The position numbers were made by a program, and so were the translations under genes. Source: Macrostomum lignano (Eukaryota). From it: a DNA stretch of 64,000 nucleotides. The stretch is from NCBI GenBank assembly GCA_002269645.1, contig NIVC01000312.1, positions 124,001 to 188,000 on the forward strand, read 5' to 3'. The notes under the pieces were generated by a model that had not been told where the DNA came from, searched no databases, and saw only the letters and a list, made by a program, of their open reading frames with translations. The stretch's first letter is position 1. Each line of letters opens with the position of its first letter. Shown piece after piece: positions 1 through 64,000 of this stretch.

Positions 1-1765
1 ATCCATGGGAATCACCCCTGAATAATCCATGAGAATCACCCCTGAATCATCCATGAGAATCACCCCTGAATAATCCATGAGAATCGCCCCTGAATCATCC
101 ATGGGAATCACCCCTGAATAATCCATGAGAATCACCCCTGAATAATCCATGAGAATCGCCCCTGAATCATCCATGGGAATCACCCCTGAATCATCCATGG
201 GAATCACCCCTGAATAATCCATGAGAATCGGCCCTGAATCATCCATGAGAATCACCCCTGAATAATCCATGATAATCGCCCCTGAACCATCCATGAGAAT
301 CGGCCCTGAACCAGCCATGAGAATCGGCCCTGAACCAGCCATGAGAATCGGCCCTGAACCATCCATGAGAATCGCCCCTGAACCATCCATGAGAATCGGC
401 CCTGAACCATCCATGAGAATCGGCTCTGAACCAGCCATGAGAATCGGCCCTGAACCATCCATGAGAATCGCCCCTGAACCATCCATAAAAATCGCCCCTG
501 AACCATCCATGAGAATCGCCCCTGAACCATCCATGAGAATCGGCTCTGAACCATCCATGAGAATCGGCTCTGAACCAGCCATGAGAATCCGCCCTGAACC
601 ATCCATGAGAATCGGCCCTGAACCATCCATGAGAATCGGCCCTGAACCATCCATGAGAATCGCCCCTAAACCATCCATGAGAATCGGCCCTGAACCATCC
701 ATGAGAATCGGCCCTGAATCATCCATGGGAATCACCCCTGAATAATCCATGAGAATCGCCCCTGAATCATCCATGGGAATCACCCCTGAATAATCCATGA
801 GAATCACCCCTGAATAATCCATGAGAATCGCCCCTGAATCATCCATGGGAATCACCCCTGAATAATCCATGAGAATCACCCCTGAATCATCCATGAGAAT
901 CACCCCTGAATAATCCATGAGAATCGCCCCTGAATCATCCATGGGAATCACCCCTGAATAATCCATGAGAATCACCCCTGAATAATCCATGAGAATCGCC
1001 CCTGAATCATCCATGGGAATCACCCCTGAATCATCCATGGGAATCACCCCTGAATAATCCATGAGAATCGGCCCTGAATCATCCATGAGAATCACCCCTG
1101 AATAATCCATGATAATCGCCCCTGAACCATCCATGAGAATCGGCCCTGAACCAGCCATGAGAATCGGCCCTGAACCAGCCATGAGAATCGGCCCTGAACC
1201 ATCCATGAGAATCGCCCCTGAACCATCCATGAGAATCGGCCCTGAACCATCCATGAGAATCGGCTCTGAACCAGCCATGAGAATCGGCCCTGAACCATCC
1301 ATGAGAATCGCCCCTGAACCATCCATAAAAATCGCCCCTGAACCATCCATGAGAATCGCCCCTGAACCATCCATGAGAATCGGCTCTGAACCATCCATGA
1401 GAATCGGCTCTGAACCAGCCATGAGAATCCGCCCTGAACCATCCATGAGAATCGGCCCTGAACCATCCATGAGAATCGGCCCTGAACCATCCATGAGAAT
1501 CGCCCCTAAACCATCCATGAGAATCGGCCCTGAACCATCCATGAGAATCGGCCCTGAATAATCCATGAGAATCGCCCCTGAATCATCCATGAGAATCGGC
1601 CCTGAATCATCCATAAGAATCGGCCCTGAAACATCTATGAGAATCGGCCCTGAATCATCCATGAGAATCGGCCCTGAATCATCCATGAGAATCGGCCCTG
1701 AATCATCCATAAGAATCGGCCCTGAAACATCTATGAGAATGGCCCCTGAATCGCCCCTTGAATCG
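1..1765. repeat. 24-bp minisatellite (ATCCATGAGAATCGGCCCTGAACC-type) with an 840-bp higher-order duplication
   Basis: The unit is directly visible. 1-719 matches 841-1559 in the lines compared. The ORFs MRIGPEPS/MVQGRFSW are repeat translations. Confidence 0.97.
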
Positions 1766-1881
1766 CTAGTCAGAATACATGTTAACTGTTATTTCTTAGA
1801 AACTATCAGGTCATTGCGCATTCTCTAGTAATAATTTATAACCCGACTCTTAAATTCTCTATTGATTTCTCAAACCCTCAG

Positions 1882-2067
1882 CTCCGTGTCGCTGCAACAG
1901 CTGAAGCGCTTTGACGAGCCTGAGTACGCCAAACTCAAAGCTAAAGGCTATTCTGATGGTCAAAAATTATACTTTAATAAGGGCCTATAAATCTCTCAGA
2001 TCCTAACAGACTTCCGAGCTCAAGGAACATCCAATTCCCTCAGACTCAGCCGAATTCCCTGTCATAA
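1882..2067 (+). CDS. Probable last two exons of an unidentified gene (1882-1958, 2000-2067): ...SVSLQQLKRFDEPEYAKLKAKGYSD/DPNRLPSSRNIQFPQTQPNSLS*
   Basis: Acceptor ccctcag at 1881, a 41-nt GT-AG intron, and GC-rich codon-like sequence among AT-rich flanks. No homologue recognised. Confidence 0.4.
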
Positions 2068-2164
2068 ACATTATTCTGTATTCCAGTGCTTGATAAATTA
2101 ATATTTTTTATTGCGATAGTGACATTTCACTATCGAATCATCTGGTTGAAGGTCAGGGTTACAG

Positions 2165-3543
2165 TCAAATTGTCACTATAGACAGTCGAATTGTCACTGA
2201 CAGTCAAATTGTCACTGTAGACAGTCGAATTGTCACTGACAGTCAAATTGTCACTGTAGACAGTCGAATTGTCACTGACAGTCAAATTGTCACTGACAGT
2301 CAAATTGTCACTATAGACAGTCGAATTGTCACTATAGACAGTCAAATTGTCACTATAGACAGTCAAATTGTCACTGACAGTCAAATTGTCACTATAGACA
2401 GTCAAATTGTCACTGACAGTCAAATTGTCACTATAGACAGTCAAATTGTCACTATAGACAGTCAAATTGTCACTATAGACAGTCAAATTGTCACTATAGA
2501 CAGTCAAATTGTCACTATAGACAGTCAAATTGTCACTATAGACAGTCAAATTGTCACTGGCAGTCGAATTGTCACTATGGACAGTCAAATTGTCACTATA
2601 GACAGTCAAATTGTCACTATAGACAGTCGAATTGTCACTGGCAGTCAAATTGTCACTATGGACAGTCAAATTGTCACTATAGACAGTCGAATTGTCACTA
2701 TGGACAGTCGAATCGTCACTGGCAGTCAAATTGTCACTGGCAGTCGAATTGTCACTGGCAGTCAAATTGTCACTATGGACAGTCAAATTGTCACTATAGA
2801 CAGTCAAATTGTCACTGGCAGTCAAATTGTCACTGACAGTCAAATTGTCACTGACAGTCAAATTGTCACTATAGACAGTCGAATTGTCACTGGCAGTCAA
2901 ATTGTCACTGACAGTCAAATTGTCACTATGGACAGTCAAATTGTCACTATAGACAGTAAAATTGTCACTGACAGTCAAATTGTCACTATAGACAGTCAAA
3001 TTGTCACTATGGACAGTCAAATTGTCACTGACAGTCAAATTGTCACTGACAGTCAAATTGTCACTGACAGTCAAATTGTCACTGACAGTCAAATTGTCAC
3101 TATGGACAGTCAAATTGTCACTATAGACAGTCAAATTGTCACTGACAGTCAAATTGTCACTGACAGTCAAATTGTCACTGACAGTCAAATTGTCACTGAC
3201 AGTCAAATTGTCACTATAGACAGTCAAATTGTCACTGACAGTCAAATTGTCACTATAGACAGTCAAATTGTCACTATGGACAGTCAAATTGTCACTATAG
3301 ACAGTCAAATTGTCACTGACAGTCAAATTGTCACTGACAGTCAAATTGTCACTGACAGTCAAATTGTCACTGACAGTCAAATTGTCACTATAGACAGTCA
3401 AATTGTCACTATAGACAGTCAAATTGTCACTGACAGTCAAATTGTCACTGACAGTCAAATTGTCACTGACAGTCAAATTGTCACTGACAGTCAAATTGTC
3501 ACTGACAGTCAAATTGTCACTGACAGTCAAATTGTCACTGACA
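2165..3543. repeat. 18/21-bp minisatellite GACAGTCAAATTGTCACT(ATA)
   Basis: Two unit lengths are interspersed. The unit carries an internal inverted motif (TGACAGTCA). Confidence 0.97.
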
Positions 3544-4084
3544 GGCGGTTATAATTTTTATCTTGTCGATTTTTCTTAGTCAGGTTGACGGTTCAACTCT
3601 GTAAAGCTTGCCAGAAAATAGTTAGCTGTTTCGATTTTAAACCCCTATTACATTTACATAAATTGTTTAACCTTGTTGAAAATTGGAGTTACTTCAGTGT
3701 GTGTAAATGTGTTTTGGAATTTACTAAATAATGTCTGGTGTGTAGTCTGTAGTAATTAAATAGATTTTAATTGTTGTGTTTCAGAACTTTTTTATTCTAA
3801 ATTGCCTAAAAGTAATTCTTCCCTGAATAATTCAAAATCAAGTTGTGTAACACTGGCCCCAGGCAATTGTTATAATCTCGCATGCCCTATTTTAACTATT
3901 AAATCCACCGCATTAACTATTTTAATTCTATCCATTATGATTCATTTTTTGCTCGACTTGAACGAGGTACAATTTTTTATAGCTGTCTTTTGCTTCAATA
4001 AAATTCTAATTTTTATTCTCCTACTGAATTAATTTCCTAAGTTTGAAGCGAATAGTGAGTCTTGATTGTTTTGCCCGACCCGCA

Positions 4085-4288
4085 GACAGACAGACAGACA
4101 GACAGACACACAGGCAGGCAGGCAGAGACAGACAGGCAGACAGACAGGCAGACAGACAGACAGACACACAGGCAGGCAGGCAGAGACAGACAGGCAGACA
4201 GACAGACAGACACACAGGCAGGCAGGCAGAGACAGACAGGCAGACAGACAGGCAGACAGACAGACAGACAGACAGACAGACACACAGG

Positions 4289-4346
<58 letters not shown>

Positions 4347-4900
4347 CACAGGCAGACAAACAGACAGACACACAGGCAGGCAGGCAGAGACAGACAGGCA
4401 GACAGACAGACAGACAGACAGGCAGACAGACAGACAGACAGACAGGCAGACAGACACACAGGCAGGCAGGCAGAGACAGACAGGCAGACAGACAGACAGA
4501 CACACAGGCAGGCAGGCAGAGACAGACAGGCAGACAGACAGACAGACAGACAGGCAGGCAGACAGACAGACAGAACAGACAGACAGACAGGCAGACACAC
4601 AGGCAGGCAGACAGAGACGGGCAGGCAGACGGACAGGCAGGCAGACAGAACAGGCAGACAGACAGACAGACAAGCAGACAGGCATGCAGGCAGACAGACA
4701 GGCAGGCAGACGGACAGGCAGGCAGACAGAACAGGCAGACAGACAGGCAGGCAGACAGACAAACAGGCAGACAGACAGGCAGACAGACAGACAGACAGGC
4801 AGGCAGACGAACAGGCAGACAGACAGACAGACAGACATACAGACAAACAGACAGACAGCGAGACAGGCAGACATACAGAGAGAACAGACACAGACAGGCA
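4085..4900. repeat. (CAGA/CAGG)n compound microsatellite
   Basis: Directly visible; it explains the RQTD/SVCL ORFs. Confidence 0.97.
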
Positions 4901-5079
4901 TGAGCAAAGAACTACGAGTAGTTCGGACAGTCATTTTAAGTGCCGTTATATCAAACAAATTAGAGAGTGCAGATAACAAAATTAGATATTAGCAAACTCT
5001 CAAAAACAAAGGTTTATACTGACTGGTTGCATGTGCCGCAAAAGCCGGCCAATCCAAAGCAACCCCAGCCACAGCCGCA

Positions 5080-6058
5080 ATGGCAAAATCAGACAGCGGA
5101 GTCGGCCGCAAGTTGCTGCTCAAATCTGAACGCGAGAAATGCTGGCACGCGAGAGATGCCTATTGGGCCTGTCTGGAGAGCGGTCGCGAGTCCGGCACAG
5201 GCAAGGCCAACAAATGCTCCAAAGAGCTGGCAGAGTTTCATAATGCCTGTCCGAGGCAATGGGTGAGTGTTATAGAGCTTTGGGGAGCACTCACAGGTGT
5301 CATTAAAGATCATTCACAGGTTTCATTGAAGATCATTCACAGGTGATGTCATTAAAGATCATTCACAGGTGATGTCATTAAAGATCATTCACAGGTGATG
5401 TCATTAAAGATCATTCACAGGTTTCATTAAAGATCATTCACAGGTGATGTCACTAAAGATCATTCACAGGTTTCATTAAAGATCATTCACAGGTGATGTC
5501 ACTAAAGATCATTCACAGGTTTCATTAAAGATCATTCACAGGTGATGTCACTAAAGATCATTCACAGGTTTCATTAAAGATCATTCACAGGTGATGTCAT
5601 TAAAGATCATTCACAGGTTTCATTAAAGATCATTCACAGGTGATGTCACTAAAGATCATTCACAGGTTTCATTAAAGATCATTCACAGGTGTCATTCGGG
5701 ATAAACTCACAGTTGTGATTGGGGATCACTCACAGGTGTAATTGGGGATCACTCACAGGTGTGATTAGGGATCCCTCACAGTTGTGATTGGGGATCACTC
5801 ACAGGTGTAATTGGGGATCACTCACAGGTGTGATTAGGGATCCCTCACAGTTGTGATTAGGGATCACTCACAGGTGTGATAAGGTATCAAGCATAAACCC
5901 GACGCCCCCTATTGGATCCTCAGATTGATCACTTTGTCAGGAAGCGCGAATACGACCTGTTCAAGGAGAAAATCGAGAAAGGCGAAGCATCTGATAAGGA
6001 TATAAAAAGTCACATGACTTTCTCCATCCCAAAGGAGGCCAGAAGTGGGCCAGCTTGA
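5080..6058 (+). CDS. COA6: Cytochrome c oxidase assembly factor 6 homologue, 2 exons (5080-5262, 5924-6058), 105 aa
   Basis: EREKCWHARDAYWACL...CSKELAEFHNACPRQW/IDHFVRKREY is the COA6/COX6B-type twin-Cys motif. Phase-0 intron TGG|gtgagt...ctcag|ATT; AATAAA at 6061. Confidence 0.9.
5300..5880. repeat. Two intronic minisatellites in COA6 (23/26-bp AGGT(GATG/TT)TCATTAAAGATCATTCAC; 23-bp AGGTGTRATTGGGGATCACTCAC)
   Basis: Directly visible inside the intron 5263-5923. Confidence 0.95.
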
Positions 6059-6384
6059 CTAATAAAGTTGCATGGATTTGAATATAATTGTGCCGCCTTA
6101 TTATGTCATCCAGTGCACGCCTGTACTATATGAAAATCTGTGTGTCTTTTCACTGTTCGGTTCAATTTTCAATTTAGTTAATAGCCGTTGATTAAATAAA
6201 TCATCATTTGCTCTCGCCGTGAATGCGTTATATGAAAACTTCAATTGTGTTTTTTTGTGTCGTTTTAATTCAAGGAAGATTTAGACAGTAGGTAGTCGAT
6301 GTAAATAATAATGTGTATCATACTGCTAATTCGACCGGTAAACCTTAGTTGCCTATCTGATGTTTCAATTTTGTATTATCTTAT

Positions 6385-6680
6385 CATCTCTCACTCTTCT
6401 CTTCTCTCCCCTCTCCTCTCTTCTCTCTCCTCTCATCTCTTCTCTCTCTCTCTCATCTCTCTTCTCTCTTGTCTCATCTCTTTCCTTATCTCTTCTTCTC
6501 TCCTTTCCTCTCTTCTCTCCTTCCTCATCTCTTTTCTCCTCTCCTCTCTTCTCTCTCCTCTTCTCTCTCTTCTCTCTCATCTCCTCTTATCTCTCTCCTC
6601 TCCTCTTTCCTTTACTGTCATCTTTCTTTTCTCCTCTCCTCTCTTTGCTTCTCTCTCCTCTCTCCTCTTTCCTCTATTTC
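6385..6680. repeat. CT-rich low-complexity tract
   Basis: Almost pure pyrimidine on the + strand. Confidence 0.9.
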
Positions 6681-7692
6681 TTCAAAGATCCATTATGAAA
6701 TTATACGCGGAGCAATCGGCTGGCCTTTCTTCGAAAGAAATTTTTGTAAATATGCATAAACATCTATGATTTATTAGTCAGCAGTAGTATGAGTTAGTCA
6801 CTGGAAACTGATGGTAATTAACTGCGAAATACAAACATCAAAACAAAAATTGAAACATGAGAGCATTGTATCTGCACTTTGAGTATTTTATCTTAGGAAT
6901 GAATAGAAAACAAAAGATGTGTCATAAAATGTGTTTTTCTAAAAAGTTGATAAATATTTTATCTAAAAGAGAAAATCTACATAATAGAAAGTATATGCAA
7001 CGGACTATTTCACAAAAACAATAATTTTGGGGATGTAGGGATACCTGTTACGATATGACGGGTTTTATCGGTCCCAAGCAGTTGTCTATGTTTACACGCA
7101 CCTCGACTGCATACGAGTGGTTCCACTATAGTCTATGGTCTTGAAGACATGATGTCTATGGTCTGAAAGGACATTAGCATGTAGTGGCCTGTTCGCAGAC
7201 GATACAAAAAAGTTTGGGGCCGCTGTACACTCCTGTGTGAGTGTGTGCCTGTGCGTATGACTGCGTACGTATCCACGGGCTTGTGTGCCTGCTCAGGGGA
7301 GTCGGCGGAATGGGCAGTAATGCCTCTCACCGGCGCGCCAGGGTGACTATTCTGCTTTGCCAACGGATGTCGAAGAACAGCTGTCTGAGGGTGAACTTTA
7401 TTCTTGAATTACTGTGGCTCGTGTTTAAAAAAAACAGAAAAAACAGACTGACGGATGGACAGAAAGACAACAGACACACGGGAAATTATTGAATTTTATA
7501 ATGGAATCATTTTCTTGTCGGCACAATTATTAAAATATGATTCAGATTGCTTTTGTTATAATTCTCAACTTGGCTGACGAAAGCAACACTAATTTGTAAT
7601 TATTCATCATTGCATTAGTTGCCATAGGGAATTCTGTTAGTAGTATTTTCCCACTCCAATCAAATCACTTGCGGACGTCGTTCTCTCCTCAT

Positions 7693-10600
7693 TTAGATTG
7701 GCGTCACGTCGTTCTTGATATGATAGCAGAGCATGATTATGGCCAGTGCCGCTATGCATCCCTGGAATATATATCAGCGCGTGAAACAGTGAAAATGGCA
7801 TAAAATTTTAAACAAATTGACAGACAGAGAAAGAGAGAGAGAAGCAGACAGACAAACAGACAGACAGGCAAATAGACAGACAGACAGACAGACAGGCAAA
7901 CAGACAGTCGGACAGATGGACAGACAGACAGACAGGCAGACAGACAGTCGGACAGACAGACAGACAGACAGAAAGGCAGACAGACAGACAGACAGACAGA
8001 AAGGCAGACAGACAGACAGACAGACAGACAGACACCAACTAAAGCATAAATGTCAGCACAAGAATCATCATATTACCAATCACCAATATTTCATGAGTAT
8101 TTATATCATATACTGACAGTTTTGAGCAGTTTCAGTGTCACTATGCTATACTCGAACTCAATATTTAAAACGCTCTCACCGTGATAGCGGCTGTAATGGC
8201 CATGCCAGTCATGACAACATTAGCGTATGTTGTCAGGATGTCCCACAGTTTACCGTAGCAACTTTTCATGTAGTTACTGTTGCTTGGCGTAGGATTATAG
8301 GTGCAATTCTTGTCGACTGGTTCAAATGTGGTCATGCTGAGCTGACAGCAGGATAGGGGAGCCACTAGTGCTGCAATATGGTGGCGTGTTTAAGTTTAGG
8401 GATTTGCTGCTTGATTCTGATTGACGCGTGAAGGTTTTTTGGCCTACAGATTTCTATAATAAACTGTGGTTCTACTTGATGGGATTAACTCCATTACCTG
8501 TTAGGCTCAAATGCATTATCCAATGGGATCAGCTTCATCACCTTAATATAGGATCAGCTTCATCACCTTAATATAGGATCAGCTTCATCACCTTAATATA
8601 GGATCAGCTTCATCACCTTAATATAGGATCAGCTTCATCACCTTAATATAGGATCAGCTTCATCACCTTAATATAGGATCAGCTTCATCAGCTTAATATA
8701 GGATCAGCTTCATCACCTTGATATAGGATAAGCTTCATCACCTTAATATTATAGGATCAGCTTCATCACCTTAATATAGAATCAGCTTCATCACCTTAAT
8801 ATAGGATCAGCTTCATCACCTTAATATAGGATCAGCTTCATCACCTTAATATAGGATCAGCTTCATCAGCTTAATATAGGATCAGCTTCATCAGCTTAAT
8901 ATAGGATCAGCTTCATCACCTTGATATAGGATAAGCTTCATCACCTTAATATTATAGGATCAGCTTCATCACCTTAATATAGAATCAGCTTCATCACCTT
9001 AATATAGGATCAGCTTCAACACCTTAATATAGGATCAGCTTCATCACCTTAATATACGATCAGCTTCATCAGCTTAATATAGGATCAGCTTCATCACCTT
9101 GATATAGGATAAGCTTCATCACCTTAATATAGGATCAGCTTCATCACCTTAATATTATAGGATCAGCTTCATCACCTTAATATAGGATAAGCTTCATCAC
9201 CTTAATATAGGATAAGCTTCATCACCTTAATATAGGATAAGCTTCATCACCTTAATATAGGATCAGCTTCATCACCTTAATATAGAATCAGCTTCATCAG
9301 CTTAATATAGGATCAGCTTCATCACCTTGATATAGGCTAATCTTCATCACCTTAATATAAGATCAGCTTCATCACCTTAATATAGGATCAGCTTCATCAC
9401 CTTAGTATAGGATCAGCTTCAATACCTAAAAGGAGAATTTGGTCTCAGAGAGGAAAAAGTGTGCAGATCTGAACTCACTGACATATCTCGACTCGGACGA
9501 TAGGTAATAGGTTCGATTCCACTGACTAGCCGAGTAGAAGTCAGTAAAGTTGTCTATACCGCAGCATTCGAGCTGAAATTTATTCGAAACGGTTACTGTA
9601 CATGCACATGCGTTTATCGAACTCGAACTTTAAAGTAATTTTAACTTAGTAAACTTACACGACCCTGGATAATGTCCAACACTTTGCTGAAATCGTTCTG
9701 ACTACTCGACTGGCTTCCCTGGTACTGCTCGGTAATGAGTCGCTTCATCTCTTTGGCCCCAATGCTGCGCATGTCCTGTTTGAACAGCAGGTATCCGATC
9801 ACGAATCCAAGCAGAGCTAGGGTTAGGGCCAGTACTAGGACCACGTACTGCGGGGATGTATGAATTGCAGAGCGTTTTCAAACACATTAATTCAACCTTC
9901 AAGTGGCAATGTACAGTTAATTTGCTTTTACACTACTGTTAGTAGCTTTTGCTCGGAGAAATGTTAGAGTCAGGTTAAGTAAATGGTTTTCAGGACTCTA
10001 TAAAAGTTGTAATCTGCCAACCCGCCAGCTAGTGATAATTACACGTACTTTAGTTCCACTAGCTCCAATATGCAAGTTATCCCCTGTACAAATCGGTCCA
10101 GATCTTTGTGAGGACCCCTTCTATCTAGATTACCCTTAAATCATATGGTGCAAATTTTATAACCTAAATGTATATATAAATATAAAAATTTGAATTTTAT
10201 TCTTCGTATTATCCAACATTACTCGCTGGATAAATCGGCAGAGCCCTCCCTGGGCTGACCCGAGGGTCAATACTCTTGACCCATTCGTTTAATAAGTACA
10301 GGTACTTTAGTACTACCATAGTATTAGTAAAGTTGGGAGGTCCTATATACACCAATACATCTTGCTAATCAGCCCTGTTTGCTCAAAACCTGCTCAGAGT
10401 TGGGGCTACTCAAACACTAGTTATATGTGGAACGCATGGTTTTTTAAGCAATAAAGTACTCCACTCAGTCACGCTTGTTCTTCTTTCCGTGTACTTTTAT
10501 TTCTCGAAAAATTAGAACTTTATCTGTTGTGTTTTGTCTTACCTACTCTTCTATCTGAGGAGACCTTAATGATATAGCCCAACCTGCTCTGTCTCTAATC

Positions 10601-12305
10601 GTCTAATAGCCTCACTTGCTCTGTCCCTAATCATCTAATAGCCTCACTTGCTCTGTCCCTAATCATCTAATAGCCTCACTTACCGTGTCCCTAATCATCT
10701 AATAGCCTCACCTACTCTGTCCCTAATCATCTAATAGCCCCACAAAAAGTATATTCCACTGCAGTACAGTACATTCACTCACCACAATGAGAACGACCTT
10801 CAGTTTGCAGCAGGCGCCAACGCAGCCCAAAATGCTGCTGGCCAGAATAAATGCGCCAATTCCGAGGAGCACTATGCCGGCATAGCCTGCAATAGTTTTT
10901 GTAGAAAATTATTGTTTATTATGTTTATTCTGATGTCAGATGGTGCCTAAAACTAGATGTCAGATGGCGCCTTAAACTAGATGTCAGATGGCGCCTAAAC
11001 TGGATGTCAGATGGTGCCTAAAGCTAGATGTAAGATGGCGCCTAAAACTAGATGTCAGATGGCGCCTAAAACTAGATGTCAGATGGCGCCTAAAACTTGG
11101 TATCAGCTGGCGGCCTAAAACTAGATGTCAGATGGCGCCTAAAACTAGATGTCAGGTGGCGCCTAAAACTAGATGTCAGATGGCGCCTAAAACTAGATGT
11201 CAGATGGCGCCTAAACTGGATGTCAGATGGCGCCTAAAAATAGTGTCAGATGGCGCCTAAACTGGATATCAGATGGCGCCTAAAACTGGATTTCAGATGG
11301 CGCCTAAAACTGGATGTCAGATGGCGCCTAAAACTGGATGTCAGATGGCGCCTAAACTGGATGTCAGATGGCGCCTAAACTGGATGTCAGATGGCGCCTA
11401 AAACTAGATGTCAGATGGCGCCTAAAACTAGATGTCAGATGGCGCCTAAACTGGATGTCAGATGGCGCCTAAAAATAGTGTCAGATGGCGCCTAAAAATA
11501 GTGTCAGATGGCGCCTAAACTGGATATCAGATGGCGCCTAAAACTGGATTTCAGATGGCGCCTAAAACTGGATGTCAGATGGCGCCTAAAACTGGATGTC
11601 AGATGGCGCCTAAACTGGATGTCAGATGGCGCCTAAACTGGATGTCAGATGGCGCCTAAATCTGGGTTATCAAGGACAAACTCACTGACAATGGTTGACC
11701 AGCTGCCAAGTATTTTCTGCACATCCGCGATGCTCAGTTGCACATTCGAGCCGCCAACGTTGCTGCTGGCCAGGGAGGACAGTAGGCCGCTGAACAGCTG
11801 GTAGATGGCGCTGCCGCCGAAGTGGAGAAGGCAGCCGACAATGCCCAGCAGGATGCCAACAGTCTGGTGGCAGGTGCGGATCGAGAGTTGTTAGAGCCTA
11901 ATGCGATGTGATATCGGTCTCCTAAGAGCCTAATGCGATGTGATATCGGTCTCAGCTAAGAGCCTAATGCGATGTGATATTGGTCTCAGCTAAGAGCCTA
12001 ATGCGATGTGATATTGGTCTCAGCTAAGAGCCTAATGCGATGTGATACCGGTCTCAGCTAAGGGCCTAATGCGATGTGATGCCGGTCGATTTTTAGATTT
12101 TTAATCGATCGCCTAAGATCCTAATGGAATTAAAACTGATCTCCTAAGAGTCTAATGAACTTTGAAAGTTGGCTTGCTAGTAGTTTAATTTAATGTACTG
12201 CAATGTAATGCAGAAGGCCTTCTTCAAACTCACAATTAGCAGACTGTTCACGATGTACAGTATGCATGCAGCAATCTGGGAGGTGCAACAGCCGCAGGCG
12301 CCCAT
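7693..12305 (-). CDS. Tetraspanin A, 7 exons (12305-12234, 11863-11686, 10886-10783, 9847-9659, 9572-9479, 8370-8180, 7761-7693), about 298 aa
   Basis: Four TM segments; N-terminal MGACGCC; GCVGACC after TM2; ECCG and PLSCC..C..GC-type EC2 cysteines. All junctions are GT-AG and in phase. Confidence 0.92.
7818..8035. repeat. (CAGA)n microsatellite in tetraspanin A intron 6
   Basis: Directly visible. Confidence 0.95.
8526..9421. repeat. 25-bp minisatellite GGATCAGCTTCATCACCTTAATATA in tetraspanin A intron 5
   Basis: About 35 near-identical units. Confidence 0.97.
10585..10742. repeat. 32-bp minisatellite (about 5 units) in tetraspanin A intron 3
   Basis: Unit CTCTGTCCCTAATCATCTAATAGCCTCACTTG. 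Confidence 0.9.
10935..11660. repeat. 23/24-bp minisatellite GTCAGATGGCGCCTAAAACTAGAT in tetraspanin A intron 2
   Basis: Directly visible. Confidence 0.96.
11893..12085. repeat. 34-bp minisatellite in tetraspanin A intron 1
   Basis: Unit CTAAGAGCCTAATGCGATGTGATATTGGTCTCAG, about 5 copies. Confidence 0.9.
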
Positions 12306-13054
12306 CTTTGAATCAAGTCAGATTATTGCTTCGAGAATTCAAGCAGTATATGAGCAACTTGAGAGCTTGCAGTCCTGGTATATCCCAGAGCGATTATATC
12401 TTCCCGTTGCTAACGTAGCTTTTTTGTTTACGTTGGCAACCCAGTTCCTTGTGCAGTTGACGAGCGGAGACTGTTTTGAACAAAGAACATCTGCTCGGGG
12501 TTCTGCAATAGCGCCTGGCAGTTGGAGAAGTTTAATAGCGGCAGGTATACATGTAGGCTATAGTTTTCTCATCCGTTGCTATGGTAACTGGCTTCTCCCC
12601 CACGGGGGCTCGGAGGGAAGGAAAGCAGAGGGCAATGCCAACCAGAAGAGAAATAGAGAGGATGCGAGGGGATGAAGGGGACGCAAAGTGTGGGAAAAAT
12701 GGAGTGAGAAAAGCTCTTCTAACCTGTAGCAGAACTGGCTATTGCCTGACAGACTTGTACTCTTTCTTGCCTTTTCTCTCTCTCCATTTCCTGCTAAAAC
12801 TGCACGCGGTGCTTGTCGATGCAAGCAGTTTTTTCACCTGCGTGTCCTCTGCTAATTCTAATTTGTAAGACTTAATGTACTTTGCTGCTTTTTGGGGTGG
12901 GGTAGATTCCTGCGCCTATAGTGAGCAAATATCCAAGCTTTACATGTACTGAGCAGCCGGCTGGTTCCAGTTTAGTGTTGTGCAGTGCAGCTTCCTGGCG
13001 ACTCCAGCCGCATTGTATTAAAATGCGATGATCAATCAATTCCCTATTCCTGAT

Positions 13055-13640
13055 CAAGTCTCATTAGGCTCTGACACTCCAGTCTTATCATTAGGCTCTG
13101 ACAATCAAGTCTCATTAGGCTCTGACACTCTAGTCTCATTACTAGGCTTTGACACTCAAGTCTCATTAGGCTCTGACACTCAAGTCTCATTACTAGGCTC
13201 TGACACTCAAGTCTCATTATTAGGCTCTGACACTCCAGTCTCATTATTAGGCTCTGACACTCCAGTCTCATTAGGCTCTGACACTCCAGTCTCATTAGGC
13301 TCTGACACTCCAGTCTCATTAGGCTCTGACATTCCAGTCTCATTAGGCTCTGACAATCCAGTCTCATTAGGCTCTGACACTCCAATCTCATTAGGCTCTG
13401 ACGCCCCAGTCTCATTAGGCTCTGACACTCGAGTCTCATTAGGCTCTGACAATCCAGTCTCATTAGGCTCTGACACTCCAGTCTCATTAGGCTCTGACAC
13501 TCCAGTCTCATTAGGCTCTGACACTCCAGTCTCATTAGGCTCTGACACTCCAGTCTCATTAGGCTCTGACACTCCAGTCTCATTAGGCTCTGACACTCCA
13601 GTCTCATTAGGCTCTGACACTCTAGTCTCATTATTAGGCT
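13055..13640. repeat. 24/27-bp intergenic minisatellite GTCTCATTAGGCTCTGACACTCCA
   Basis: Directly visible; it produces the VSLGSDTP ORFs. Confidence 0.96.
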
Positions 13641-14409
13641 TAGATGTTTGGGCTATAGTAGCCTCTCATGGTGAAATCTTGAACGTGCTTTCTGTTATGA
13701 TCTATTTCTGAAATCTTTATGAAAAATTCTTACATTCCTACTAATGCATTCAGCTGTCAGTAGGGTATAGTGCATTCGCTATAGAAATTTGCTGGAATTG
13801 TTGTAAAATTTTAGTCACGCGGACTTCGCCTCTTTTTTGTTTCTAAAAATAGCATCACAATTATCTCCATTGTTGTTAAATAAAAGTCAACAATAATATA
13901 GTATAGTCATTGCAGCAGCTGTGAGTCACTCATGACAGCGACTGTAGGGATATAATTTATGTCTGAACACATATTTGAACCAAACAAAATTAGTACAAGA
14001 AAAATAGCATGATTGATACTCGTATTTAGGTAGCAGGATTAGCGGAATATTATCATCAATAACATTACATTTTACATGTAATTATATAAGGCCGCATTTA
14101 AACTGCTTGAAATTGTACTTTATGTAAACAAGAATACGACTTAAAATTGATTTTTTATTTTTTATTAAAAGGGTTAAAATTAAAACAAAAAATCGCGACT
14201 ACTTCTGTAAGTTGGTAATTTTAGTCTGATTTAAAATCTTGATCTTTTTAACTACAATAAAAACATCGGACCCTTGGTAGGTAAAAGCAGATATTAAATG
14301 ATGTTGTTAAAATGTGTCTGTTTTGTTTAACGCATGCACTGCTTGCATTTAGACGACAGCGAAAATTCCGGATGACATTTTGGCGATGCTGAACTGCCCA
14401 TGTGCACTT

Positions 14410-15817
14410 TTAGGTGACGCTCTTCTCCAGATTAATCAGAATTATGATGGCCAGCGCTGCTATGCAGCCCTGCGGATAGGGTGTTGGTGATAGATGTGTG
14501 ATAGTTGTGTGATATCTGTGTGATAGCAGTGTGATAGCTGTGTGATAGCTGTGTGAAAGCTGTGATAGCTGTGTGATAGCTGTGTGATAGCTGTGTGAAT
14601 GCTATGTGATAGCTGTGTGAAAGCTATGTGATAGCTGTGTGATAGCTCTATGATATCTGTGTGATAGCTCTATGATAGCTGTGTGATAGCTCTATGATAG
14701 CTGTGTGATAGCTGTGTGATAGCTGTGTGATAGCTCTATGATAGCTGTGTGATAGCTGTGCGACAGCTGTATGATAGCTGTGTGATAGCTCTATGATAGC
14801 TGTGTGATAGCAGTGTGAAAGCTGTGTGATAGCTCTATGATAGCTGTGTGAAAGCTGTGTGATAGCTGTGTGATAGCTGTGTGATAGCTCTATGATAGTT
14901 GTGTGATAGCTGTGTGACAGCTGTATGATAGCTGTGTGATAGCTCTATGATAGCTGTGTGATAGCAGTGTGAAAGCTGTGTGAAAGCTGTGTGATAGCTC
15001 TATGATAGCTGTGTGAAAGCTGTGTGAAAGCTGTGTGAAAGCTTTATGATAGCTGTGTGAAAGCTGTGTGATAGCTGTGATTCAACACTCACAATGACTC
15101 CGGCAGCGATGAACAGGCCGTATGTGGCGTAGGCTGAATAAGTGTCGAAGGCGTTCCATAATTTTGTGTAGCAGCCGCCCTCGTACATGTTGCTGTTCTG
15201 ACTGTCCGGTGAGTAGGTGCAGTTCTCGTAGGTTGGCTCAAAGGTGGCTCCGGAGATCTTGCAGCAGGACTCGGGTAGGACTTCGTCTGGGAATTTTGGA
15301 CACCGTCAGGTTTTTAATGAGTAAGGTCTAACCATCATCGTTCAATAGGGTCTAGCCATAGACAAAATGAGGGCCAACCCCCCAAGGCACCCTTAAGGCC
15401 CAAAAGCCGTAAAAAGCTAATAAAAAAATAAACTAACTCACCTATGTAGGTTCCATTCTTCAGTTGATAAGTGCTATTCCAGGTGTTGAACTCATGGTAA
15501 ATTGTGTAGTTATCAACTCCGCAACAGGGAACCTGCGGGTGTAGCGCAAATTTTATGGTGTTACGGCTTTATACAGTTAGAAGTAAAGAGTGGGCAGAGA
15601 TGTATAGATTGAATGGAATTTTTTATACGAGCTGCTTGCTGAATTGGGGTCGAATTTTAGGGCTTTGGAATAATATCAATACGATTTTCGACTAGCAGAA
15701 GCCGTGCATCTCATGCAGCTATGCTCACAGAATAGGAAAGATGGAACCGGGAAAAATGAAGAGGTAGAGTGGGGGAGAAGCAGAGAAGGGAGAGAGAGTG
15801 TGTGTGTGTTTGTGTGT

Positions 15818-15877
<60 letters not shown>

Positions 15878-16541
15878 AAGAGGGAGAGAGAGAGGTATAG
15901 AGGAAGGGAGAGGGGAGGGGAGAGAGAGGTATAGAGGGACAAAGAGGTAGAGAGGGAGAGTAAGATAAAGAGGGAGAGAGAGGTAGAGAGAGGGAGAGAA
16001 GGAGAGAAAGGTAGAGAGGGAGAGAGAGGTAGAGAGGGAGAGAGACGGGGAGAGAGAGGTAGAGAGGGAGAGAGAGGGAGAGAAGGAGAGAAAGGTAGAG
16101 AGGTAGAGAGGGAGAGAGAGGGAGAGAAGGAGAGAAAGGTAGAGAGGTAGAGAGGGAGAGAGAGGGAGAGAAGGAGAGAGGGAGAGAGAGGGGGAGAGAG
16201 AGGTAGAGAGGGAGAGAGAGGTAGAGAAGGAGAGAAAGGTAGAGAGGGAGAGAGAGGGAGAGAAGGAGAGAAAGGTAGAGGGATAGAGAGCGAGAGAGAG
16301 GGAGAGAGGGAGAGAAAGAGAGGGAGAGAGAGGGGAGAGGGGAGAGAGAGGGAGAGAGGGTAGAGAGGGGTAGAGAGGGATAGAGAGAGGGAGAGAGGGA
16401 GAGAGAGGGAGAGAGGAAGAGAGAGAGAGAGAGAGGGAGAGAGAGGAGAGAGAGGGAGAGAGAGAGAGAGAGGGAGAGAGGGAGATAAAGGTAGAGGGAG
16501 AGAGGGTAGAGAGGGAGAGAGGGAGAGAGAGGGAGAGAGGA

Positions 16542-16617
<76 letters not shown>

Positions 16618-17838
16618 GGAGAGAGTCAGATGTCACTGCCTAATCAGTCGCAGCAGGGCAGCAAACAGAAGAGAGGCGGAAGAGAGATAAAGTATGAACT
16701 GAACAGACAATACGTTTTTACTGCAACAACCAGGCAGCCAAACTAGAATCGACAACTGCAGTGTTGCTGACTTACCCTGGCCTGAATGAGGTCCAGAATA
16801 TTAGTAAACTCATTAGCCGAGCCGCGACCTTTGTACTCCGATTTGACCAGAGTAGTCATTTGCTTCGCACCCTCCGTGCGCATCAGGTTTTTGTTGATGA
16901 TGTAGCCAGCTGCCAGGCCCGCGCAGGCCAGAGCCAGGACCGCCATGATCACGATGTACTTTTAATTGGCGAGTGCAAGGGGTTGGAGTTAGGTAACTTG
17001 GAGAATTCCTTTCAACTATTGATTTTCTAGGATTATTGGACATTGGAATACTCGGACACAGGGATACTCGGACATAAGGATACTCGGACACTGGGAGTAT
17101 TCGGACACTAGGATACTCAGACACTGAGATACTTCGGACAGAGGGATACTCAGACACTGAGATACTTCGGACAGAGGGATACTCAGACACCTAGGATCTC
17201 GGACAACAAAGGCAGCAGTATAGAAGCTCACCACAATGATAAGCAGTTTAGAGTTGCAGCAGGCTCCAATAGCTCCAATTATGCCCGTGGCAACCAGAAA
17301 CAGGCCAACAGCCAACAGAGCTATGCCAGCATAACCTGGGTTTCACAGTGCGAGTGTGGGTGGGCATGGATTATTATAGCGTGTGCAGGTCACGTACTTG
17401 TAACTTTCGAGGATCGATAAGTTTAATTATCTTTTATCTTTTTATCTGGATCTGGGGGCACGATCTTCTAGCAACTTTATCTGGCACTTCTGGACTTCTC
17501 TCTACCCCTCTACCTCTCTCCCTCTCTACCTCTACCTCTCTACTTCTCTACCTCTCTCCCTCTCTCCCTCTCTCCCTCTCTCTCTCTCTCTCTCTACCTC
17601 TCTCCCTCTCTACCTCTACCTCTCTACTTCTCTACCTCTCTCCCTCTCTCCCTCTCTCCCTCTCTCTCTCTCTCTACCTCTCTCCCTCTCTACCTCTACC
17701 TCTCTACTTCTCTACCTCTCTCCCTCTCTCCCTCTCTACCTCTACCTCTCTACTTCTCTACCTCTCTCCCTCTCTCCCTCTCTACCTCTACCTCTCTACT
17801 TCTCTACCTCTCTCCCTCTCTCCCTCTCTCCCTCTCTC

Positions 17839-17869
<31 letters not shown>

Positions 17870-19706
17870 ACCTCTCTCCCTCTCTACCTCTACCTCTCTA
17901 CATCTCTACCTCTCTCCCTCTCTCCCTCTCTACCTCTACCTCTCTACTTCTCTACTTCTCTCCCTCTCTCCCTCTCTCCCTCTCTCTCTCTCTCTACCTC
18001 TCTCCCTCTCTACCTCTACCTCTCTACTTCTCTCCCTCTCTCCCTCTCTCCCTCTACCTCTCTACTTCTCTACCTCTCTCCCTCTCTCCCTCTACCTCTC
18101 TACTTCTCTACCTCTCTCCCTCTCTACCTCTCTAACTCTTCTGTACCTCTCTACCTGTCTTCCTCTCTATATCTCTACCTCTACCTGAAGAGAGGGTTCC
18201 CCGTCGAGGAACCTGTGTCCGTGTACCTCTCTTCCTCTCTACCTCTCTTCCTCTCTACCCGTCTACCTCTCTACCCCTCTACCCTTCTTCCCCTCTATCT
18301 CTCTACCTCACTCCCTTTCAATCTCTCTTCTTTTTGTCCCCCTCTCCCTCTCTACCTCTCATTCACATTTAACAAATGAATCACATCGAGCTCACTTACT
18401 GACATAGACAGACCAGGTGCCCAGCACCTTCTGCAAATCGCTAAACGACAAAGGCGTGGAGGAACCAATCTGACTGCTGCCGATATTGGACAGGGCGGCG
18501 CTGAGTAGTTGAAATACCAGATTGCCGCCCCAGTGCAGAATGCACCCGATGATGGCCAGGACTACACCAATAGTCTGATCGATGGGTTGTGGAGTTGGCA
18601 CAGATGTGATAGTTAGTGTACATTATCTAGCAATGCTTTGTGTGCTGATTTGAGTACCTTTGCGGCGCTGCTTTGTAATGGCACCGGTTAGGACGGCGCC
18701 TTTTAGGACGGCGCCTTTTAGGACGGCGCCTTTTCGGACGGCGCCTTCTATGGTGGCGCCTTTCTAGGGTGGCGCCTTTCTAAGGTGGCGCCTTTCTAGG
18801 GTGGCGCCTTTCTAGGGTGGCGCCTTTCTAGGGTGGCGCCTTTCTAGGGTGGCGCCTTTCTAGGGTGGCGCCTTTCTAGGGTGGCGCCTTTCTAGGGTCG
18901 CGCCTTTCTAGGGTGGCGCCTTTCTAGGGTGGCGCCTTTCTAGGGTGGCTGCTTCTAGAGCGACGCTTTCTAGGGCGGCGCTTTCTAAGGTGGCGCTTTT
19001 TAGGGTGGCGCCTTCTACGAGGAAGCCTTCTAGGGTAGGGTGACGCCTTCTAGAGTGGCACCTTCTAGGGTGGCGCGTTTTAGAGTGGCGCCTTCTATGG
19101 TGGCGCCTTTCTAGGGTGGCGCCTTTCTAGGGTGGCGCCTTTCTAGGGTGGCGCCTTTTAGAGTGGCGCCTTCTAGGATAGGGTGGCGCCTTTCTAGGGT
19201 GGCGCCTTTCTAGGGTGGCGCCTTTCTAGGGTGGCGCCTTTCTAGGGTGGCTGCTTCTAGAGCGACGCTTTCTAGGGCGGCGCTTTCTAAGGTGGCGCTT
19301 TTTAGGGTGGCGCCTTCTACGAGGAAGCCTTCTAGGGTAGGGTGACGCCTTCTAGAGTGGCGCCTTCTAGGGTGACGCCTTCTAGAGTGGCGCCTTCTAG
19401 GGTGACGCCTTCTAGAGTGGCACCTTCTAGGGTGGCGCCTTTTAGAGTGGCGCCTTCTAGGATAGGGTGGCGCCTTTCTAGGGTGGCGCCTTTCTAAGGT
19501 GGCGCTTTTTAGGGTGGCACTTTCTATTGTGGCGCCTTGTAGGGGTGTCACCATAGAATTGAACCTCATGAAATTGAAACTGGCCAAACAAGCCAAGCCA
19601 GCTGCACACTTACAATCAGAATGCCGTTGATGGCTCCAAGCACGCATTTGGCCACCTGAGCGCTGCAGCAGGTGCACAGCTTAACGCAGCAAGAGCAAAC
19701 TCCCAT
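14410..19706 (-). CDS. Tetraspanin B, 7 exons (19706-19614, 18574-18400, 17335-17232, 16958-16776, 15532-15442, 15286-15093, 14469-14410), about 299 aa
   Basis: MGVCSCCVKLCTCC N-terminus, GAIGACC, VPCCG, PESCC, GGCY. Intron positions and phases are the same as in tetraspanin A. Confidence 0.92.
14490..15080. repeat. 11-bp minisatellite GATAGCTGTGT in tetraspanin B intron 6
   Basis: Directly visible. Confidence 0.96.
15780..16625. repeat. (AG)n / purine-rich compound repeat in tetraspanin B intron 4
   Basis: Directly visible. Confidence 0.95.
17040..17200. repeat. Degenerate 16-33-bp repeat (GATACTCGGACA core) in tetraspanin B intron 3
   Basis: Directly visible. Confidence 0.85.
17495..18360. 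repeat. CTCTAC/CTCTCC pyrimidine repeat in tetraspanin B intron 2
   Basis: Directly visible. Confidence 0.95.
18687..19540. repeat. 16-bp minisatellite TAGGGTGGCGCCTTTC in tetraspanin B intron 1, with an internal duplication of about 300 bp
   Basis: The variant block CTTCTAGAGCGACGC...GAGGAAGCC recurs at about 18953 and 19255. Confidence 0.95.
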
Positions 19707-20399
19707 GACTGTTGCGGTTAAACTTCAAGGTGAGGATGTGAAAAACAGGATTAATAATAGAAGCCGCACTGATGCTGCTCAACTCAACAATCTCTGCGCC
19801 GAGTCTTCTCTCTGCTCTCCCGAATTTATAGACTCTGGGGGGTGGGTGTTAGGAAATGGAGAAGAGCGGGCGCACGGGACCCGCACAGCGGGCGCAGATT
19901 TATTATTTAAGTCTAAAAATAGAAGTTGAAGGACGACCCTGCAAGGTGAGAGAGAATTAGAGAGCTTAGGGAAGGGAGGGAGAGAGAGGGAGAGGGAGTT
20001 GACCAGTGTGCATTTGGGTGAGACCTTGCTCACGAGATGCTCAATGCTGTTTCTGTCTCGCTCTCTGTGTGTGTTTGTGTACTCACGGTATCCATTGGCG
20101 ACTTTATGCCTACCAATAATAAAGTTTACTGGTCATGGACTGAGTGTGTTTTCTTGTCGTTCTTATTTGCCCATTGTGTTGGCGGGTGTGTTTCGTGTGC
20201 AGAGTTGGCAGAGCTTTGAGAGCAGAATTAAGTATGTAGGCTCTCAGCTGAATTGTCAGAGAGGTTTATGATGCACTAAACAGGCTATTTATTATATCTG
20301 CAGTTGTATTGCAATTTGCCTGCTTGAGTTCAGCTCACATATGCAACTATTTTTTAGTTTCTATGAGAGCTTATTTAAATCTAGAATGCTCCATCTGAT

Positions 20400-21630
20400 G
20401 CTGAGATAGAGGTAGAGATGAGATAGAGCTAGAAATATAGATAGAGATGAGGTAGAGATAAATATCAGAAAAAAATAGAGATGAGATAGAGATAGAGATG
20501 AGATAGAGATAGAGATGAGATAGAGATAGAGATGACGTAGAGATAGAGATGAGATAGAGATAGAGATAGAGATGAGATAGAGATAGAGATGACGTAGAGA
20601 TAGAGATGAGATAGAGATAGAGATGAGATAGAGATAGAGATGAGGTAGAGATAGAGGTAGAGATGAGGTAGAGAGAGAGGTAGAGATGAGATAGAGAGAG
20701 AGGTAGAGATGAGATAGAGATGAGGTAGAGATAGAGATGAGATAGAGATAGAGATGAGGTAGAAATAGAGATGAGGTAGAGATAGATATGAGGTAGAGAT
20801 AGAGATGAGGTAGAGATAGAGGTAGAGATGAGGTAGAGAGAGAGGTAGAGATGAGATAGAGATGAGGTAGAGATAGAGATGAGATAGAGATAGAGATGAG
20901 GTAGAGATAGAGATGAGATAGAGATAGAGATGAGGTAGAGATAGAGGTAGAGATGAAATAGACATAGAGATGAGGTAGAGATAGAGATGAGATAGAGATA
21001 GAGATAGAGATGAGGTAGAGATAGAGATGAGATAGAGATAGAGATGAGGTAGAGATAGAGATGAGATAGACGAGATAGAGATGAGATAGAGATGAGGTAG
21101 AGATGAGGTAGAGATGAGGTAGAGATAGAGATGAGATAGAGATAGAGATGAGATGAGATAGAGATAGAGGTAGAGATGAGATAGAGATGAGATAGAGATG
21201 AGGTAGAGATGAGATAGAGATAGAGATGAGATAGAGATGAGGTAGAGATGAGATAGAGATAGAGATGAGGTAGAGATGAGATAGAGATATAGATGAGGTA
21301 GAGATGAGATAGAGATAGAGATGAGGTAGAGATAGAGATGAGGTAGAGATAGAGATGAGGTAGAGATAGAGATGAGATAGAGATAGAGATGAGATAGACA
21401 TAGAGAATGGACAAGAGATAAAGATAGAAAAGAGAGATATAAGATAGAGATTAGAGAGATAAGATAGAGAATAGAGAGATAAGATAGAGAATAGAGAGAT
21501 AAGATACAGATTAGAGAGATAAGATAGAGAATAGAGAGATAAGATAGAGAATAGAGAGATAAGACAGATAATAGAGAGATAAGATACAGATTAGAGAGAT
21601 AAGATAGAGAATAGACATGAGATAAAGATA
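20400..21630. repeat. GATGAGATAGA-type purine-rich compound repeat
   Basis: Directly visible; the ISISSL ORFs are artefacts. Confidence 0.95.
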
Positions 21631-22184
21631 GAAGCCTGGCCTGCATCTATCTAAGTAAATCTCTCACATTATCTCTCATCTCTTATCTTAATCTCTTCTC
21701 ACTATCTCCCTCTTCCACTTGTAAAATACGGTCTCATTACCTACTTCAGATATTCGAAAGCATACCAGATCTCCATTATTCATTTCTCATTTCTTTCCAT
21801 TCGAATTTCGCAGTGAACATAAATTGCTTTATGAAAATGAGCCAAGCTCACATGCAATTTTCACAGCGTGAGACGGAGACAGCGAAAAATGCATTTAAAG
21901 TGCTCTCGCATCTTGTTTGCTCACCGTATCTGTCTTGTCATATTCTCCAGCCAAGCTCTTGCTGACTAATTCCACTTTAAAAGCCAATGCGTTGTTGCCA
22001 ATCATTAGAAATATTAATAACATGACAGTAGGTTTGTTTATCGTAGCTAAATAATTGTCTGCTCTAAGATTTATTTTGAATTTGAAGCATTTAAAATAGA
22101 CAGAACATCCTTGCTATTGGGTGAAATAATATGTAATAATCATGTGTCGTAAAATACATGTAGATCTCGTGCTGCGCCTGCGTG

Positions 22185-24130
22185 TACAGGGAAGAGGGTA
22201 TGGGAAGAGGGTGTGGGAGAGGGTATGGTAGACAAGGTATGTCAGAGAGGGTATGTCAGAGAGGGTATGGTAGAGATGGTATGGTAGAGAGAAAATGGTA
22301 CATTGGGTATGGTAGAGAGGTTATGTCAGAGAGGGTATGGTAGAGAGGGTATGGTAGATTGGGTATGGTAGAGAGGATATGGTAGAGAGGATATGGTAGA
22401 GAGGATATGGTAGAGAGGATATGGTAGAGAGGATATGGTAGAGAGGATATGGTAGAGAGGGTATGGTAGAGAGGGTATGGTAGAGAGGATATGGTAGAGA
22501 GGATATGGTAGAGAGGATATGGTAGAGAGGATATGGTAGAGAGGATATGGTAGAGAGGGTATGGTAGAGAGGGTATGGTAGAGAGGATATGGTAGAGAGG
22601 ATATGGTAGAGAGGATATGGTAGAGAGGATATGGTAGAGAGGATATGGTAGAGAGGGTATGGTAGAGAGGATATGGTAGAGGGGATATGGTAGAGAGGGT
22701 ATGGTAGAGAGGATATGGTAGAGAGGATATGGTAGAGAGAATATGGTAGAGAGGGTATGGTAGAGAGGGTATGGTAGAGAGGATATGGTAGAGAGGATAT
22801 GGTAGAGAGGATATGGTAGAGAGGATATGGTAGAGAGGATATGGTAGAGAGGATATGGTAGATTGGGTATGGTAGAGAGGATATGGTAGAGAGGATATGG
22901 TAGAGAGGATATGGTAGAGAGGATATGGTAGAGAGGATATGGTAGAGAGGATATGGTAGAGAGGATATGGTAGAGAGGATATGGTAGAGAGGATATGGTA
23001 GAGAGGGTATGGTAGAGAGGGTATGGTAGAGAGGATATGGTAGAGAGGATATGGTAGAGAGGATATGGTAGAGAGGGTATGGTAGAGAGGATATGGTAGA
23101 GAGGATATGGTAGAGAGGGTATGGTAGAGAGGGTATGGTAGAGAGGGTATGGTAGAGAGGATATGGTAGAGAGGATATGGTAGAGAGGATATGGTAGAGA
23201 GGATATGGTAGAGAGGATATGGTAGAGAGGATATGGTAGAGAGGATATGGTAGAGAGGATATGGTAGAGAGGATATGGTAGAGAGGATATGGTAGAGAGG
23301 GTATGGTAGAGAGGGTATGGTAGAGAGGATATGGTAGAGAGGATATGGTAGAGAGGGTATGGTAGAGAGGGTATGGTAGAGAGGATATGGTAGAGAGGAT
23401 ATGGTAGAGAGGGTATGGTAGAGAGGGTATGGTAGAGAGGGTATGGTAGAGAGGATATGGTAGAGAGGATATGGTAGAGAGGATATGGTAGAGAGGATAT
23501 GGTAGAGAGGGTATGGTAGAGAGGATATGGTAGAGAGGGTATGGTAGAGAGGATATGGTAGAGAGGATATGGTAGAGAGGGTATGGTAGAGAGGGTATGG
23601 TAGAGAGGGTATGGTAGAGAGGATATGGTAGAGAGGATATGGTAGAGAGGATATGGTAGAGAGGATATGGTAGAGAGGGTATGGTAGAGAGGATATGGTA
23701 GAGAGGATATGGTAGAGAGGATATGGTAGAGAGGATATGGTAGAGAGGGTATGGTAGAGAGGGTATGGTAGAGAGGGTATGGTAGAGAGGATATGGTAGA
23801 GAGGATATGGTAGAGAGGATATGGTAGAGAGGATATGGTAGAGAGGATATGGTAGAGAGGGTATGGTAGAGAGGGTATGGTAGAGAGGGTATGGTAGAGA
23901 GGATATGGTAGAGAGGATATGGTAGAGAGGGTATGGTAGAGAGGGTATGGTAGAGAGGGTATGGTAGAGAGGGTATGATAAAGAAGCTATGGTAGAGAGG
24001 CAGAAAGGGTATGGTAGAGAGGGTATGTCAGAGAGGGTATGTCAGAGAGGGTATGTCAGAGAGGGTATGTCAGAGTGGGTATGTCAGAGAGGGTATGGTA
24101 TAGAGGGTATGGTAGATTGGGTAAGGTAGA
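22185..24130. repeat. 14-bp satellite ATGGTAGAGAGG(AT/GT), about 1.9 kb
   Basis: Directly visible, with two single-base variants interspersed. Confidence 0.97.
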
Positions 24131-24844
24131 GATGGTAAGAGAGGGTACTGGGGAGCGGGTCATTGGGGGTGGTTGAGACACAAGTGCAATATGAACAAGA
24201 ACATGGTTGAGCTAACAACTTAACAACCTAATTTCCATTGACAGCCAAAGCGCTTAGGAAACAGGAATAGCCGATTAGAACTAAAAAATCTTTCTGGGCA
24301 AAGATTGAGCCGCGCCCTGCCATTGTCACCCCCTTCAAGCCATGCACACGCAAGAAGAGCTCACCAGAGTGTTGCATGAGTCCAAGCAGGAAGCAGTAAG
24401 TGCCCCCCCCCCCGAGAATACATATAGCTACGTCCAATATGGTACAGACAAAAATTTCACTAAGGACGGTGAGGAAACGTACCTATGCTATTTGCATTTA
24501 AATGCATTTGTTGCTTTGTAAAAATTTATTGTACTGTTTACATTGACAACAGCTGTCGTTAAGGGTTCGTGCAGCCTTTAGTCAAAGTCAACTGATCTTA
24601 AAAGTACATTTGTAGATTTATAGATGTCAATGCACAATATTTTACGATTGAAAGATTTTTTCTAGCATTGGGTTTGTATAGCTGTGCAGTGATTCATTTA
24701 ACTTGTATTAAAAAGCTCAGAAAATACTCTAAGTAGCACAGTGCGCATTTTAGAAATCTAATTATGTGAATACTTTTCATTGCTGTGATTTCAAAAGTGA
24801 GGCTGAAGCTTACTGTTGTAAACTATATTCATATTGCACCGACC

Positions 24845-25757
24845 CCCACGCCCTAGCCCACACCCTACACTCACACTCTAGCCTCACACTCTAGCCTCAC
24901 ACTCTAGCCCCACACTCTAGCCCCACACTCTAGCCCCACACCCTACACTTACACTCTAGCCCCACACCCAGACCCACATTCTAGCCCCACACTCTAGCCC
25001 ACACTCTAGCCCACACTCTAGCCCCATAATCTAGCCCCACACCCTACTCCCACACCCTACACCCAAACTCTAGACAAACACTCTAGCCCCACACGATAGC
25101 CTCACACTCTCTGCATATAGTCTAACCCTAAGTCCCATACTCCAGCTAGTCCCATACTCCAGCTAGTCCCACACTCCAGCTAGTCCCAGACTACAGCTAG
25201 TCCCACACTCCAGCTAGTCCCACACTCCAGCTAGTCCCACACTCTAGCTAGTCCCATACTCCAGCTAGTCCCACACTCCAGCTAGTCCCACACTCCAGCT
25301 AGTCCCACACTCCAGCTAGTCCACACTCCAGCTAGTCCCAGACTACAGCTAGTCCCACACTCCAGCTAGTCCCACACTCCAGCTAGTCCCACACTCCAGC
25401 TAGTCCACACTCCAGCTAGTCCCACACTCCAGCTAGTCCCACACTCCAGCTAGTCCCAGACTACAGCTAGTCCCACACTCTAGCTAGTCCCACACTCCAG
25501 CTAGTCCCACACTCCAGCTAGTCCCAGACTACAGCTAGTCCCACACTCTAGCTAGTCCCAGACTACAGCTAGTCCCACACTCTAGCTAGTCCCAGACTAC
25601 AGCTAGTCCCACACTCTAGCTAGTCCCAGACTACAGCTAGTCCCACACTCCAGCTAGTCCCACACTCCAGCTAGTCCCACACTCCAGCTAGTCCCACACT
25701 CCAGCTAGTCCCACACTCCAGCTAGTCCCACACTCCAGCTAGTCCACACTCCAGCTG
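24845..25757. repeat. Adjacent C-rich minisatellites: about 13-bp CTCTAGCCCCACA, then 17-bp CTCCAGCTAGTCCCACA
   Basis: Directly visible. Confidence 0.93.
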
Positions 25758-26214
25758 GTCCTTAGCAACCCTATAAAAGTACAATAAAAGTGGTAGAATT
25801 GGCGGAACTCAAACTCAGCATGTCGTACTCAACCAGGATTGCCGATTCCAATTATCCAAAAAATATTCTTCCTCGAAAAAAATGGTTAATTTGCAATCAA
25901 AGCAAGTTTCATAAAGCAGTATATTGTTGCTATTGAAATCTCATTAAAATTTCCCAATCAAGTAGATAATTATAAGCTCCGGCAGCGGGTTTAAAAGATT
26001 TCGAGCTCCGTCGCTTAGAAAATAATTGTCGTGGCAACAATGATTGACAGGCTTTGTATATTGCAGCACGCGATGTCAAACTGATTGCAGTTTAACAAAG
26101 TCGCGTAATTAAAAAAATAGGGGAAAATTATTTCAGGTGCCCCGTCCCGTCTGACTACCGGATTTTATCGGATCTATTTTTATTTCCTGGGCTCTTATCT
26201 CCCTGCATCTTTTA

Positions 26215-27190
26215 GTTCCTGCATATCTAGTCACTTGCATCTATCTAGTAACTTGAATCTCATATCTAGTCACTTGAATCTCATATCTAGTCCCTTTATC
26301 TCAAATCTAGTGCCTTTATCTCATATCTAGTCCTTTATCTTATATCTAGTCCATTCATCTCATATCTAGTCCATTCATCTCATATCTAGTCCATTCATCT
26401 CATATCTAGTCCATTCATCTCATATCTAGTCCATTCATCTCATATCTAGTCCATTCATCTCATATCTAGTCCATTCATCTCATATCTAGTCCATTCATCT
26501 CATATCTAGTCCATTCATCTCATATCTAGTCCATTTATCTCATATCTAGTCCATTCATCTCATATCTAGTCCATTCATCTCATATCTAGTCCATTCATCT
26601 CATATCTAGTCCATTCATCTCATATCTAGTCCATTCATCTCATATCTAGTCCATTCATCTCATATCTAGTCCATTCATCTCATATCTAGTCCATTCATCT
26701 CATATCTAGTCCATTCATCTCATATCTAGTCCATTCATCTCATATCTAGTCCATTCATCTCATATCTAGTCCATTTATCTCATATCTAGTCACTTGAATC
26801 TCATATGCAGTCACTTGAGTCTCATATCTAGTCCCTTTATCTCAAATCTAGTGCCTTTATCTCATATCTAGTTCCTTTATCTTATATCTAGTCCATTCAT
26901 CTCATATCTAGTCCATTCATCTCATATCTAGTCCATTCATCTCATATCTAGTCCATTCATCTCATATCTAGTCCATTCATCTCATATCTAGTCCATTCAT
27001 CTCATATCTAGTCCATTTATCTTATATCTAGTCCATTCATCTCATATCTAGTCCATTCATCTCATATCTAGTCCATTTATCTCATATCTAGTCCCCTTCT
27101 CTCTTATCTAGTCCCTTAATCTCATATCTAGTCCCTTAATCTCATATTTAGTCCCCTTATCTGATATCTAGTCCCTTTATCTCATATCCA
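26215..27190. repeat. 20-bp minisatellite CATCTCATATCTAGTCCATT
   Basis: Directly visible; degenerate at both ends. Confidence 0.96.
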
Positions 27191-27521
27191 GTCTTTACAT
27201 GTACATCTCATAGTCATTAGAATTCATCAATTACCTACATCTCATACCCAATCTATCTCAAATTCCAAAGTATTGCAATATTTCTTCTCAGACACCTACA
27301 GGCCAGTAACAGATAAAACATCAGTGTTTTCATTGTTTACACTTTCATCAAACTTAATTGAATAGTAGAAAAGAACAGAAAAAACACCCGTGATAAACTG
27401 CAGTAATCTGTTGCAGAAGTATTGTGTGTTATTATTCCCATTAACCACACGATCAATAGACCCATTGTAAATGTAGATAATTTATTTTGTCTGCTCAAAC
27501 AGATTTATAATTTTTTCGGCG

Positions 27522-30500
27522 TCAGCCCAGCATGCAGGCTGTGCGGCCGATTCGACAGCGCTTTCGAATTTGATTGACAGCTCGGTCGCCTGCATCGTTG
27601 GCTCTCTCCTCTTTTTCAGGTTCTTCATCCTCTCGCAACTCTCGCAGTTTGGCCAGCAGTTGGCGAAGTTGCACCGACCAATGCGGATTATTGTTGCTGT
27701 CGGGCTGCACAATCACCGCCTCGATGCTAGCTGGTGCAGCCACGCCCGCTGGGGTGTCAGGCGTGTTAGGTAGGGGTCAGAGGATGTGTCAGATAGTTAC
27801 GAATTTGTTTCTTCAGGTGTCAGATATTTGTGATTAGGTGTCAGATACTAGTAATTGGGTGTCAGATGATGTCAGTGATTGGGTGTCAGATGTCAGTGAT
27901 TGGGTGTCAGATGTCAGTGATTAGGTGTCAGATGTCAGTGATTGGGTGTCAGATACTAGTAATTGGGTGTCAGATGATGTCAGTGATTGGGTGTCAGATG
28001 TCAGTGATTAGGTGTCAGATGTCAGTGATTAGGTGTCAGATGTCAGTGATTGGGTGTCAGATGTCAGTGATTGGGTGTCAGATATCAGTGATTGGGTGTC
28101 AGATGTCAGTGATTAGGTGTCAGATGTCAGTGATTGGGTGTCAGATGTCAGTGATTAGGTGTCAGATGTCAGTGATTGGGTGTCAGATGTCAGTGATTGG
28201 GTGTCAGATGTCAGTGATTAGGTGTCAGATGTCAGTGATTGGGTGTCAGATATCAGTGATTGGGTGTCAGATATCAGTGATTGAGTGTCAGATATCAGTG
28301 ATTGGGTGTCAGATATCAGTGATTGGTTGTCAGATGTCAGTGATTGGGTGTCAGATATCAGTGATTGGGTGTCAGATGTCAGTGATTGGGTGTCAGATGT
28401 CAGTGATTGGGTGTCAGATGTCAGTGATCGGGTGTCAGATGTCAGTGATCGGGTGTCAGATATCAGTGATCGGGTGTCAGATGTCAGTGATCGGGTGTCA
28501 GATGTCAGTGATCGGGTGTCAGATGTCAGTGATCGGGTGTCAGATGTCAGTGATCGGGTGTCAGATGTCAGTGATTGGGTGTCAGATGTCAGTGGTGAAT
28601 AATGAGTCACACATTAATAGCTGAGGTGTCAGATATGATAAATCCAGTGACAGATATAAGAGATTAAGCTACATTAGTCGAACAGATGGCTCAAACGCTG
28701 CATAGTCTGCAGTCCCAGTTTTAGGCTAGCTCGCACGCGCAAATCAGAGTCAGTGAAAATGATTTTGTGAACTTTCTTTTCAAACATAACGTAGCGAAAC
28801 GTCCTACAAAGTGATGTTGTACAGCCAGTCCTTGAGACATATTTTTTCAAATTTCCCTGGGTAAAAAGGGGAAGAGGGATAAGGAGGATCAATGGCCGAT
28901 AAGGCTCCCGATCTCTCCCGGAAGCTGAATGCTTTTGTCCTTCGCTGGACTTCATGCTATTAGATTGCTTGCGGAATTGTTAATGACAGTCGGTTTGGCG
29001 TGCAGAGGACCGCAACTCTGATACGGCTGCACGGATACAGCAGTTAATATGCTGCGAACGCAAAGTTAGACAGCTTCGTAATTGAGGTTGGAATGAATTC
29101 TAGTGCTGCAGTGGAGTTGGAGAGATTTAGCATGCATAAATTGAAGTGAGAAAGGACTGGAGTTGAGAGGAATTGAGAGATGAGAGGATAGAGAGATTGG
29201 AGGGAGAGATAAAGTCAAATTTTAAAGGACATAGAGTATGGCAGACAATTGGAAGCAAGACAGACAGACAGAAAGGAAAGTAGACGGGCAGAAAGGAAGG
29301 AGACAGAAGAAGGCAAGACAGGGTGGCAGACAGCAAGGGAGACAGGAAGGCAGACAGCAATGGAGACAGAAAGGCAGGCAGCAAGGGAGACAGGAAGGCA
29401 GACAGCAATGGAGACAGGAAGGCAGGCAGCGATGGAGACAGGAAGGCAGGCAGCAATGGAGACAGGAAGGCAGACAGCAATGGAGACAGGAAGGCAGACA
29501 GCATGGGAGACAGGAAGGCAGACAGCAATGGAGACAGGAAGGCAGACAGCATGGGAATCATGGGAAACAGGAAGGCAGACAGCAATGGAGACAGGAAGGC
29601 AGGCAGCAATGGAGACAGGAAGGCAGACAGCATGGGAGACAGGAAGGCAGACAGCAATGGAGACAGGAAGGCAGACAGCAATGGAGACAGGAAGGCAAGA
29701 CATCAATGGAGACAGGAAGGCAGGCAGCAATGGAGACAGGAAGGCAGACAGCAATGGAGACAGGAAGGCAGGCAGCAATGGAGACAGGAAGGCAGACAGC
29801 AATGGAGACAGGAAGGCAAGACAGCAATGGAGACAGGAAGGCAGGCAGCAATGGAGACAGGAAGGCAGACAGCAATGGAGACAGGAAGGCAGACAGCAAG
29901 GGAGACAGGAAGGTAGACAGCATGGGAGACAGGAAGGCAGACAGCAATGGAGACAGGAAGGCAAGACATCAATGGAGACAGGAAGGCAGGCAGCAATGGA
30001 GACAGGAAGGCAGACAGCAATGGAGACAGGAAGGCAGGCAGCAATGGAGACAGGAAGGCAGACAGCAATGGAGACAGGAAGGCAAGACAGCAATGGAGAC
30101 AGGAAGGCAGGCAGCAATGGAGACAGGAAGGCAGACAGCATGGGAGACAGGAAGGCAGACAGCAAGGGAGACAGGAAGGCAGACAGCAATGGAGACAGGA
30201 AGGCAAGACAGCAATGGAGACAGGAAGGCAGGCAGCAATGGAGACAGGAAGGCAGACAGCAATGGAGACAGGAAGGCAGACAGCAAGGGAGACAGGAAGG
30301 TAGACAGCATGGGAGACAGGAAGGCAGACAGCAAGGGAAACAGGAAGGCAGACTGGAAGAGACACTACAAAATGGTAAGCAGAGGTACAATCTGTGAGGC
30401 TGATTTTTAAAGATAATGGGAATAATCAGTGAGACTGACAGCAAAGATCTCGTGGCGATCAGCTGCCTCACCAATCAAAAGCATGACCTCGAAACAGACT

Positions 30501-30706
30501 TGGCATTATTCGAAAAAAAGGCAAAAAGGAAATCAAGGCTTGAATTGAACGCAAGAGATCAATAGATAAATATTGCGATGAGGTCAACTGTGAGTGAGCA
30601 CGCAAAATGATGTTTTACCTGCCAATTGAGGATAGGCCCAGCAGACACTGCTGAGCAGAGCTGACACACACATAATTGTTGCTAAGGCGAAGCTGTTGGC
30701 AGCCAT
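27522..30706 (-). CDS. Neuropeptide precursor, 2 coding exons (30706-30619, 27748-27522), 104 aa: signal peptide, acidic propeptide, then KR-CRIGRTACML-G-stop
   Basis: Exon 1 MAANSFALATIMCVSALLSSVCWAYPQLA|gtaaaa is hydrophobic with a small-residue cleavage site. A phase-1 intron joins it in frame to ccccag|CG. Dibasic site, two Cys and a terminal Gly. Confidence 0.78.
27815..28600. repeat. 21-bp minisatellite GTCAGATGTCAGTGATTGGGT in the neuropeptide-gene intron
   Basis: Directly visible. Confidence 0.96.
29320..30355. repeat. 23/24-bp minisatellite GACAGGAAGGCAGACAGCAATGGA in the neuropeptide-gene intron
   Basis: Directly visible; source of the ETGRQ/QWRQEGR ORFs. Confidence 0.96.
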
Positions 30707-31158
30707 GACCTCAAAACTATGCCAGTAAGTGACTGCAGACAGTGGGTGTTGACTCGCCTAGCAACGAGTCGGTTAAATAGCTTGCCCCCGGAGCAGCTGG
30801 CGATTGGCCCATCTCTGCTGGGCCACCCACGCTGAAGGGGAACTGCAAGCTCTAGATTAAGAATCCACTAATCCCATTAATTAGCAAACTCTGCTGCTGC
30901 TTGCAATTCCTCTGGGCCTTGAAGGGCTTGGCAACAAATTCTTTTTGACCGATTTTGAGCACGAATTCTTGCCATTCAAGCTTTTTAATTAGTTCCAAAT
31001 TCTTGAAAACATGCGTGCGACAAGCGGATGTTTGGTCCGTGTTTTGCATCCTTGATTAGCATTGTCTGGCTGCGGAAGGTCTGTTGATGGTCGTGACATT
31101 GACGGCAATGGCTGGGTAATTTGTCAAGATGAAATTGTAACTAGTTACTAATTGTTAC

Positions 31159-32935
<1,777 letters not shown>

Positions 32936-34346
32936 TAGATATATCGTACTTGTTCTATTGTTGCTCTGTTGCAATTTCTGCAACAAGCGGATTATCTTCA
33001 GCGCTGCAATTAGATTAACGGGAAAAATAAAATCGAAATAAACAGTCAGCTTGTGACTCCTGAATATTATCCAGTCAAATTTAATTACGTTTCTAAGCAC
33101 TTGACCAAAAGGCAAAACTGCAGTATAATAAATAAAATTTAAAACAAAGAACTGAGCTGAGGTCCTCAGTCGATAAGTGATTCTGATGGCGGTTGCAATG
33201 TCCCCAATTAAACGGGCTTCGTGCTTTTAGCTGCTGGGCTGCCATTTCAATTCGTTTCTTAGTTCCCGTGTGCGTGAGGCCCCCTCCCCCCCCCGCTGTT
33301 TGCTGCTGTCCTGCTTGTCCTTCCCATTAAAATTGGGAAATGCCTGCTTTGCCTGTCCCCTTGGATTTCGCCCTGCTTAGCCAGTCCGTCAGCCCGAACT
33401 GCCTATGCATTATCGTCGCGAGAGAGCGTCTCCCAGCCATGGCAGGAGCAGAAACTTATTTCAAAGTGAAGTCTCACCCACGCATGCTAGAGGCAACAAC
33501 TTAGCAACTCTTGGCATTTTTGGGGTTGGCTCAAGGCGATTTTAAACTAGAATTCTGGAGTCATTCTTTGTACACTACGTGTTTGTATTTTTTTGAGAAG
33601 TCGAGCATTCAGTGTAAGACACGGCCAATCATATTCAACGGCCATATGCTTCAACAATTGTCTATGGCCAAAACCATGAATGGGTGCAGGTATCGTCTGG
33701 TGAACTCTCCAGCTCTCTCCAGTGCCCATGTGCCATAGATCATTATATTAGACGGTGTTTTGACCATAGACGAAAGCAGAAACAGAAGCTACAGACATCT
33801 TTCAGGGGAAAAGAACTTTCCGAATGCCAGTAGAAATTGTAAAACTTTTTTCTATTGTGATTTAAAAGTAAATTCAGAACATGTTTAGGCTTCTAAGCTC
33901 ATATTCATGTTTATACAGTGCAATTATCTATATTTTGTACATAGAGCCTAGGAATTTTCATTATTACTAGCAGGCAAATTCCGTGTGGTAAGTATCGTAG
34001 AGACCCACCCTAATTATTAGCCTTCTTTTAAGTTACTAATTTTGCATTAACCAGCTCACAAGTCAGGGCTAAGAGTATCTATAACGCATCGGGGAATGAA
34101 GTTGACAAGCCAGGTCTCCTATTAGTTGAAGATCGCCTTGGATTATTTCTCTGCACCGTCTTTTTGGAGTTGGTTTGGAGGTGGAGGCAGTCAGTGGACA
34201 GCTGAAACTGAAACTGTGTGCAGAGTTGGATCGCCCTAATAAATTAGCTCAACAAACGACTACTTAGCTTACTTCAGAGAGGCTTCTGTGACCCAGCCAG
34301 CAACTACTTGAAGCTACTTGGGGAGAAAATTTAGCCTTCGTAAACA

Positions 34347-36307
34347 ATGCAGCAAGCTGTACGCATCCGCCTGTTGGAATGCGGCGTCTGCTTAGATGAG
34401 ATACAGGAGCCGCGAGCTCTCGACTGTTTGCACAGCTTTTGCCTGCGCTGTCTCCGAGGCCTACCCGGGGCTGACCAGGCCCGACTGTCATGTCCGCATT
34501 GTCGGCGTGTGACACGGAAACAGCCGGGAGAGCTGGAGAAAGACTTTCGCATTGAACAGGTGAACGAATTGTACTGTTTAACTTGGCTAGTGACTGCTTG
34601 ATCGGATTATAAAGGTCCATCTCTCACATGGAGCAGTAAGATGATGCAATGCTTCAGATAGATTGCTTTGACTATTGCTGTAGTTTACCTTAGGGTTCGT
34701 TATAAACGAGGTTGAAACGCTCTGCAGACCGCTCGCCAAGAATGTCTATGGCCGAAAGACCATTGAGTTTCGCTGAAGCGAGGTTGAAACGCAGGGCAGA
34801 CCGCTCGCCAAGAATGTCTATGGCCGAAAGACCATTGAGTTTCGCTGAAGCGAGGTTGAAACGCACGGCAGACCGCTTGCTAAGAATGTCTATGGCCAAA
34901 AGACCATTGAGTTTCGCTGAAGCGAGGTTGAAACGCACTGCAGACCACTCGCCAAGAATGTCTATGGCCAAAAGACCATTGAGTTTCGCTGAAGCGAGGT
35001 TGAAACGCACGGCAGACCGCTTGCTAAGAATGTCTATGGCCAAAAGACCATTGAGTTTCGCTGAAGCGAGGTTGAAACGCACTGCAGACCACTCGCTAAG
35101 AATTTCTATGGCCGAAAGACCATTGAGTTTCGCTGAAACGAGGTTGAAACGCACGGCAGACCGCTTGCTAAGAATTTCTATGGCCGAAAGACCTTTGAGT
35201 TTCGCTGAAGCGAGGTTGAAAGAGGCAGTTTCTCCTACTTTTGTAGCTACGAGCTTGTATTTCTATTTGTCAAAGCCTCTTTGGCTACATGTAGCGGATA
35301 CAGCAGCAGTCGCAGTTGCAACTGGGAGAGGTGCTCGGCTGATATCAAAGAAACCACCTATTTCAATGACGTTGACTTTCCCAAAATAACTCTCAACAAC
35401 GCCCAGAAAATGTTGAGTGACTTAAAGCAATGGTTGCTGTTACGGTTCTTATTAACGCCGTTAATGTTGTTTTCATTTAGCTTATGTTGTTGTTTCTGAT
35501 CTTTGTTAACTGTTGTTGTAGTTGCGTTTCTGTTTTTGTTATTGTTGTTGCCACTGTTGTTGCTTTGTTTACTGTTTTTTTACTTCTGTTGTTCTTGGTG
35601 AAACAAAAGCGTTGAATTGATTTTTAGTTACTTCTCCTTCGTAGGTGCGCGAGATGAAGCCGCTGGTTGTCCGCGGCCTCGAGCAGCTCAGCGCCGAGGC
35701 CACCACCCGGTCCAGCGAGATTCTGGCCAGCCTCATCGAGGAGGGCCACCTCAGCGGCGTCATCGCCGAGTGCGACCGTCAGTTGGCGCTCCTAGACGAC
35801 GACGAGATGGAATTCGACGCGGCATTTCGGCGCCACATGCGGCGCCTGGAACTGGCTGCCAGGCGGCACAGAGCCGACCTCACGTCGCAGATCGATCGGC
35901 GACGTCGACAGCTCCTAGCTAGGCGTCGATGGGCCGCCGAGACGCTGGATTCCAGAGCCGCGGCCGCCGAGGTGTTGGACAGGGTTCGACGAGGCGAGCA
36001 CGACTTGGTAGCTGGCCTGCTGCACCGCCTTCGGCCCGCCGTCGGGTCGGCCGGGGCGGCGCCGCCGCTAACGGAGCCGCGGCTGCCTGCCGGCGACGAG
36101 GGCCTCCGACGGCTCCGGCGCCTGCTGACCGAAGCTGCCTGTCGGCTGCTGGCCGACGATACCGAAGATGATGGCGACATTGCCAGCGGCGATGAGAGTC
36201 GAATCGATGACGAGGAGAGGAGTCTGGAGGCTGCGCAAGCCGCCTCCGCCAAATGGGGCAAGCTAGCCGCGGTGTCAAAGAAGGGCAGAGCGGACTTTGA
36301 CGAGTGA
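34347..36307 (+). CDS. C3HC4 RING plus coiled-coil protein (TRIM-like, no B-box seen), 2 exons (34347-34559, 35645-36307), about 291 aa
   Basis: CGVC-x11-CLHSFCLRC-x13-CPHC; phase-0 intron CAG|gtgaac...cgtag|GTG; helical E/R/L/A-rich second exon. Confidence 0.82.
34700..35222. repeat. 72-bp tandem repeat (about 7 units) in the RING-gene intron
   Basis: The 24-aa periodicity of both overlapping ORFs equals 72 bp. Confidence 0.95.
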
Positions 36308-38347
36308 TGAAGTAATTCATTCAGGCACTTTGGGGATAATATACTCTTAAATAATTAACCAGCAAGTATTCAAGGTTCAGTGTGTACTTTAACATCTCTT
36401 CAATTGCCTCTAGTTAGCAGTGAGCTGAGCTATCTCTAGTGTCTGTCACAAAGAGGACTTAAACAGAAAGACGGTTAATTGGGACCCTTAGTTTCTAAGA
36501 AAATATTTGAAGGCTGGTTTTACACGCAAAAAGTTATCATTATAGAAAAATCAACTTTTAAACAAACTCATGATCAAATGCTTGCATATTTCTGGGAGAG
36601 CGGCCACATAGTAGCACAGCAACCATGATGTAGGCTGTTTACCTTGGATACCAAATTCGGCTTGATTCTTTAAGATCAGTGAAATCCTAAGGCTGTCTGA
36701 AGCTGTCTAAACTTTAAACACCTCCAATGAGCTTGCGACGATATTGCCTACTAAGAATTTCTATGGGCAAAAGACTGTTTTGATTAAATTCAGAGTCACC
36801 GAGACTGTCTACGGTACATGCTATCCGATCACTTGGGCGCACACTAGCTAATATGAATCGGGTTGCTCTGCAGAAATGAGCTCTTACGAATTGACAACCA
36901 GGATACAATTACAGCCTGAAGTATCGTAATAATCTTTTACTGTTAAGTTTTGTTAATATTGAGCATGTACACTGTACATGTATATTGTTCATATCGTAGC
37001 GTTTGCAGACATTTTTTGTCATGTTTCATGTTTGGAGTCGAACGACAAATCTAACAACTCTTCTCCCCTCTATTTCGGGGCTGCAAAAGCTTTTAAAAAT
37101 CGGATTATAAACTGCTTTGTTTTAATAATGCACTTCAATTCATTTAAGCTACGCTTTACGAGTATTAGCCATATATGGCAATAGCAGTGCAATATTCAAA
37201 TCCATCTTCCGGGTGAGCAGATATTTCAGTAATGTAGCCAACAAAAAGCCGTCTCCGGGTTAACATCTCGCTCTCACACAGGTGCACGCAATTCCTGGAA
37301 GCTGTCTAGGAAGAATTCGCCAATAAAAACCGTTCTGTCGAATGAAAATCTCCAAGACAAAGGCTTTATCCATATAAGGCAGCGTATACGCATCGTTGTT
37401 TTTCTAATTGCTTTTTCAAGCCTTTTCATTTTTTATCACCCCAAAAATGCACTTAAACCGATCGGCACCGCGCTGCATAGAACAATGCTGGACTACCTGT
37501 CAACTAAAAAACGCCATGATGAGAATTCCTTTCAGTTTTCGATAAGAACTCACGAGTGCAGGCTACATTTGAACGTTTTGAATTGGTGCGCCTGTCAAGT
37601 ATTTTTGTTTAATTGAAATCTTCATCTTCAGCTTAACAAAATTATAAGAACAGTGAGTTGCAGTTTTAGTTCTGCTATTAACACTGCCATTGCTACTGCA
37701 CTAAGCAATTTAGTTTATTTTTAATGTAGCTTTTAAAGTATAATTAAGTTTAAGAATATTCTCTTAATTGCAGAATTAAAGGACAACGTAGGTTACCTAC
37801 GATCGTGAAAGGATGAGATCAGGAAACATTTAATATGTTACTGATGATAAATGATTCTAGCATCATCTTACCTTGAAGTAACTGTCTAATTTTAGGTTGT
37901 AATACTTGAAGTACATGTGTATATTAGCAGTGCTTTGGAATCGAATATTAAAATTCAATTAAATAGGGCATCTCTATATGAATTCAATCTGAAAAGTTAA
38001 TAAATTATTCATAAAGTTACGATTAAAAAACGATACAATAACAATAATTACATAATATTCAATATTTAGGTGATGCTAAATAGTCTTTTTTAGTAGACAA
38101 TACAATATGCAATAAAAAATGTGTTTTATGTTAGTTTTTATGAAATAATGCTAAACTATAAAATATTGGCCACAGCCGAGGTCAGTTTGATTTAAACCCA
38201 TAATGTAAAAAGCTAAGCACACTGGCTATTTAATGGCGAAAAATATCCCCTTTTACTATGAAACAAATTTTGCAATCATGCGTGGATAAAATTTATCACA
38301 AAATATATAATTTCATGATTTTCACTCTTTGTAAAAGCAAATTTCCA

Positions 38348-39900
38348 CTACACACTACTATTAGCAGAGCTGTCGGCAGTAGTAGCGGCGGTTGTAACGC
38401 TGGAAGCGGTGATTTTGCTGGTTGCAGTGGTGCAGACGCACTCCGTGGGCCCGCTGGACAGCACAGCCTCGTAGAAGACCCACAGGAGAAAAGCCAGGCC
38501 CAGGATTAGTGCTAAGCAGACAAGGGCAGCACGATAGCGTTTAACCAGGTGTAAAAACTGATTACCCCGGTTGCTAGGCCGGGGCAGTTGTCCCGCAGAA
38601 ACGGATTCTTCTCCTAGTAGCAGCTCAACGTCCCCGTCGTCTGCGCTTGTTGTGCTATTGTTGATCCTCAACTGATGCGGCGGCTGACCTGATGAAGAAG
38701 CCGGAGGCTGCACCTCAGACTCGATAGAGGCGAGTAGAGCTCTTGTATTGCTGATGAACAATCGGCGATTGTCTGTTACGGAAGCTGACTGTTGGGAGCC
38801 CGGCGGCTGGTGCTGCAGCATCGAGCGCAGCGTCTCGTGCAGATCGTTCAGCTCCCAGGTCAGACTCTTCAGACTGCGAACCAGCTCGTCTGGGGATTTT
38901 TTAACAAACGGTGGAGAAAAAATTTACTGGAGGGGGCCGGGGGGCGTTGAGAGTGAACTAGCGCATTTGCAAGTTAAGCGCAGCTGGATGCGGTTAGTAC
39001 AGTAACGATGTACGCAGCTACTCGCATCAACCCCTTTAGTTTACCAGGTACTACCTACCGACCGATAGGCAGGTGCCTAAGAGACAGACAATTGTCTCTT
39101 AATCTGTCTAGCATTATTTGCATCTACTGCAACAGACAAGGGGCAACCAACCTCAAGACAGAGGAGTGGCTGGCCTTCTCAGGTCATTGCTGTTTTTCAA
39201 GGCATCGCTATCTCCAGAAAAAAAATTCTGCTGGAATGCCCATTCTGCCTCTCCGGTGTCGAGAATGGAGAGCACTTCATCTGTGAATGTTCAGGACAGG
39301 CTCATCTACCTCGACCGAAACCCGGACCTCTCCGCTCCGACGGAGAACTTACGAGCTGGCGGAAGTTCTCGGTTCCGCCAGCTCGTAAACCGTAAGGGCT
39401 ACCGGGCGAGCGACCATCCACCTCCTGGACTCTCCGGAGGGGGACCGCGCTGCAGACACCGGACAGCAACCGGATCTCCCTGCGCGACACCGCAGCACTA
39501 GCTGCCCGTGGTCGCCAGCTGGGTTAGCGGAATGGGCATTCAGGTGCCCGGAGCCCTGCAGCTAAAAGTCAAGTCAGCTAACCTAAACTATAACTTTGCG
39601 TACGTCGTCACGGGTTACCCAGTGCAAATTGCGGCAACAACCGGCCTGGGCCAAAATGTCATCAACCTTCGCAGCAGGTCCATTGGCAGGCAATAGTTTC
39701 CAACGCTTACCTGTAAGCCATCTGAACTCGTCCTGCAGCAAATCAGCTGGAACCGCGTCCGCCGCCCTGTGGCCGTCTCCATGCTCATGAGAATCAGCAG
39801 ATTTAAGCGCTCTCCATCGATCGAAGCTTCTCTGCAACGCTTTGAGCTTCTCCTCCAGAGCCTGCTGGTCTACAGAAAATGGGTCAGTTTCTTGGTCCAT
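38348..39900 (-). CDS. Syntaxin-6/10 N-terminal-domain membrane protein, 2 exons (39900-39711, 38889-38348), about 243 aa
   Basis: DPFSV..FDRW..EFRWLT/DELVRSLKSLTWELNDLHETL..RRLFISNTRALL resembles the Syntaxin-6_N helical bundle (DPF..[27 protein letters not shown]). TM AALVCLALILGLAFLLWVFY; phase-1 GT-AG intron. Confidence 0.8.
39318..39560. other. GC-rich, multi-hairpin island in the syntaxin-like intron (structured RNA or small mobile element)
   Basis: Perfect 16-bp stem 39349-39364/39373-39388 plus several shorter stems. Confidence 0.5.
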
Positions 39901-40360
39901 TCTTTTTTCTGCAGTAAATACCTTAGACCAGTAACACAGTTGGGTTAGCGTTTTATCGGCTACAGTGAGAAGCCATATATCTACGTGCATTTACAGAAAT
40001 GAAATCGAAAGGTTTATTAATCAGCCAAGTTAAACCTTATCTATCAATGATATTGTGCTAGCAGCGAGTCCATTTGTTGGTGCTCTCTACCTTGTGCTTG
40101 CAATTTCAACCGTATTTTTAAAGCACAAGCACTGTACAATCTCTGCATATTTATTAAAAATCTGCAGTCGATTTTTAGTAGTTTCACACCAGGGAGCGCG
40201 AGCGCAATTATGAACAGATTCTTACTTTTAATATTTTTCCAAGTTACAAAGGCAAAAGACTTACACGTGTAGAAACACCGAGAAGCACCTCAGAATGCCT
40301 TTTTTTCATTATCTGCATATGCTTTTCAATAATCTGCATAGATTTCATTTTTCTATGGCC

Positions 40361-40561
40361 TTACCCAGAGCCAGGCTTGCAAACCGAATTGTAAGCCATA
40401 GAGTCAGCCAAGTTGATAATTCTCATTTGGCAGCAGTAGAGTTGGTCTTGCCCATAGACATACGAGCGTAGACATCGACGGAAAAAGGCATTCCAGTTGA
40501 TAATTCGGCCATAGACATCAGCACAAAGAATAAGGATACCGGCAAGCAGCAACCTCATCAA
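40361..40561 (-). CDS. Putative small secreted cysteine peptide, 66 aa, single exon
   Basis: MMRLLLAGILILCADVYG signal-like N-terminus, a mature part with C..CC..C, and TATA-like CATAAAAAG about 35 nt upstream. Confidence 0.5.
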   Translation of the reverse strand: MMRLLLAGILILCADVYGRIINWNAFFRRCLRSYVYGQDQLYCCQMRIINLADSMAYNSVCKPGSG

Positions 40562-40872
40562 TAGACACCATGCTTAAACAGCGACTTTTATGCGACAAGA
40601 CCAAATCTATTGCTGTCAAATCTAACTTGGTTGGCTGGTACCTCGTATCGTCATTATAGTTGACATATAGACAGCATTAAACAGAAAGATTTAATGTATA
40701 AGTATGTATTTTCTTTGAATGATGAACGACTTTAAAAGTCCCACTCGTCACGGCGCATACTACACAATCTACCATTGTTGGCTAGCAGAAACGGCCCATC
40801 TTAGTCCGTTAAACGACTGCACCTTGTACGCCTAGGTCAATTATTGCGAGTTTTTGAGCAAGCCATTGAGAC

Positions 40873-40912
40873 CATGGATGAAGGAACACACAAGTGTATT
40901 CCTTCATCCATG
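40873..40912. mobile_element. 40-bp hAT-type micro-MITE (14-bp TIR, 8-bp TSD ATTGAGAC)
   Basis: CATGGATGAAGGAA...TTCCTTCATCCATG, flanked on both sides by ATTGAGAC (40865-40872, 40913-40920). Confidence 0.75.
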
Positions 40913-41439
40913 ATTGAGACTAAGTGCGGCATATCCATCTTACGTCTATGGTCCGAAGTAAGTAGCTTCCGAGAAGTACCCGTCTGTTATCTTAAGCTTT
41001 ATAAAATTGGTACATGGTAAAAGTTGTTCATGGGCGCACAGATTCTCCAAAACAACAGAATCAAGGGCATTCGCTAATCAGCCTATCTGCTAAAAAACTG
41101 AATCAATGGAAAAATTGTTTTCTTTTTTTCGCAAGACAATTCGCAAAAAATAATATCATCTGTTTAGTCTTTATTCAAACTGGTGTGTAAATGAGTAAAC
41201 AACGCAATGATGTACATGTACATTGAATGCATGAAAAATTGTATCAAAATGCAATGGGAAAAACAATTTCAACTGCAGATTTAAATTTTTCGTACTTACC
41301 ACTAAGATGTTACTACTGCAAGTAAGAGGAGTAGGAATCTATCTAGAACGTCTTAAATAGATAAAGTGGAAACAATGCAATTAAAAAACAAAAACATAGT
41401 AAATGCCAACTGAGATTGCACTCTTGTTGTCACTTTAAG

Positions 41440-41745
41440 GGAATTTGTTTGGGGGATTAGTCGCTCTGAGGAAGCTCATTCGGAGATATTAGTCGCTCTC
41501 AGAGAATTCATTCGGGCGAATTAGTCACTTTAAGAGGGGAATTCATGTGGGGAATTAGTCAATTTAAGAGAATAATTCATGTGGGAAATTAGTCATTTTA
41601 AAAGGAGAATTAATTTAAGGAATTAGTCACTTTAGGAGGGGAATTCATTTAGGGAATCAGTCACTTTAGGAGAATTCATTCGGACGAATTAGTCACTTTA
41701 AGAGGGGAATTTATTCGGGCGAATTAATCCTGGGGGAATTAGTCA
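41440..41745. repeat. Degenerate repeat of about 30 bp (GAATTAGTCACTTTAAG core) abutting the CNTD1-like stop codon
   Basis: About 9 units; the last overlaps the TGA. Confidence 0.85.
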
Positions 41746-44240
41746 CTGCAGCAGGAATTCATCCGACGCCACAGTCTCAGCAGCCAGCTGCGAGAAGATG
41801 AGGCCAGTGCAGGCCAAAACCAGTCCAACGGGCTGTCCGGTGACATCAGCCAGAAGGCCGGCCAGCTCCCGCAGACAGTTGCTAGGCCGTTGCTGGGCAG
41901 GCAGCAGGGCGGCTGCGCAGACAATAGGAGCCACGGTATGCAGGCAGAGCAGCCGACGCCGCCTTAGGCAATGGCCGTCAAGATTGGCTAATTGGCTGTC
42001 ATCGGCCCTGTACAGCAGGTCGCAGCGCCTGTAGCAGAAATTGATAATCCTGCGAAGCTGATCGAAAATCGACTGTCCGACAGTTAAAAATGCAAACCGG
42101 CGGCCCAGCTCGGCCAGATGATAGGCGGCTACCTCGACTGCGCAGTCGAAATTTAACGAATATTTCAGAGCGGCGAAGGCCAGTTGCTCTGTCTCCACGT
42201 ATTGGCGCCTCGCAGCCCGGCGGCTGTGCCCTGCCAGCGGCGGCACCCCCAGCAAGTCCAGCAAGTCGACAGCGTCGGTTTTGCCGAATAGAATTCGAGA
42301 AGCGCGCAGTTTCATGGCCAGCGAAAACGCCACGGTCAGCACTGTGAGCGGGAATTTGCGCCGGACAGACTGGAAAGTTATTAAGAAAAATATGAAGCTT
42401 TTTATTATTTCATTTAAGCTGACCTACTAGCGGTAGTAAAGTTTGCAAACGCTTAGAAATTCGATAAAAATACTTTACGACAAGACCATCTTAAGGTTGC
42501 TTATACCATTGTAATTGAATTCTCAAAGTAGTTTATGGCAGATTCTTTAAGGTAGTTCGGTGAGGCTCTGCAACCATGCAAACCATAACCCTAACTTAAA
42601 AACCATAACCCCAACCAAAAAACCATAAGCCAAAACAAAAACTATAGCCCTAACCTAAATAACCATAACACTAACCTAAAAACTAACACTCCTAACCTAA
42701 AAACCGAAACCTTTAACCCAAAAACCATAACGCTAACCTAAAATCATTATCCTAACCTAAATCCGAAACTTCTAACCTAAAAACTTAAACTCTTACTAAA
42801 AACCATAACCCTAACCTAAAAACCATAACCCTAACCTAAAAACCATAACCCTAACCTAAAAACCATAACCCTAACCTAAAAACCATAACCCTAACCTAAA
42901 AACCATAACCCTAACCTAAAAACCATAACCCTAACCTAAAAACTAACACTCCTAACCTAAAAACCGAAACCTTTAACCCAAAAACCATAACGCTAACCTA
43001 AAATCATTATCCTAACCTAAATCCGAAACTTCTAACCTAAAAACTTAAACTCTTACTAAAAACCATAACCCTAACCTAAAAACCATAACCCTAACCTAAA
43101 AACCATAACCCTAACCTAAAAACCATAACCCTAACCTAAAAACCATAACCCTAACCTAAAAACCATAACCCTAACCTAAAAACCATAACCCTAACCTAAA
43201 AACCATAACCCTAACCTAAAAACCATAACCCTAACCTAAAAACCATAACCCTAACCTAAAAACCATAACCCTAACCTAAAAACCATAACCCTAACCTAAA
43301 AACCATAACCCTAACCTAAAAACCATAACCCTAACCTAAAAACCATAACCCTAACCTAAAAACCATAACCCTAACCTAAAAACCATAACCCTAACCTAAA
43401 AACCATAACCCTAACCTAAAAACCATAACCCCAACCTAAAAACCATAACCCCAACCTAAAAACCATAACCCTAACCTAAAAACCATAACCCTAACCTAAA
43501 AACCATAACCCTAACCTAAAAACCATAACCCTAACCTAAAAACCATAACCCCAACCAAAAAACCATAAGCCAAAACAAAAACTATAGCCCTAACCTAAAT
43601 AACCATAACACTAACCTAAAAACTAACACTCCTAACCTAAAAACCGAAACCTTTAACCCAAAAACCATAACGCTAACCTAAAATCATTATCCTAACCTAA
43701 ATCCGAAACTTCTAACCTAAAAACTTAAACTCTTACTAAAAACCATAACCCCAACCTAAAAACCATAACCCCAACCTAAAAACCATAACCCCAACCTAAA
43801 AACCATAACCCCAACCTAAAAACCATAACCCCAACCTAAAAACCACAACCCTAACCTAAACCAGAAGATAGTTTCACCTGGCTACTCCGCCGGAACGGGA
43901 AGCGATTCCCCCACTCCACGCAGATCCAGTACCGCAGCAGCCGGCAGAAGATTTCCACAGCTAGCCTGGCAACACCGCCGGACAGTCTCAGCAGGCGACA
44001 GATCGTGAACAGCAGACGAGCTGATTCGGCGATAGTCTGCTGAAGCCGGGCATCCAGCCGGCCGCAGCGGATTAAATAAACATTTAGCGACCGATCCCGG
44101 GGACGACAAACTCCTGTGGCCAGCTGGGGAAACCGACGACCAGTGATGTCGATAAGACCCGGCGGCAGCCAGGGAGGCGGGCGAGAAGTCGGCAGCTGGA
44201 GAAGATAGCAAGCTATCGACATACGGATTATGCCGTGCAC
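41743..44240 (-). CDS. CNTD1: Cyclin N-terminal domain protein, CNTD1/COSA-1-like (exons about 44240-43878 and 42369-41743; start codon uncertain)
   Basis: LLFTICRLLRLSGGVARLAVEIFCRLL, RKFPLTVLTVAFSLAMKL, ETEQLAFAALKYSLN and LADVTGQPVG follow the motif order I recall for CNTD1 (YQAVEILERF, NKFTLRLVSCVQLASKL, ESELDVLKSLNF, LQSITG). Phase-0 intron. Confidence 0.68.
42585..43860. repeat. 20-bp telomere-like minisatellite AACCATAACCCTAACCTAAA in the CNTD1-like intron
   Basis: Contains CCCTAA in most units. A degenerate block recurs at about 42.6, 42.94 and 43.55 kb. Confidence 0.95.
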
Positions 44241-44424
44241 TCTTCTGGTGTCGTTGCCGCCGTCGCTGCTGCCATTGTCGCTTTTGTGAAGCCTGTGGAT
44301 GCTGCCACGTTGCGGGCGACGGCTGCTGCTGAAAGTTAGCAGACGGAGAGCTCATTAGCACAGAAAATGTGCAATAGAGCCTGCACTGCAACAGAAGCGA
44401 CGTTTTATAAGGTCGACAGTTTAA

Positions 44425-45290
44425 CTGCTAGGGTGCACCTGAGTAACTGCTAGGGTGCACCTGAATAACTGCTAGGGTGCACCTGATTAACTGCTAGGGT
44501 GCACCTGATTAACTGCTAGGGTGCACCTGATTAACTGCTAGGGTGCACCTGATTAACTGCTAGGGTGCACCTGATTAACTGCTAGGGTGCACCTGATTAA
44601 CTGCTAGGGTGCACCTGATTAACTGCTAGGGTGCACCTGATTAACTGCTAGGGTGCACCTGAATAACTGCTAGGGTGCACCTGAATAACTGCTAGGGTGC
44701 ACCTGAATAACTGCTAGGGTGCACCTGAATAACTGCTAGGGTGCACCTGAATAACTGCTAGGGTGCACCTGAATAACTGCTAGGGTGCACCTGAATAACT
44801 GCTAGGGTGCACCTGAGTAACTGCTAGGGTGCACCTGAGTAACTGCTAGGGTGCACCTGAATAACTGCTAGGGTGCACCTGAATAACTGCTAGGGTGCAC
44901 CTGAGTAACTGCTAGGGTGCACCTGAATAACTGCTAGGGTGCACCTGAATAACTGCTAGGGTGCACCTGATTAACTGCTAGGGTGCACCTGAATAACTGC
45001 TAGGGTGCACCTGATTAACTGCTAGGGTGCACCTGAATAACTGCTAGGGTGCACCTGATTAACTGCTAGGGTGCACCTGATTAACTGCTAGGGTGCACCT
45101 GATTAACTGCTAGGGTGCACCTGATTAACTGCTAGGGTGCACCTGATTAACTGCTAGGGTGCACCTGATTAACTGCTAGAGTGCACCTGATTAACTGCTA
45201 GGGTGCACCTGAATAACTGCTAGGGTGCACCGGAGTAACTGCTAGGGTGCACCTGAATAACTGCTAGGGTGCACCTGAAACTTCACCTGA
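44425..45290. repeat. 22-bp minisatellite TAACTGCTAGGGTGCACCTGAW directly upstream of the CNTD1-like gene
   Basis: About 39 units with a palindromic GGTGCACC core. Confidence 0.97.
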
Positions 45291-46069
45291 ATATCAGATA
45301 GGTGGCACCTGAGTAACTTTACAGGAAAAGGATGCCGCATAGGCTAGAACCAGTAAACATAAGTATAAAGCAACACGCAAAAGAATACATGAGTAAAAGT
45401 GCCCACAAACTGCGGGACACAATCAGCTTGAATGTATTTCAGCTTGAACAGAATAAAACTTTTTTCATTGAAATTTTTAGAACCAGTAGTAATGATCAAA
45501 AGAAAAAATTCAGATTTCAGCTGATATATTAATTATGCGACTAGAATACATACTTATTACAGCTAAATATGGATCCTTAATGCCATAAATAATAATACAC
45601 AATAAAGAACTCTGCAAGCATGACATCAGCACATCCCGAATTGGAAGAAATACTTTACAGAGATTAAATAAACAGCATAAACAGTTATATCTGTTATATC
45701 TAAATACAAATCTATGTATTCTAGTTCTAACAAGATCAAATAAAGGTCGTTAGTCCGGTTATCGACTGGGAACACAGGGGTCAGATACTGACAAAAGGCC
45801 TGCCAACTTAAGCTCATAAAGTAGAGTCCCTAATTATCCCCTTGCTTATTCTTCCCTATCCAAAGTACAACTTTCGTCACTTTCTCCACTTTGAGCTTTA
45901 TTTGACAGGCCCTTTATTAACGTAAAAGGGTGTGTCCGTTAGGGGTCAGTTCAAGGTCACAGAGGTCAACTGAAGGTCAAAAGAATGTGTCATTTACTTT
46001 CGTTAAGTCAATGTAATTAACACACGAGGTCATAACCGGACCACCCAAGGTCGCACAGTGCCGAATCTA

Positions 46070-46400
46070 GGTCACACGGGGGTCACGTAGGGACAATTAC
46101 CCCAAGGTCACACGGGGGTCACGTAGGGAAAATTACCCCAAGGTCACACGGGGTCACGTAGGGACAATTACCCTAAAGTCACACGGGGGTCACGTAGGGA
46201 CAATTACCCAAAGGTCACACGGGGTCACGTAGGGACAATTACTCCAAGGTCACACGGGGGTCACGTAGGGACAATTATCCCAAGGTCACACGGGGGTCAC
46301 GTAGGGACGACTACCCCAGGTTCACACGGGGTCACGTGGGGACAATTACCCCAAGGTCACATGGGGTCACATAGGGACAATTATGATCGAAAGGGTCTTA
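46070..46400. repeat. 35/36-bp minisatellite GGGGTCACGTAGGGACAATTACCCCAAGGTCACAC 3' of KCTD3
   Basis: Directly visible. Confidence 0.92.
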
Positions 46401-46488
46401 ACGGGTCACGTCGGGACAAAGCTACATTCAAATAGTGTCTCTAGCTTAAGCCGTGGGAAGTCAAGGTCACACGAGGTCACGCGCAGGC

Positions 46489-49400
46489 TCAGGTGTCCGG
46501 CAGGCCGCTAGACACGCTGCTAGACGGCGTCAGGTGGCAGCTCTCCAACAGGCTGACTAATTCGCGCGGCGTCGGCCCGCCGACGTGACCGGAGAAGCCG
46601 CTGCCGGAGCAACCGCCGCCGGAAGCGGTCGCGGCGATTGTTGCAGCAGCCGCCGTAGCCGCGGTCACGTGACGTTGGGTGGCAACGCCAGCCGAAGCCC
46701 CGGACAAAAGGCAGCTGGGCGGTCGGGCGCCGGCGTCGGAGTTCGGCGGCAGCTGCTCCAACGCGGTGGTCAGATCCCACATCTGCAGACTGCCGTTGGC
46801 GTGGCCGGTGATGAGGTAGCGCCGCGGCCGGGATCCCAGTCGCGAGCTGCAGCCCTCGTATTCGTGAGTGGCAAAGGCGGTGATTGCCGAGCCGTCAACA
46901 GAACGGATTGTGCAGACTCGACGGCCGTTCGGTGCCAGCCGGATGAAGAGGGAACTGGCAGCTGGGAGCACCTGAGATTGGGAGGCGGGTGGGGATAGGG
47001 ATAGCCTCATGGGATACGGAACCAATGGGATATGGAACCAATGGGATACGGAACCAATGGGATACGGAACTAATGGGACACGGAACCAATAGGATACGGA
47101 ACCAATGGAATACGGAACCAATGGGATACGGAACCAATGGGATACGGAACCAATAGGATACGGAACCAATGGGATACGGAACCAATGGGATACGGAACCA
47201 ATGGGATACGGAACCAATGGGATACGGAATCAATGGGATACGGAACCAATAGGATACGGAACAAATGGAATACGGAACCAATGGGATACGGAACCAATGG
47301 GATACGGAATCAATGGGATACGGAACCAATGGGATACGGAACCAATGGGATACGGAATCGATAAAGCCAATCTAAAGAAATCGCACCTGTTGCACAAAGA
47401 TCTGCAGATCGTCTTTTTCGCCGTGCGGCCCCGGATGCCGACCGGGCGAGCAGCTGAAGTGCAACACGTGAAAGCTAGCTAGTGGCGTACTGCCGGGCTG
47501 GGTGCTGATCATGCCGCGAAATCGGGTCACCTGCCAGCTGCGCACGTGACCCAACTCTGAGCAGACGCTGATCAGATGCCGCTCGGATAAGCTGACATGC
47601 TCCACTGGCCGGCGATGAACGCTGAATGTCTGGAATAGCTGAGGCGCGTGACCCGGCGTCTCCGGGTGCTGTACTATGACGCGTACGAGGCCGCTGGCTG
47701 TGCCGTAGGCAATCTCTAGCCATTTGCCGCCAGATAGGGATGTCTTGGGAGTCAGGTAGACGCTGAGCGAGGTGACAGCCTCTTGGCTGGGGTCGCGGTA
47801 TAGTTCTGTCACTAGCAGGTCGTTGTCTTTCAGTCGCATCTAGTTAAAAATAGGTCATTGGTAGATAGAAACAGGAGTGAGTGGGCTGAGTAATCGGGCA
47901 TACTTCAAAGTCGCCAGGGGTCAAAGTCTGGAGAAACATCTAAAGTCACACGGGTCATTGGGTCAAGTAGAGATAAGCCTCCAGCGCCACGCGTGGTTAC
48001 TTCGGGACAAATCTGAAGGTCACGCGGGGTCACTTCGGGACGAATCTGAAGGTCACTCGGAGCCACTTCGGGACGAACATGAAGGTCACTCGGGGCCACT
48101 TCGGGACGAACATGAAGGTCACGCGGGGTCATTTCGGGACGAATCTGAAGGTCACTCGGGGCCACTTCGGGACGAACATGATGGTCACGCGGGGTCACTT
48201 CGGGATGAATCTAAAGGTCACTCGGGGTCAGCTCGGGACGAATCTGAAGGTCACTCGGGGTTACTTCGGGACGAATCTAAAGGTCACTCGAGGTCATTTC
48301 GGGACGAATCTGAAGGTCACTCGGGGTTACTTCGGGACAAAAGGTCACAGTGGTCACGTAGGGCCAGAGCCGCCAGACTCAAGGTCACGCATAGTCACTG
48401 AATTAAAAAACAGTGGGGAATGTGTGAGAGAAACATGCGACTTACAGGCAGTTTCTCCATGTCAATATGACAGATTTGGCCATTGGCGCAGCCTAGCAAC
48501 AAAAACTCGCTACCGGCAACGTCCAGACTGGTTACTGGGGCGCCAATCGCTTGCAATTGCCAGCTGCCTGTGGCGTGGTGCAACACACCAAGTGCACCGG
48601 CTCGCCTGGGTGATGTTGTTCGTGAGGTTCACCATTATAGCCAAGGAAAAACTCTCAAGTACAAAGGAGACTGAATGTCTTAAAAGCATTAAAAAAACGA
48701 AGAGACAAACAATGGTGACTAAGTTTATACCTCAACAATTTAGTGCCTCCCCAGTGGGGGGGCAAGATTGCTAGTCTAATATACTAAAAAATTTCTTAAA
48801 CAAAGTCCAACTTGTAAAACCCCATCGGAGCAAAGATACGTAGGTAATAAAAATAATCGATTTTGAAGCTAGGAAATTGTCAATCTAGTGTTTAACAGCT
48901 CACCTGCTGACAGCTACCAGCTGGTTGCTAACAAACAGCAGGTCATCAACTGGACCGGGGCTTTTCAATTCTCTAGGCGGTGCGGCGCTAACTGCGGCGA
49001 CGGGGGCAGCGGCAGGGTCGGAGCCCGAACCCGTCGTCGTGTCGTCGACGCCGCCACTGCCAACGCCGCCGCCTGCCGCCGTCTCGGGCACGGCGAACAG
49101 CAGGACGCGATGATCGCCGCCGGAGCTAGCCACGCCCAGCAGGCGGTGATCTCGGGCGCTGGCCCCACTGAGACGGCCGCTGAGAGCTAGTCGGTGCACG
49201 CGGTCAGGAAAAGCGCCCGTCTGACTCTGCCACACCGGCTGCCAACCGGCCGCCTCCTTTAACCGGTACAGACGGACAGCGTCGTGGGTGGCCACGGCTA
49301 GCCAGGACTGCTGGCAGCGGATCAGGGTCACCTGCCGGCCAGTGGCAGAAGGAAGTGGAACTTATCAAAGGGCCAATGAGAAGGAAGCCGGAATCGGAAC

Positions 49401-50010
49401 TTATCAAAGGGCCAGTGAGAAGAAGAAGAAGGAAGCGGAACTTATCAAAGGGCCAGTGAGAAGAAGAAGGAAGTGGAACTTATCAAAAAGTCAGTTAGTG
49501 CAGACAAATGTTACTGATAAAAGATGCAATGAAGCTACACACCTCCTGTCCATCAATAGCGCTGATGTGGGCATGAAAATAGACACTGCCGCAGGCGCCA
49601 TAGTAGGCCTCCTCACAGAGGCTCAGCTTCCTAGACAGGCATGTGACTCCATAGAATTCGGCTTCATTTTTCAGTGCCAACCAATCGACATTATCGCTGC
49701 TAGGCAGGTCCCTGGTGCGCAGGTAGTTAAGGATCAGGGAGAATAGCTTGGGATCGCGATCGATAAAGATGGCACCAGTCTCGTCTCGCTGAGTGTCTAG
49801 ACTGCCATTGAGCAAAGCTCGAAAAAATGTGTCTGGGATAGATAACAGAGTCTGCTGCGATGTTGAGAACCTGTTAAGTAAGAATATTGCATTGTCATCA
49901 TATTTCTACAAAAATTAGTAGAAAAAATACTACAAGTTTTAATTTTAATTAGCTTACCTTTTCCCACCAACATTAAAGTTGATTATATCTGATTTAATGC
50001 TATTTGGCAT
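46489..50010 (-). CDS. KCTD3: BTB/POZ plus WD40-repeat protein KCTD3/SHKBP1, 6 exons (50010-49958, 49870-49543, 49331-48904, 48605-48446, 47839-47387, 46971-46489), about 634 aa
   Basis: [99 protein letters not shown]. All junctions are in phase. Confidence 0.95.
47010..47360. repeat. 16-bp minisatellite ATGGGATACGGAACCA in KCTD3 intron 5
   Basis: Directly visible. Confidence 0.96.
47985..48400. repeat. 33-bp minisatellite GAAGGTCACTCGGGGYCACTTCGGGACGAATCT in KCTD3 intron 4
   Basis: The 11-aa periodicity [11 protein letters not shown] equals 33 bp. Confidence 0.94.
49350..49490. repeat. Repeat of about 35-40 bp (GGAACTTATCAAAGGGCCAGTGAG core, 4 copies) in KCTD3 intron 2
   Basis: Directly visible. 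Confidence 0.85.
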
Positions 50011-50544
50011 AACAATCTTTGATCTAAAATGTTAAAAAAATATCAATTTAAACTAATACCTTATTTATATTGGACTAAAAAGATCTATATATTATTCAAG
50101 AATAAAGAATAAGGCCCAAGTTATTAATTATATCTAGAATTCTATTATAATCATAACTATAGCTAGCTACAGCTATAAAATGCTAAGTGATTAAATAAAA
50201 TAGGTAGCTATACAAATAGCCTATTTGAAAAAATTATAGAGATTAAAATATTTTACCAATACCTAGTGACTTAAGAAAATAGAAACAATCAAAATTCTAG
50301 TAAAATTTGTCAGAATTAATAAGACAAGCTAAAATGCAACCTGCTCTACTTTATATTGGTATAAAAAGAAAGTTAAATACTTTGTACACAAGATTTTTCT
50401 TTAATTATCTGCAGGGCCCCTCTCAATTTCTTTATAAAATAGTCACCGTTTAGTTAATTTGAATTCACGCCAAAACTAAGAAACATATTTTGTTTTAATA
50501 CTCATATTTTCTATAATATTTTGCGCTAACGAATTTTTGTTTAA

Positions 50545-51088
50545 AACTGTAGCAAATTTTAGTATAAATAGAAGCGATTTCAGTGGAGGAGAAGACAACC
50601 TTGCGCATTGCAGTTCACTAACAAAATAGTTGATAACGAATAGTAAGAGTTCCAAGAAAATAAGAATTGAAGAAGTGCTTTCTGTGTTGATTCTTTTTAA
50701 GAAGTGAGAGTGAAATAGACTGAAGAGTATACAGTACTTACATACTATTGAGAAGCAGCAGTATTGAGTAGTAAGAGAATACGAAGCAGATCTGAAGTGA
50801 TACGTGTAAGAATAACCGGAGGCTGTGATCCTCTGATCTTGGTAACGCCCAAGGACTTGCAAAGTACATGGAATACATATACCAGTATAGCCAATAGACC
50901 ACTCAGGCCAAAAGTACAGTGAACACTACTGGAATCAGAATAAACGCTACCAGAATAACAGAGGAGTAAAATCTTTTAGGGCTAATAGTTTTCTAAGAAT
51001 AATACTCAGACTAAATACTCAGACTAAATACGCAGACTAAATTCTCAGACTTATTCTAAAATTAATAAACTCATAATTTATTAATACA
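50545..51088 (+). mobile_element. Possible LTR (left boundary uncertain), ending AATAAA...TAATACA just before a PBS-like TGGTGGCAGC
   Basis: TATAAATA at 50563, TCAGT at 50580, a 13-bp repeat CTCAGACTAAATA x4 at about 51005-51055, AATAAA at 51064, CA at 51087-88 and TGGTGGCAGC at 51096. No partner LTR found in the window. Confidence 0.45.
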
Positions 51089-51412
51089 ATAGTCTTGGTG
51101 GCAGCTACCAACATTTATAAACAGGAGTTTAGCCCTTTGACAACTTAAGTGACAGCTGTGGAATCATTTGTAGGGACAGAAGTTATCCCTAGCACAATTT
51201 TGGTTGCAGCGGTGGGATAATTCTAGAGAGCTAAAAGGCCTGTAACAACTTGGTGTCAGCAGTTGAGATTTAAATAGAGAGAAAAAGAACCACTGTGACA
51301 ACTAGGTGGCATTTAGTGGGATTAAAATTGATAAAGATAGAAGAATACCCATTGCTACAACTTTGGTGTCAGAAGTGGGATCTCATATCGTATAGGAAAA
51401 CCCACTATTACA
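51082..51412 (+). other. Array of six LTR-end/tRNA-Leu PBS-like units with variable spacers
   Basis: PBS-like motifs start at 51096, 51147, 51201, 51251, 51304 and 51364, each preceded by ..ACA plus 3-7 nt. The motif at 51364 is TGGTGTCAGAAGTGGGAT, the complement of the tRNA-Leu(CAA) 3' 18-mer as I recall it. Confidence 0.85.
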
Positions 51413-51539
51413 ATTACATTAGAAATATTTTTTATTTTGGCTATATGTGGCCCTTAAAACCTTTCTATCTAGCCCTTGGGTCCTCTAAAACTTTACAATG
51501 GCAATCTGGCTTACTCAAGGTTTGTCAATTGTGTATCTA

Positions 51540-51745
51540 CTTAGCTCTTTCTCTTCTCTCTCTTTTTTTCTTTGCTCTTCCTTTCTTCTCTTTTATTCTT
51601 TCTCTTTTCTCTATTCTCTTGTTCTTTTCCTTCTCTTTATCTCTCTTTCCTTTATCCCCTCTTTTTCTCTTCCCCTTATCTTCTTTCTTCTCTTTCCTTT
51701 TTCTTTTTTCTTCCCTTTCCCCTTTCATTTCTTTTCTTCTTTCTA
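51540..51745. repeat. Polypyrimidine (T/C) low-complexity tract
   Basis: Directly visible. Confidence 0.9.
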
Positions 51746-52195
51746 CTCATATAAGTTCTAAGCTTTCTATAAAATTCTTTAATAGCCTAGAAGGGTGGCT
51801 ATCTCTTTCACAACTAGGTAAGCATATAGGCTATGGCTAGAGAGGCCAATGACTGCTCTAATTTTTAGGTAAGGATTAACAAATAATAGTCTATAAGAAA
51901 AAATAATAATATATTTATAATAAAAGTCCTACTACTATAACTTTTAGTAACAATAGGCCTAAAACAGGTTTAGAGACTAGCTAAATAACATCAATAATAG
52001 TAAAGGCCTAGTAGGCCTATTATTATAGTATTTTGCAATATAGGCTAAGTTATAATTAAATAGGCCTATAAAGAGCTTTTCAATTCTTTGCAAATGTTTT
52101 TTTTCTTTTATTTATCATAGTTTTTCTTAGGCCTATCTTATTCATTTTATTATTTTGTATTATTCCTTAATATTTTTTATGATATAATATATATT

Positions 52196-52628
52196 GGCGA
52201 TTTTCCTCTTTCGTTCGTTAAATTATTTTTTCGACAGAAACAAGTTGTGACTACTGAGTAATGTCAGAAAACGACAGTAATGGGATGCTGGGACTTAAAT
52301 TTTTCTCGGACAGTTGGATGGAGTTGTTTAACTAAAGACAAACGGTAATGGTAAACGACATGTAACGACAGTAAACAACAACAATAGCTCATGCGAGAGT
52401 GGGAAGGGGAGCAAGGAGCGAGTGCAAGCTGCTGCCTATACTCTGCCATGAACCGAGTAGGTGAGTAGTGCCATAGACATGTGTCAGCAGCAACCCCATG
52501 TCCTTTCCACTACTGCCACATCATTTTTTCAATAGGCATAATTTCAAATGCTGCCACGTCACTTTTTCGCGTCTACGCACCGATTCAAATTGAAAAAATA
52601 ATTTAACGAACGAAAGAGGAAAATCGCC
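52196..52628. mobile_element. MITE of about 433 bp with 37-bp perfect TIRs, in a TA-rich site (Tc1/mariner-like or unclassified)
   Basis: GGCGATTTTCCTCTTTCGTTCGTTAAATTATTTTTTC (52196-52232) is the reverse complement of 52592-52628. Both flanks are ATATAT-like. Confidence 0.88.
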
Positions 52629-53225
52629 TATATATTTCTAGGCTACTCTAAGCAACCTAAAATAATTACTAACTTACTAATACTAGGCTCTAATATAAGG
52701 TAGGCCTAGCATTGAAAATTCAAAGATAGGCTTTATCTCTTATTAATTGGCTCAAACAGTAAAAGGCATCTTGACATCTTTGCATATTTTTTAAGATTGC
52801 ATAGGGCCTAATATAAATAGGGCCTAGGCTTAAGAATAAGAACGAGCTAGTCTGATTGCCTGCTTTAACATAAAATAAACACTACATAAATACGTCATAC
52901 ATAGCTCAGGAATACTGAAGAGATAGCCAAATAAGCGTGGCTAAGTTTGCTAATCAGCTGTAATGTTTAGTCCACTTTGCTTTAATTGATGCCTTGTATA
53001 AACTATTTGAGTTGCAGTTTCAGAATTCAGTTTCAGTTTAGCATAAAATAATGCGCAGCATGCAAACAGCTCCCGCCTGGCGGCGCGAAAGATGGATACA
53101 CGATATTTAACGATACTGCAGTTACTTAAATTGCTGCCAAATGTAGCATCGTCGATAAATCTTATTTAATCGTTTTAAATCTTAAAATGCAACAATAACT
53201 TTTCAAAAAAAACAAAAAAGAAGTT

Positions 53226-53487
53226 GAGGCTCTTCACGGCAATCGATTCCAGAACCAGAATCGGTTCGGATTTCCAAGAAAAAAAGCAGTATAACTTTTT
53301 AACTTTGTTGAATGTTTGACTGCCTTAACAGCCTCACTCTGCACAATTTTTCACTTTCTTCTTGGCTATTGCCATCCAATAATCACAATTTTAAAGCACT
53401 AAAATCCCTCTAGTTTAGGAGACAAAAAGTTATACTTTACAAATTGGTTCTGGTTCTAGAACCAGAACAAGCAATATGAAGAGCCTC
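53226..53487. mobile_element. MITE copy 1 (about 262 bp, TIR GAGGCTCTTCA), PIF/Harbinger-like
   Basis: Terminal inverted repeat plus subterminal CCAGAACCAGAA/TTCTGGTTCT; homologous to copy 2 along its length. Confidence 0.8.
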
Positions 53488-53490
53488 AAT

Positions 53491-53750
53491 GGGCCTTTTC
53501 ATATTACCAATTCCAGAACCAGAATCGGCTCGGAATTCCAAGAAAAACAGCAGTATAACTATTAAACTCTGTTAATATTTGACTGCACTGACAACCTAAC
53601 TTGGCACAATTTTTCACTTTCTCCTTGGCGATTGTCATTCAATAATAAAAACTTTATAGCACGTATCTCCCTCTAGTTATGGAGACAAAAAGTTATACTT
53701 CACAAATTGGTTCTGGTTCTGGAACCAGAGCAAGCAAAATGAAAAGGCCC
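53491..53750. mobile_element. MITE copy 2 (260 bp, 12-bp TIR GGGCCTTTTCAT, 3-bp TSD AAT), PIF/Harbinger-like
   Basis: AAT|GGGCC...GGCCC|AAT. GGGCC-initiated TIRs and a 3-bp TSD are typical of PIF/Harbinger. Confidence 0.85.
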
Positions 53751-53879
53751 AATGGTGCAGTATAAACCGAATGCGTTTTATGTATAGGCTCTTACGTATG
53801 GGTTCATTTTTTAAAAACTTAAATTAATTTCAGCTGATAAATTTAAGCTAGGTATATATAGCTCCTATTTACTAGGGCC

Positions 53880-55290
53880 TATATGCAAGCAGCATGGATC
53901 TTTCTATTATTGGCCACGTAGAGGGGAAGCCCCTTGCGCGCACGCGCTCGCAGAACAACAGGTGGGAGGGACAGGCAGCAGCAGCCTGAGGGGTCCGCGC
54001 AAGCGCTTGCAAGTCAGCGATGAGGCAGTCCGTTAGAGTGGCAGTGCGCGGGCCTGGCCGCGGCGCAATTGCTCGGTCGGCTGGTGCAGCAGCAGGGCCT
54101 GCAGGGCCAGAGGGACGGGCACACCGCGGCCCAGGGTCCGTAGGCATGTGGCCCAACAGCATCTGACGGTGCCGGCGCAGGGTGGCGCTCTGGGGCGGAG
54201 TTCCACCCGGCCATCAGAGCGTTAGTCGACAGGCGCTCCGGGTAGTGCACGCCCAGCGCGTAGCACAGCGGCGATCGGTAGAGCGCGTCCAAGGGCTCGC
54301 TCTCGCGTCTCGGTCAGCGGCACAGGAGGACCGTACGGCCGCGCGGAACAGACACACCTTCAGGTCATCTGTCAAAGACAATCGCATCTCGTTTCATCAC
54401 CAGGGCGCCAAGGTACGGAGTCCTCGCACACCGCGATGCCGTCTCCATTGGCAGCGTGAGAGTTAGATCGGTATTTGTCCCTACATGCAGCGCCTCCGTC
54501 TTGCGAGCGTTCACACAGCAGCCCAACAGGGGCACCCTCGTCGCAAAGCCTCGTCGCAAAGCCTTGCGCGCTGGCGCTGGGAAGTGCTGGATCGTGGCAG
54601 AGCAGCACGCGATGTCGACAGCATACAGTACGTACGAGCCTGGGCTTCCTACCAGTCATCTAGTTGATATAGCTCTCCAGGCAACACTATGGCAGTGGCG
54701 AGTAGGATTTCGCTCACAGCCTCTTTCGATGATCACTTCAGTCCGCTGGGCGTAGATGCGCTGCAGCTCGTCCCTGGCAGCACTGGCCTGGTCGCTGTGA
54801 TGGCCGTGGAGTGCAGCAGTGCTCTGCACATGTCGCCTTGCCTGGGAGACGATGAGATCCGCGCCGGTCCTGCAGGGCCTTCAAATGGTTTTCCTGTCTC
54901 CGTGGGAGAAGCGCTGCAGCATCCTCGACGGCGTGATGGAGAGACTCGAGGACTCTCCATACAGATCAAAGTCGCATGCCACCTCCAGGCGGTGATCAGA
55001 TTGAACGCAGTCGGGGCGGATGTTGAGGACTCTGCGCACCCTGGACCGAGCAGTTGGGCAGAGAATCCAGTCCAGCCGAGTGGCTCGCCCGCCCGTTGGG
55101 GCCAAAAGAAAGTTGGAAGCTTGCTGAAACGTTGTCGCATGGTGCCATTGACAGCCATCAGATCTCTATAGCTGGCCTCGATAAAACTGGATAGGAAAGG
55201 TGAGTTGGCATTGGGGATGCCACAGCTGTTCTTCACAAGGCGGCCGTCGGCTGGCAATCGCGAGTAATGTATAGCAAAATATACCAAAAT
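53880..55290 (-). mobile_element. Degenerate, internally deleted RTE-clade non-LTR retrotransposon (endonuclease C-terminal half plus RT remnants)
   Basis: PNANSPFLSSF, TRLDWIL..SDHRL (APE motifs), VNARKTE, YLG, LKVCLFRAAV, spread across frameshifted ORFs. Confidence 0.8.
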
Positions 55291-56365
55291 AATGTAGAGT
55301 GTCTTTGGCTTTATCTATTTATAAACCTATTTCTATCGATAAGTGCCTTTTTACTCTATCTATTGATAAGCCTCTCACTGTTGGAGAGATTACTTTGAGT
55401 ACTTTCGTCCTTTATTTTTCAACGCACAATGGAACAGTCTCTCTCCGACATGAAGCGCGTTTTGATCTACCAGGATGATGTGTTGGTTTTTGCTGAAAAC
55501 TCTGACTCCTTGCGCAAGTGCTTGCGCGCCGTGAAAACTAGGCTAGCCGAGAAACACGTCACAATCATGAAGCCAAGTGCGTTGAGGAGACCGATGAAAT
55601 TTCTTTTCTGGGTTTCCAAATTTCCGCGGCCATACAACCGACTTGTGGAGAAAATCAGACGCATCGCGGTCCCAGTAGACAAAAAGGAGCTATAGAGCAT
55701 TTCCTTTGGCTTGGTAAATTTTTTCGGCAGGCTCATCCCCAACTTTGCCGGCAAAGCAAAGCCGCTGAACGAGCTACGGCGGGACAACGTCGCATTTGAG
55801 TGGACGGATGCCTGCAATCGAGCGTTTGAAGCACTTAAGCAAGAGTTCACGTCGCAGCCTGCGGTGCAGCCTTATTCCCTGGAGAAGGAGGTCACCATCA
55901 CAACTGACGCCCCCAAAGGTGCCCTTGCTGGTGTAGTGACTCAGAATGGCCACCCTGTAATCTGCATTTTCAGAAGCCTCTCTAAGTCCGAGCAGAATTA
56001 TTCAAACAACGAAAGGGAAGCGCTTGCTAGCCATCATCTGGGCAGTTAGACGACTGAGGCACTATTTACTTGGGAGGCAGTTCACGATCAACACTGAACA
56101 CATCCGCTCGAATTTCTCGGTGGCCATGAAAATGATGGAATTTGACTACCTCATCAACTACATACCTGGCAGAAATATTCCGCACGCAGATCCCTTATCT
56201 CGCTTGCGATTCGATTGTCAACCCACAGGATGTCTCTGACGCAATAAACTGCGTCGCATTCGAGTCCCCGATCATTGACCGCCACCGCATCCTATCAGAG
56301 TTAGAAATTGACACTTTCATTCAAAAAGTCATCAAGCTCGGGACACTGGCCTCAGTGTACACAAT

Positions 56366-57570
56366 GTAGAGATCTCCAAGCATAGTAGCCTACTAAAAGT
56401 AGCAAGATAAAAACATGAATACTATTTAAAACTAACATGCGTCATACTCTATTTTCAGTAATGCATGCAATATCACGTAAACAGCGAGTGATCGTTACAT
56501 AGTCCAAAAACCGGTTTTCAACCTAAATTTCCAAATATGGTAAAGGTCAAGTTAAATGCGATCTAGGCTTCACCCCTTTCTATGTAAAACCCCACCGGTC
56601 AAGAGACAAAGTCCATCTTTTGATTCTTATCAATAAAACCAGTTTGAAGCTCAAGGTCGAATGAAATCGTGTATAAATACAAGCAAAAATCCGAGCTGAA
56701 ACCTCAGACTCGGAGCAGCCTTAAGAGATCTTAGGCTTAGCCAGAGTTACTAAGCAAGGCTATATCTCTGAGAGAGACAAACACCAATTGGTAAGCCTTT
56801 GTTAGAGTCTTTGTTATTTGAAGTCTTTGTTATTCGATTATTGGGAGCTGTGTCATTGCCGGCCGTTACTGATAAGTCGATTTATTGAGTTATTGAATTT
56901 GAGGCCTCCCTATTCCTAAGGGATTGGATAGGATCTGCGGACCGATTCCGATACTCTTAGTCGATTACTGACTGATTGATTTTGGTACCCTAGAGTAACC
57001 GATAGGAGCAAACGACTCAGATTCCGTTATTTCTAGAAGAAGACGCCCTTTCGGAGGACCTCGTTATTGTTATAGAGTTGACTTTGTTATTAGGGCGCAT
57101 CTCTGCACTCGAGGAATATATTGATTTCTGCACTCGAGGAATATATCGATTTCTGCACTCGAGGAATATATTGGTTTCTGCACTCGAGGAATATACTGAC
57201 GTCGACGGACTAAGTTATTAAGCTCTCATATTCGGCCGATTCTATAATTCAAGAAGACTACTCCGGAGGAAGAATATTTGAAGAGACGAGCTCGGAGAAC
57301 CTGCTCGACAAAGAAGAGGAGCCCGCATCAGTAAGTGAACACTGAACTTGTTCCCAGGCTTGAGGTCTGGAAGTGGGAGTTCGTGCGTTTAGACACTAGA
57401 TTAATTTCTCTCTCTCTTCTCTTTCTCTCTCTCTCTTTCCCTCTCTCTCTCTCTCTCTAGTGTGCTAAAGCGAACTCTTCAACAAGCCGAAATGCCGTTC
57501 AAAAAAGTGACTGACTCTGACGGTAGAAGATGGCTTGCTGTTCAAGGTTTTCATTTCAGTCTGTTGTACT
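56366..57570 (+). mobile_element. Unidentified insertion inside the Gypsy pol (promoter-like region, 25-bp repeat x4, GT-AG intron, short ATG ORF)
   Basis: Gypsy homology stops at about 56365. TATAAATA at about 56673, TCTGCACTCGAGGAATATATTGATT repeats at about 57100-57200, donor gtaagt at about 57331, CT tract plus AG at about 57460, then MPFKKVTDSDGRRWLAVQGFHF. Confidence 0.4.
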
Positions 57571-57599
57571 CGTGACTCTCAGGAAGGGTGCACCTACGA

Positions 57600-58050
<451 letters not shown>

Positions 58051-59652
58051 GAGTGCGGCAAACCAAAACAACCACGGGCCGGCAGCCACCCGCCCCGGCC
58101 GCGCCTAAAAAGGCCACGACCCCCCCCCCGGGGCCGGGGGCTCCCCCCCCCGCCCCACCCCCCGCCCCCCCCGGCCCAGCCACCCACCGGCCAATCACGG
58201 CGCAGCTGGGGGAGGACAGCCCGGGAGGAGGGCCAAACAGGGCGGCCCAGCCAACCAGCGCGCAGACAACCCCAAAGGGCTAAGCGGCTAACACCGCTGA
58301 GCCTTTCACACCAAAAACAAATACGGAGCAGAGTGCACTTTAGCAGTGCAAGCGCACGGGCAAAAAAAACATAGTACAAAAACAAATACAGTATGCCGTG
58401 TGGGGGGCAGAGTGAACTTTGGCAGGGCAAGCGCACGGGCACAACAAGTCGCAAGGTTTTCATTCCTCCCAGACTTAGGAAAGAAGCTTTTATGGCAGCT
58501 CATGACACTCACTCAGGATATCTTGCTACGTACAATATCATAATCCTCTCATGCTGGTGGCCATACATGCGCTCAGACATTGAGCAGTTTGTTCACAGTT
58601 GTTCAGCCTGCTGCCTAAAATCAAGAGACAGCTGGCCATCTGCAGAATTCCCATTCCAAAAGCTACAGATGGATTGGGCTTTCGTTAAAGATGTTGGAAA
58701 TATTCTCATTGTAGTAGATTCGTTTTCCGGATGGATTGAGGCGATTCCGTTAAAGACAGATCCACCGAATGTATCATTCGCTCTCTGCATGCGTACTGTC
58801 TTTACGCGTTTTGTAGTGCCGGAGCTGCTAGTATGCCCCCAAATTTACCAGCGATTCTTCTGGCTAAAGATTAGTGGAATAAAAAACCTTGAATCCCCAA
58901 ACTGTCAAAAGTTAAAACTGTGAAACGGGGATTGGACTTGGACCGAACTTGGACCGATTCGGTCCAAAGCTTGGACCTAAAGGATTACTGATGTCGATTT
59001 TGTTCCTTTCCTGCAGCGTGTGCTGTTCCACCAAAGAATATCGTCGCTCCACCGAGGGCGAAGCCCGGCAGAACTCGTGTTTCGTTGTCGGCTCCGTGTT
59101 CCGGTGGAGTCAACGTTCGATCAGGGCGAAAAGGTTGCCTACAGACCAACATCTGACGCCTCAACATCAACCGCATAGTTTCTAATGCTCAAAGGCAGCA
59201 ATACGTCCCGGATTCTGGACAATGACTCTACGCTAGGCCTCTCATGCAGGCGCAAACTTGCCCTGATAGCCGCTAGTGCTGGAGAATTCTGATGACGAGA
59301 GCCTGAATCAGCCACACGATGCACCTGCCAATCAAGCAATTCCAACCCCTGATGGCAGTCCTGGGCCACAAGAGCAAGCTTCTGCGATTGAGGACAGTCC
59401 TGGTGGTACACGCAAAGGCACTCACACTCGACGCCCACCTAAACGATACACTCCGTGACAGCAAAATACCACTGTTGATTATCCTACCATCAACAATCAA
59501 TACGAACTCAGTGTTTGCAGTTTTGACAATATTTCTGTTGATTGCTCCGTTGTGTGCGCCGTGAAATCTACTGCATAAATGTTGCTCTAATATCTATTGC
59601 TTCCATGCAGCTTCCATGCAATTTACAGTATGCCTTTTTCTCAAGGAGGACA

Positions 59653-59874
59653 TGTTAGTGTGTGTTCAAGCCCAAGCATTCTACTATATGCATTCTGTTG
59701 TATTCTACGCTCGTATGTTCCAAATCCCGCGTTGCCAAAGTCCACTTGCTGTAATACCAGCTTCCCCTCGGTTTCAAATAAAAAGCTTTTGCCTGGCTAC
59801 GATGATTAGCCATCTGCGAATAATATACATGAATTAAGTTTCCTGCACAACCAATGCATTCTACGGTCACAACA
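59653..59874 (+). mobile_element. 3' LTR of the Gypsy element (about 222 bp, TGTT...AACA)
   Basis: Purine tract AAGGAGGA just upstream, TGTTAG start, AATAAA inside, ACAACA end. Confidence 0.7.
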
Positions 59875-60717
59875 GGTTCCTTGTGTATATGTCTTAAAAT
59901 CGAGATTATTACCAAAAAGTACTATTTTGATTTCGTATTGAAATCCCACACATTTTTTGTGATTTTGTACTAGCTTGGAGACTTCACTTTCTGCCTTAAA
60001 TATATGCGAATAACATACTTTGCTTTTATTTAATTAAGCAACCCAGTCTTTAGATAACTATTAAAAAGTAAAATATAGTAAAGAAACACTAGATAAAAAG
60101 TTTGTTGATATGTTGATATGTGCTAGGGAGGGCTTCTCTGTTGCGTAAATAATCACACCGCTGTTACCAAGTTGTCGTAGGGGAATTTTAATATTTCCTA
60201 TATACTTATCCCACTGCGCAACCAAGCTGTCCCAGGGTGTTTCGCAAACTTTGCTTATTCAGTTCATTTGTTAGGCAGACAGTCTCGAACCAAAACGGTC
60301 GCCTCTCAATGCGCAGAATTCACTTCTAATTTATACTATAACCGAGGAAGGGCGCATTTAAACAAAGGTTAGAAAACGTGGTCACTAAAAAACGGCGGGA
60401 ATTTAAAATGACCCCTCTCTCAGATATAAATTGTACATTAGAGTGACAGCAAAATACAGCATAAAGACACTGATATACAGCAAAAAAATTCTGAGTTACT
60501 TAGCTCGTACTAGATTCATACTTTTAATTGAGAAATACTAAACTTGTGCTCTTTCTATGCAGTCGATTCTTTTTTAATTAATTTAACTAATGAAGTCCGC
60601 ATTACGTACTTTATCCAGGTAACGTTTCGCGTCGTAAAGTGTTTGTTCTCAAAAAAGATCATAAGAAAATTTTGTTGATATATTCATTCATTGCAACGTA
60701 TCAAAGACTCGCGAATA

Positions 60718-62482
60718 TCACTTTCTGACATGAAATAGTGCCGTCAGTGGTGATGGCCCGCCGGTTCGTTTAAACACTCGAACATCGTTTTGTCGCTTGC
60801 CGAACCTGAAGCAGTTCTGAAGCAAAACGTTTAAATTTGAATTGTCATCCACACTGATGGAAGCCGTCGGCAAAGTGTCATTCACGAACATTCCCCACGA
60901 GTCAGTTGTTGGAGTCGATGTGAAGCCGATGTTCACCCACTCGTTGGCGTTCGAAGTCAGCGCAGTTGTAGAAGTTTGATAACGTGTGGGAGCGGCACCA
61001 GCTTCGGTTTTGAACACAACATAGGGTGTAGAAGGAATGTCGTACGAGCCCTCCCAGATACGGTGGTAGAATGGTCCGGTTTCGAAGTCAGAGCAGTTTA
61101 GAAAATCGAAGAAGATCTGCACCTGCGGCTGTCGCTTCATCCTGAGCAGCACCGTGACGCCTGTGCCGAACCCGATGTCGCTCTTGTTCATGGCCAGAAA
61201 CGAGCTGCTCCCATCGAACGCGGCGCCCTCCTCTGTCCACTGGACTCCGACCGGATAAATTCGGTTGGTCTCTTCGTCAGCCTGGCACACGACATTCTCA
61301 AATGCAGACATGTCGTCTCCGAGCCACACGTTTGTGAGCTTCGGGTTGAGCTGAGCCGGATATTTGATCGGAAATCGGATGAGCACTCGGCAGTCGCTGC
61401 TCGCACCGCCAGAGACAAGGTCGCGACACACGGACTGGTAGCACTGCAGCATGCAGGCGACCGATGCGATTCCATCCGGCATTCTCGTTGCCCAGTTCGA
61501 GCCGGCCTCTCTCCGCTGCAGTCTCTTCCGCTACCAGTCCGTGTGTCGCGACCTTGTCTCTGGCGGTGCGAGCAGCGACTGCCGAGTGCTCATCCGATTT
61601 CCGATCAAATATCCGGCTGTCTTTCCTGGCAAAGGAGGCGTGTCTCAGGCGCTCAGATGGGAACCTGATGTCCAGCAGCGCTCTGGATGCGGCGGGCGAG
61701 AGCAGGAAGCCGATGCCTCTGGGGAGTGGCTGGGGCAGCCTTGAACTATCAGCTTAGGCTCAGATCCACAGTCTCTTCAGAGTTCTGCCGCCGATGTTCC
61801 AGGATGGAGATGTTGAGGTCGGCCTTGTCAGCTCCTGCTATCTCCATGTCTGACTGAGAGTGCGGGCATTGAAGGTGGCGACTTGTCTATTTCTTGGCTC
61901 TGCTTGTGCGTGCATTGCGGGTGGGGAGTTGGGTGGAAGCACTGGCCCTCGAGGCTCCGGTTGAGCGACGGCCGGAGGTGAGCAACGTACTAAACTCCGA
62001 CGCAAGGCTTGAAAATTAAATAGCCAGCTGAAAATTAACTATGAGTGTGTGCCTGCGTACAGTATTATTTCACGTTTGTATGGCTCTCATCTCCGGGAAG
62101 CAGCATGGCTAACTAATATTGTTTTACTGTACACATGTACATTTCGTTTCGTAATGGCCACGTATATGATCAGGATTTGGTATTAAAGGCTTAAAATTGT
62201 CCTTGCCGATTCAGACTACAGTACTTTTATTATCGTATTTAGTTAGCAATGTAAACACAGAAGAGTGTAATCTAATGCTTTTCCGTCAGAATTATGCGCA
62301 GTGCTTCTCAAATCGTCTAAGTGTGCCTCGTGCAGTGCTCAAGGCATTAACTGTATATTATATAGCGGTGCAAGCGTGCCAACGCAGAGGCTCACATTCT
62401 TGCCACTAGCTGAGCTAGGAAAAAGAGAGTACATTAATGTTAAGAAGCAGGGGTAGATTGTGCATTTGAGCAAAAAAGCCAT
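60718..62482 (-). CDS. Putative secreted PAN-like plus LamG/concanavalin-fold protein (main exon 61515-60718; candidate signal-peptide exon 62482-62396); may be a pseudogene
   Basis: SVACMLQCYQSVC..SDCRV is PAN-like Cys spacing. AFDGSSSFL, VTVLLRMK, NEWVNIGFT and MFVND are LamG-like strands. Exon 1 MAFLLKCTIYPCFLTLMYSLFPSSASGKN|gtgagc is phase 0, but the acceptor ctgcag lacks a pyrimidine tract. Confidence 0.55.
61354..61618. repeat. Perfect 89-bp inverted repeat (61354-61442 / 61530-61618) with an 87-nt spacer
   Basis: The arms read as exact reverse complements. ACTGCAGC/GCTGCAGT extends the stem inside the loop. Confidence 0.95.
61620..61990 (-). mobile_element. 5' fragment of an RTE-clade LINE (endonuclease N-terminus), decayed
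   Basis: VATFNARTLSQTW, ILEHRR and GIGFLLSPAASRALLDIRFPSERL motifs with stops and frameshifts. Confidence 0.75.
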
Positions 62483-62649
62483 TTGGTTTCCAGTACTCAT
62501 AGCTATAATATACCTGTCACCTTTTGCTGCAGTTGCTAAGGTGAAAAGACAGCCATAGACAGACAGACTGAGAAGCAGCACAAAAGAAAGAGAATTCAGG
62601 CCGAAAGGAGCAGATAAAGCAAGAGCTGGTTATTTCGCAGCAGCCCACT

Positions 62650-63450
62650 ATGCTACATCATCAGCGCCGGCAGTCACCACCTTCGTCAGCCGCAGCTGAT
62701 GACGAGCCGAAGCCGGCGCCAGTAGCCGCCGAGCCCGAGCCGGTGGACATATTTCTAACCCACGTGCCGGCCAATCTGCGAGCCAAATTCGGCAAGGCGC
62801 ACTGCCGAGCTCTGCTTGCCGATCAAGACGAAGTGCAGCAAGCCTGGAATCGCCTACTAGCCGATGGTTCGCCATTAGCATCAACTCGAAGTCCACCGCA
62901 GCGATTGCCGCCACTACACGATGACAGGCGGCAGAAGCAATTCCAGCAGGAACAGCAACAAAAACAGTCCATAGACTGGTACTCCGCGCTCAGCGAGCAG
63001 TTCAACTCGGACTACTCACCGGGAGTGACAAACACCAGGCGGCTCGGTCACAACCGAGAGACTCACGGCGGTGCAGTGTTCGGTCCAGAGGCCGGTGCCT
63101 ACAACGAAGACAACTGGAGACGGCCGCACCGGCTGCGCAAGGACGAATTCTCTGCCTACAACGAGATCGTTCATGTTGAGCGAAAGTTCAACAACCAGTG
63201 GCAGACTGAGCAGCAGGCGGCGGCGGCGGCGCCAACGATGAAACCGGTGCAGCGTCAGCCGCCACCACATCCACCGTCCGTCGTCAAGTCACAGCAGCAG
63301 CAGCAACAACCGCTTCAACCTTCGGCTTCAATTCTTTCGAATAACAGCAGCGACAAGGCACACGTAGCCAAACACGTGACCATTGAGGACCAAGCTGGAC
63401 CGGGAGACAAGCTTCAAAGGGCAAACACTGTGCAGCGGAGTGAACAATGA
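62650..63450 (+). CDS. 266-aa ORF with a TEX33/CIMIP4-like motif and Q/P/A-rich low-complexity parts
   Basis: Long GC-rich ORF with an acceptor-like ttcgcag 10 nt upstream. VPANLRAKFGKAHCRALLADQDEVQQA resembles [26 protein letters not shown] of TEX33 as I recall it. Confidence 0.55.
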   Translation: MLHHQRRQSPPSSAAADDEPKPAPVAAEPEPVDIFLTHVPANLRAKFGKAHCRALLADQDEVQQAWNRLLADGSPLASTRSPPQRLPPLHDDRRQKQFQQEQQQKQSIDWYSALSEQFNSDYSPGVTNTRRLGHNRETHGGAVFGPEAGAYNEDNWRRPHRLRKDEFSAYNEIVHVERKFNNQWQTEQQAAAAAPTMKPVQRQPPPHPPSVVKSQQQQQQPLQPSASILSNNSSDKAHVAKHVTIEDQAGPGDKLQRANTVQRSEQ

Positions 63451-64000
63451 AATTCGAGTTATCTTGGCCATTAGTTATAAAGAATTTGGAAAAACTTAAT
63501 AGAAACACGAATATGTTGTACATGACCGAAAATCGAAATAAAACCTTTTCACGCTAGCTCGTTAACTTTACTAAAGTTTATTTTTAACCATCAAAGACCA
63601 ACATTTTCGTAAGCCAAATGACAGCATATGGTTTGATCTCAAAATTCCGAAAACGTTATTAATACGCATGCATCTGATTCTACTATAAATGTATCAACAG
63701 TGTAATTAGTTGGTGTAGCTATCGCTATATACGGTGTAGCTCAACTCTAAGGACACCCTTGGTGGCAAGCTAACTGTTGAAGATTGGGCGTCAACCAACA
63801 ACAAAAAAGTAGTATCGTACAATATTAATGATAAAAATTGATTACACCTGCATTCCTAATGGGCAGATGTGCAACCGACAGCTCAGTCGCAGCTATTGGG
63901 CGGCGCATCTGAAGGCTGCATACGGCTGTTCAGTCCAAGGACTGGGGGGTCGCCACACACACCCTCAATTACCCCAGCTAATGCTGGTACCCATTTTACA

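Follow-up and report, generated by a model that had tools for sequence, protein, structure and literature searches.

A candidate prohormone gene for a disulfide-looped, amidated decapeptide in the flatworm Macrostomum lignano

Does a short two-exon gene of Macrostomum lignano encode the secreted precursor of a cyclic amidated neuropeptide and, if so, does this peptide belong to a known family? The question was raised by a first-pass annotation of a stretch of 64,000 nucleotides of contig NIVC01000312.1 (hereafter the window), in which the peptide CRIGRTACML-NH2 was proposed as the product of a split open reading frame. M. lignano is a flatworm model in which transgenesis, RNAi and routine in situ hybridisation are in use. 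The analysis reported below makes it reasonably probable, in our judgement, that the gene encodes a secreted prohormone of 104 amino acids, giving rise to a disulfide-looped, amidated decapeptide that serves as a lineage-restricted intercellular signal. We infer the neuropeptide identity, the processing, the disulfide, the amide, the signalling role and the producing cell type from features of the sequence.

Structure and annotation of the gene

The two-exon spliced gene for the CRIGRTACML precursor is real. It lies on the minus strand of NIVC01000312.1, with exon 1 at 30706-30619 and exon 2 at 27748-27522. The in-frame splice, the two minisatellites in the intron, the acidic propeptide, the RKR and the final CRIGRTACML-G-stop were all found where the first-pass annotation had placed them. 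The spliced open reading frame of 312 nt plus TGA gives a 104-aa product, MAANSFALATIMCVSALLSSVCWAYPQLAAGVAAPASIEAVIVQPDSNNNPHWSVQLRQLLAKLRELREDEEPEKEERANDAGDRAVNQIRKRCRIGRTACMLG. The start ATG (30706-30704) is in a good Kozak context (GAGGTCATGG), and no ATG lies upstream of it within the 39-nt leader. Exon 1 is 88 nt long, with 30619 as its last base and GTAAAA at the donor, so that the intron splits codon 30 in phase 1. The acceptor ends in CTGACACCCCAG and is followed by CG, which places the start of exon 2 at 27748; a branch-point-like CTAAC (27769-27765) is found 18 nt upstream of this exon. Coordinates are collected in Table 1.

Table 1. Features of the locus, listed in the direction of transcription (positions in the window)
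Feature	Position	Strand	Remark
CCAAT motif	30803..30807	-	some 60 nt ahead of the 5' end of the model; putative promoter role
TATA-like TATTTAA	30773..30779	-	28-34 nt ahead of the point where the transcript-derived model begins; putative promoter role
5' leader of the annotated model	30707..30745	-	39 nt, without any ATG
Start codon and predicted signal peptide MAANSFALATIMCVSALLSSVCWA, residues 1-24	30635..30706	-	cleavage predicted after VCWA
Last part of exon 1, opening the propeptide with YPQLA and base 1 of codon 30	30619..30634	-	from sequence
Single GT-AG intron	27749..30618	-	phase 1, 2,870 nt; pyrimidine-rich tract ahead of AG
Intronic minisatellite, 24-nt unit	29287..30353	.	about 44 copies; also in L001 and L002, with differing copy numbers
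Intronic minisatellite, 21-nt unit	27816..28594	.	about 37 copies; from sequence
Acidic spacer (propeptide) of exon 2, residues 30-90	27567..27748	-	from sequence and composition
RKR, residues 91-93	27558..27566	-	presumed prohormone-convertase site; unchanged in the duplicate; cleavage predicted
Predicted mature peptide CRIGRTACML	27528..27557	-	from sequence
C-terminal Gly104 (putative amide donor) and TGA stop	27522..27527	-	from sequence
Polyadenylation signal AATAAA	27481..27486	-	begins 36 nt past the final base of the stop; kept in L001 and L002

The gene had been thought to be overlooked. This has to be corrected, as GenBank already holds exactly the same spliced model (100% identity over the whole query) under the name "hypothetical protein BOX15_Mlig034016g2" (PAA71115.1 and PAA85611.1, P0001 below); the duplicate gene described further on is PAA87901.1. 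The annotated gene starts at position 6001 of L003, which is position 30745 of the window, and P0001 has 13 additional N-terminal residues compared to the ATG-initiated product. GenBank takes the leader as an open 5' extension, PLSAVTYWHSFEV, hence the label 'partial' on the model. The GenBank annotation of M. lignano was derived solely from RNA-seq transcripts, by StringTie, TACO, TBONE and TransDecoder (PMC5730564). Since an identical model was built wholly from such transcripts, the spliced, polyadenylated transcript expected across the 30619/27748 junction has indirect support.

A prohormone-like precursor

The prohormone layout proposed in the first-pass annotation withstood scrutiny: signal peptide, acidic spacer, one tribasic site, a single C-terminal Cys-x6-Cys peptide (CRIGRTACML), Gly and stop follow each other in this order along the 104 residues. 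The signal peptide was called by rules, using hydropathy and, by eye, the (-3,-1) rule (Cys at -3, Ala at -1). Residues 6-22 have a mean Kyte-Doolittle hydropathy of 2.14, against 2.21 in the duplicate, and the duplicate retains both this hydrophobic core and the small -3/-1 pair (C-W-A); the n-region contains no basic residue. The spacer counts 12 D/E versus 7 K/R. RKR is the sole di- or tribasic site of the precursor, it flanks the peptide as in a prohormone, and both this site and the Gly104-stop ending are unchanged in the duplicate. With two Arg, and assuming a free N-terminus and an amidated C-terminus, the calculated pI of CRIGRTACML is about 9; for the amidated, disulfide-bonded form an [M+2H]2+ of 560.78 is calculated.

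Flatworms possess PC2-dependent prohormone processing as well as amidation (PMC2953531). The precursor resembles known flatworm prohormones (npp, spp and npy of Schmidtea mediterranea, and npp of parasitic species) in being small and secreted, with basic sites and a Gly donor, these prohormones being processed by PC2 (PMC2953531). It differs from the listed planarian peptide families, none of which is both Cys-looped and amidated. In the scheme that we propose, the signal peptide would be removed, probably after Ala24, a PC2-type convertase would cleave after Arg-Lys-Arg (residues 91-93), peptidylglycine alpha-amidating monooxygenase would amidate the Leu from the terminal Gly, and the Cys pair would close a six-residue loop. 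The predicted end product, cyclo(1-8)-CRIGRTACML-NH2, would be a cationic decapeptide; as a neuropeptide or peptide hormone it most likely signals between cells, presumably through a GPCR. As the decapeptide contains two internal Arg, alternative processing could occur.

How often would such an ending arise by chance? The pattern [KR][KR]-C-x6-C-x0-4-G-stop occurs once over all six frames of the window, against an expectation of 0.035 for each first-order Markov resample of the same sequence. At this expected rate per 64 kb the motif alone would recur by chance genome-wide, hundreds of times per genome, which leaves room for another explanation, namely a young transcribed ORF of no functional importance, whose prohormone-like end is a coincidence and whose copies are identical there owing to recent duplication or gene conversion. 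The locus nevertheless exceeds a chance motif, because it has an exact spliced model in GenBank and an intact duplicate that keeps both splice sites.

Gene copies and searches for relatives

Three intact copies of the gene are present in the M. lignano genome. The second copy (L002) encodes the same protein and the duplicate gene (L001) is 79% identical; the open reading frame, start codon, stop, donor, acceptor and AATAAA are preserved in 3 of 3. In the coding sequence upstream of the C-terminal block, duplicate and gene have diverged at 15% of nucleotides and differ by an in-frame deletion of 9 nt; indels among the copies are in frame or compensated. Coding differences from the duplicate amount to 36 over the 240 nt upstream, and to none over the 66 nt from DRAVNQIRKRCRIGRTACMLG to the stop (Fisher p = 1.4e-4). 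For the segment from RKR to the stop alone, 0 of 45 nt differ (p = 0.004). Differences restart 5 nt past the stop. Copy L002 has one synonymous GGC>GGT difference within CRIGRTACML.

The spacer evolves at close to the neutral rate, with pN 0.089 and pS 0.116 against the duplicate (pN/pS about 0.77), and pN/pS is about 0.7 across most of the coding sequence. Compared with a same-genome duplicate, the gene has changed less in the peptide and its cleavage site than in the spacer. A fast-changing spacer next to an invariant peptide is the pattern that would be expected of a peptide precursor. As judged from the two sequences, this comparison shows the C-terminal peptide block to be selectively invariant between gene and duplicate; gene conversion or chance is conceivable as its cause, because the duplicate is recent (same genome, flanking non-coding DNA 87-95% identical) and the synonymous sites of the block are likewise unchanged (0 of about 17). 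The TATA-like element is identical at the duplicate locus in an alignment including L001 and L002, which is weakly informative because background identity there is about 95%. Promoter conservation was dropped as regulatory evidence: the 250 nt upstream share about 95% identity with the duplicate, and the surrounding non-coding DNA reaches the same level, 93-95%.

Searches for relatives were carried out with the full-length protein against 5.8 billion proteins, where the matches were the gene itself and the M. lignano duplicate only, and with a two-sequence profile against 1.84 billion representatives, where the duplicate was the sole match. An identical peptide of 13-17 residues would probably have passed E <= 10 in the larger search. 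Pfam at E <= 10 gave noise only, and no match was obtained among PDB sequences. Every M. lignano protein stands alone in its cluster and comes from NCBI-derived sources only. No relatives outside M. lignano were found in the searched protein collections, where other macrostomid transcriptomes are probably absent. The lack of a homologue in another species is weak evidence because macrostomid transcriptomes seem absent from these collections, as do M. lignano RNA assemblies.

These data bear on the young-ORF explanation in both directions. The frequency of the motif by chance, a pN/pS of about 0.7 for the greater part of the coding sequence, the unchanged synonymous sites of the C-terminal block and the lack of homologues of other species in the searched collections are all compatible with it. 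It is hard to reconcile with the retention, in all three copies, of reading frame, start, splice sites, stop and poly(A) signal despite 15% divergence and a 9-nt deletion, with indels that are in frame or compensated, with the conserved hydrophobic core of the signal peptide, and with an invariant block that stops just beyond the stop codon. We consider it distinctly unlikely.

The peptide might also be secreted without being neuronal, as an antimicrobial host-defence, gland or seminal-fluid product whose acidic propiece neutralises the cationic part until secretion. Bactenecin and the 'Rana box' peptides of frogs are examples of short cationic Cys-looped antimicrobial peptides at the C-terminus of a precursor, and lineage-specific gland and seminal-fluid transcripts are numerous in M. 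lignano. The pairing of an acidic spacer (12 D/E) with a peptide of pI about 9 fits this possibility, as do the absence of an orthologue outside M. lignano in the searched collections and the fast evolution of the gene beyond the peptide, often seen in defence and reproductive proteins. However, such proteins usually evolve fastest in their mature part, which here is the only invariant block. Ten residues are, moreover, very short for a membrane-active peptide, and the combination of one dibasic site with a C-terminal Gly is classically that of a neuropeptide. A non-neuronal product is, on balance, unlikely, and a peptide prohormone remains the reading that we prefer.

Comparison with known cyclic peptide families

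Could the peptide be a highly divergent flatworm orthologue of allatostatin-C (ASTC), in the somatostatin/allatostatin-C group, acting on a receptor of that type? ASTC precursors carry a single peptide at their C-terminal end, after a basic site, and the arthropod paralogue AstCCC is C-terminally amidated, which speaks for such an orthology. The M. lignano precursor, of roughly 100 aa, likewise has one peptide at its extreme C-terminus with a basic site before it, and its loop, C-RIGRTA-C, has exactly six residues, the invariable loop length of protostome ASTC (PMC9048919). Within that family the loop contains an Asn in most members and an FxP motif in many, its first residue is aliphatic in molluscs and annelids and aromatic in arthropods and nematodes, one aromatic residue follows Cys2, and a phase-0 intron is shared in the proregion (PMC9048919). 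RIGRTA, in contrast, is devoid of N, F and P and begins with Arg, Cys2 is followed by Met-Leu, and the sole intron is in phase 1, in the gene as in its duplicate. ASTC membership was rejected, as four of the six features tested fail (Asn, FxP, first loop residue and intron phase), in line with the caution already voiced in the first-pass annotation. A divergent orthologue is conceivable given that ASTC has 'no strictly conserved motif' (PMC9048919). Neither profile nor sequence similarity to the family was detected, and we regard this orthology as very unlikely.

CCHamides have the same C-x6-C spacing. Together with GGNG peptides and elevenin, they resemble the candidate as short, disulfide-looped, C-terminally amidated peptides, the two Cys being present here and the disulfide and amide predicted. 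A CCHamide-type peptide is N-terminal: it either adjoins the signal peptide or is parted from it by a dibasic site, and is itself followed by a dibasic site (PMC5627052). CRIGRTACML, on the contrary, lies behind a spacer of 66 residues at the extreme C-terminus, and would end in Met-Leu-amide rather than in the His-amide of CCHamides proper. GGNG and echinoderm members have no His either (PMC5627052), so that the missing His-amide alone is not decisive. CCHamide membership fails on the precursor layout together with the ending. The reservation made earlier about this family, set against the published layout (PMC5627052), was thus justified.

By eye, the start of the loop, C-x-[IL]-G-R-[TV], resembles that of vertebrate MCH, a likeness that we take to be a lead. 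MCH-type peptides are not known to be amidated or to occur outside deuterostomes. Precursors of MCH, somatostatin and urotensin-II share with ours the signal peptide, the spacer, the dibasic site and one C-terminal Cys-looped peptide (PMC4772807). MCH-type peptides show Met or Ile directly behind Cys1 and a basic residue at the second position ahead of Cys2, and their loop counts 8-10 residues (PMC4772807). CRIGRTACML has Arg and Thr, respectively, at these two positions and a loop of six; MCH membership was rejected because these published characters are not found. SSRP-like peptides have a WK motif, which CRIGRTACML does not contain. CNMamide and CCAP/conoCAP are also short, disulfide-looped and amidated, and CNMamide has two residues between Cys2 and the amide. 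Their loops are of 4-5 residues and a conserved FCN or CNM motif is present, while CRIGRTACML has a loop of six and neither motif. CNMamide is not known outside arthropods.

Neither the string CRIGRTACML nor the gene identifiers had a literature match, and the identifiers do not appear in the text or searchable supplements of M. lignano expression papers. No neuropeptide catalogue of M. lignano was found in the searchable literature. Six 4-mers drawn from the peptide and the junction where it would be cleaved, one of them spanning the cleavage site, gave 0 matches in the supplementary tables of 51 planarian prohormones, and no 5-mer match was obtained in the small supplement to a study of cestode npp. 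The gene model is already known, as a GenBank hypothetical protein; the cyclic amidated peptide that it would yield fits no known neuropeptide family. The best reading of the testable features is a lineage-restricted peptide that is not a recognisable orthologue of allatostatin-C or CCHamide. It is possible, though we advance it tentatively, that CRIGRTACML-NH2 has a receptor of its own and founds an undescribed macrostomid or flatworm family of cyclic amidated neuropeptides; a less likely possibility is that it represents the missing, extremely divergent flatworm allatostatin-C.

Orphan candidate prohormones are common and the mechanism is not unusual here, so that the wider impact is modest. 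A new family or a divergent allatostatin-C, if true, would place a Cys-looped amidated peptide in a phylum whose neuropeptides, in the lists compared, are almost all linear. It would also bear on the spread of cyclic C-terminal peptides of the allatostatin-C, somatostatin and MCH types in Spiralia and, if restricted to macrostomids, give an example of the origin of a lineage-specific neuropeptide gene. If confirmed, the tiny gene with its compact upstream region would be a handy marker of a peptidergic cell type, and CRIGRTACML-NH2, a short and easily made cyclic amidated peptide, a ready ligand for receptor deorphanisation. With the Cys1-Cys8 disulfide and the C-terminal amide, its calculated [M+H]+ is 1120.554.

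Structure and transcript support of the gene

The first-pass annotation had described a signal-peptide exon joined, across an intron holding two minisatellites, to an acidic propeptide followed by RKR and CRIGRTACML-G-stop. With the minus strand as reading strand, all of these elements were located at the positions given, so that the observation was confirmed in every part (see table). Joining position 30619 to 27748 removes an intron of 2,870 nt and produces a phase-1 junction and an open reading frame of 104 codons; when unspliced, the frame of exon 1 reaches a stop 11 codons past the donor. No ATG was found in the 39 nt upstream of the start codon. The product reads, in order, MAANSFALATIMCVSALLSSVCWA, YPQLAAGVAAPASIEAVIVQPDSNNNPHWSVQLRQLLAKLRELREDEEPEKEERANDAGDRAVNQI, RKR, CRIGRTACML, G and stop. 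Its predicted signal peptide is hydrophobic (residues 6-22 average 2.1 in hydropathy, and positions -3 to -1 read C-W-A), its spacer is acidic (12 D/E vs 7 K/R), and a single tribasic site precedes one short C-terminal peptide with a terminal Gly. Such a layout matches that of a prohormone.

Features of the candidate prohormone gene (window coordinates)
Feature	Position	Strand	Remarks
CCAAT	~60 nt upstream of transcript 5' end (~30745)		
TATTTAA	28-34 nt upstream of transcript 5' end (~30745)		
Start codon ATG	30706	minus	good Kozak context GAGGTCATGG
Exon 1	end 30619	minus	88 nt; GT donor, GTAAAACA beyond exon end
24-nt minisatellite	29287-30353		within intron
21-nt minisatellite	27816-28594		within intron
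CTAAC	18 nt upstream of exon 2	minus	branch-point-like motif
Acceptor AG	27750-27749	minus	preceded by pyrimidine-rich tract
TGA stop	27524-27522	minus	
AATAAA	27486-27481	minus	begins 36 nt past final stop-codon base

GenBank already contains the gene, annotated as a hypothetical protein of 117 aa (PAA71115.1 / PAA85611.1), which was recovered among 5.8 billion proteins with 100% identity across the whole spliced query. It is encoded on two contigs of GCA_002269645.1, one being NIVC01000312.1, to which the window belongs. The GenBank annotation of this assembly has a genome-guided RNA-seq transcriptome as its sole source (StringTie/TACO and TransDecoder, with boundaries that TBONE derived from trans-splicing and poly(A) reads; PMC5730564), which gives the 30619/27748 junction transcript support of an indirect kind. 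In the GenBank protein, 13 additional N-terminal residues correspond to the 5' leader translated in frame, so that the transcript begins at ~30745. A (TAGA)n microsatellite of 1.8 kb (31159-32941, ~446 units, 96% matches) starts ~410 nt upstream of this point. No mention of the peptide or of the gene identifiers was found in the papers of the literature searched.

Gene copies and their divergence

A single match to the motif [KR][KR]-C-x6-C-x0-4-G-stop is present across the six frames of the window, with 0.035 occurrences expected per first-order Markov resample; being rare per window and not rare genome-wide, it proves nothing by itself. That the locus is more than a chance occurrence is established by three independent lines, namely the annotation, the intact copies and the pattern of divergence.

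Three intact copies of the gene are present in the genome. The second, L002 (NIVC01001185.1), encodes the same protein, has a single synonymous substitution (GGC>GGT, Gly97) within the peptide, and is 95-98% identical to the window outside the difference in intron length, so it is an allelic or very recent duplicate. The third, L001 (NIVC01000212.1), encodes a 101-aa duplicate with 79% identity (PAA87901.1). The intron measures 2,870 nt in the window (27749-30618), 3,814 nt in L002 (6128-9941) and 2,714 nt in L001 (6089-8802), a variation due mainly to minisatellite copy number. L001 is flanked by a syntaxin-6-type gene and a tetraspanin gene, L002 by a small RING-finger gene. Start codon, donor, acceptor, stop and AATAAA are retained in all three copies. 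That the locus is a transcribed but unimportant young ORF is distinctly unlikely: frame, splice sites and signals are undamaged in all three copies, although the coding sequence upstream of an invariant block has diverged by 15% and carries indels.

This block consists of the final 66 nt (DRAVNQIRKR-CRIGRTACMLG-stop), in which no difference from L001 was scored, compared to 36 of 240 aligned nt in the coding sequence upstream (Fisher p = 1.4e-4), where 9 nt are also deleted in frame. From RKR to the stop, 0 of 45 nt differ (p = 0.004), and differences resume 5 nt past the stop. With pN of 0.089 and pS of 0.116, evolution of the spacer is, by this measure, almost neutral. The N-terminal part of the signal peptide is reshuffled in L001, apparently via compensating small indels, with the hydrophobic core retained. 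Codons 3-7 are wholly different (ANSFA vs VCQLC), with the apparent indels lying around a shared CAGCT; the 5' leader of L001 (5930-6000) carries insertions of 3 nt and 27 nt relative to window positions 30707-30745.

A spacer that changes fast, next to a terminal peptide and a cleavage site that do not change, is, as read from this alignment, the textbook pattern of peptide precursors. The window locus and L001 arose by recent duplication of the whole region and are colinear over >10 kb with a non-coding identity of 87-95%, so that the divergence comparison is of limited power; none of the ~17 synonymous sites of the C-terminal block has changed, and local gene conversion may have produced its identity. 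On the same grounds, the 250 nt upstream of the transcript start, at ~95% identity, are uninformative about regulation. Colinearity at this level of identity fits the redundancy already known for the M. lignano DV1 assembly. The acidic propiece could also mask a cationic looped peptide secreted for a non-neuronal role, in defence, a gland or seminal fluid; we regard this as unlikely, as such peptides usually diverge fastest in their mature part, which is invariant here.

Predicted peptide and known families

Flatworms process prohormones in a PC2-dependent manner and make many amidated peptides (PMC2953531). In the precursor, signal peptidase would cleave after Ala24 and a PC2-type convertase after RKR; Leu would be amidated at the expense of Gly104, and a disulfide would link Cys1 to Cys8. 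The predicted product is cyclo-CRIGRTACML-NH2, with a calculated monoisotopic [M+H]+ of 1120.554.

No sequence or profile similarity was found outside M. lignano (5.8 billion proteins; HMMER against 1.84 billion representatives; Pfam; PDB). Protostome allatostatin-C (ASTC) peptides always have a six-residue loop, with an aliphatic or aromatic first residue, Asn in most and FxP in many (PMC9048919). CRIGRTACML shares the loop size and C-terminal position, but has neither Asn nor FxP, starts its loop with Arg, and its only intron is in phase 1, whereas ASTC genes have in common a phase-0 intron that lies within the proregion (PMC9048919). It was rejected as an ASTC on these four counts, and even a very divergent orthologue is highly unlikely. 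In CCHamide and GGNG (excitatory peptide) precursors, the peptide adjoins the signal peptide at the N-terminal end and is followed by a dibasic site, CCHamides proper ending in His-amide (PMC5627052); the opposite layout and the Met-Leu-amide end set CRIGRTACML apart from the CCHamides. In MCH-type peptides, Met or Ile follows Cys1, the second residue before Cys2 is basic and the loop is longer (PMC4772807); none of these features was found here, and the likeness in C-x-[IL]-G-R-[TV] is a lead only. Planarian peptide families list no Cys-looped amidated class, and six 4-mers taken from the peptide and the adjoining cleavage junction were all absent from planarian sequence tables.

The predicted peptide, as judged from its sequence, is a member of none of the families tested. 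Its presumed mode of action is nearest to that of cyclic peptides at the precursor C-terminus (ASTC, somatostatin, urotensin II, MCH), and its predicted amidation has parallels in AstCCC, CCHamide or CNMamide. The gene apparently encodes a small, lineage-restricted prohormone whose C-terminal peptide would be disulfide-looped and amidated. The earlier interpretation thus holds for a prohormone-like gene, neither ASTC nor CCHamide; that the product acts as a neuropeptide is a hypothesis. Orphan candidates of this type are common and the gene is mechanistically unsurprising; as a candidate it is clean and easy to test, in a model species that is experimentally accessible.

Repeats and other ORFs of the window

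Much of the 64 kb is made up of minisatellite arrays, more than 25 distinct ones with periods of 11-72 nt and tens of copies in each, for example at 1-1750, 2161-3544, 8526-9421, 10932-11665, 13057-13633, 18695-19544, 22217-24132, 25131-25761, 26257-27193 and 44421-45278. Most long six-frame ORFs stem from these arrays. The extreme GC skew of 0.93 at 22217-24132 is due to the 14-nt array found there. Four long non-repetitive ORFs of 155-266 aa, at 35645-36307 (+), 46489-47839 (-), 60718-61482 (-) and 62650-63450 (+), gave no Pfam match and probably represent exons from further genes of M. lignano. The ORF at 58393-58923 (+) contains the zinc-binding domain Integrase_H2C2 (E = 5e-15), weakly matches the rve integrase core and is probably a retrotransposon remnant. 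A possible interstitial telomere-derived array lies at 42580-43860, where a 20-nt minisatellite of ~64 copies has the telomere-type hexamer CCCTAA in its unit AAACCATAACCCTAACCTAA.

What the first reader, a model, noticed from the sequence alone, without database searches (positions are those of the whole stretch)
51082..51412. CRISPR-like array of LTR-end / tRNA-Leu primer-binding-site junctions with distinct spacers
Seen in the sequence: six units at 50-60-bp spacing. U1 taataca-atagtct-TGGTGGCAGCtacc (51096); U2 ccctttgaca-actt-AAGTGACAGCTGTGGAAT (51147); U3 ccctagcaca-attt-TGGTTGCAGCGGTGGGAT (51201); U4 cctgtaaca-act-TGGTGTCAGCAGTTGAGAT (51251); U5 ccactgtgaca-act-AGGTGGCATTTAGTGGGAT (51304); U6 cccattgctaca-actt-TGGTGTCAGAAGTGGGAT (51364). 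A terminal half-unit cccactattaca follows. The units are separated by different 19-25 nt purine-rich spacers. Established knowledge: TGGTGTCAGAAGTGGGAT and TGGTGGCAGCGGTGGGAT are the complements of metazoan tRNA-Leu(CAA) and tRNA-Leu(AAG) 3' ends and serve as PBSs in Ty3/Gypsy elements. U6 matches 18/18 and U3 17/18 against my recalled sequences. LTRs end in ..ACA a few nt before a normally single PBS. Inference: the array could be (a) serially captured U5-PBS junctions from different retrotransposon families, (b) a multi-key non-autonomous element able to use several Leu isoacceptors or helper families, or (c) a decoy or sponge for tRNA primers or 3' tRNA fragments. It differs from every other repeat in the window because the tRNA-complementary part is conserved while the rest varies. 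A simpler explanation is an old, diverged 54-bp tandem duplication of one leader; spacers 3 and 4 share TAGAGAG..AAAAG.
Basis: partly seen in the sequence, partly recalled or inferred. Interest (0 to 1): 0.93.

Follow-up and report, generated by a model that had tools for sequence, protein, structure and literature searches.

The report
Decayed tandem array of tRNA-Leu primer sites
A flatworm (Macrostomum lignano) intergenic region holds an old, decayed six-unit tandem repeat whose conserved core is the tRNA-Leu primer-binding site of an LTR retrotransposon, so it looks like a retroelement fossil with an unusual multi-primer-site layout, not a CRISPR-like system.

Summary
Positions 51082-51416 hold six units of 51-59 bp plus a half unit. 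Each unit is a CCC..ACA arm, 3-4 nt, an 18-19-nt tRNA-Leu-complementary motif and an A/G-rich spacer. U6 matches the mouse tRNA-Leu(CAA) 3' end plus CCA at 18/18. U3 matches tRNA-Leu(AAG) at 17/18. The host is Macrostomum lignano, where LTR retrotransposons make up 21% and tandem repeats 15% of the genome.

New findings:
- A second 2.5-unit array of the same unit type lies at 60119-60237 on the minus strand.
- The whole 34-nt core is better conserved than the spacers (78% against 54% agreement with consensus), not the tRNA-complementary part alone.
- The spacers still share a purine motif, so they do not look like captured foreign sequences.
- Two isoacceptor types in one array are very unlikely under drift (about 1e-4).

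No LTR pair, gag, tRNA gene or known RNA family is attached, and a unit-hairpin idea failed shuffle tests.

Best reading: a fossil of a tandemly reiterated primer-site/leader module from a tRNA-Leu-primed LTR retrotransposon, now inert. The CRISPR-like, capture and decoy readings are unsupported but not excluded. The rest of the host genome could not be searched.

The parts
51082..51416 (+). Array A: six units (arm, linker, tRNA-Leu-complementary 18-19-mer, purine-rich spacer) plus a terminal arm and linker
   Evidence: Read directly. Unit segmentation checked against the sequence. Single-query scan. Profile scan E-values 4e-11 to 5e-7.
51096..51113 (+). U1 PBS-like motif TGGTGGCAGCTACCAACA; only the first 10 nt match Leu(AAG)
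   Evidence: 12/18.
51147..51164 (+). U2 PBS-like motif AAGTGACAGCTGTGGAAT (13/18 to Leu-AAG)
51201..51218 (+). U3 PBS-like motif TGGTTGCAGCGGTGGGAT (17/18 to the tRNA-Leu(AAG) complement)
51251..51269 (+). U4 PBS-like motif TGGTGTCAGCAGTTGAGAT (16/18 to Leu-CAA, with a 1-nt insertion)
51304..51322 (+). U5 PBS-like motif AGGTGGCATTTAGTGGGAT (14/18)
51364..51381 (+). U6 PBS-like motif TGGTGTCAGAAGTGGGAT; exact complement of the tRNA-Leu(CAA) 3' end plus CCA
   Evidence: 18/18.
51401..51412 (+). Terminal half unit: arm CCCACTATTACA with no PBS after it
60119..60237 (-). Array B: V1 (CCCTGGGACA GCT TGGTTGCGCAGTGGGAT + spacer), V2 (CCCCTACGACA ACT TGGTAACAGCGGTGTGAT + spacer) and a V3 arm ending in CCCTAGCACA, which is identical to the U3 arm
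   Evidence: Profile hits E=3e-5 and 0.03, or 2e-6 and 3e-4 with the core profile. Sequence. Inverted-repeat pairs I16-I18.
55429..56239 (+). Degenerate Ty3/gypsy RT (C-terminal part) and RNase H fragments. They are a neighbour and are not shown to belong to array A.
   Evidence: Pfam RVT_1, RT_RNaseH_2 and RT_RNaseH. No gag, protease or RT N-terminus upstream.
58393..58923 (+). Degenerate integrase fragment (H2C2 zinc domain plus part of rve)
49495..50013 (-). First two coding exons of a KCTD3/SHKBP1-like host gene. Array A lies 1.1-1.4 kb upstream of its start codon.
   Evidence: BTB_2 domain. [17 protein letters not shown] exon. Homologues named KCTD3/SHKBP1.

Best explanation
Array A, and the smaller array B, are fossils of a tandemly reiterated primer-binding-site/leader module from a tRNA-Leu-primed LTR retrotransposon of Macrostomum lignano. 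A segment of about 54 bp spanning the ..ACA/linker/PBS junction and about 20 nt of purine-rich leader was duplicated head to tail. I infer that this happened while the sequence belonged to a replicating element.

In such an element, any PBS copy that a tRNA primes from is rewritten from that tRNA during plus-strand strong-stop synthesis. This is established retroviral biology. It would explain why one array holds both a tRNA-Leu(CAA)-type copy (U6) and tRNA-Leu(AAG)-type copies (U3, U1, V2), and why the junction core stayed more constant than the spacer.

The copies in this window have since lost their LTRs and coding region and are decaying neutrally. They have no demonstrated present function.

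Shown here: the array, the tRNA complementarity, the second array, the difference between core and spacer, and the absence of LTRs and gag-pol. Inferred: origin inside an active element and re-templating by tRNA primers.
For: - Each unit carries ..ACA, 3-4 nt, then a TGG-starting 18-mer. U6 is 18/18 and U3 17/18 to published tRNA-Leu(CAA) and tRNA-Leu(AAG) complements.
- Complementarity stops at 18 nt, the length copied from a primer tRNA. No tRNA cloverleaf or Rfam family is present.
- Real LTR elements with a single Leu PBS show the same junction...GCACA AAAT TGGTGGCAGCGGTGGGAT in four WLWD01 copies with gag-PR-IN-RT-RH, and ...ACA(ACAT) TGGTGTCAGAAGTGGGAT in IMG/VR contigs.
- Flatworm Saci2-like Ty3/gypsy families and insect errantiviruses use tRNA-Leu primers, and PBS substitutions change the primer used (PMC12471100, PMC13524379).
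- LTR retrotransposons make up 21% and tandem repeats 15% of this genome, and the window is packed with minisatellites.
- A second array of the same unit type, with unrelated flanks, shows the multi-unit module existed in more than one copy.
- The core agrees with its consensus at 78% against 54% for the spacers (Fisher p=1.7e-5).
- Drift from one isoacceptor type to an exact copy of the other has a probability of about 1e-5 per unit, or about 1e-4 for eight units.
- Mismatch counts of 0, 1, 2-3, 4, 5 and 6-7 out of 18 across U6 to U1 fit neutral decay of copies that once matched.
Against: - No LTR was identified upstream of either array. No direct repeat pairs with the flanks within the window or 9 kb beyond it.
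- There is no gag or protease. The nearest pol fragments are 4 kb away, 5'-truncated, and separated from array A by AT-rich non-coding DNA and a GC-rich insert.
- The flanks of A and B are not detectably alike, so a common parent element is not shown.
- Host tRNA-Leu genes could not be fetched, so the match is to mouse tRNAs.
- No other genomic copies could be examined, so 'family trait' rests on two arrays in one window.
- The cells in the core-versus-spacer test are not independent, and low-complexity spacers may simply mutate faster.
- I found no published precedent for a tandem multi-PBS leader. A scan of viral contigs for two Leu PBSs 20-50 nt apart found none.
Confidence: 0.55

Rival explanations
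1. An ordinary in-place minisatellite. A single retroelement leader with one PBS, left in host DNA, was amplified to about six copies by replication slippage or unequal exchange, as dozens of other short segments in this genome were. It then drifted neutrally. The resemblance to two isoacceptors and the better-kept core are by-products of chance, composition and how the units were picked out.
For: - The window holds more than 25 independent minisatellites, and 15% of the genome is tandem repeat.
- All units and spacers can be traced to one ~54-mer sharing a purine block.
- No element body is attached.
- The array shows a gradient of decay.
Against: - An exact 18/18 Leu(CAA) copy beside copies carrying the three Leu(AAG)-specific bases has a probability of about 1e-4 under drift.
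- The core is significantly better kept than the spacer on the same unit tree.
- A second array with different flanks exists 8.7 kb away in inverted orientation.
- The other minisatellites in the window are 80-97% homogeneous, unlike this array.
Confidence: 0.25
2. A working multi-PBS module, following the reader's options (b) and (c). Either it is the leader of a non-autonomous retroelement that several tRNA-Leu isoacceptors can prime, or it is a transcribed decoy that soaks up tRNA-Leu primers or 18-22-nt 3' tRNA fragments.
For: - Several tRNA-Leu-complementary sites sit in one 330-bp stretch, and one is still perfect.
- The core is conserved above the spacer.
- The unit type is found twice.
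- The Drosophila gypsy genome is known to bind its primer tRNA at two sites (PMC1635307).
Against: - Only 1 of 8 sites is intact and 3 have five or more mismatches.
- There are no LTRs and no PPT/LTR partner.
- Array B is absent from the only paralogous stretch that could be fetched.
- The array RNA has no predicted structure beyond shuffles (z = -0.42).
- No expression data are available.
Confidence: 0.08
3. A cluster of protein-binding sites, for an enhancer or insulator, built from a repeated 34-bp core with AT-rich spacers. It would resemble the Su(Hw) site cluster just downstream of the PBS in Drosophila gypsy. The core happens to derive from a PBS.
For: - The architecture is a conserved core with variable A/T-rich spacers at a period of about 54 bp.
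- It sits 1.1-1.4 kb upstream of a host gene's start codon.
- The comparison with the gypsy insulator is from my own knowledge.
Against: - There is no evidence for any binding factor.
- The best-kept positions are exactly those that match tRNA-Leu, including the TGG for CCA. A PBS origin explains this without a protein.
- The units are heavily decayed.
Confidence: 0.05

Closest known systems
Primer-binding site at the 5' LTR/leader junction of tRNA-primed LTR retrotransposons (Ty3/gypsy; flatworm Saci2-like families use tRNA-Leu(AAG))
   Same: An 18-nt complement of a tRNA 3' end including CCA, placed 3-4 nt after a ..ACA terminus and followed by a non-coding leader. The tRNA-Leu isoacceptors are the same ones used by known metazoan elements.
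   Different: Known elements carry one PBS. Here 6 copies (array A) and 2 copies (array B) are reiterated every ~54 bp, with two isoacceptor types. No LTR, gag-pol or PPT is attached.
Tandem repeats and satellites born inside LTR retrotransposons (leader or UTR tandem arrays) and host minisatellites
   Same: Head-to-tail copies of a short retroelement segment in a genome rich in such arrays.
   Different: The repeated segment includes the PBS itself. Divergence is uneven, with the core at 78% against the spacer at 54%. The other arrays in the window are homogeneous.
Two primer tRNA-Lys binding sites of Drosophila gypsy (PMC1635307)
   Same: A Ty3/gypsy genome with more than one site that anneals the primer tRNA.
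   Different: In gypsy the two sites are at opposite genome ends and only the 5' site is needed. Here the sites are tandem and adjacent.
CRISPR arrays
   Same: A superficial layout of a repeated core alternating with less similar spacers of about 20 nt.
   Different: The host is a eukaryote. The repeats agree only 72-78%, the spacers are related to each other and of low complexity, and there are no cas genes and no leader.

Membership tests
LTR-retrotransposon primer-binding site | At least 11-18 nt complementary to the 3' end (with CCA) of a host tRNA | tested here: met
   U6 is 18/18 and U3 17/18 to mouse tRNA-Leu(CAA)/(AAG) probe sequences. Host tRNA genes could not be fetched, so identity with the M. 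lignano tRNAs is inferred.
LTR-retrotransposon primer-binding site | Lies 0-5 nt downstream of a 5' LTR that ends in ..CA | tested here: inconclusive
   Every unit has ..ACA plus 3-4 nt before TGG, as in real elements. No LTR could be delimited upstream.
LTR retrotransposon (whole element) | Two direct LTRs flanking the element | tested here: not met
   No direct repeat involving the flanks of array A or B within 44-64 kb of the window or 9 kb beyond it.
LTR retrotransposon (whole element) | gag-pol reading frames downstream of the PBS | tested here: not met
   No coding signal in 51.4-53.9 kb. Only 5'-truncated RT, RNase H and integrase fragments occur from 55.4 kb onward.
CRISPR array | Near-identical direct repeats, unique spacers of foreign origin, cas genes, prokaryotic host | tested here: not met
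   Repeat identity is 0.70-0.73 pairwise. The spacers share a purine motif. The host is Macrostomum lignano.
Simple minisatellite | Head-to-tail units of constant period with uniform divergence | tested here: inconclusive
   The period of 51-59 bp is real. TRF does not call the array, and divergence is uneven between core and spacer.
tRNA gene, tRNA pseudogene or tRNA-derived SINE | Cloverleaf structure or a match to the tRNA covariance model | tested here: not met
   ARAGORN finds none. Rfam finds none, even at E<=10 across the region. Similarity stops at the 18 nt of the 3' end.
Foldback or terminal-inverted-repeat transposon with repetitive ends | Inverted ends that are homologous beyond the repeat units | tested here: not met
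   Arrays A and B are in inverted orientation, but neither their inner nor their outer flanks align above shuffled controls. No terminal inverted repeats were found.

The most novel reading that the evidence does not exclude
M. lignano carries a dispersed family of multi-PBS modules: tandem tRNA-Leu primer sites of several isoacceptor types. The family is kept because it works. It would act either as a leader that lets a non-autonomous retroelement be primed by whichever tRNA-Leu is available, or as a transcribed decoy that titrates primer tRNAs or 3' tRNA fragments and so modulates LTR-retrotransposon replication.
Probability: 0.08. Interest if true: 0.7.

Novelty: new variant of a known kind. 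Interest (0 to 1): 0.33.

Why it matters
If tandem multi-PBS leaders turn out to be a trait of an LTR-retrotransposon family, they would be a natural record of primer-tRNA switching between isoacceptors. Switching of this kind is known mainly from forced-evolution experiments with retroviruses. Such leaders would also show one route by which a retroelement segment seeds a satellite. As the evidence stands, the locus is a decayed fossil in a repeat-rich genome. Its main value is as a lead for a genome-wide survey, and it does not point to a new system.

Tried and rejected
- **Unit hairpin.** The arms look like partial reverse complements of the PBS core, that is, a sense copy of the tRNA 3' end. 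Per-unit folds have z-scores of +1.5 to -1.4 and the whole array -0.42, so the hairpin idea was dropped.
- **tRNA gene or SINE.** No ARAGORN or Rfam hit.
- **LTR pair or TRIM-like short LTRs.** None found.
- **Foldback or TIR element bounded by arrays A and B.** The flanks do not align above shuffles.
- **Unit-to-unit orthology between A and B.** Every register gives 56-60% identity, so it is ambiguous.
- **Link to the neighbouring gypsy pol.** The RNase H fragment has no close relatives in the protein collection. No gag or protease lies between the array and pol.
- **Host-gene route to a homeologous copy.** The KCTD3 exon found no M. lignano protein. Two contigs fetched through its homologues were from unrelated organisms.
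- **Paralogous locus L011.** It covers array B's neighbourhood but lacks array B, and it ends about 2.5 kb short of where array A's counterpart would be.
- **Other minisatellites with GTGTCAG-like units** (27816-28594, 14487-15079, 2161-3544). Profile scores are not significant.
- **Tandem Leu PBSs in IMG/VR contigs.** None found.
- **Literature on multiple or tandem PBSs.** Nothing relevant except the two-site case in gypsy.
- **Supplements of two papers for flatworm PBS and tRNA sequences.** Not held as text.

Full report
**Origin of the window.** A 266-aa ORF at 62650-63450 is encoded on GenBank contig NIVC01000312.1 of assembly GCA_002269645.1. NIVC00000000 is the Mlig_3_7 genome of the free-living flatworm Macrostomum lignano, and a paralogue of the ORF is named as an M. 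lignano protein. That genome is reported to be 21% LTR retrotransposons and 15% simple or tandem repeats, with large duplicated blocks. The window fits this description: Tandem Repeats Finder lists dozens of unrelated minisatellites.

**The observation.** There are six units of 51-59 bp. Each consists of an arm ending in ACA (CCCTTTGACA, CCCTAGCACA, CCTGTAACA, CCACTGTGACA, CCCATTGCTACA), a 3-4-nt linker (ACTT, ATTT or ACT), an 18-19-nt motif beginning with TGG or AGG, and a 19-25-nt spacer. A terminal arm CCCACTATTACA follows.

TRF does not report the array even at score 30, but the repeat is not an artefact of pattern-spotting. With the U6 core alone as a query, the four best of 12,790 windows on both strands are the neighbouring units U4, U3, U2 and U5. 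The degenerate 18-mer occurs four times at up to 3 mismatches against 0.5 expected. The spacers are 58-85% purine.

**tRNA complementarity.** Published mouse probes give the complement of tRNA-Leu(CAA) as TGGTGTCAGAAGTGGGAT... and of tRNA-Leu(AAG) as TGGTGGCAGCGGTGGGAT.... U6 equals the first at 18/18. U3 matches the second at 17/18. U4 is 16/18 to CAA, U5 14/18, U2 13/18, and U1 keeps only the first ten bases of the AAG type.

The similarity ends at 18 nt, which is the length a reverse transcriptase copies from its primer tRNA (established knowledge). No tRNA gene or other Rfam family is present in the region or in the window. An exact 18-mer match to a mouse tRNA can hardly be chance. I therefore infer that the M. 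lignano tRNA-Leu(CAA) 3' end is the same, but host tRNA genes could not be fetched.

**Comparison with real elements.** Collection scans recovered LTR retrotransposons with a single Leu PBS. Four near-identical WLWD01 copies read LTR...GCACA AAAT TGGTGGCAGCGGTGGGAT and encode gag-PR-IN-RT-RNase H. IMG/VR contigs carry ...ACA(ACAT) TGGTGTCAGAAGTGGGAT. The ACA, few-nt linker and TGG layout of each unit is therefore that of a genuine LTR-end/PBS junction. The literature confirms tRNA-Leu primers in flatworm Saci2-like elements and in insect errantiviruses, with PBS substitutions changing the primer used.

**A second array.** A profile built from U2-U6 finds two adjacent units on the minus strand at 60119-60237. 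V1 reads CCCTGGGACA GCT TGGTTGCGCAGTGGGAT. V2 reads CCCCTACGACA ACT TGGTAACAGCGGTGTGAT. A half unit follows whose arm ends in CCCTAGCACA, identical to the U3 arm.

Arrays A and B are 8.7 kb apart and inverted. Their inner and outer flanks do not align above shuffled controls, and no terminal inverted repeats bound them. Unit-to-unit orthology between them is ambiguous. The unit type therefore exists in at least two separate contexts.

**Pattern of conservation.** Mean pairwise identity is 0.73 for arms, 0.70 for linkers and 0.72 for the tRNA-complementary part. For spacers it is 0.59, which is at the shuffled level of 0.56. Agreement with the column consensus is 78% in the 34-nt core against 54% in the spacers (Fisher p=1.7e-5). 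The caveat is that the cells share one tree and low-complexity spacers may mutate faster.

So the whole junction core is better kept, not the PBS alone. The spacers are still recognisably related through TAGAGAG..AAAAG-type blocks. This argues against spacers captured from elsewhere.

**Two isoacceptor types.** The CAA and AAG complements differ at three positions. Most units (U1, U2, U3, V2) carry AAG-type bases there. U6 carries all three CAA-type bases and nothing else changed. Drift from one type to an exact copy of the other has a probability of about 1e-5 per unit, or about 1e-4 for eight units.

The ordinary retroviral mechanism offers a templated route. The PBS of the progeny is copied from the tRNA that primed, so priming by a near-cognate isoacceptor rewrites the site (established knowledge; inference here). 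This is my main reason to think the units were once used as PBSs in a replicating element, either after or during formation of the array.

**Surroundings.**
- There is no LTR pair around either array.
- Downstream of array A lie 2.4 kb of AT-rich DNA without reading frames. This stretch holds a 200-bp CT-rich tract, a 44-bp inverted repeat pair and a 263-bp duplication.
- Next comes a GC-rich insert (53.9-55.3 kb), followed by 5'-truncated Ty3/gypsy RT, RNase H and integrase fragments. The array is therefore not contiguous with a coding region.
- Array A lies 1.1-1.4 kb upstream of the start codon of a KCTD3/SHKBP1-like gene on the other strand.
- A paralogous locus (L011) matches 53894-55265 and 60702-64000 but not 55266-60701. 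It therefore lacks both the pol fragments and array B. It stops short of where array A's counterpart would be.

**Rejected ideas.** The arms resemble the reverse complement of the PBS core, which suggested a hairpin in each unit. Folding z-scores are between +1.5 and -1.4 per unit and -0.42 for the array, so I do not claim a structure. Weak resemblances of other minisatellite units to the PBS are not significant.

**Verdict.** The best explanation is a decayed fossil of a tandemly reiterated PBS/leader module from a tRNA-Leu-primed LTR retrotransposon (confidence 0.55). The main rival is a purely in-place minisatellite of a single leader (0.25). A present function as a multi-primer leader or tRNA/tRF decoy (0.08), or as a protein-binding cluster (0.05), is not excluded but has no support.

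It is not CRISPR-like in any mechanistic sense. A tandem multi-PBS layout with two isoacceptor types was not found in the literature searched or in viral contigs. I therefore rate it a new variant of a known kind, of modest interest. The decisive test is a genome-wide survey of M. lignano, which these tools could not run.

Noticed in passing
window 1-33000: More than 25 different minisatellites lie back to back. Units are 4-72 bp, arrays 0.3-1.9 kb, and copies 80-97% alike. The DNA between arrays is not repeated, so the density is extraordinary even for a repeat-rich genome.
   Followed up: partly
window 42580-43860: A 20-bp repeat, AAACCATAACCCTAACCTAA, occurs 64 times and contains the CCCTAA telomere-like motif. 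This is an interstitial telomere-like array.
   Followed up: no
window 47372-50013 (minus strand): KCTD3/SHKBP1-like host gene, with start codon near 50013 and a BTB exon at 49495-49815. Four minisatellites (16, 33, 36 and 39 bp) lie within or beside the gene span, at 46069-46383, 47009-47357, 47988-48338 and 49347-49487. The 36-bp and 33-bp arrays are about 70% alike.
   Followed up: partly
window 55429-59200 (plus strand): A 5'-truncated, frame-broken Ty3/gypsy pol (RT C-terminus, RNase H, integrase) is interrupted around 56.4-58.3 kb. No close relative was found in the protein collection.
   Followed up: partly
window 52189-52232 and 52592-52635: A 44-bp inverted repeat pair, 98% complementary and 359 bp apart, which is MITE-like or forms a long hairpin.
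   Followed up: no
window 53246-53755: A 263-bp tandem duplication (1.9 copies, 85% identity) containing internal palindromes such as TCTGGTTCTAGAACCAGA.
   Followed up: no
L011 (NIVC01001185.1:196013-216798) compared with window 53894-64000: The paralogous locus is 83-92% identical. It carries the block equivalent to 60702-61962 in several direct and inverted copies, and it lacks window 55266-60701.
   Followed up: partly
L005-L008 (WLWD01 contigs), about 60-90 nt upstream of the PBS: An active-looking LTR element with gag-PR-IN-RT-RH order has a stem-loop in U5, TGGTGGCAGC-N10-GCTGTCACCA. The stem is the first 10 nt of its own Leu(AAG) PBS and their near-complement. The M. lignano unit U1 also keeps exactly TGGTGGCAGC.
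   Followed up: no
window 34707-35221: A 72-bp repeat occurs 7.2 times (94% identity) and is open in reading frames on both strands.
   Followed up: no

What the first reader, a model, noticed from the sequence alone, without database searches (positions are those of the whole stretch)
51130..51385. Array units have tRNA-mimicking left arms and, read on the minus strand, encode tRNA-Leu 3' fragments ending in CCA
Seen: the left arms (CCCATTGCTACA, CCACTGTGACA, CCCACTATTACA, ATCCCTAGCACA) resemble the tRNA-Leu 3' end itself (ATCCCACTTCTGACA) and can partly pair with the GTGGGAT end of the adjacent PBS, so each unit is a quasi-palindrome. On the minus strand U6 reads ATCCCACTTCTGACACCA, an 18-nt tRF-3-like sequence with a genomically encoded CCA. 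Established knowledge: 3' tRNA fragments can silence LTR retrotransposons by pairing with the PBS. Inference: the array lies about 1.1 kb upstream of the minus-strand KCTD3 ATG, which has an acceptor-like ttttag 13 nt upstream. It could therefore be transcribed in the tRF-sense orientation, either as a source of anti-PBS small RNAs or as PBS-occluding hairpins. An alternative reading is purine tract + TG-nnn-CA micro-LTR (TGTAACA, TGTGACA, TGCTACA) + PBS, a minimal TRIM-like tandem.
Basis: partly seen in the sequence, partly recalled or inferred. Interest (0 to 1): 0.72.

Follow-up and report, generated by a model that had tools for sequence, protein, structure and literature searches.

The report
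Tandem retrotransposon primer-site relic
The repeat upstream of the KCTD gene is a decayed piece of a retrotransposon, in which the junction between the element's end and its tRNA-Leu primer-binding site is copied five or six times in a row; nothing shows that it is a small-RNA gene or a tRNA mimic.

Summary
The array is real. It has five full units of 50-59 bp, plus a possible decayed outer unit and a terminal partial unit, at 51086-51412 (+). Each unit is a variable spacer, a 10-13-nt arm ending in ACA, a 3-4-nt linker, and an 18-nt complement of a tRNA-Leu 3' end including CCA.

Only one unit is perfect: 51364-51381 matches Leu(CAA) 18/18. Unit U2 matches a different isoacceptor, Leu(AAG), 17/18. 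A single ancestor plus random drift does not explain this (p <= 0.003).

A second, related array lies inverted at 60262-60119. It sits inside a candidate 304-nt TG...CA solo LTR flanked by TATC repeats.

Both arrays end with an arm (...ACA) and no primer site. Metagenome contigs hold arrays built the same way, and one has TGT...ACA ends and a 4-bp target-site duplication.

The arms match the tRNA 3' end only at background level. Folding is no better than shuffles on the + strand (z -0.59) and marginal on the - strand (z -1.92).

Best reading: a relic of a Leu-primed Ty3/gypsy-type or TRIM-like element with an iterated LTR-end/PBS junction. Transcription and small RNAs cannot be tested here.

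The parts
51086..51113 (+). U0, a possible outermost decayed unit: ACA (51086-51088) + 7 nt + TGGTGGCAGC (51096-51105), which is the first 10 nt of a Leu(AAG)-type PBS
   Evidence: Read directly. Matches Leu(AAG) at 10/18. Weak; not recovered by the profile search.
51114..51164 (+). U1: spacer, arm GCCCTTTGACA (51132-51142), linker ACTT, decayed PBS AAGTGACAGCTGTGGAAT (51147-51164)
   Evidence: Profile hit E 2e-10. PBS matches AAG type 13/18 and CAA type 12/18.
51165..51218 (+). U2: spacer, arm ATCCCTAGCACA (51185-51196), linker ATTT, PBS TGGTTGCAGCGGTGGGAT (51201-51218) = tRNA-Leu(AAG) 17/18
   Evidence: Carries all three AAG-diagnostic bases at positions 6, 10 and 11. Its spacer + arm is the best match to the terminal partial unit V3 of array 2 (z 5.6).
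51219..51269 (+). U3: purine-rich spacer, arm CCTGTAACA (51239-51247), linker ACT, PBS-like TGGTGTCAGCAGTTGAGAT (51251-51269). Diagnostic positions are a hybrid (T, C, A), with one inserted base.
   Evidence: (E 8e-8).
51270..51322 (+). U4: spacer with the 14-nt purine run AGAGAGAAAAAGAA, arm CCACTGTGACA (51290-51300), linker ACTA, decayed PBS GGTGGCATTTAGTGGGAT (51305-51322)
   Evidence: E 4e-8.
51323..51381 (+). U5: spacer, arm CCCATTGCTACA (51348-51359), linker ACTT, perfect 18-nt PBS TGGTGTCAGAAGTGGGAT (51364-51381) = tRNA-Leu(CAA) positions 59-76 including CCA
   Evidence: unique exact match; published probe. Similarity to the tRNA stops after 18 nt, as read. From my own knowledge, that is where plus-strand synthesis on a tRNA primer stops (m1A58).
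51382..51412 (+). U6: terminal partial unit. Spacer + arm CCCACTATTACA (51401-51412) ending in ACA. No linker or PBS follows. Proposed LTR 3' end.
   Evidence: Its reverse complement TGTAATAGTGGG resembles the ta-TRIM LTR 5' end TGTAATACGATAGTGG.
60119..60262 (-). Array 2, read on the minus strand.
- V1 (60262-60208): arm CCCTGGGACA, PBS TGGTTGC-GCAGTGGGAT.
- V2 (60207-60152): arm CCCCTACGACA, linker ACT, PBS TGGTAACAGCGGTGTGAT, 15/18 to AAG type.
- V3 (60151-60119): partial unit ending CCTCCCTAGCACA with no PBS.
   Evidence: Profile hits E 4e-4 and 0.045 with a U-only profile. A two-unit pairwise alignment gives 69.5% over 105 columns. Sequence. V1 shares the T5 variant with U2.
60119..60422 (-). 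Candidate 304-nt solo LTR containing array 2 in its 3' part. It starts TGAGAGAGGGG and ends ...CCCTAGCACA. It is flanked by TATC (60426-60423) and TATC (60118-60115).
   Evidence: Suggestive only: I estimate the chance of TATCTG falling within 300 nt in this base composition at about 0.1.
55429..59300 (+). Nearby degraded Ty3/gypsy-type pol relic (RT C-terminus, RNase H, integrase H2C2 + rve). Context only; not shown to belong to either array.
   Evidence: Pfam hits. No LTR pair or colinear gag/PR links it to array 1.

Best explanation
The array is dead retrotransposon DNA. It is a tandem iteration of one junction: the 3' end of an LTR (arm ending ...ACA, the integrase-recognised end), a 3-4-nt linker, and the 18-nt primer-binding site for tRNA-Leu.

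SHOWN:
- The right half of each unit is a tRNA-Leu PBS or its decayed copy.
- Two units carry the imprint of two different Leu isoacceptors.
- The arm + linker + PBS is conserved while the spacers are not.
- A second copy of the module lies elsewhere in the window.
- Both copies end at an arm without a PBS.

INFERRED MECHANISM:
- The array evolved inside an active Leu-primed Ty3/gypsy-type or TRIM-like family, not in place.
- When an element RNA carries several PBS copies, the tRNA can prime at any of them.
- The copy that is used is rewritten from the tRNA: 18 nt, up to the m1A58 stop. This explains a perfect CAA-type unit beside an AAG-type unit, and a hybrid unit.
- Everything upstream of the used copy becomes part of U5. 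It is then duplicated into the 3' LTR. Solo or 3' LTRs therefore end in [arm-PBS]n-arm.
- Unit number changes by reverse-transcriptase template switching, by misaligned plus-strand transfer between PBS copies, or by unequal recombination.

The copy in this window is a relic in AT-rich intergenic DNA 1.1 kb upstream of a KCTD gene. No function is indicated.
For: PBS identity:
- 18/18 to tRNA-Leu(CAA) and 17/18 to tRNA-Leu(AAG) against published probe sequences.
- The two tRNAs differ at 3 of the 18 positions, and U2 has all three AAG states.
- A single-ancestor drift model gives this pattern with p <= 0.003 at 10% divergence and <= 3e-4 at 20%.

The array is real and local.

Uneven conservation:
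- Mean pairwise column identity is 0.35 for the spacer, 0.61 for the arm, 0.79 for the linker and 0.61 for the PBS.
- Neutral decay in place would erode all parts equally.

Second array:
- It lies at 60119-60262 (-), with homology confined to the array.
- Its terminal arm matches U2's internal arm (11/11 TCCCTAGCACA; z 5.6). The same ...ACA is an end in one copy and an LTR-end/PBS junction in the other.
- Candidate TG...CA LTR with a TATC TSD around array 2.

Known relatives:
- Flatworm ta-TRIM and lennie/Saci2 elements have a tRNA-Leu PBS a few nt after LTR ...CA and 4-bp TSDs.
- ta-TRIM copies read ...GCTACA T TGGTGGCAGCGG.

Same architecture elsewhere:
- L004, L008 and L012 have about 62-bp units of the form ...GTTACA AATT TGGTGGCAGCGGTGGGAT.
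- Two of these arrays end in ...GTTACA without a PBS.
- L008 starts TGTAACGG, ends CCGTTACA, and is flanked by GCAT/GCAT.
- In L013, perfect CAA-type and AAG-type PBSs sit in adjacent units.
- Between loci, junction + PBS is 99% identical against 68% for the upstream 37 nt.

A Ty3/gypsy pol relic lies nearby.
Against: - No paired LTRs, gag/PR remnant, TG start or TSD could be found for array 1.
- The TSD around array 2 could be chance (about 0.1).
- The source genome's own tRNA-Leu genes were not available (no tRNA gene in the window), so isoacceptor assignment rests on mouse sequences and on conservation.
- The priming-at-alternative-PBS mechanism is an inference; nothing here observes it.
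- Decay of PBS copies is not strictly graded from outer to inner units (U2 17/18 but U4 about 10/18).
- The closest pol relative recovered (L001) uses a different PBS and has no such array.
- The external arrays come from unidentified organisms and are analogues, not demonstrated relatives.
Confidence: 0.68

Rival explanations
1. Ultra-miniature TRIM-like tandem. Each about 54-bp unit would be a complete mini-element cycle: PBS, short spacer, polypurine tract, then an LTR collapsed to its two integrase ends (TGTAACA, TGTGACA, TGCTACA), then the linker. The array would be LTR-int-LTR-int, as in tandem TRIMs, and would be mobilised in trans by a Leu-primed gypsy element.
For: - The unit grammar fits. 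Purine runs (for example AGAGAGAAAAAGAA) lie 2-7 nt before T(G/A)nnACA, and the PBS follows 3-4 nt later.
- ta-TRIM has its PPT 3 nt before the LTR, and its PBS 1 nt after it if the CCA complement is counted (4 as the authors count).
- Tandem TRIMs are known in plants, bivalves and taeniid cestodes.
- L019 is a 29-bp-period array of C-TGTGACA-CAT + PBS. L010 has TGTACA + AGT + PBS. L008 has a 48-nt TGT...ACA palindromic start and a TSD.
Against: - Only 4 of 9 units have TG at the right place; the others have TA or TT.
- A 7-bp LTR has no promoter, and its R region would be only about 4 nt.
- The external arrays mostly lack purine tracts, so a PPT is not a shared feature.
- The TG..CA and purine features are shared among the units by descent, so they do not count as independent support.
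- Units are 5-6 times smaller than the smallest described TRIM, which is 292 bp with 82-bp LTRs. The 292 bp is from the abstract; the 82 bp is from my own knowledge.
Confidence: 0.15
2. Ordinary minisatellite. A single LTR-end/PBS junction left by one old insertion was duplicated in place by replication slippage or unequal crossing-over in a genome that makes minisatellites everywhere. The copies then drifted.
For: - The window is full of tandem arrays of many periods.
- The units are head-to-tail with a similar length.
- No element ends were found for array 1.
Against: - Drift from one ancestor does not give one 18/18 CAA-type and one 17/18 AAG-type PBS (p <= 0.003).
- Spacers are at near-random identity while arm, linker and PBS are conserved.
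- A second array with the same unit order and the same kind of end lies 8.7 kb away, with no flanking homology.
- Arrays of the same build recur in unrelated contigs, one with a TSD.
Confidence: 0.08
3. Functional small-RNA or decoy locus. Minus-strand transcription from the KCTD promoter region would yield tRF-3-like RNAs with encoded CCA that silence Leu-primed retrotransposons. Alternatively, plus-strand transcripts would act as PBS hairpins or sponges for tRNA-Leu or tRFs, or would nucleate heterochromatin through PBS/pre-tRNA pairing.
For: - One perfect 18-nt tRF-3-like sequence is present.
- The minus strand folds marginally better than shuffles (z -1.92, 7/200).
- That 3' tRFs target PBSs is established knowledge recalled from memory, not read here. 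PBS/pre-tRNA/Puf68 recruitment of Su(var)3-9 is reported in Drosophila (PMC13537249).
Against: - Only one of about seven units could give an RNA identical to the tRNA fragment, and such an RNA would be indistinguishable from the abundant genuine tRF.
- The + strand folds no better than shuffles, and single-unit hairpins are weak.
- The arm/tRNA mimicry is at background.
- The sister array has the opposite orientation and no gene relation.
- No RNA family matches.
- No expression data are available.
Confidence: 0.04
4. The two inverted arrays are the terminal inverted repeats of one large foldback-like composite transposon spanning about 51.09-60.26 kb.
For: - The arrays are inverted relative to each other.
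- Homology is confined to the arrays.
- Both have the partial unit on the inner side.
Against: - No TSD was found at the outer ends.
- Array 2 sits inside its own candidate TG...CA unit with a TATC TSD on both of its sides. That makes it a separate insertion.
- A PBS with a tRNA imprint is a retro-element feature, not a TIR feature.
Confidence: 0.03

Closest known systems
Primer-binding site of Leu-primed Ty3/gypsy elements and their TRIMs in flatworms (lennie/Saci2-like elements and ta-TRIM; PMC4558846, PMC12471100)
   Same: - Complementarity to the tRNA-Leu 3' end.
- PBS a few nt after an LTR ending ...ACA. ta-TRIM reads GCTACA-T-TGGTGGCAGCGG; window U5 reads GCTACA-ACTT-TGGTGTCAGAAGTGGGAT.
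- LTR 5' end TGTAAT..., like the reverse complement of the U6 arm.
- 4-bp TSD, as in the candidate around array 2.
   Different: - Those elements have one PBS per element, LTRs of about 200 bp and an internal region.
- Here the junction is iterated 5-6 times with a 50-59-bp period.
- No internal region or LTR pair is present.
- No sequence homology to those families was shown beyond the junction motif.
Tandemly arranged TRIMs / Cassandra arrays (LTR-internal-LTR-internal...; PMC7215508, PMC6934838)
   Same: - Head-to-tail alternation of an LTR-like piece and a PBS-bearing piece.
- The array ends with the LTR-like piece.
- Solo copies occur.
   Different: - Known units are hundreds of bp, with real LTRs of about 80-250 bp and a PPT.
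- Here the whole unit is about 54 bp, and the 'LTR' part is at most 30-40 nt with no promoter.
tRF-3 / PBS antagonism (recalled from memory as Schorn et al. 2017; not read here) and the PBS/pre-tRNA/Puf68 heterochromatin pathway (PMC13537249)
   Same: The 18-nt sequence is exactly the target or mimic of a 3' tRF from tRNA-Leu(CAA).
   Different: Those systems act on PBSs of transcribed elements through genuine tRNA products. Nothing here shows transcription, processing or chromatin marks, and most units are mutated.
Ginger1 DNA transposons (gypsy-type integrase, TGT...ACA inverted ends, 4-bp TSD) - from my own knowledge
   Same: The metagenome analogue L008 has 20-nt perfect inverted TGTAACGG.../...CCGTTACA ends and a 4-bp TSD.
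   Different: - As far as I know, Ginger elements carry no tRNA PBS.
- The window arrays show no inverted ends.

Membership tests
LTR-retrotransposon primer-binding site | 8-18 nt complementary to the 3' end of a cellular tRNA, including CCA | tested here: met
   U5 matches Leu(CAA) 18/18 and U2 matches Leu(AAG) 17/18, against published probes. The organism's own tRNA genes were not available.
LTR-retrotransposon primer-binding site | Lies 0-5 nt downstream of an LTR that ends in CA | tested here: inconclusive
   Every PBS copy follows ...ACA + 3-4 nt. An LTR upstream is only a candidate for array 2 and was not found for array 1.
LTR retrotransposon / TRIM (complete element) | Two direct LTRs (TG...CA) flanking an internal region with PBS and PPT, bounded by a TSD | tested here: not met
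   No direct repeat pair lies around either array. No gag/PR lies downstream. The only candidate is a solo LTR with a TATC TSD around array 2.
TRIM (size class) | Terminal repeats of about 80-250 bp, element under 1 kb | tested here: not met
   Units are 50-59 bp, and the LTR-like part is at most 37 nt.
tRNA gene or tRNA-derived SINE | Cloverleaf with internal A and B boxes | tested here: not met
   ARAGORN finds 0 genes and Rfam finds no tRNA hit. Similarity to the tRNA is limited to 18 nt and includes CCA, which (from my own knowledge) eukaryotic tRNA genes do not encode.
Hairpin small-RNA precursor / structured RNA | Folding free energy clearly below that of shuffled controls | tested here: not met
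   + strand z = -0.59 and - strand z = -1.92. Single units range from -2.5 to +1.3.
Small-RNA-producing locus | Transcription and reads carrying unit-specific variants | not testable with these tools
   No expression data are available.
Simple minisatellite formed in place | Units related by uniform neutral divergence from one ancestor, at one locus | tested here: not met
   Conservation is uneven, two tRNA imprints are present, and a second locus exists.
Foldback-type transposon | Inverted terminal arrays at the ends of one insertion, with a TSD outside | tested here: inconclusive
   Inverted arrays are present. No outer TSD was found. Array 2 has its own candidate TSD on both of its sides.

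The most novel reading that the evidence does not exclude
The window arrays would belong to an undescribed class of ultra-small retroelement modules. These would be tandem [mini-LTR end - linker - tRNA-Leu PBS] repeats of 29-62 bp that are copied and integrated by gypsy-type RT/integrase. Each PBS copy would be rewritten by whichever Leu isoacceptor primed it, and the LTR would grow by capturing used PBS copies. Such arrays occur in several unrelated eukaryotic contigs, one bounded by TGT...ACA ends and a 4-bp TSD. When transcribed, they could also act as multi-site sinks or targets for tRNA-Leu, 3' tRFs or pre-tRNA-guided silencing.
Probability: 0.25. Interest if true: 0.7.

Novelty: new variant of a known kind. 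Interest (0 to 1): 0.42.

Why it matters
For this locus, a proposed regulatory small-RNA source is reclassified as a transposon relic. Annotation of the KCTD upstream region should treat it as repeat DNA.

More widely, the arrangement is unusual. Primer-binding sites normally occur once per element. Here, and in a dozen metagenome contigs, the LTR-end/PBS junction is iterated, and neighbouring copies match different tRNA-Leu isoacceptors.

If this is a regular product of reverse transcription, it records primer choice and strand-transfer errors in wild elements. It would also offer a route by which LTRs grow and by which satellites are born from retroelements. In addition, PBS arrays would be natural multi-site targets for tRF- or pre-tRNA-based silencing.

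I found no description of such arrays in the searched literature. That search was limited.

Tried and rejected
- Tandem Repeats Finder at minimum score 30 does not report the array.
- blastn with word size 9 finds no copy elsewhere in the window. Only the profile search and the word-7 search found array 2.
- Search for LTR pairs in 44-64 kb, and between the region upstream of array 1 and the region downstream of the integrase relic: none.
- A 26-nt, 85% match between 50557-50581 and the candidate LTR around array 2 is too weak to use.
- Three-frame reading of 51383-55500 (+) and 56000-60110 (-) for gag/protease downstream of the arrays: nothing recognisable by eye. These stretches were not scanned against Pfam.
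- Relatives of the pol relic: about 52% identity at best. L001 is a 4.2-kb gypsy element with 152-bp LTRs and a non-Leu PBS. L002 was not informative.
- KCTD homologues reach at most 58% identity. No orthologous locus could therefore be fetched, and the source organism stays unidentified.
- TSD + TG search for array 1, with two possible end positions and 4-5-bp TSDs: none.
- Supplement of the Saci2 paper searched for Leu PBS strings: none held as text.
- A literature search on 'PBS duplication' terms was swamped by phosphate-buffered saline. Searches for the 18-mers returned only tRNA and miRNA papers.
- Four of the 17 metagenome hits (L006, L011, L015, L018) are GC-rich, bacterial-looking contigs with a tRNA gene and a duplicated 3' end. 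I set them aside as unrelated.
Full report
**What is in the sequence**

Reading 50700-51900 and aligning the units shows a head-to-tail series on the + strand:

| Unit | Coordinates | Note |
|---|---|---|
| U0 | 51086-51113 | doubtful, decayed |
| U1 | 51114-51164 | full unit |
| U2 | 51165-51218 | full unit |
| U3 | 51219-51269 | full unit |
| U4 | 51270-51322 | full unit |
| U5 | 51323-51381 | full unit |
| U6 | 51382-51412 | final partial unit |

A full unit has four parts:
- a variable, purine-rich spacer of about 20-25 nt;
- an arm of 10-13 nt ending in ACA;
- a linker (ACTT, ATTT, ACT or ACTA);
- an 18-19-nt stretch resembling TGGTG.CAG..GTGGGAT.

U6 has the spacer and the arm (CCCACTATTACA) but no linker or 18-mer.

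**Is it more than chance?**

Tandem Repeats Finder misses the array, and a word-9 blastn finds nothing. More sensitive tests show it is real:
- A Smith-Waterman scan of the U5 core against both strands of the window puts the three best non-self hits all within the 250 bp just upstream, on the same strand (score 32; best background 26).
- A profile built from the units scores each at E 1e-10 to 8e-8.

**Identity of the right halves**

The 18-mer at 51364-51381 is unique in the window. It equals the first 18 nt of a published antisense probe for mouse tRNA-Leu(CAA), TGGTGTCAGAAGTGGGATTCGAACC... (PMC7997516). The same paper gives the tRNA-Leu(AAG) probe as TGGTGGCAGCGGTGGGATTCG....

- U2 (TGGTTGCAGCGGTGGGAT) matches the AAG probe at 17/18 and the CAA probe at 14/18. 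It carries all three bases that distinguish the two tRNAs.
- U3 is a hybrid at those positions.
- U1, U4 and U0 are more decayed.
- In every unit the similarity to the tRNA stops after 18 nt. The match includes the complement of CCA.

Both properties are what a retroelement primer-binding site shows. From my own knowledge, plus-strand strong-stop DNA copies the primer only up to m1A58, and eukaryotic tRNA genes do not encode CCA. ARAGORN and Rfam find no tRNA or other RNA family.

A simulation tested seven units drifting from one ancestor. It produced one 18/18 CAA unit together with one unit at 17/18 or better to AAG with probability 0.003 or less at 10% divergence. At 20% the probability was 3e-4 or less. 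At least two separate tRNA imprints therefore lie in the ancestry of this array.

- *Arm/tRNA mimicry.* Scanning the sense tRNA end ATCCCACTTCTGACA over the window, only U4's arm reaches score 14. About 2.5% of all windows reach that score, and the other arms score lower. The claimed mimicry is at background.
- *Whole-array folding.* The 300-nt array gives z = -0.59 on the + strand and z = -1.92 on the - strand (7 of 200 shuffles fold as well).
- *Single units.* Individual units give weak 5-6-bp stems in three of five cases.
- *Gene geometry.* This is correct. The ATG is at 50010-50008 on the minus strand, 'ttttag' lies 13 nt upstream, and the first exon encodes the start of a BTB/KCTD protein.

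**A second array**

The unit profile also hits the minus strand at 60153-60187 and 60208-60242. Read on that strand there are two full units, V1 and V2, and a terminal partial unit V3 ending CCTCCCTAGCACA, again without a PBS.

- A pairwise alignment spans two units at 69.5% identity.
- Homology does not extend beyond the arrays on either side.
- V1 shares U2's T at PBS position 5, so these copies are related by descent.
- V3's spacer + arm is the best match to U2's (z 5.6; 11/11 in TCCCTAGCACA). The ...ACA that ends array 2 therefore corresponds to an internal ...ACA|ATTT|PBS junction in array 1.

Around array 2 there is a candidate solo LTR on the minus strand, 60422 to 60119. It is 304 nt, starts TG and ends CA. 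It is flanked by TATC on both sides. The chance of this is roughly 0.1, so it is only suggestive. No such boundary was found for array 1.

**Pattern of conservation**

Across the seven full units, mean pairwise column identity differs by part:

| Part | Mean pairwise identity |
|---|---|
| Spacer | 0.35 |
| Arm | 0.61 |
| Linker | 0.79 |
| PBS | 0.61 |

Decay in place after a simple duplication would erode all parts alike. The pattern fits long evolution under constraint on the arm-linker-PBS junction, that is, inside an active element family.

**Context in known elements**

- Flatworm ta-TRIM and its proposed partner lennie (Saci2-like gypsy elements) use a tRNA-Leu PBS a few nt after an LTR ending in CA. 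They have a PPT 3 nt before the 3' LTR and make 4-bp TSDs (PMC4558846).
- Saci2 families in tapeworms use tRNA-Leu(AAG) among others (PMC12471100).
- ta-TRIM copies read ...GGGACGCTACA-T-TGGTGGCAGCGG..., and their LTRs begin TGTAATACGATAGTGG. Compare U5's ...GCTACA-ACTT-TGG and the reverse complement of U6's arm, TGTAATAGTGGG.
- Tandem TRIM arrays and solo repeats are known in plants, bivalves and taeniid cestodes (PMC6934838).
- A degraded gypsy-type pol (RT/RNase H, integrase) lies at 55.4-59.3 kb on the + strand. No LTR pair or colinear gag ties it to either array. Its nearest database relative uses another PBS.

**Same architecture elsewhere**

I scanned the metagenome contigs for two Leu-type 18-mers 25-50 nt apart. 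This returned 17 loci. Four look like bacterial tRNA genes with a duplicated 3' end, and I set them aside. The rest are eukaryote-like tandem arrays.

- *L004, L008, L012.* Units are about 62 bp, of the form ...GGTCCGTTACA-AATT-TGGTGGCAGCGGTGGGAT. Homology among the three loci is confined to the arrays. Junction + PBS is 99% identical between loci, against 68% for the 37 nt upstream.
- *Array ends.* L004 and L008 end with ...GTTACA and no PBS, like U6 and V3.
- *L008.* It begins with TGTAACGG..., the inverse of its end, and is flanked by GCAT on both sides. This is the signature of an integrase-made insertion.
- *L013.* A perfect Leu(CAA) PBS and a perfect Leu(AAG) PBS sit in adjacent units whose spacers differ. 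This is the same two-isoacceptor situation as in the window.
- *L019 and L010.* They have 29- and 36-bp periods built from TGTGACA or TGTACA plus a PBS.
- *L003, L007, L014.* Their units extend past 18 nt into the T arm.

**Interpretation**

*Shown:*
- The units are iterated LTR-end/linker/PBS(tRNA-Leu) junctions.
- The module is dispersed in this genome.
- It carries two tRNA imprints.
- It ends at an LTR-type ...ACA.

*Inferred:*
- The array arose within a Leu-primed gypsy or TRIM-like family.
- Priming at any one of several PBS copies rewrites that copy from the tRNA. It also places all upstream copies in U5, and hence in the 3' and solo LTRs.
- Template switching or unequal recombination changes the number of units.

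Simple slippage in place, a foldback transposon and a functional small-RNA or decoy locus are each less well supported.

Nothing here bears on transcription. A recent Drosophila study shows that PBS/pre-tRNA pairing can recruit H3K9 methylation (PMC13537249). A silencing side-effect of a transcribed PBS array is therefore conceivable, but it is untested.

**Verdict**

The feature is a retrotransposon relic of an unusual, apparently undescribed tandem form. It is a new variant of a known kind and of moderate interest.

Noticed in passing
window 60119-60262 (minus strand); candidate LTR 60119-60422: A second array of the same LTR-end/PBS units lies in inverted orientation 8.7 kb from the first. 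It sits inside a candidate 304-nt TG...CA solo LTR flanked by TATC/TATC.
   Followed up: yes
window 55429-59300 (+): A degraded Ty3/gypsy-type pol. It includes the RT C-terminus (YQDD), RNase H, and the integrase zinc-binding and core domains, with stops and frameshifts. The RT N-terminus, protease and gag were not seen.
   Followed up: partly
window 52189-52232 and 52592-52635: A 44-nt inverted repeat, 98% complementary, with arms 359 nt apart. It looks like a MITE or a long hairpin.
   Followed up: no
window 53246-53755: A 263-bp unit repeated 1.9 times at 85% identity.
   Followed up: no
window 51001-51051 and 51540-51750: A 13-bp repeat, AATACTCAGACTA x3.9, lies directly upstream of the array. 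A 200-bp CT-rich low-complexity tract lies downstream. After that tract there is a further weak unit-like fragment, CTTTCACAACTAGGT, at 51805-51819.
   Followed up: partly
window 49347-49487: A 39-41-bp minisatellite (3.6 copies) lies just past the second KCTD exon, apparently in an intron.
   Followed up: no
window 15788-~18000; 22091-~24000; 44421-45318; 46500-48800: Very long arrays are present with 8/12-nt, 14-nt and 22-nt periods. GC skew reaches 0.93 at 22-24 kb. Open frames around 46.5-48.8 kb consist of repeated peptide motifs on both strands. The genome is unusually rich in minisatellites.
   Followed up: no
L013 755-829 (+): On a metagenome contig, adjacent units carry a perfect tRNA-Leu(CAA) PBS and a perfect tRNA-Leu(AAG) PBS. 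Each follows ...ACA plus a short A/T linker.
   Followed up: partly
L008 4516-4875 (minus strand): A 360-bp element made only of five [AATT + Leu(AAG) PBS + 40-nt spacer ending GTTACA] units. It starts with a 48-nt TGTAACGG...CCGTTACA palindrome and is flanked by a GCAT target-site duplication.
   Followed up: partly
L009, L017, L016, L005 (metagenome contigs): Arrays with 17-30-bp periods consist almost entirely of the Leu PBS 17/18-mer itself, repeated head to tail.
   Followed up: no
L003, L007, L014: Tandem units extend the tRNA-Leu antisense copy past 18 nt into the T arm (GGGATTTGAACCCA...). This is a tRNA-3'-half type of repeat, distinct from the 18-nt-limited PBS type.
   Followed up: no
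L006, L011, L015, L018: GC-rich, bacterial-looking contigs with a tRNA gene preceded by a duplicate of its 3' end. This is the usual footprint of an element integrated into a tRNA gene and is unrelated to the finding.
   Followed up: no
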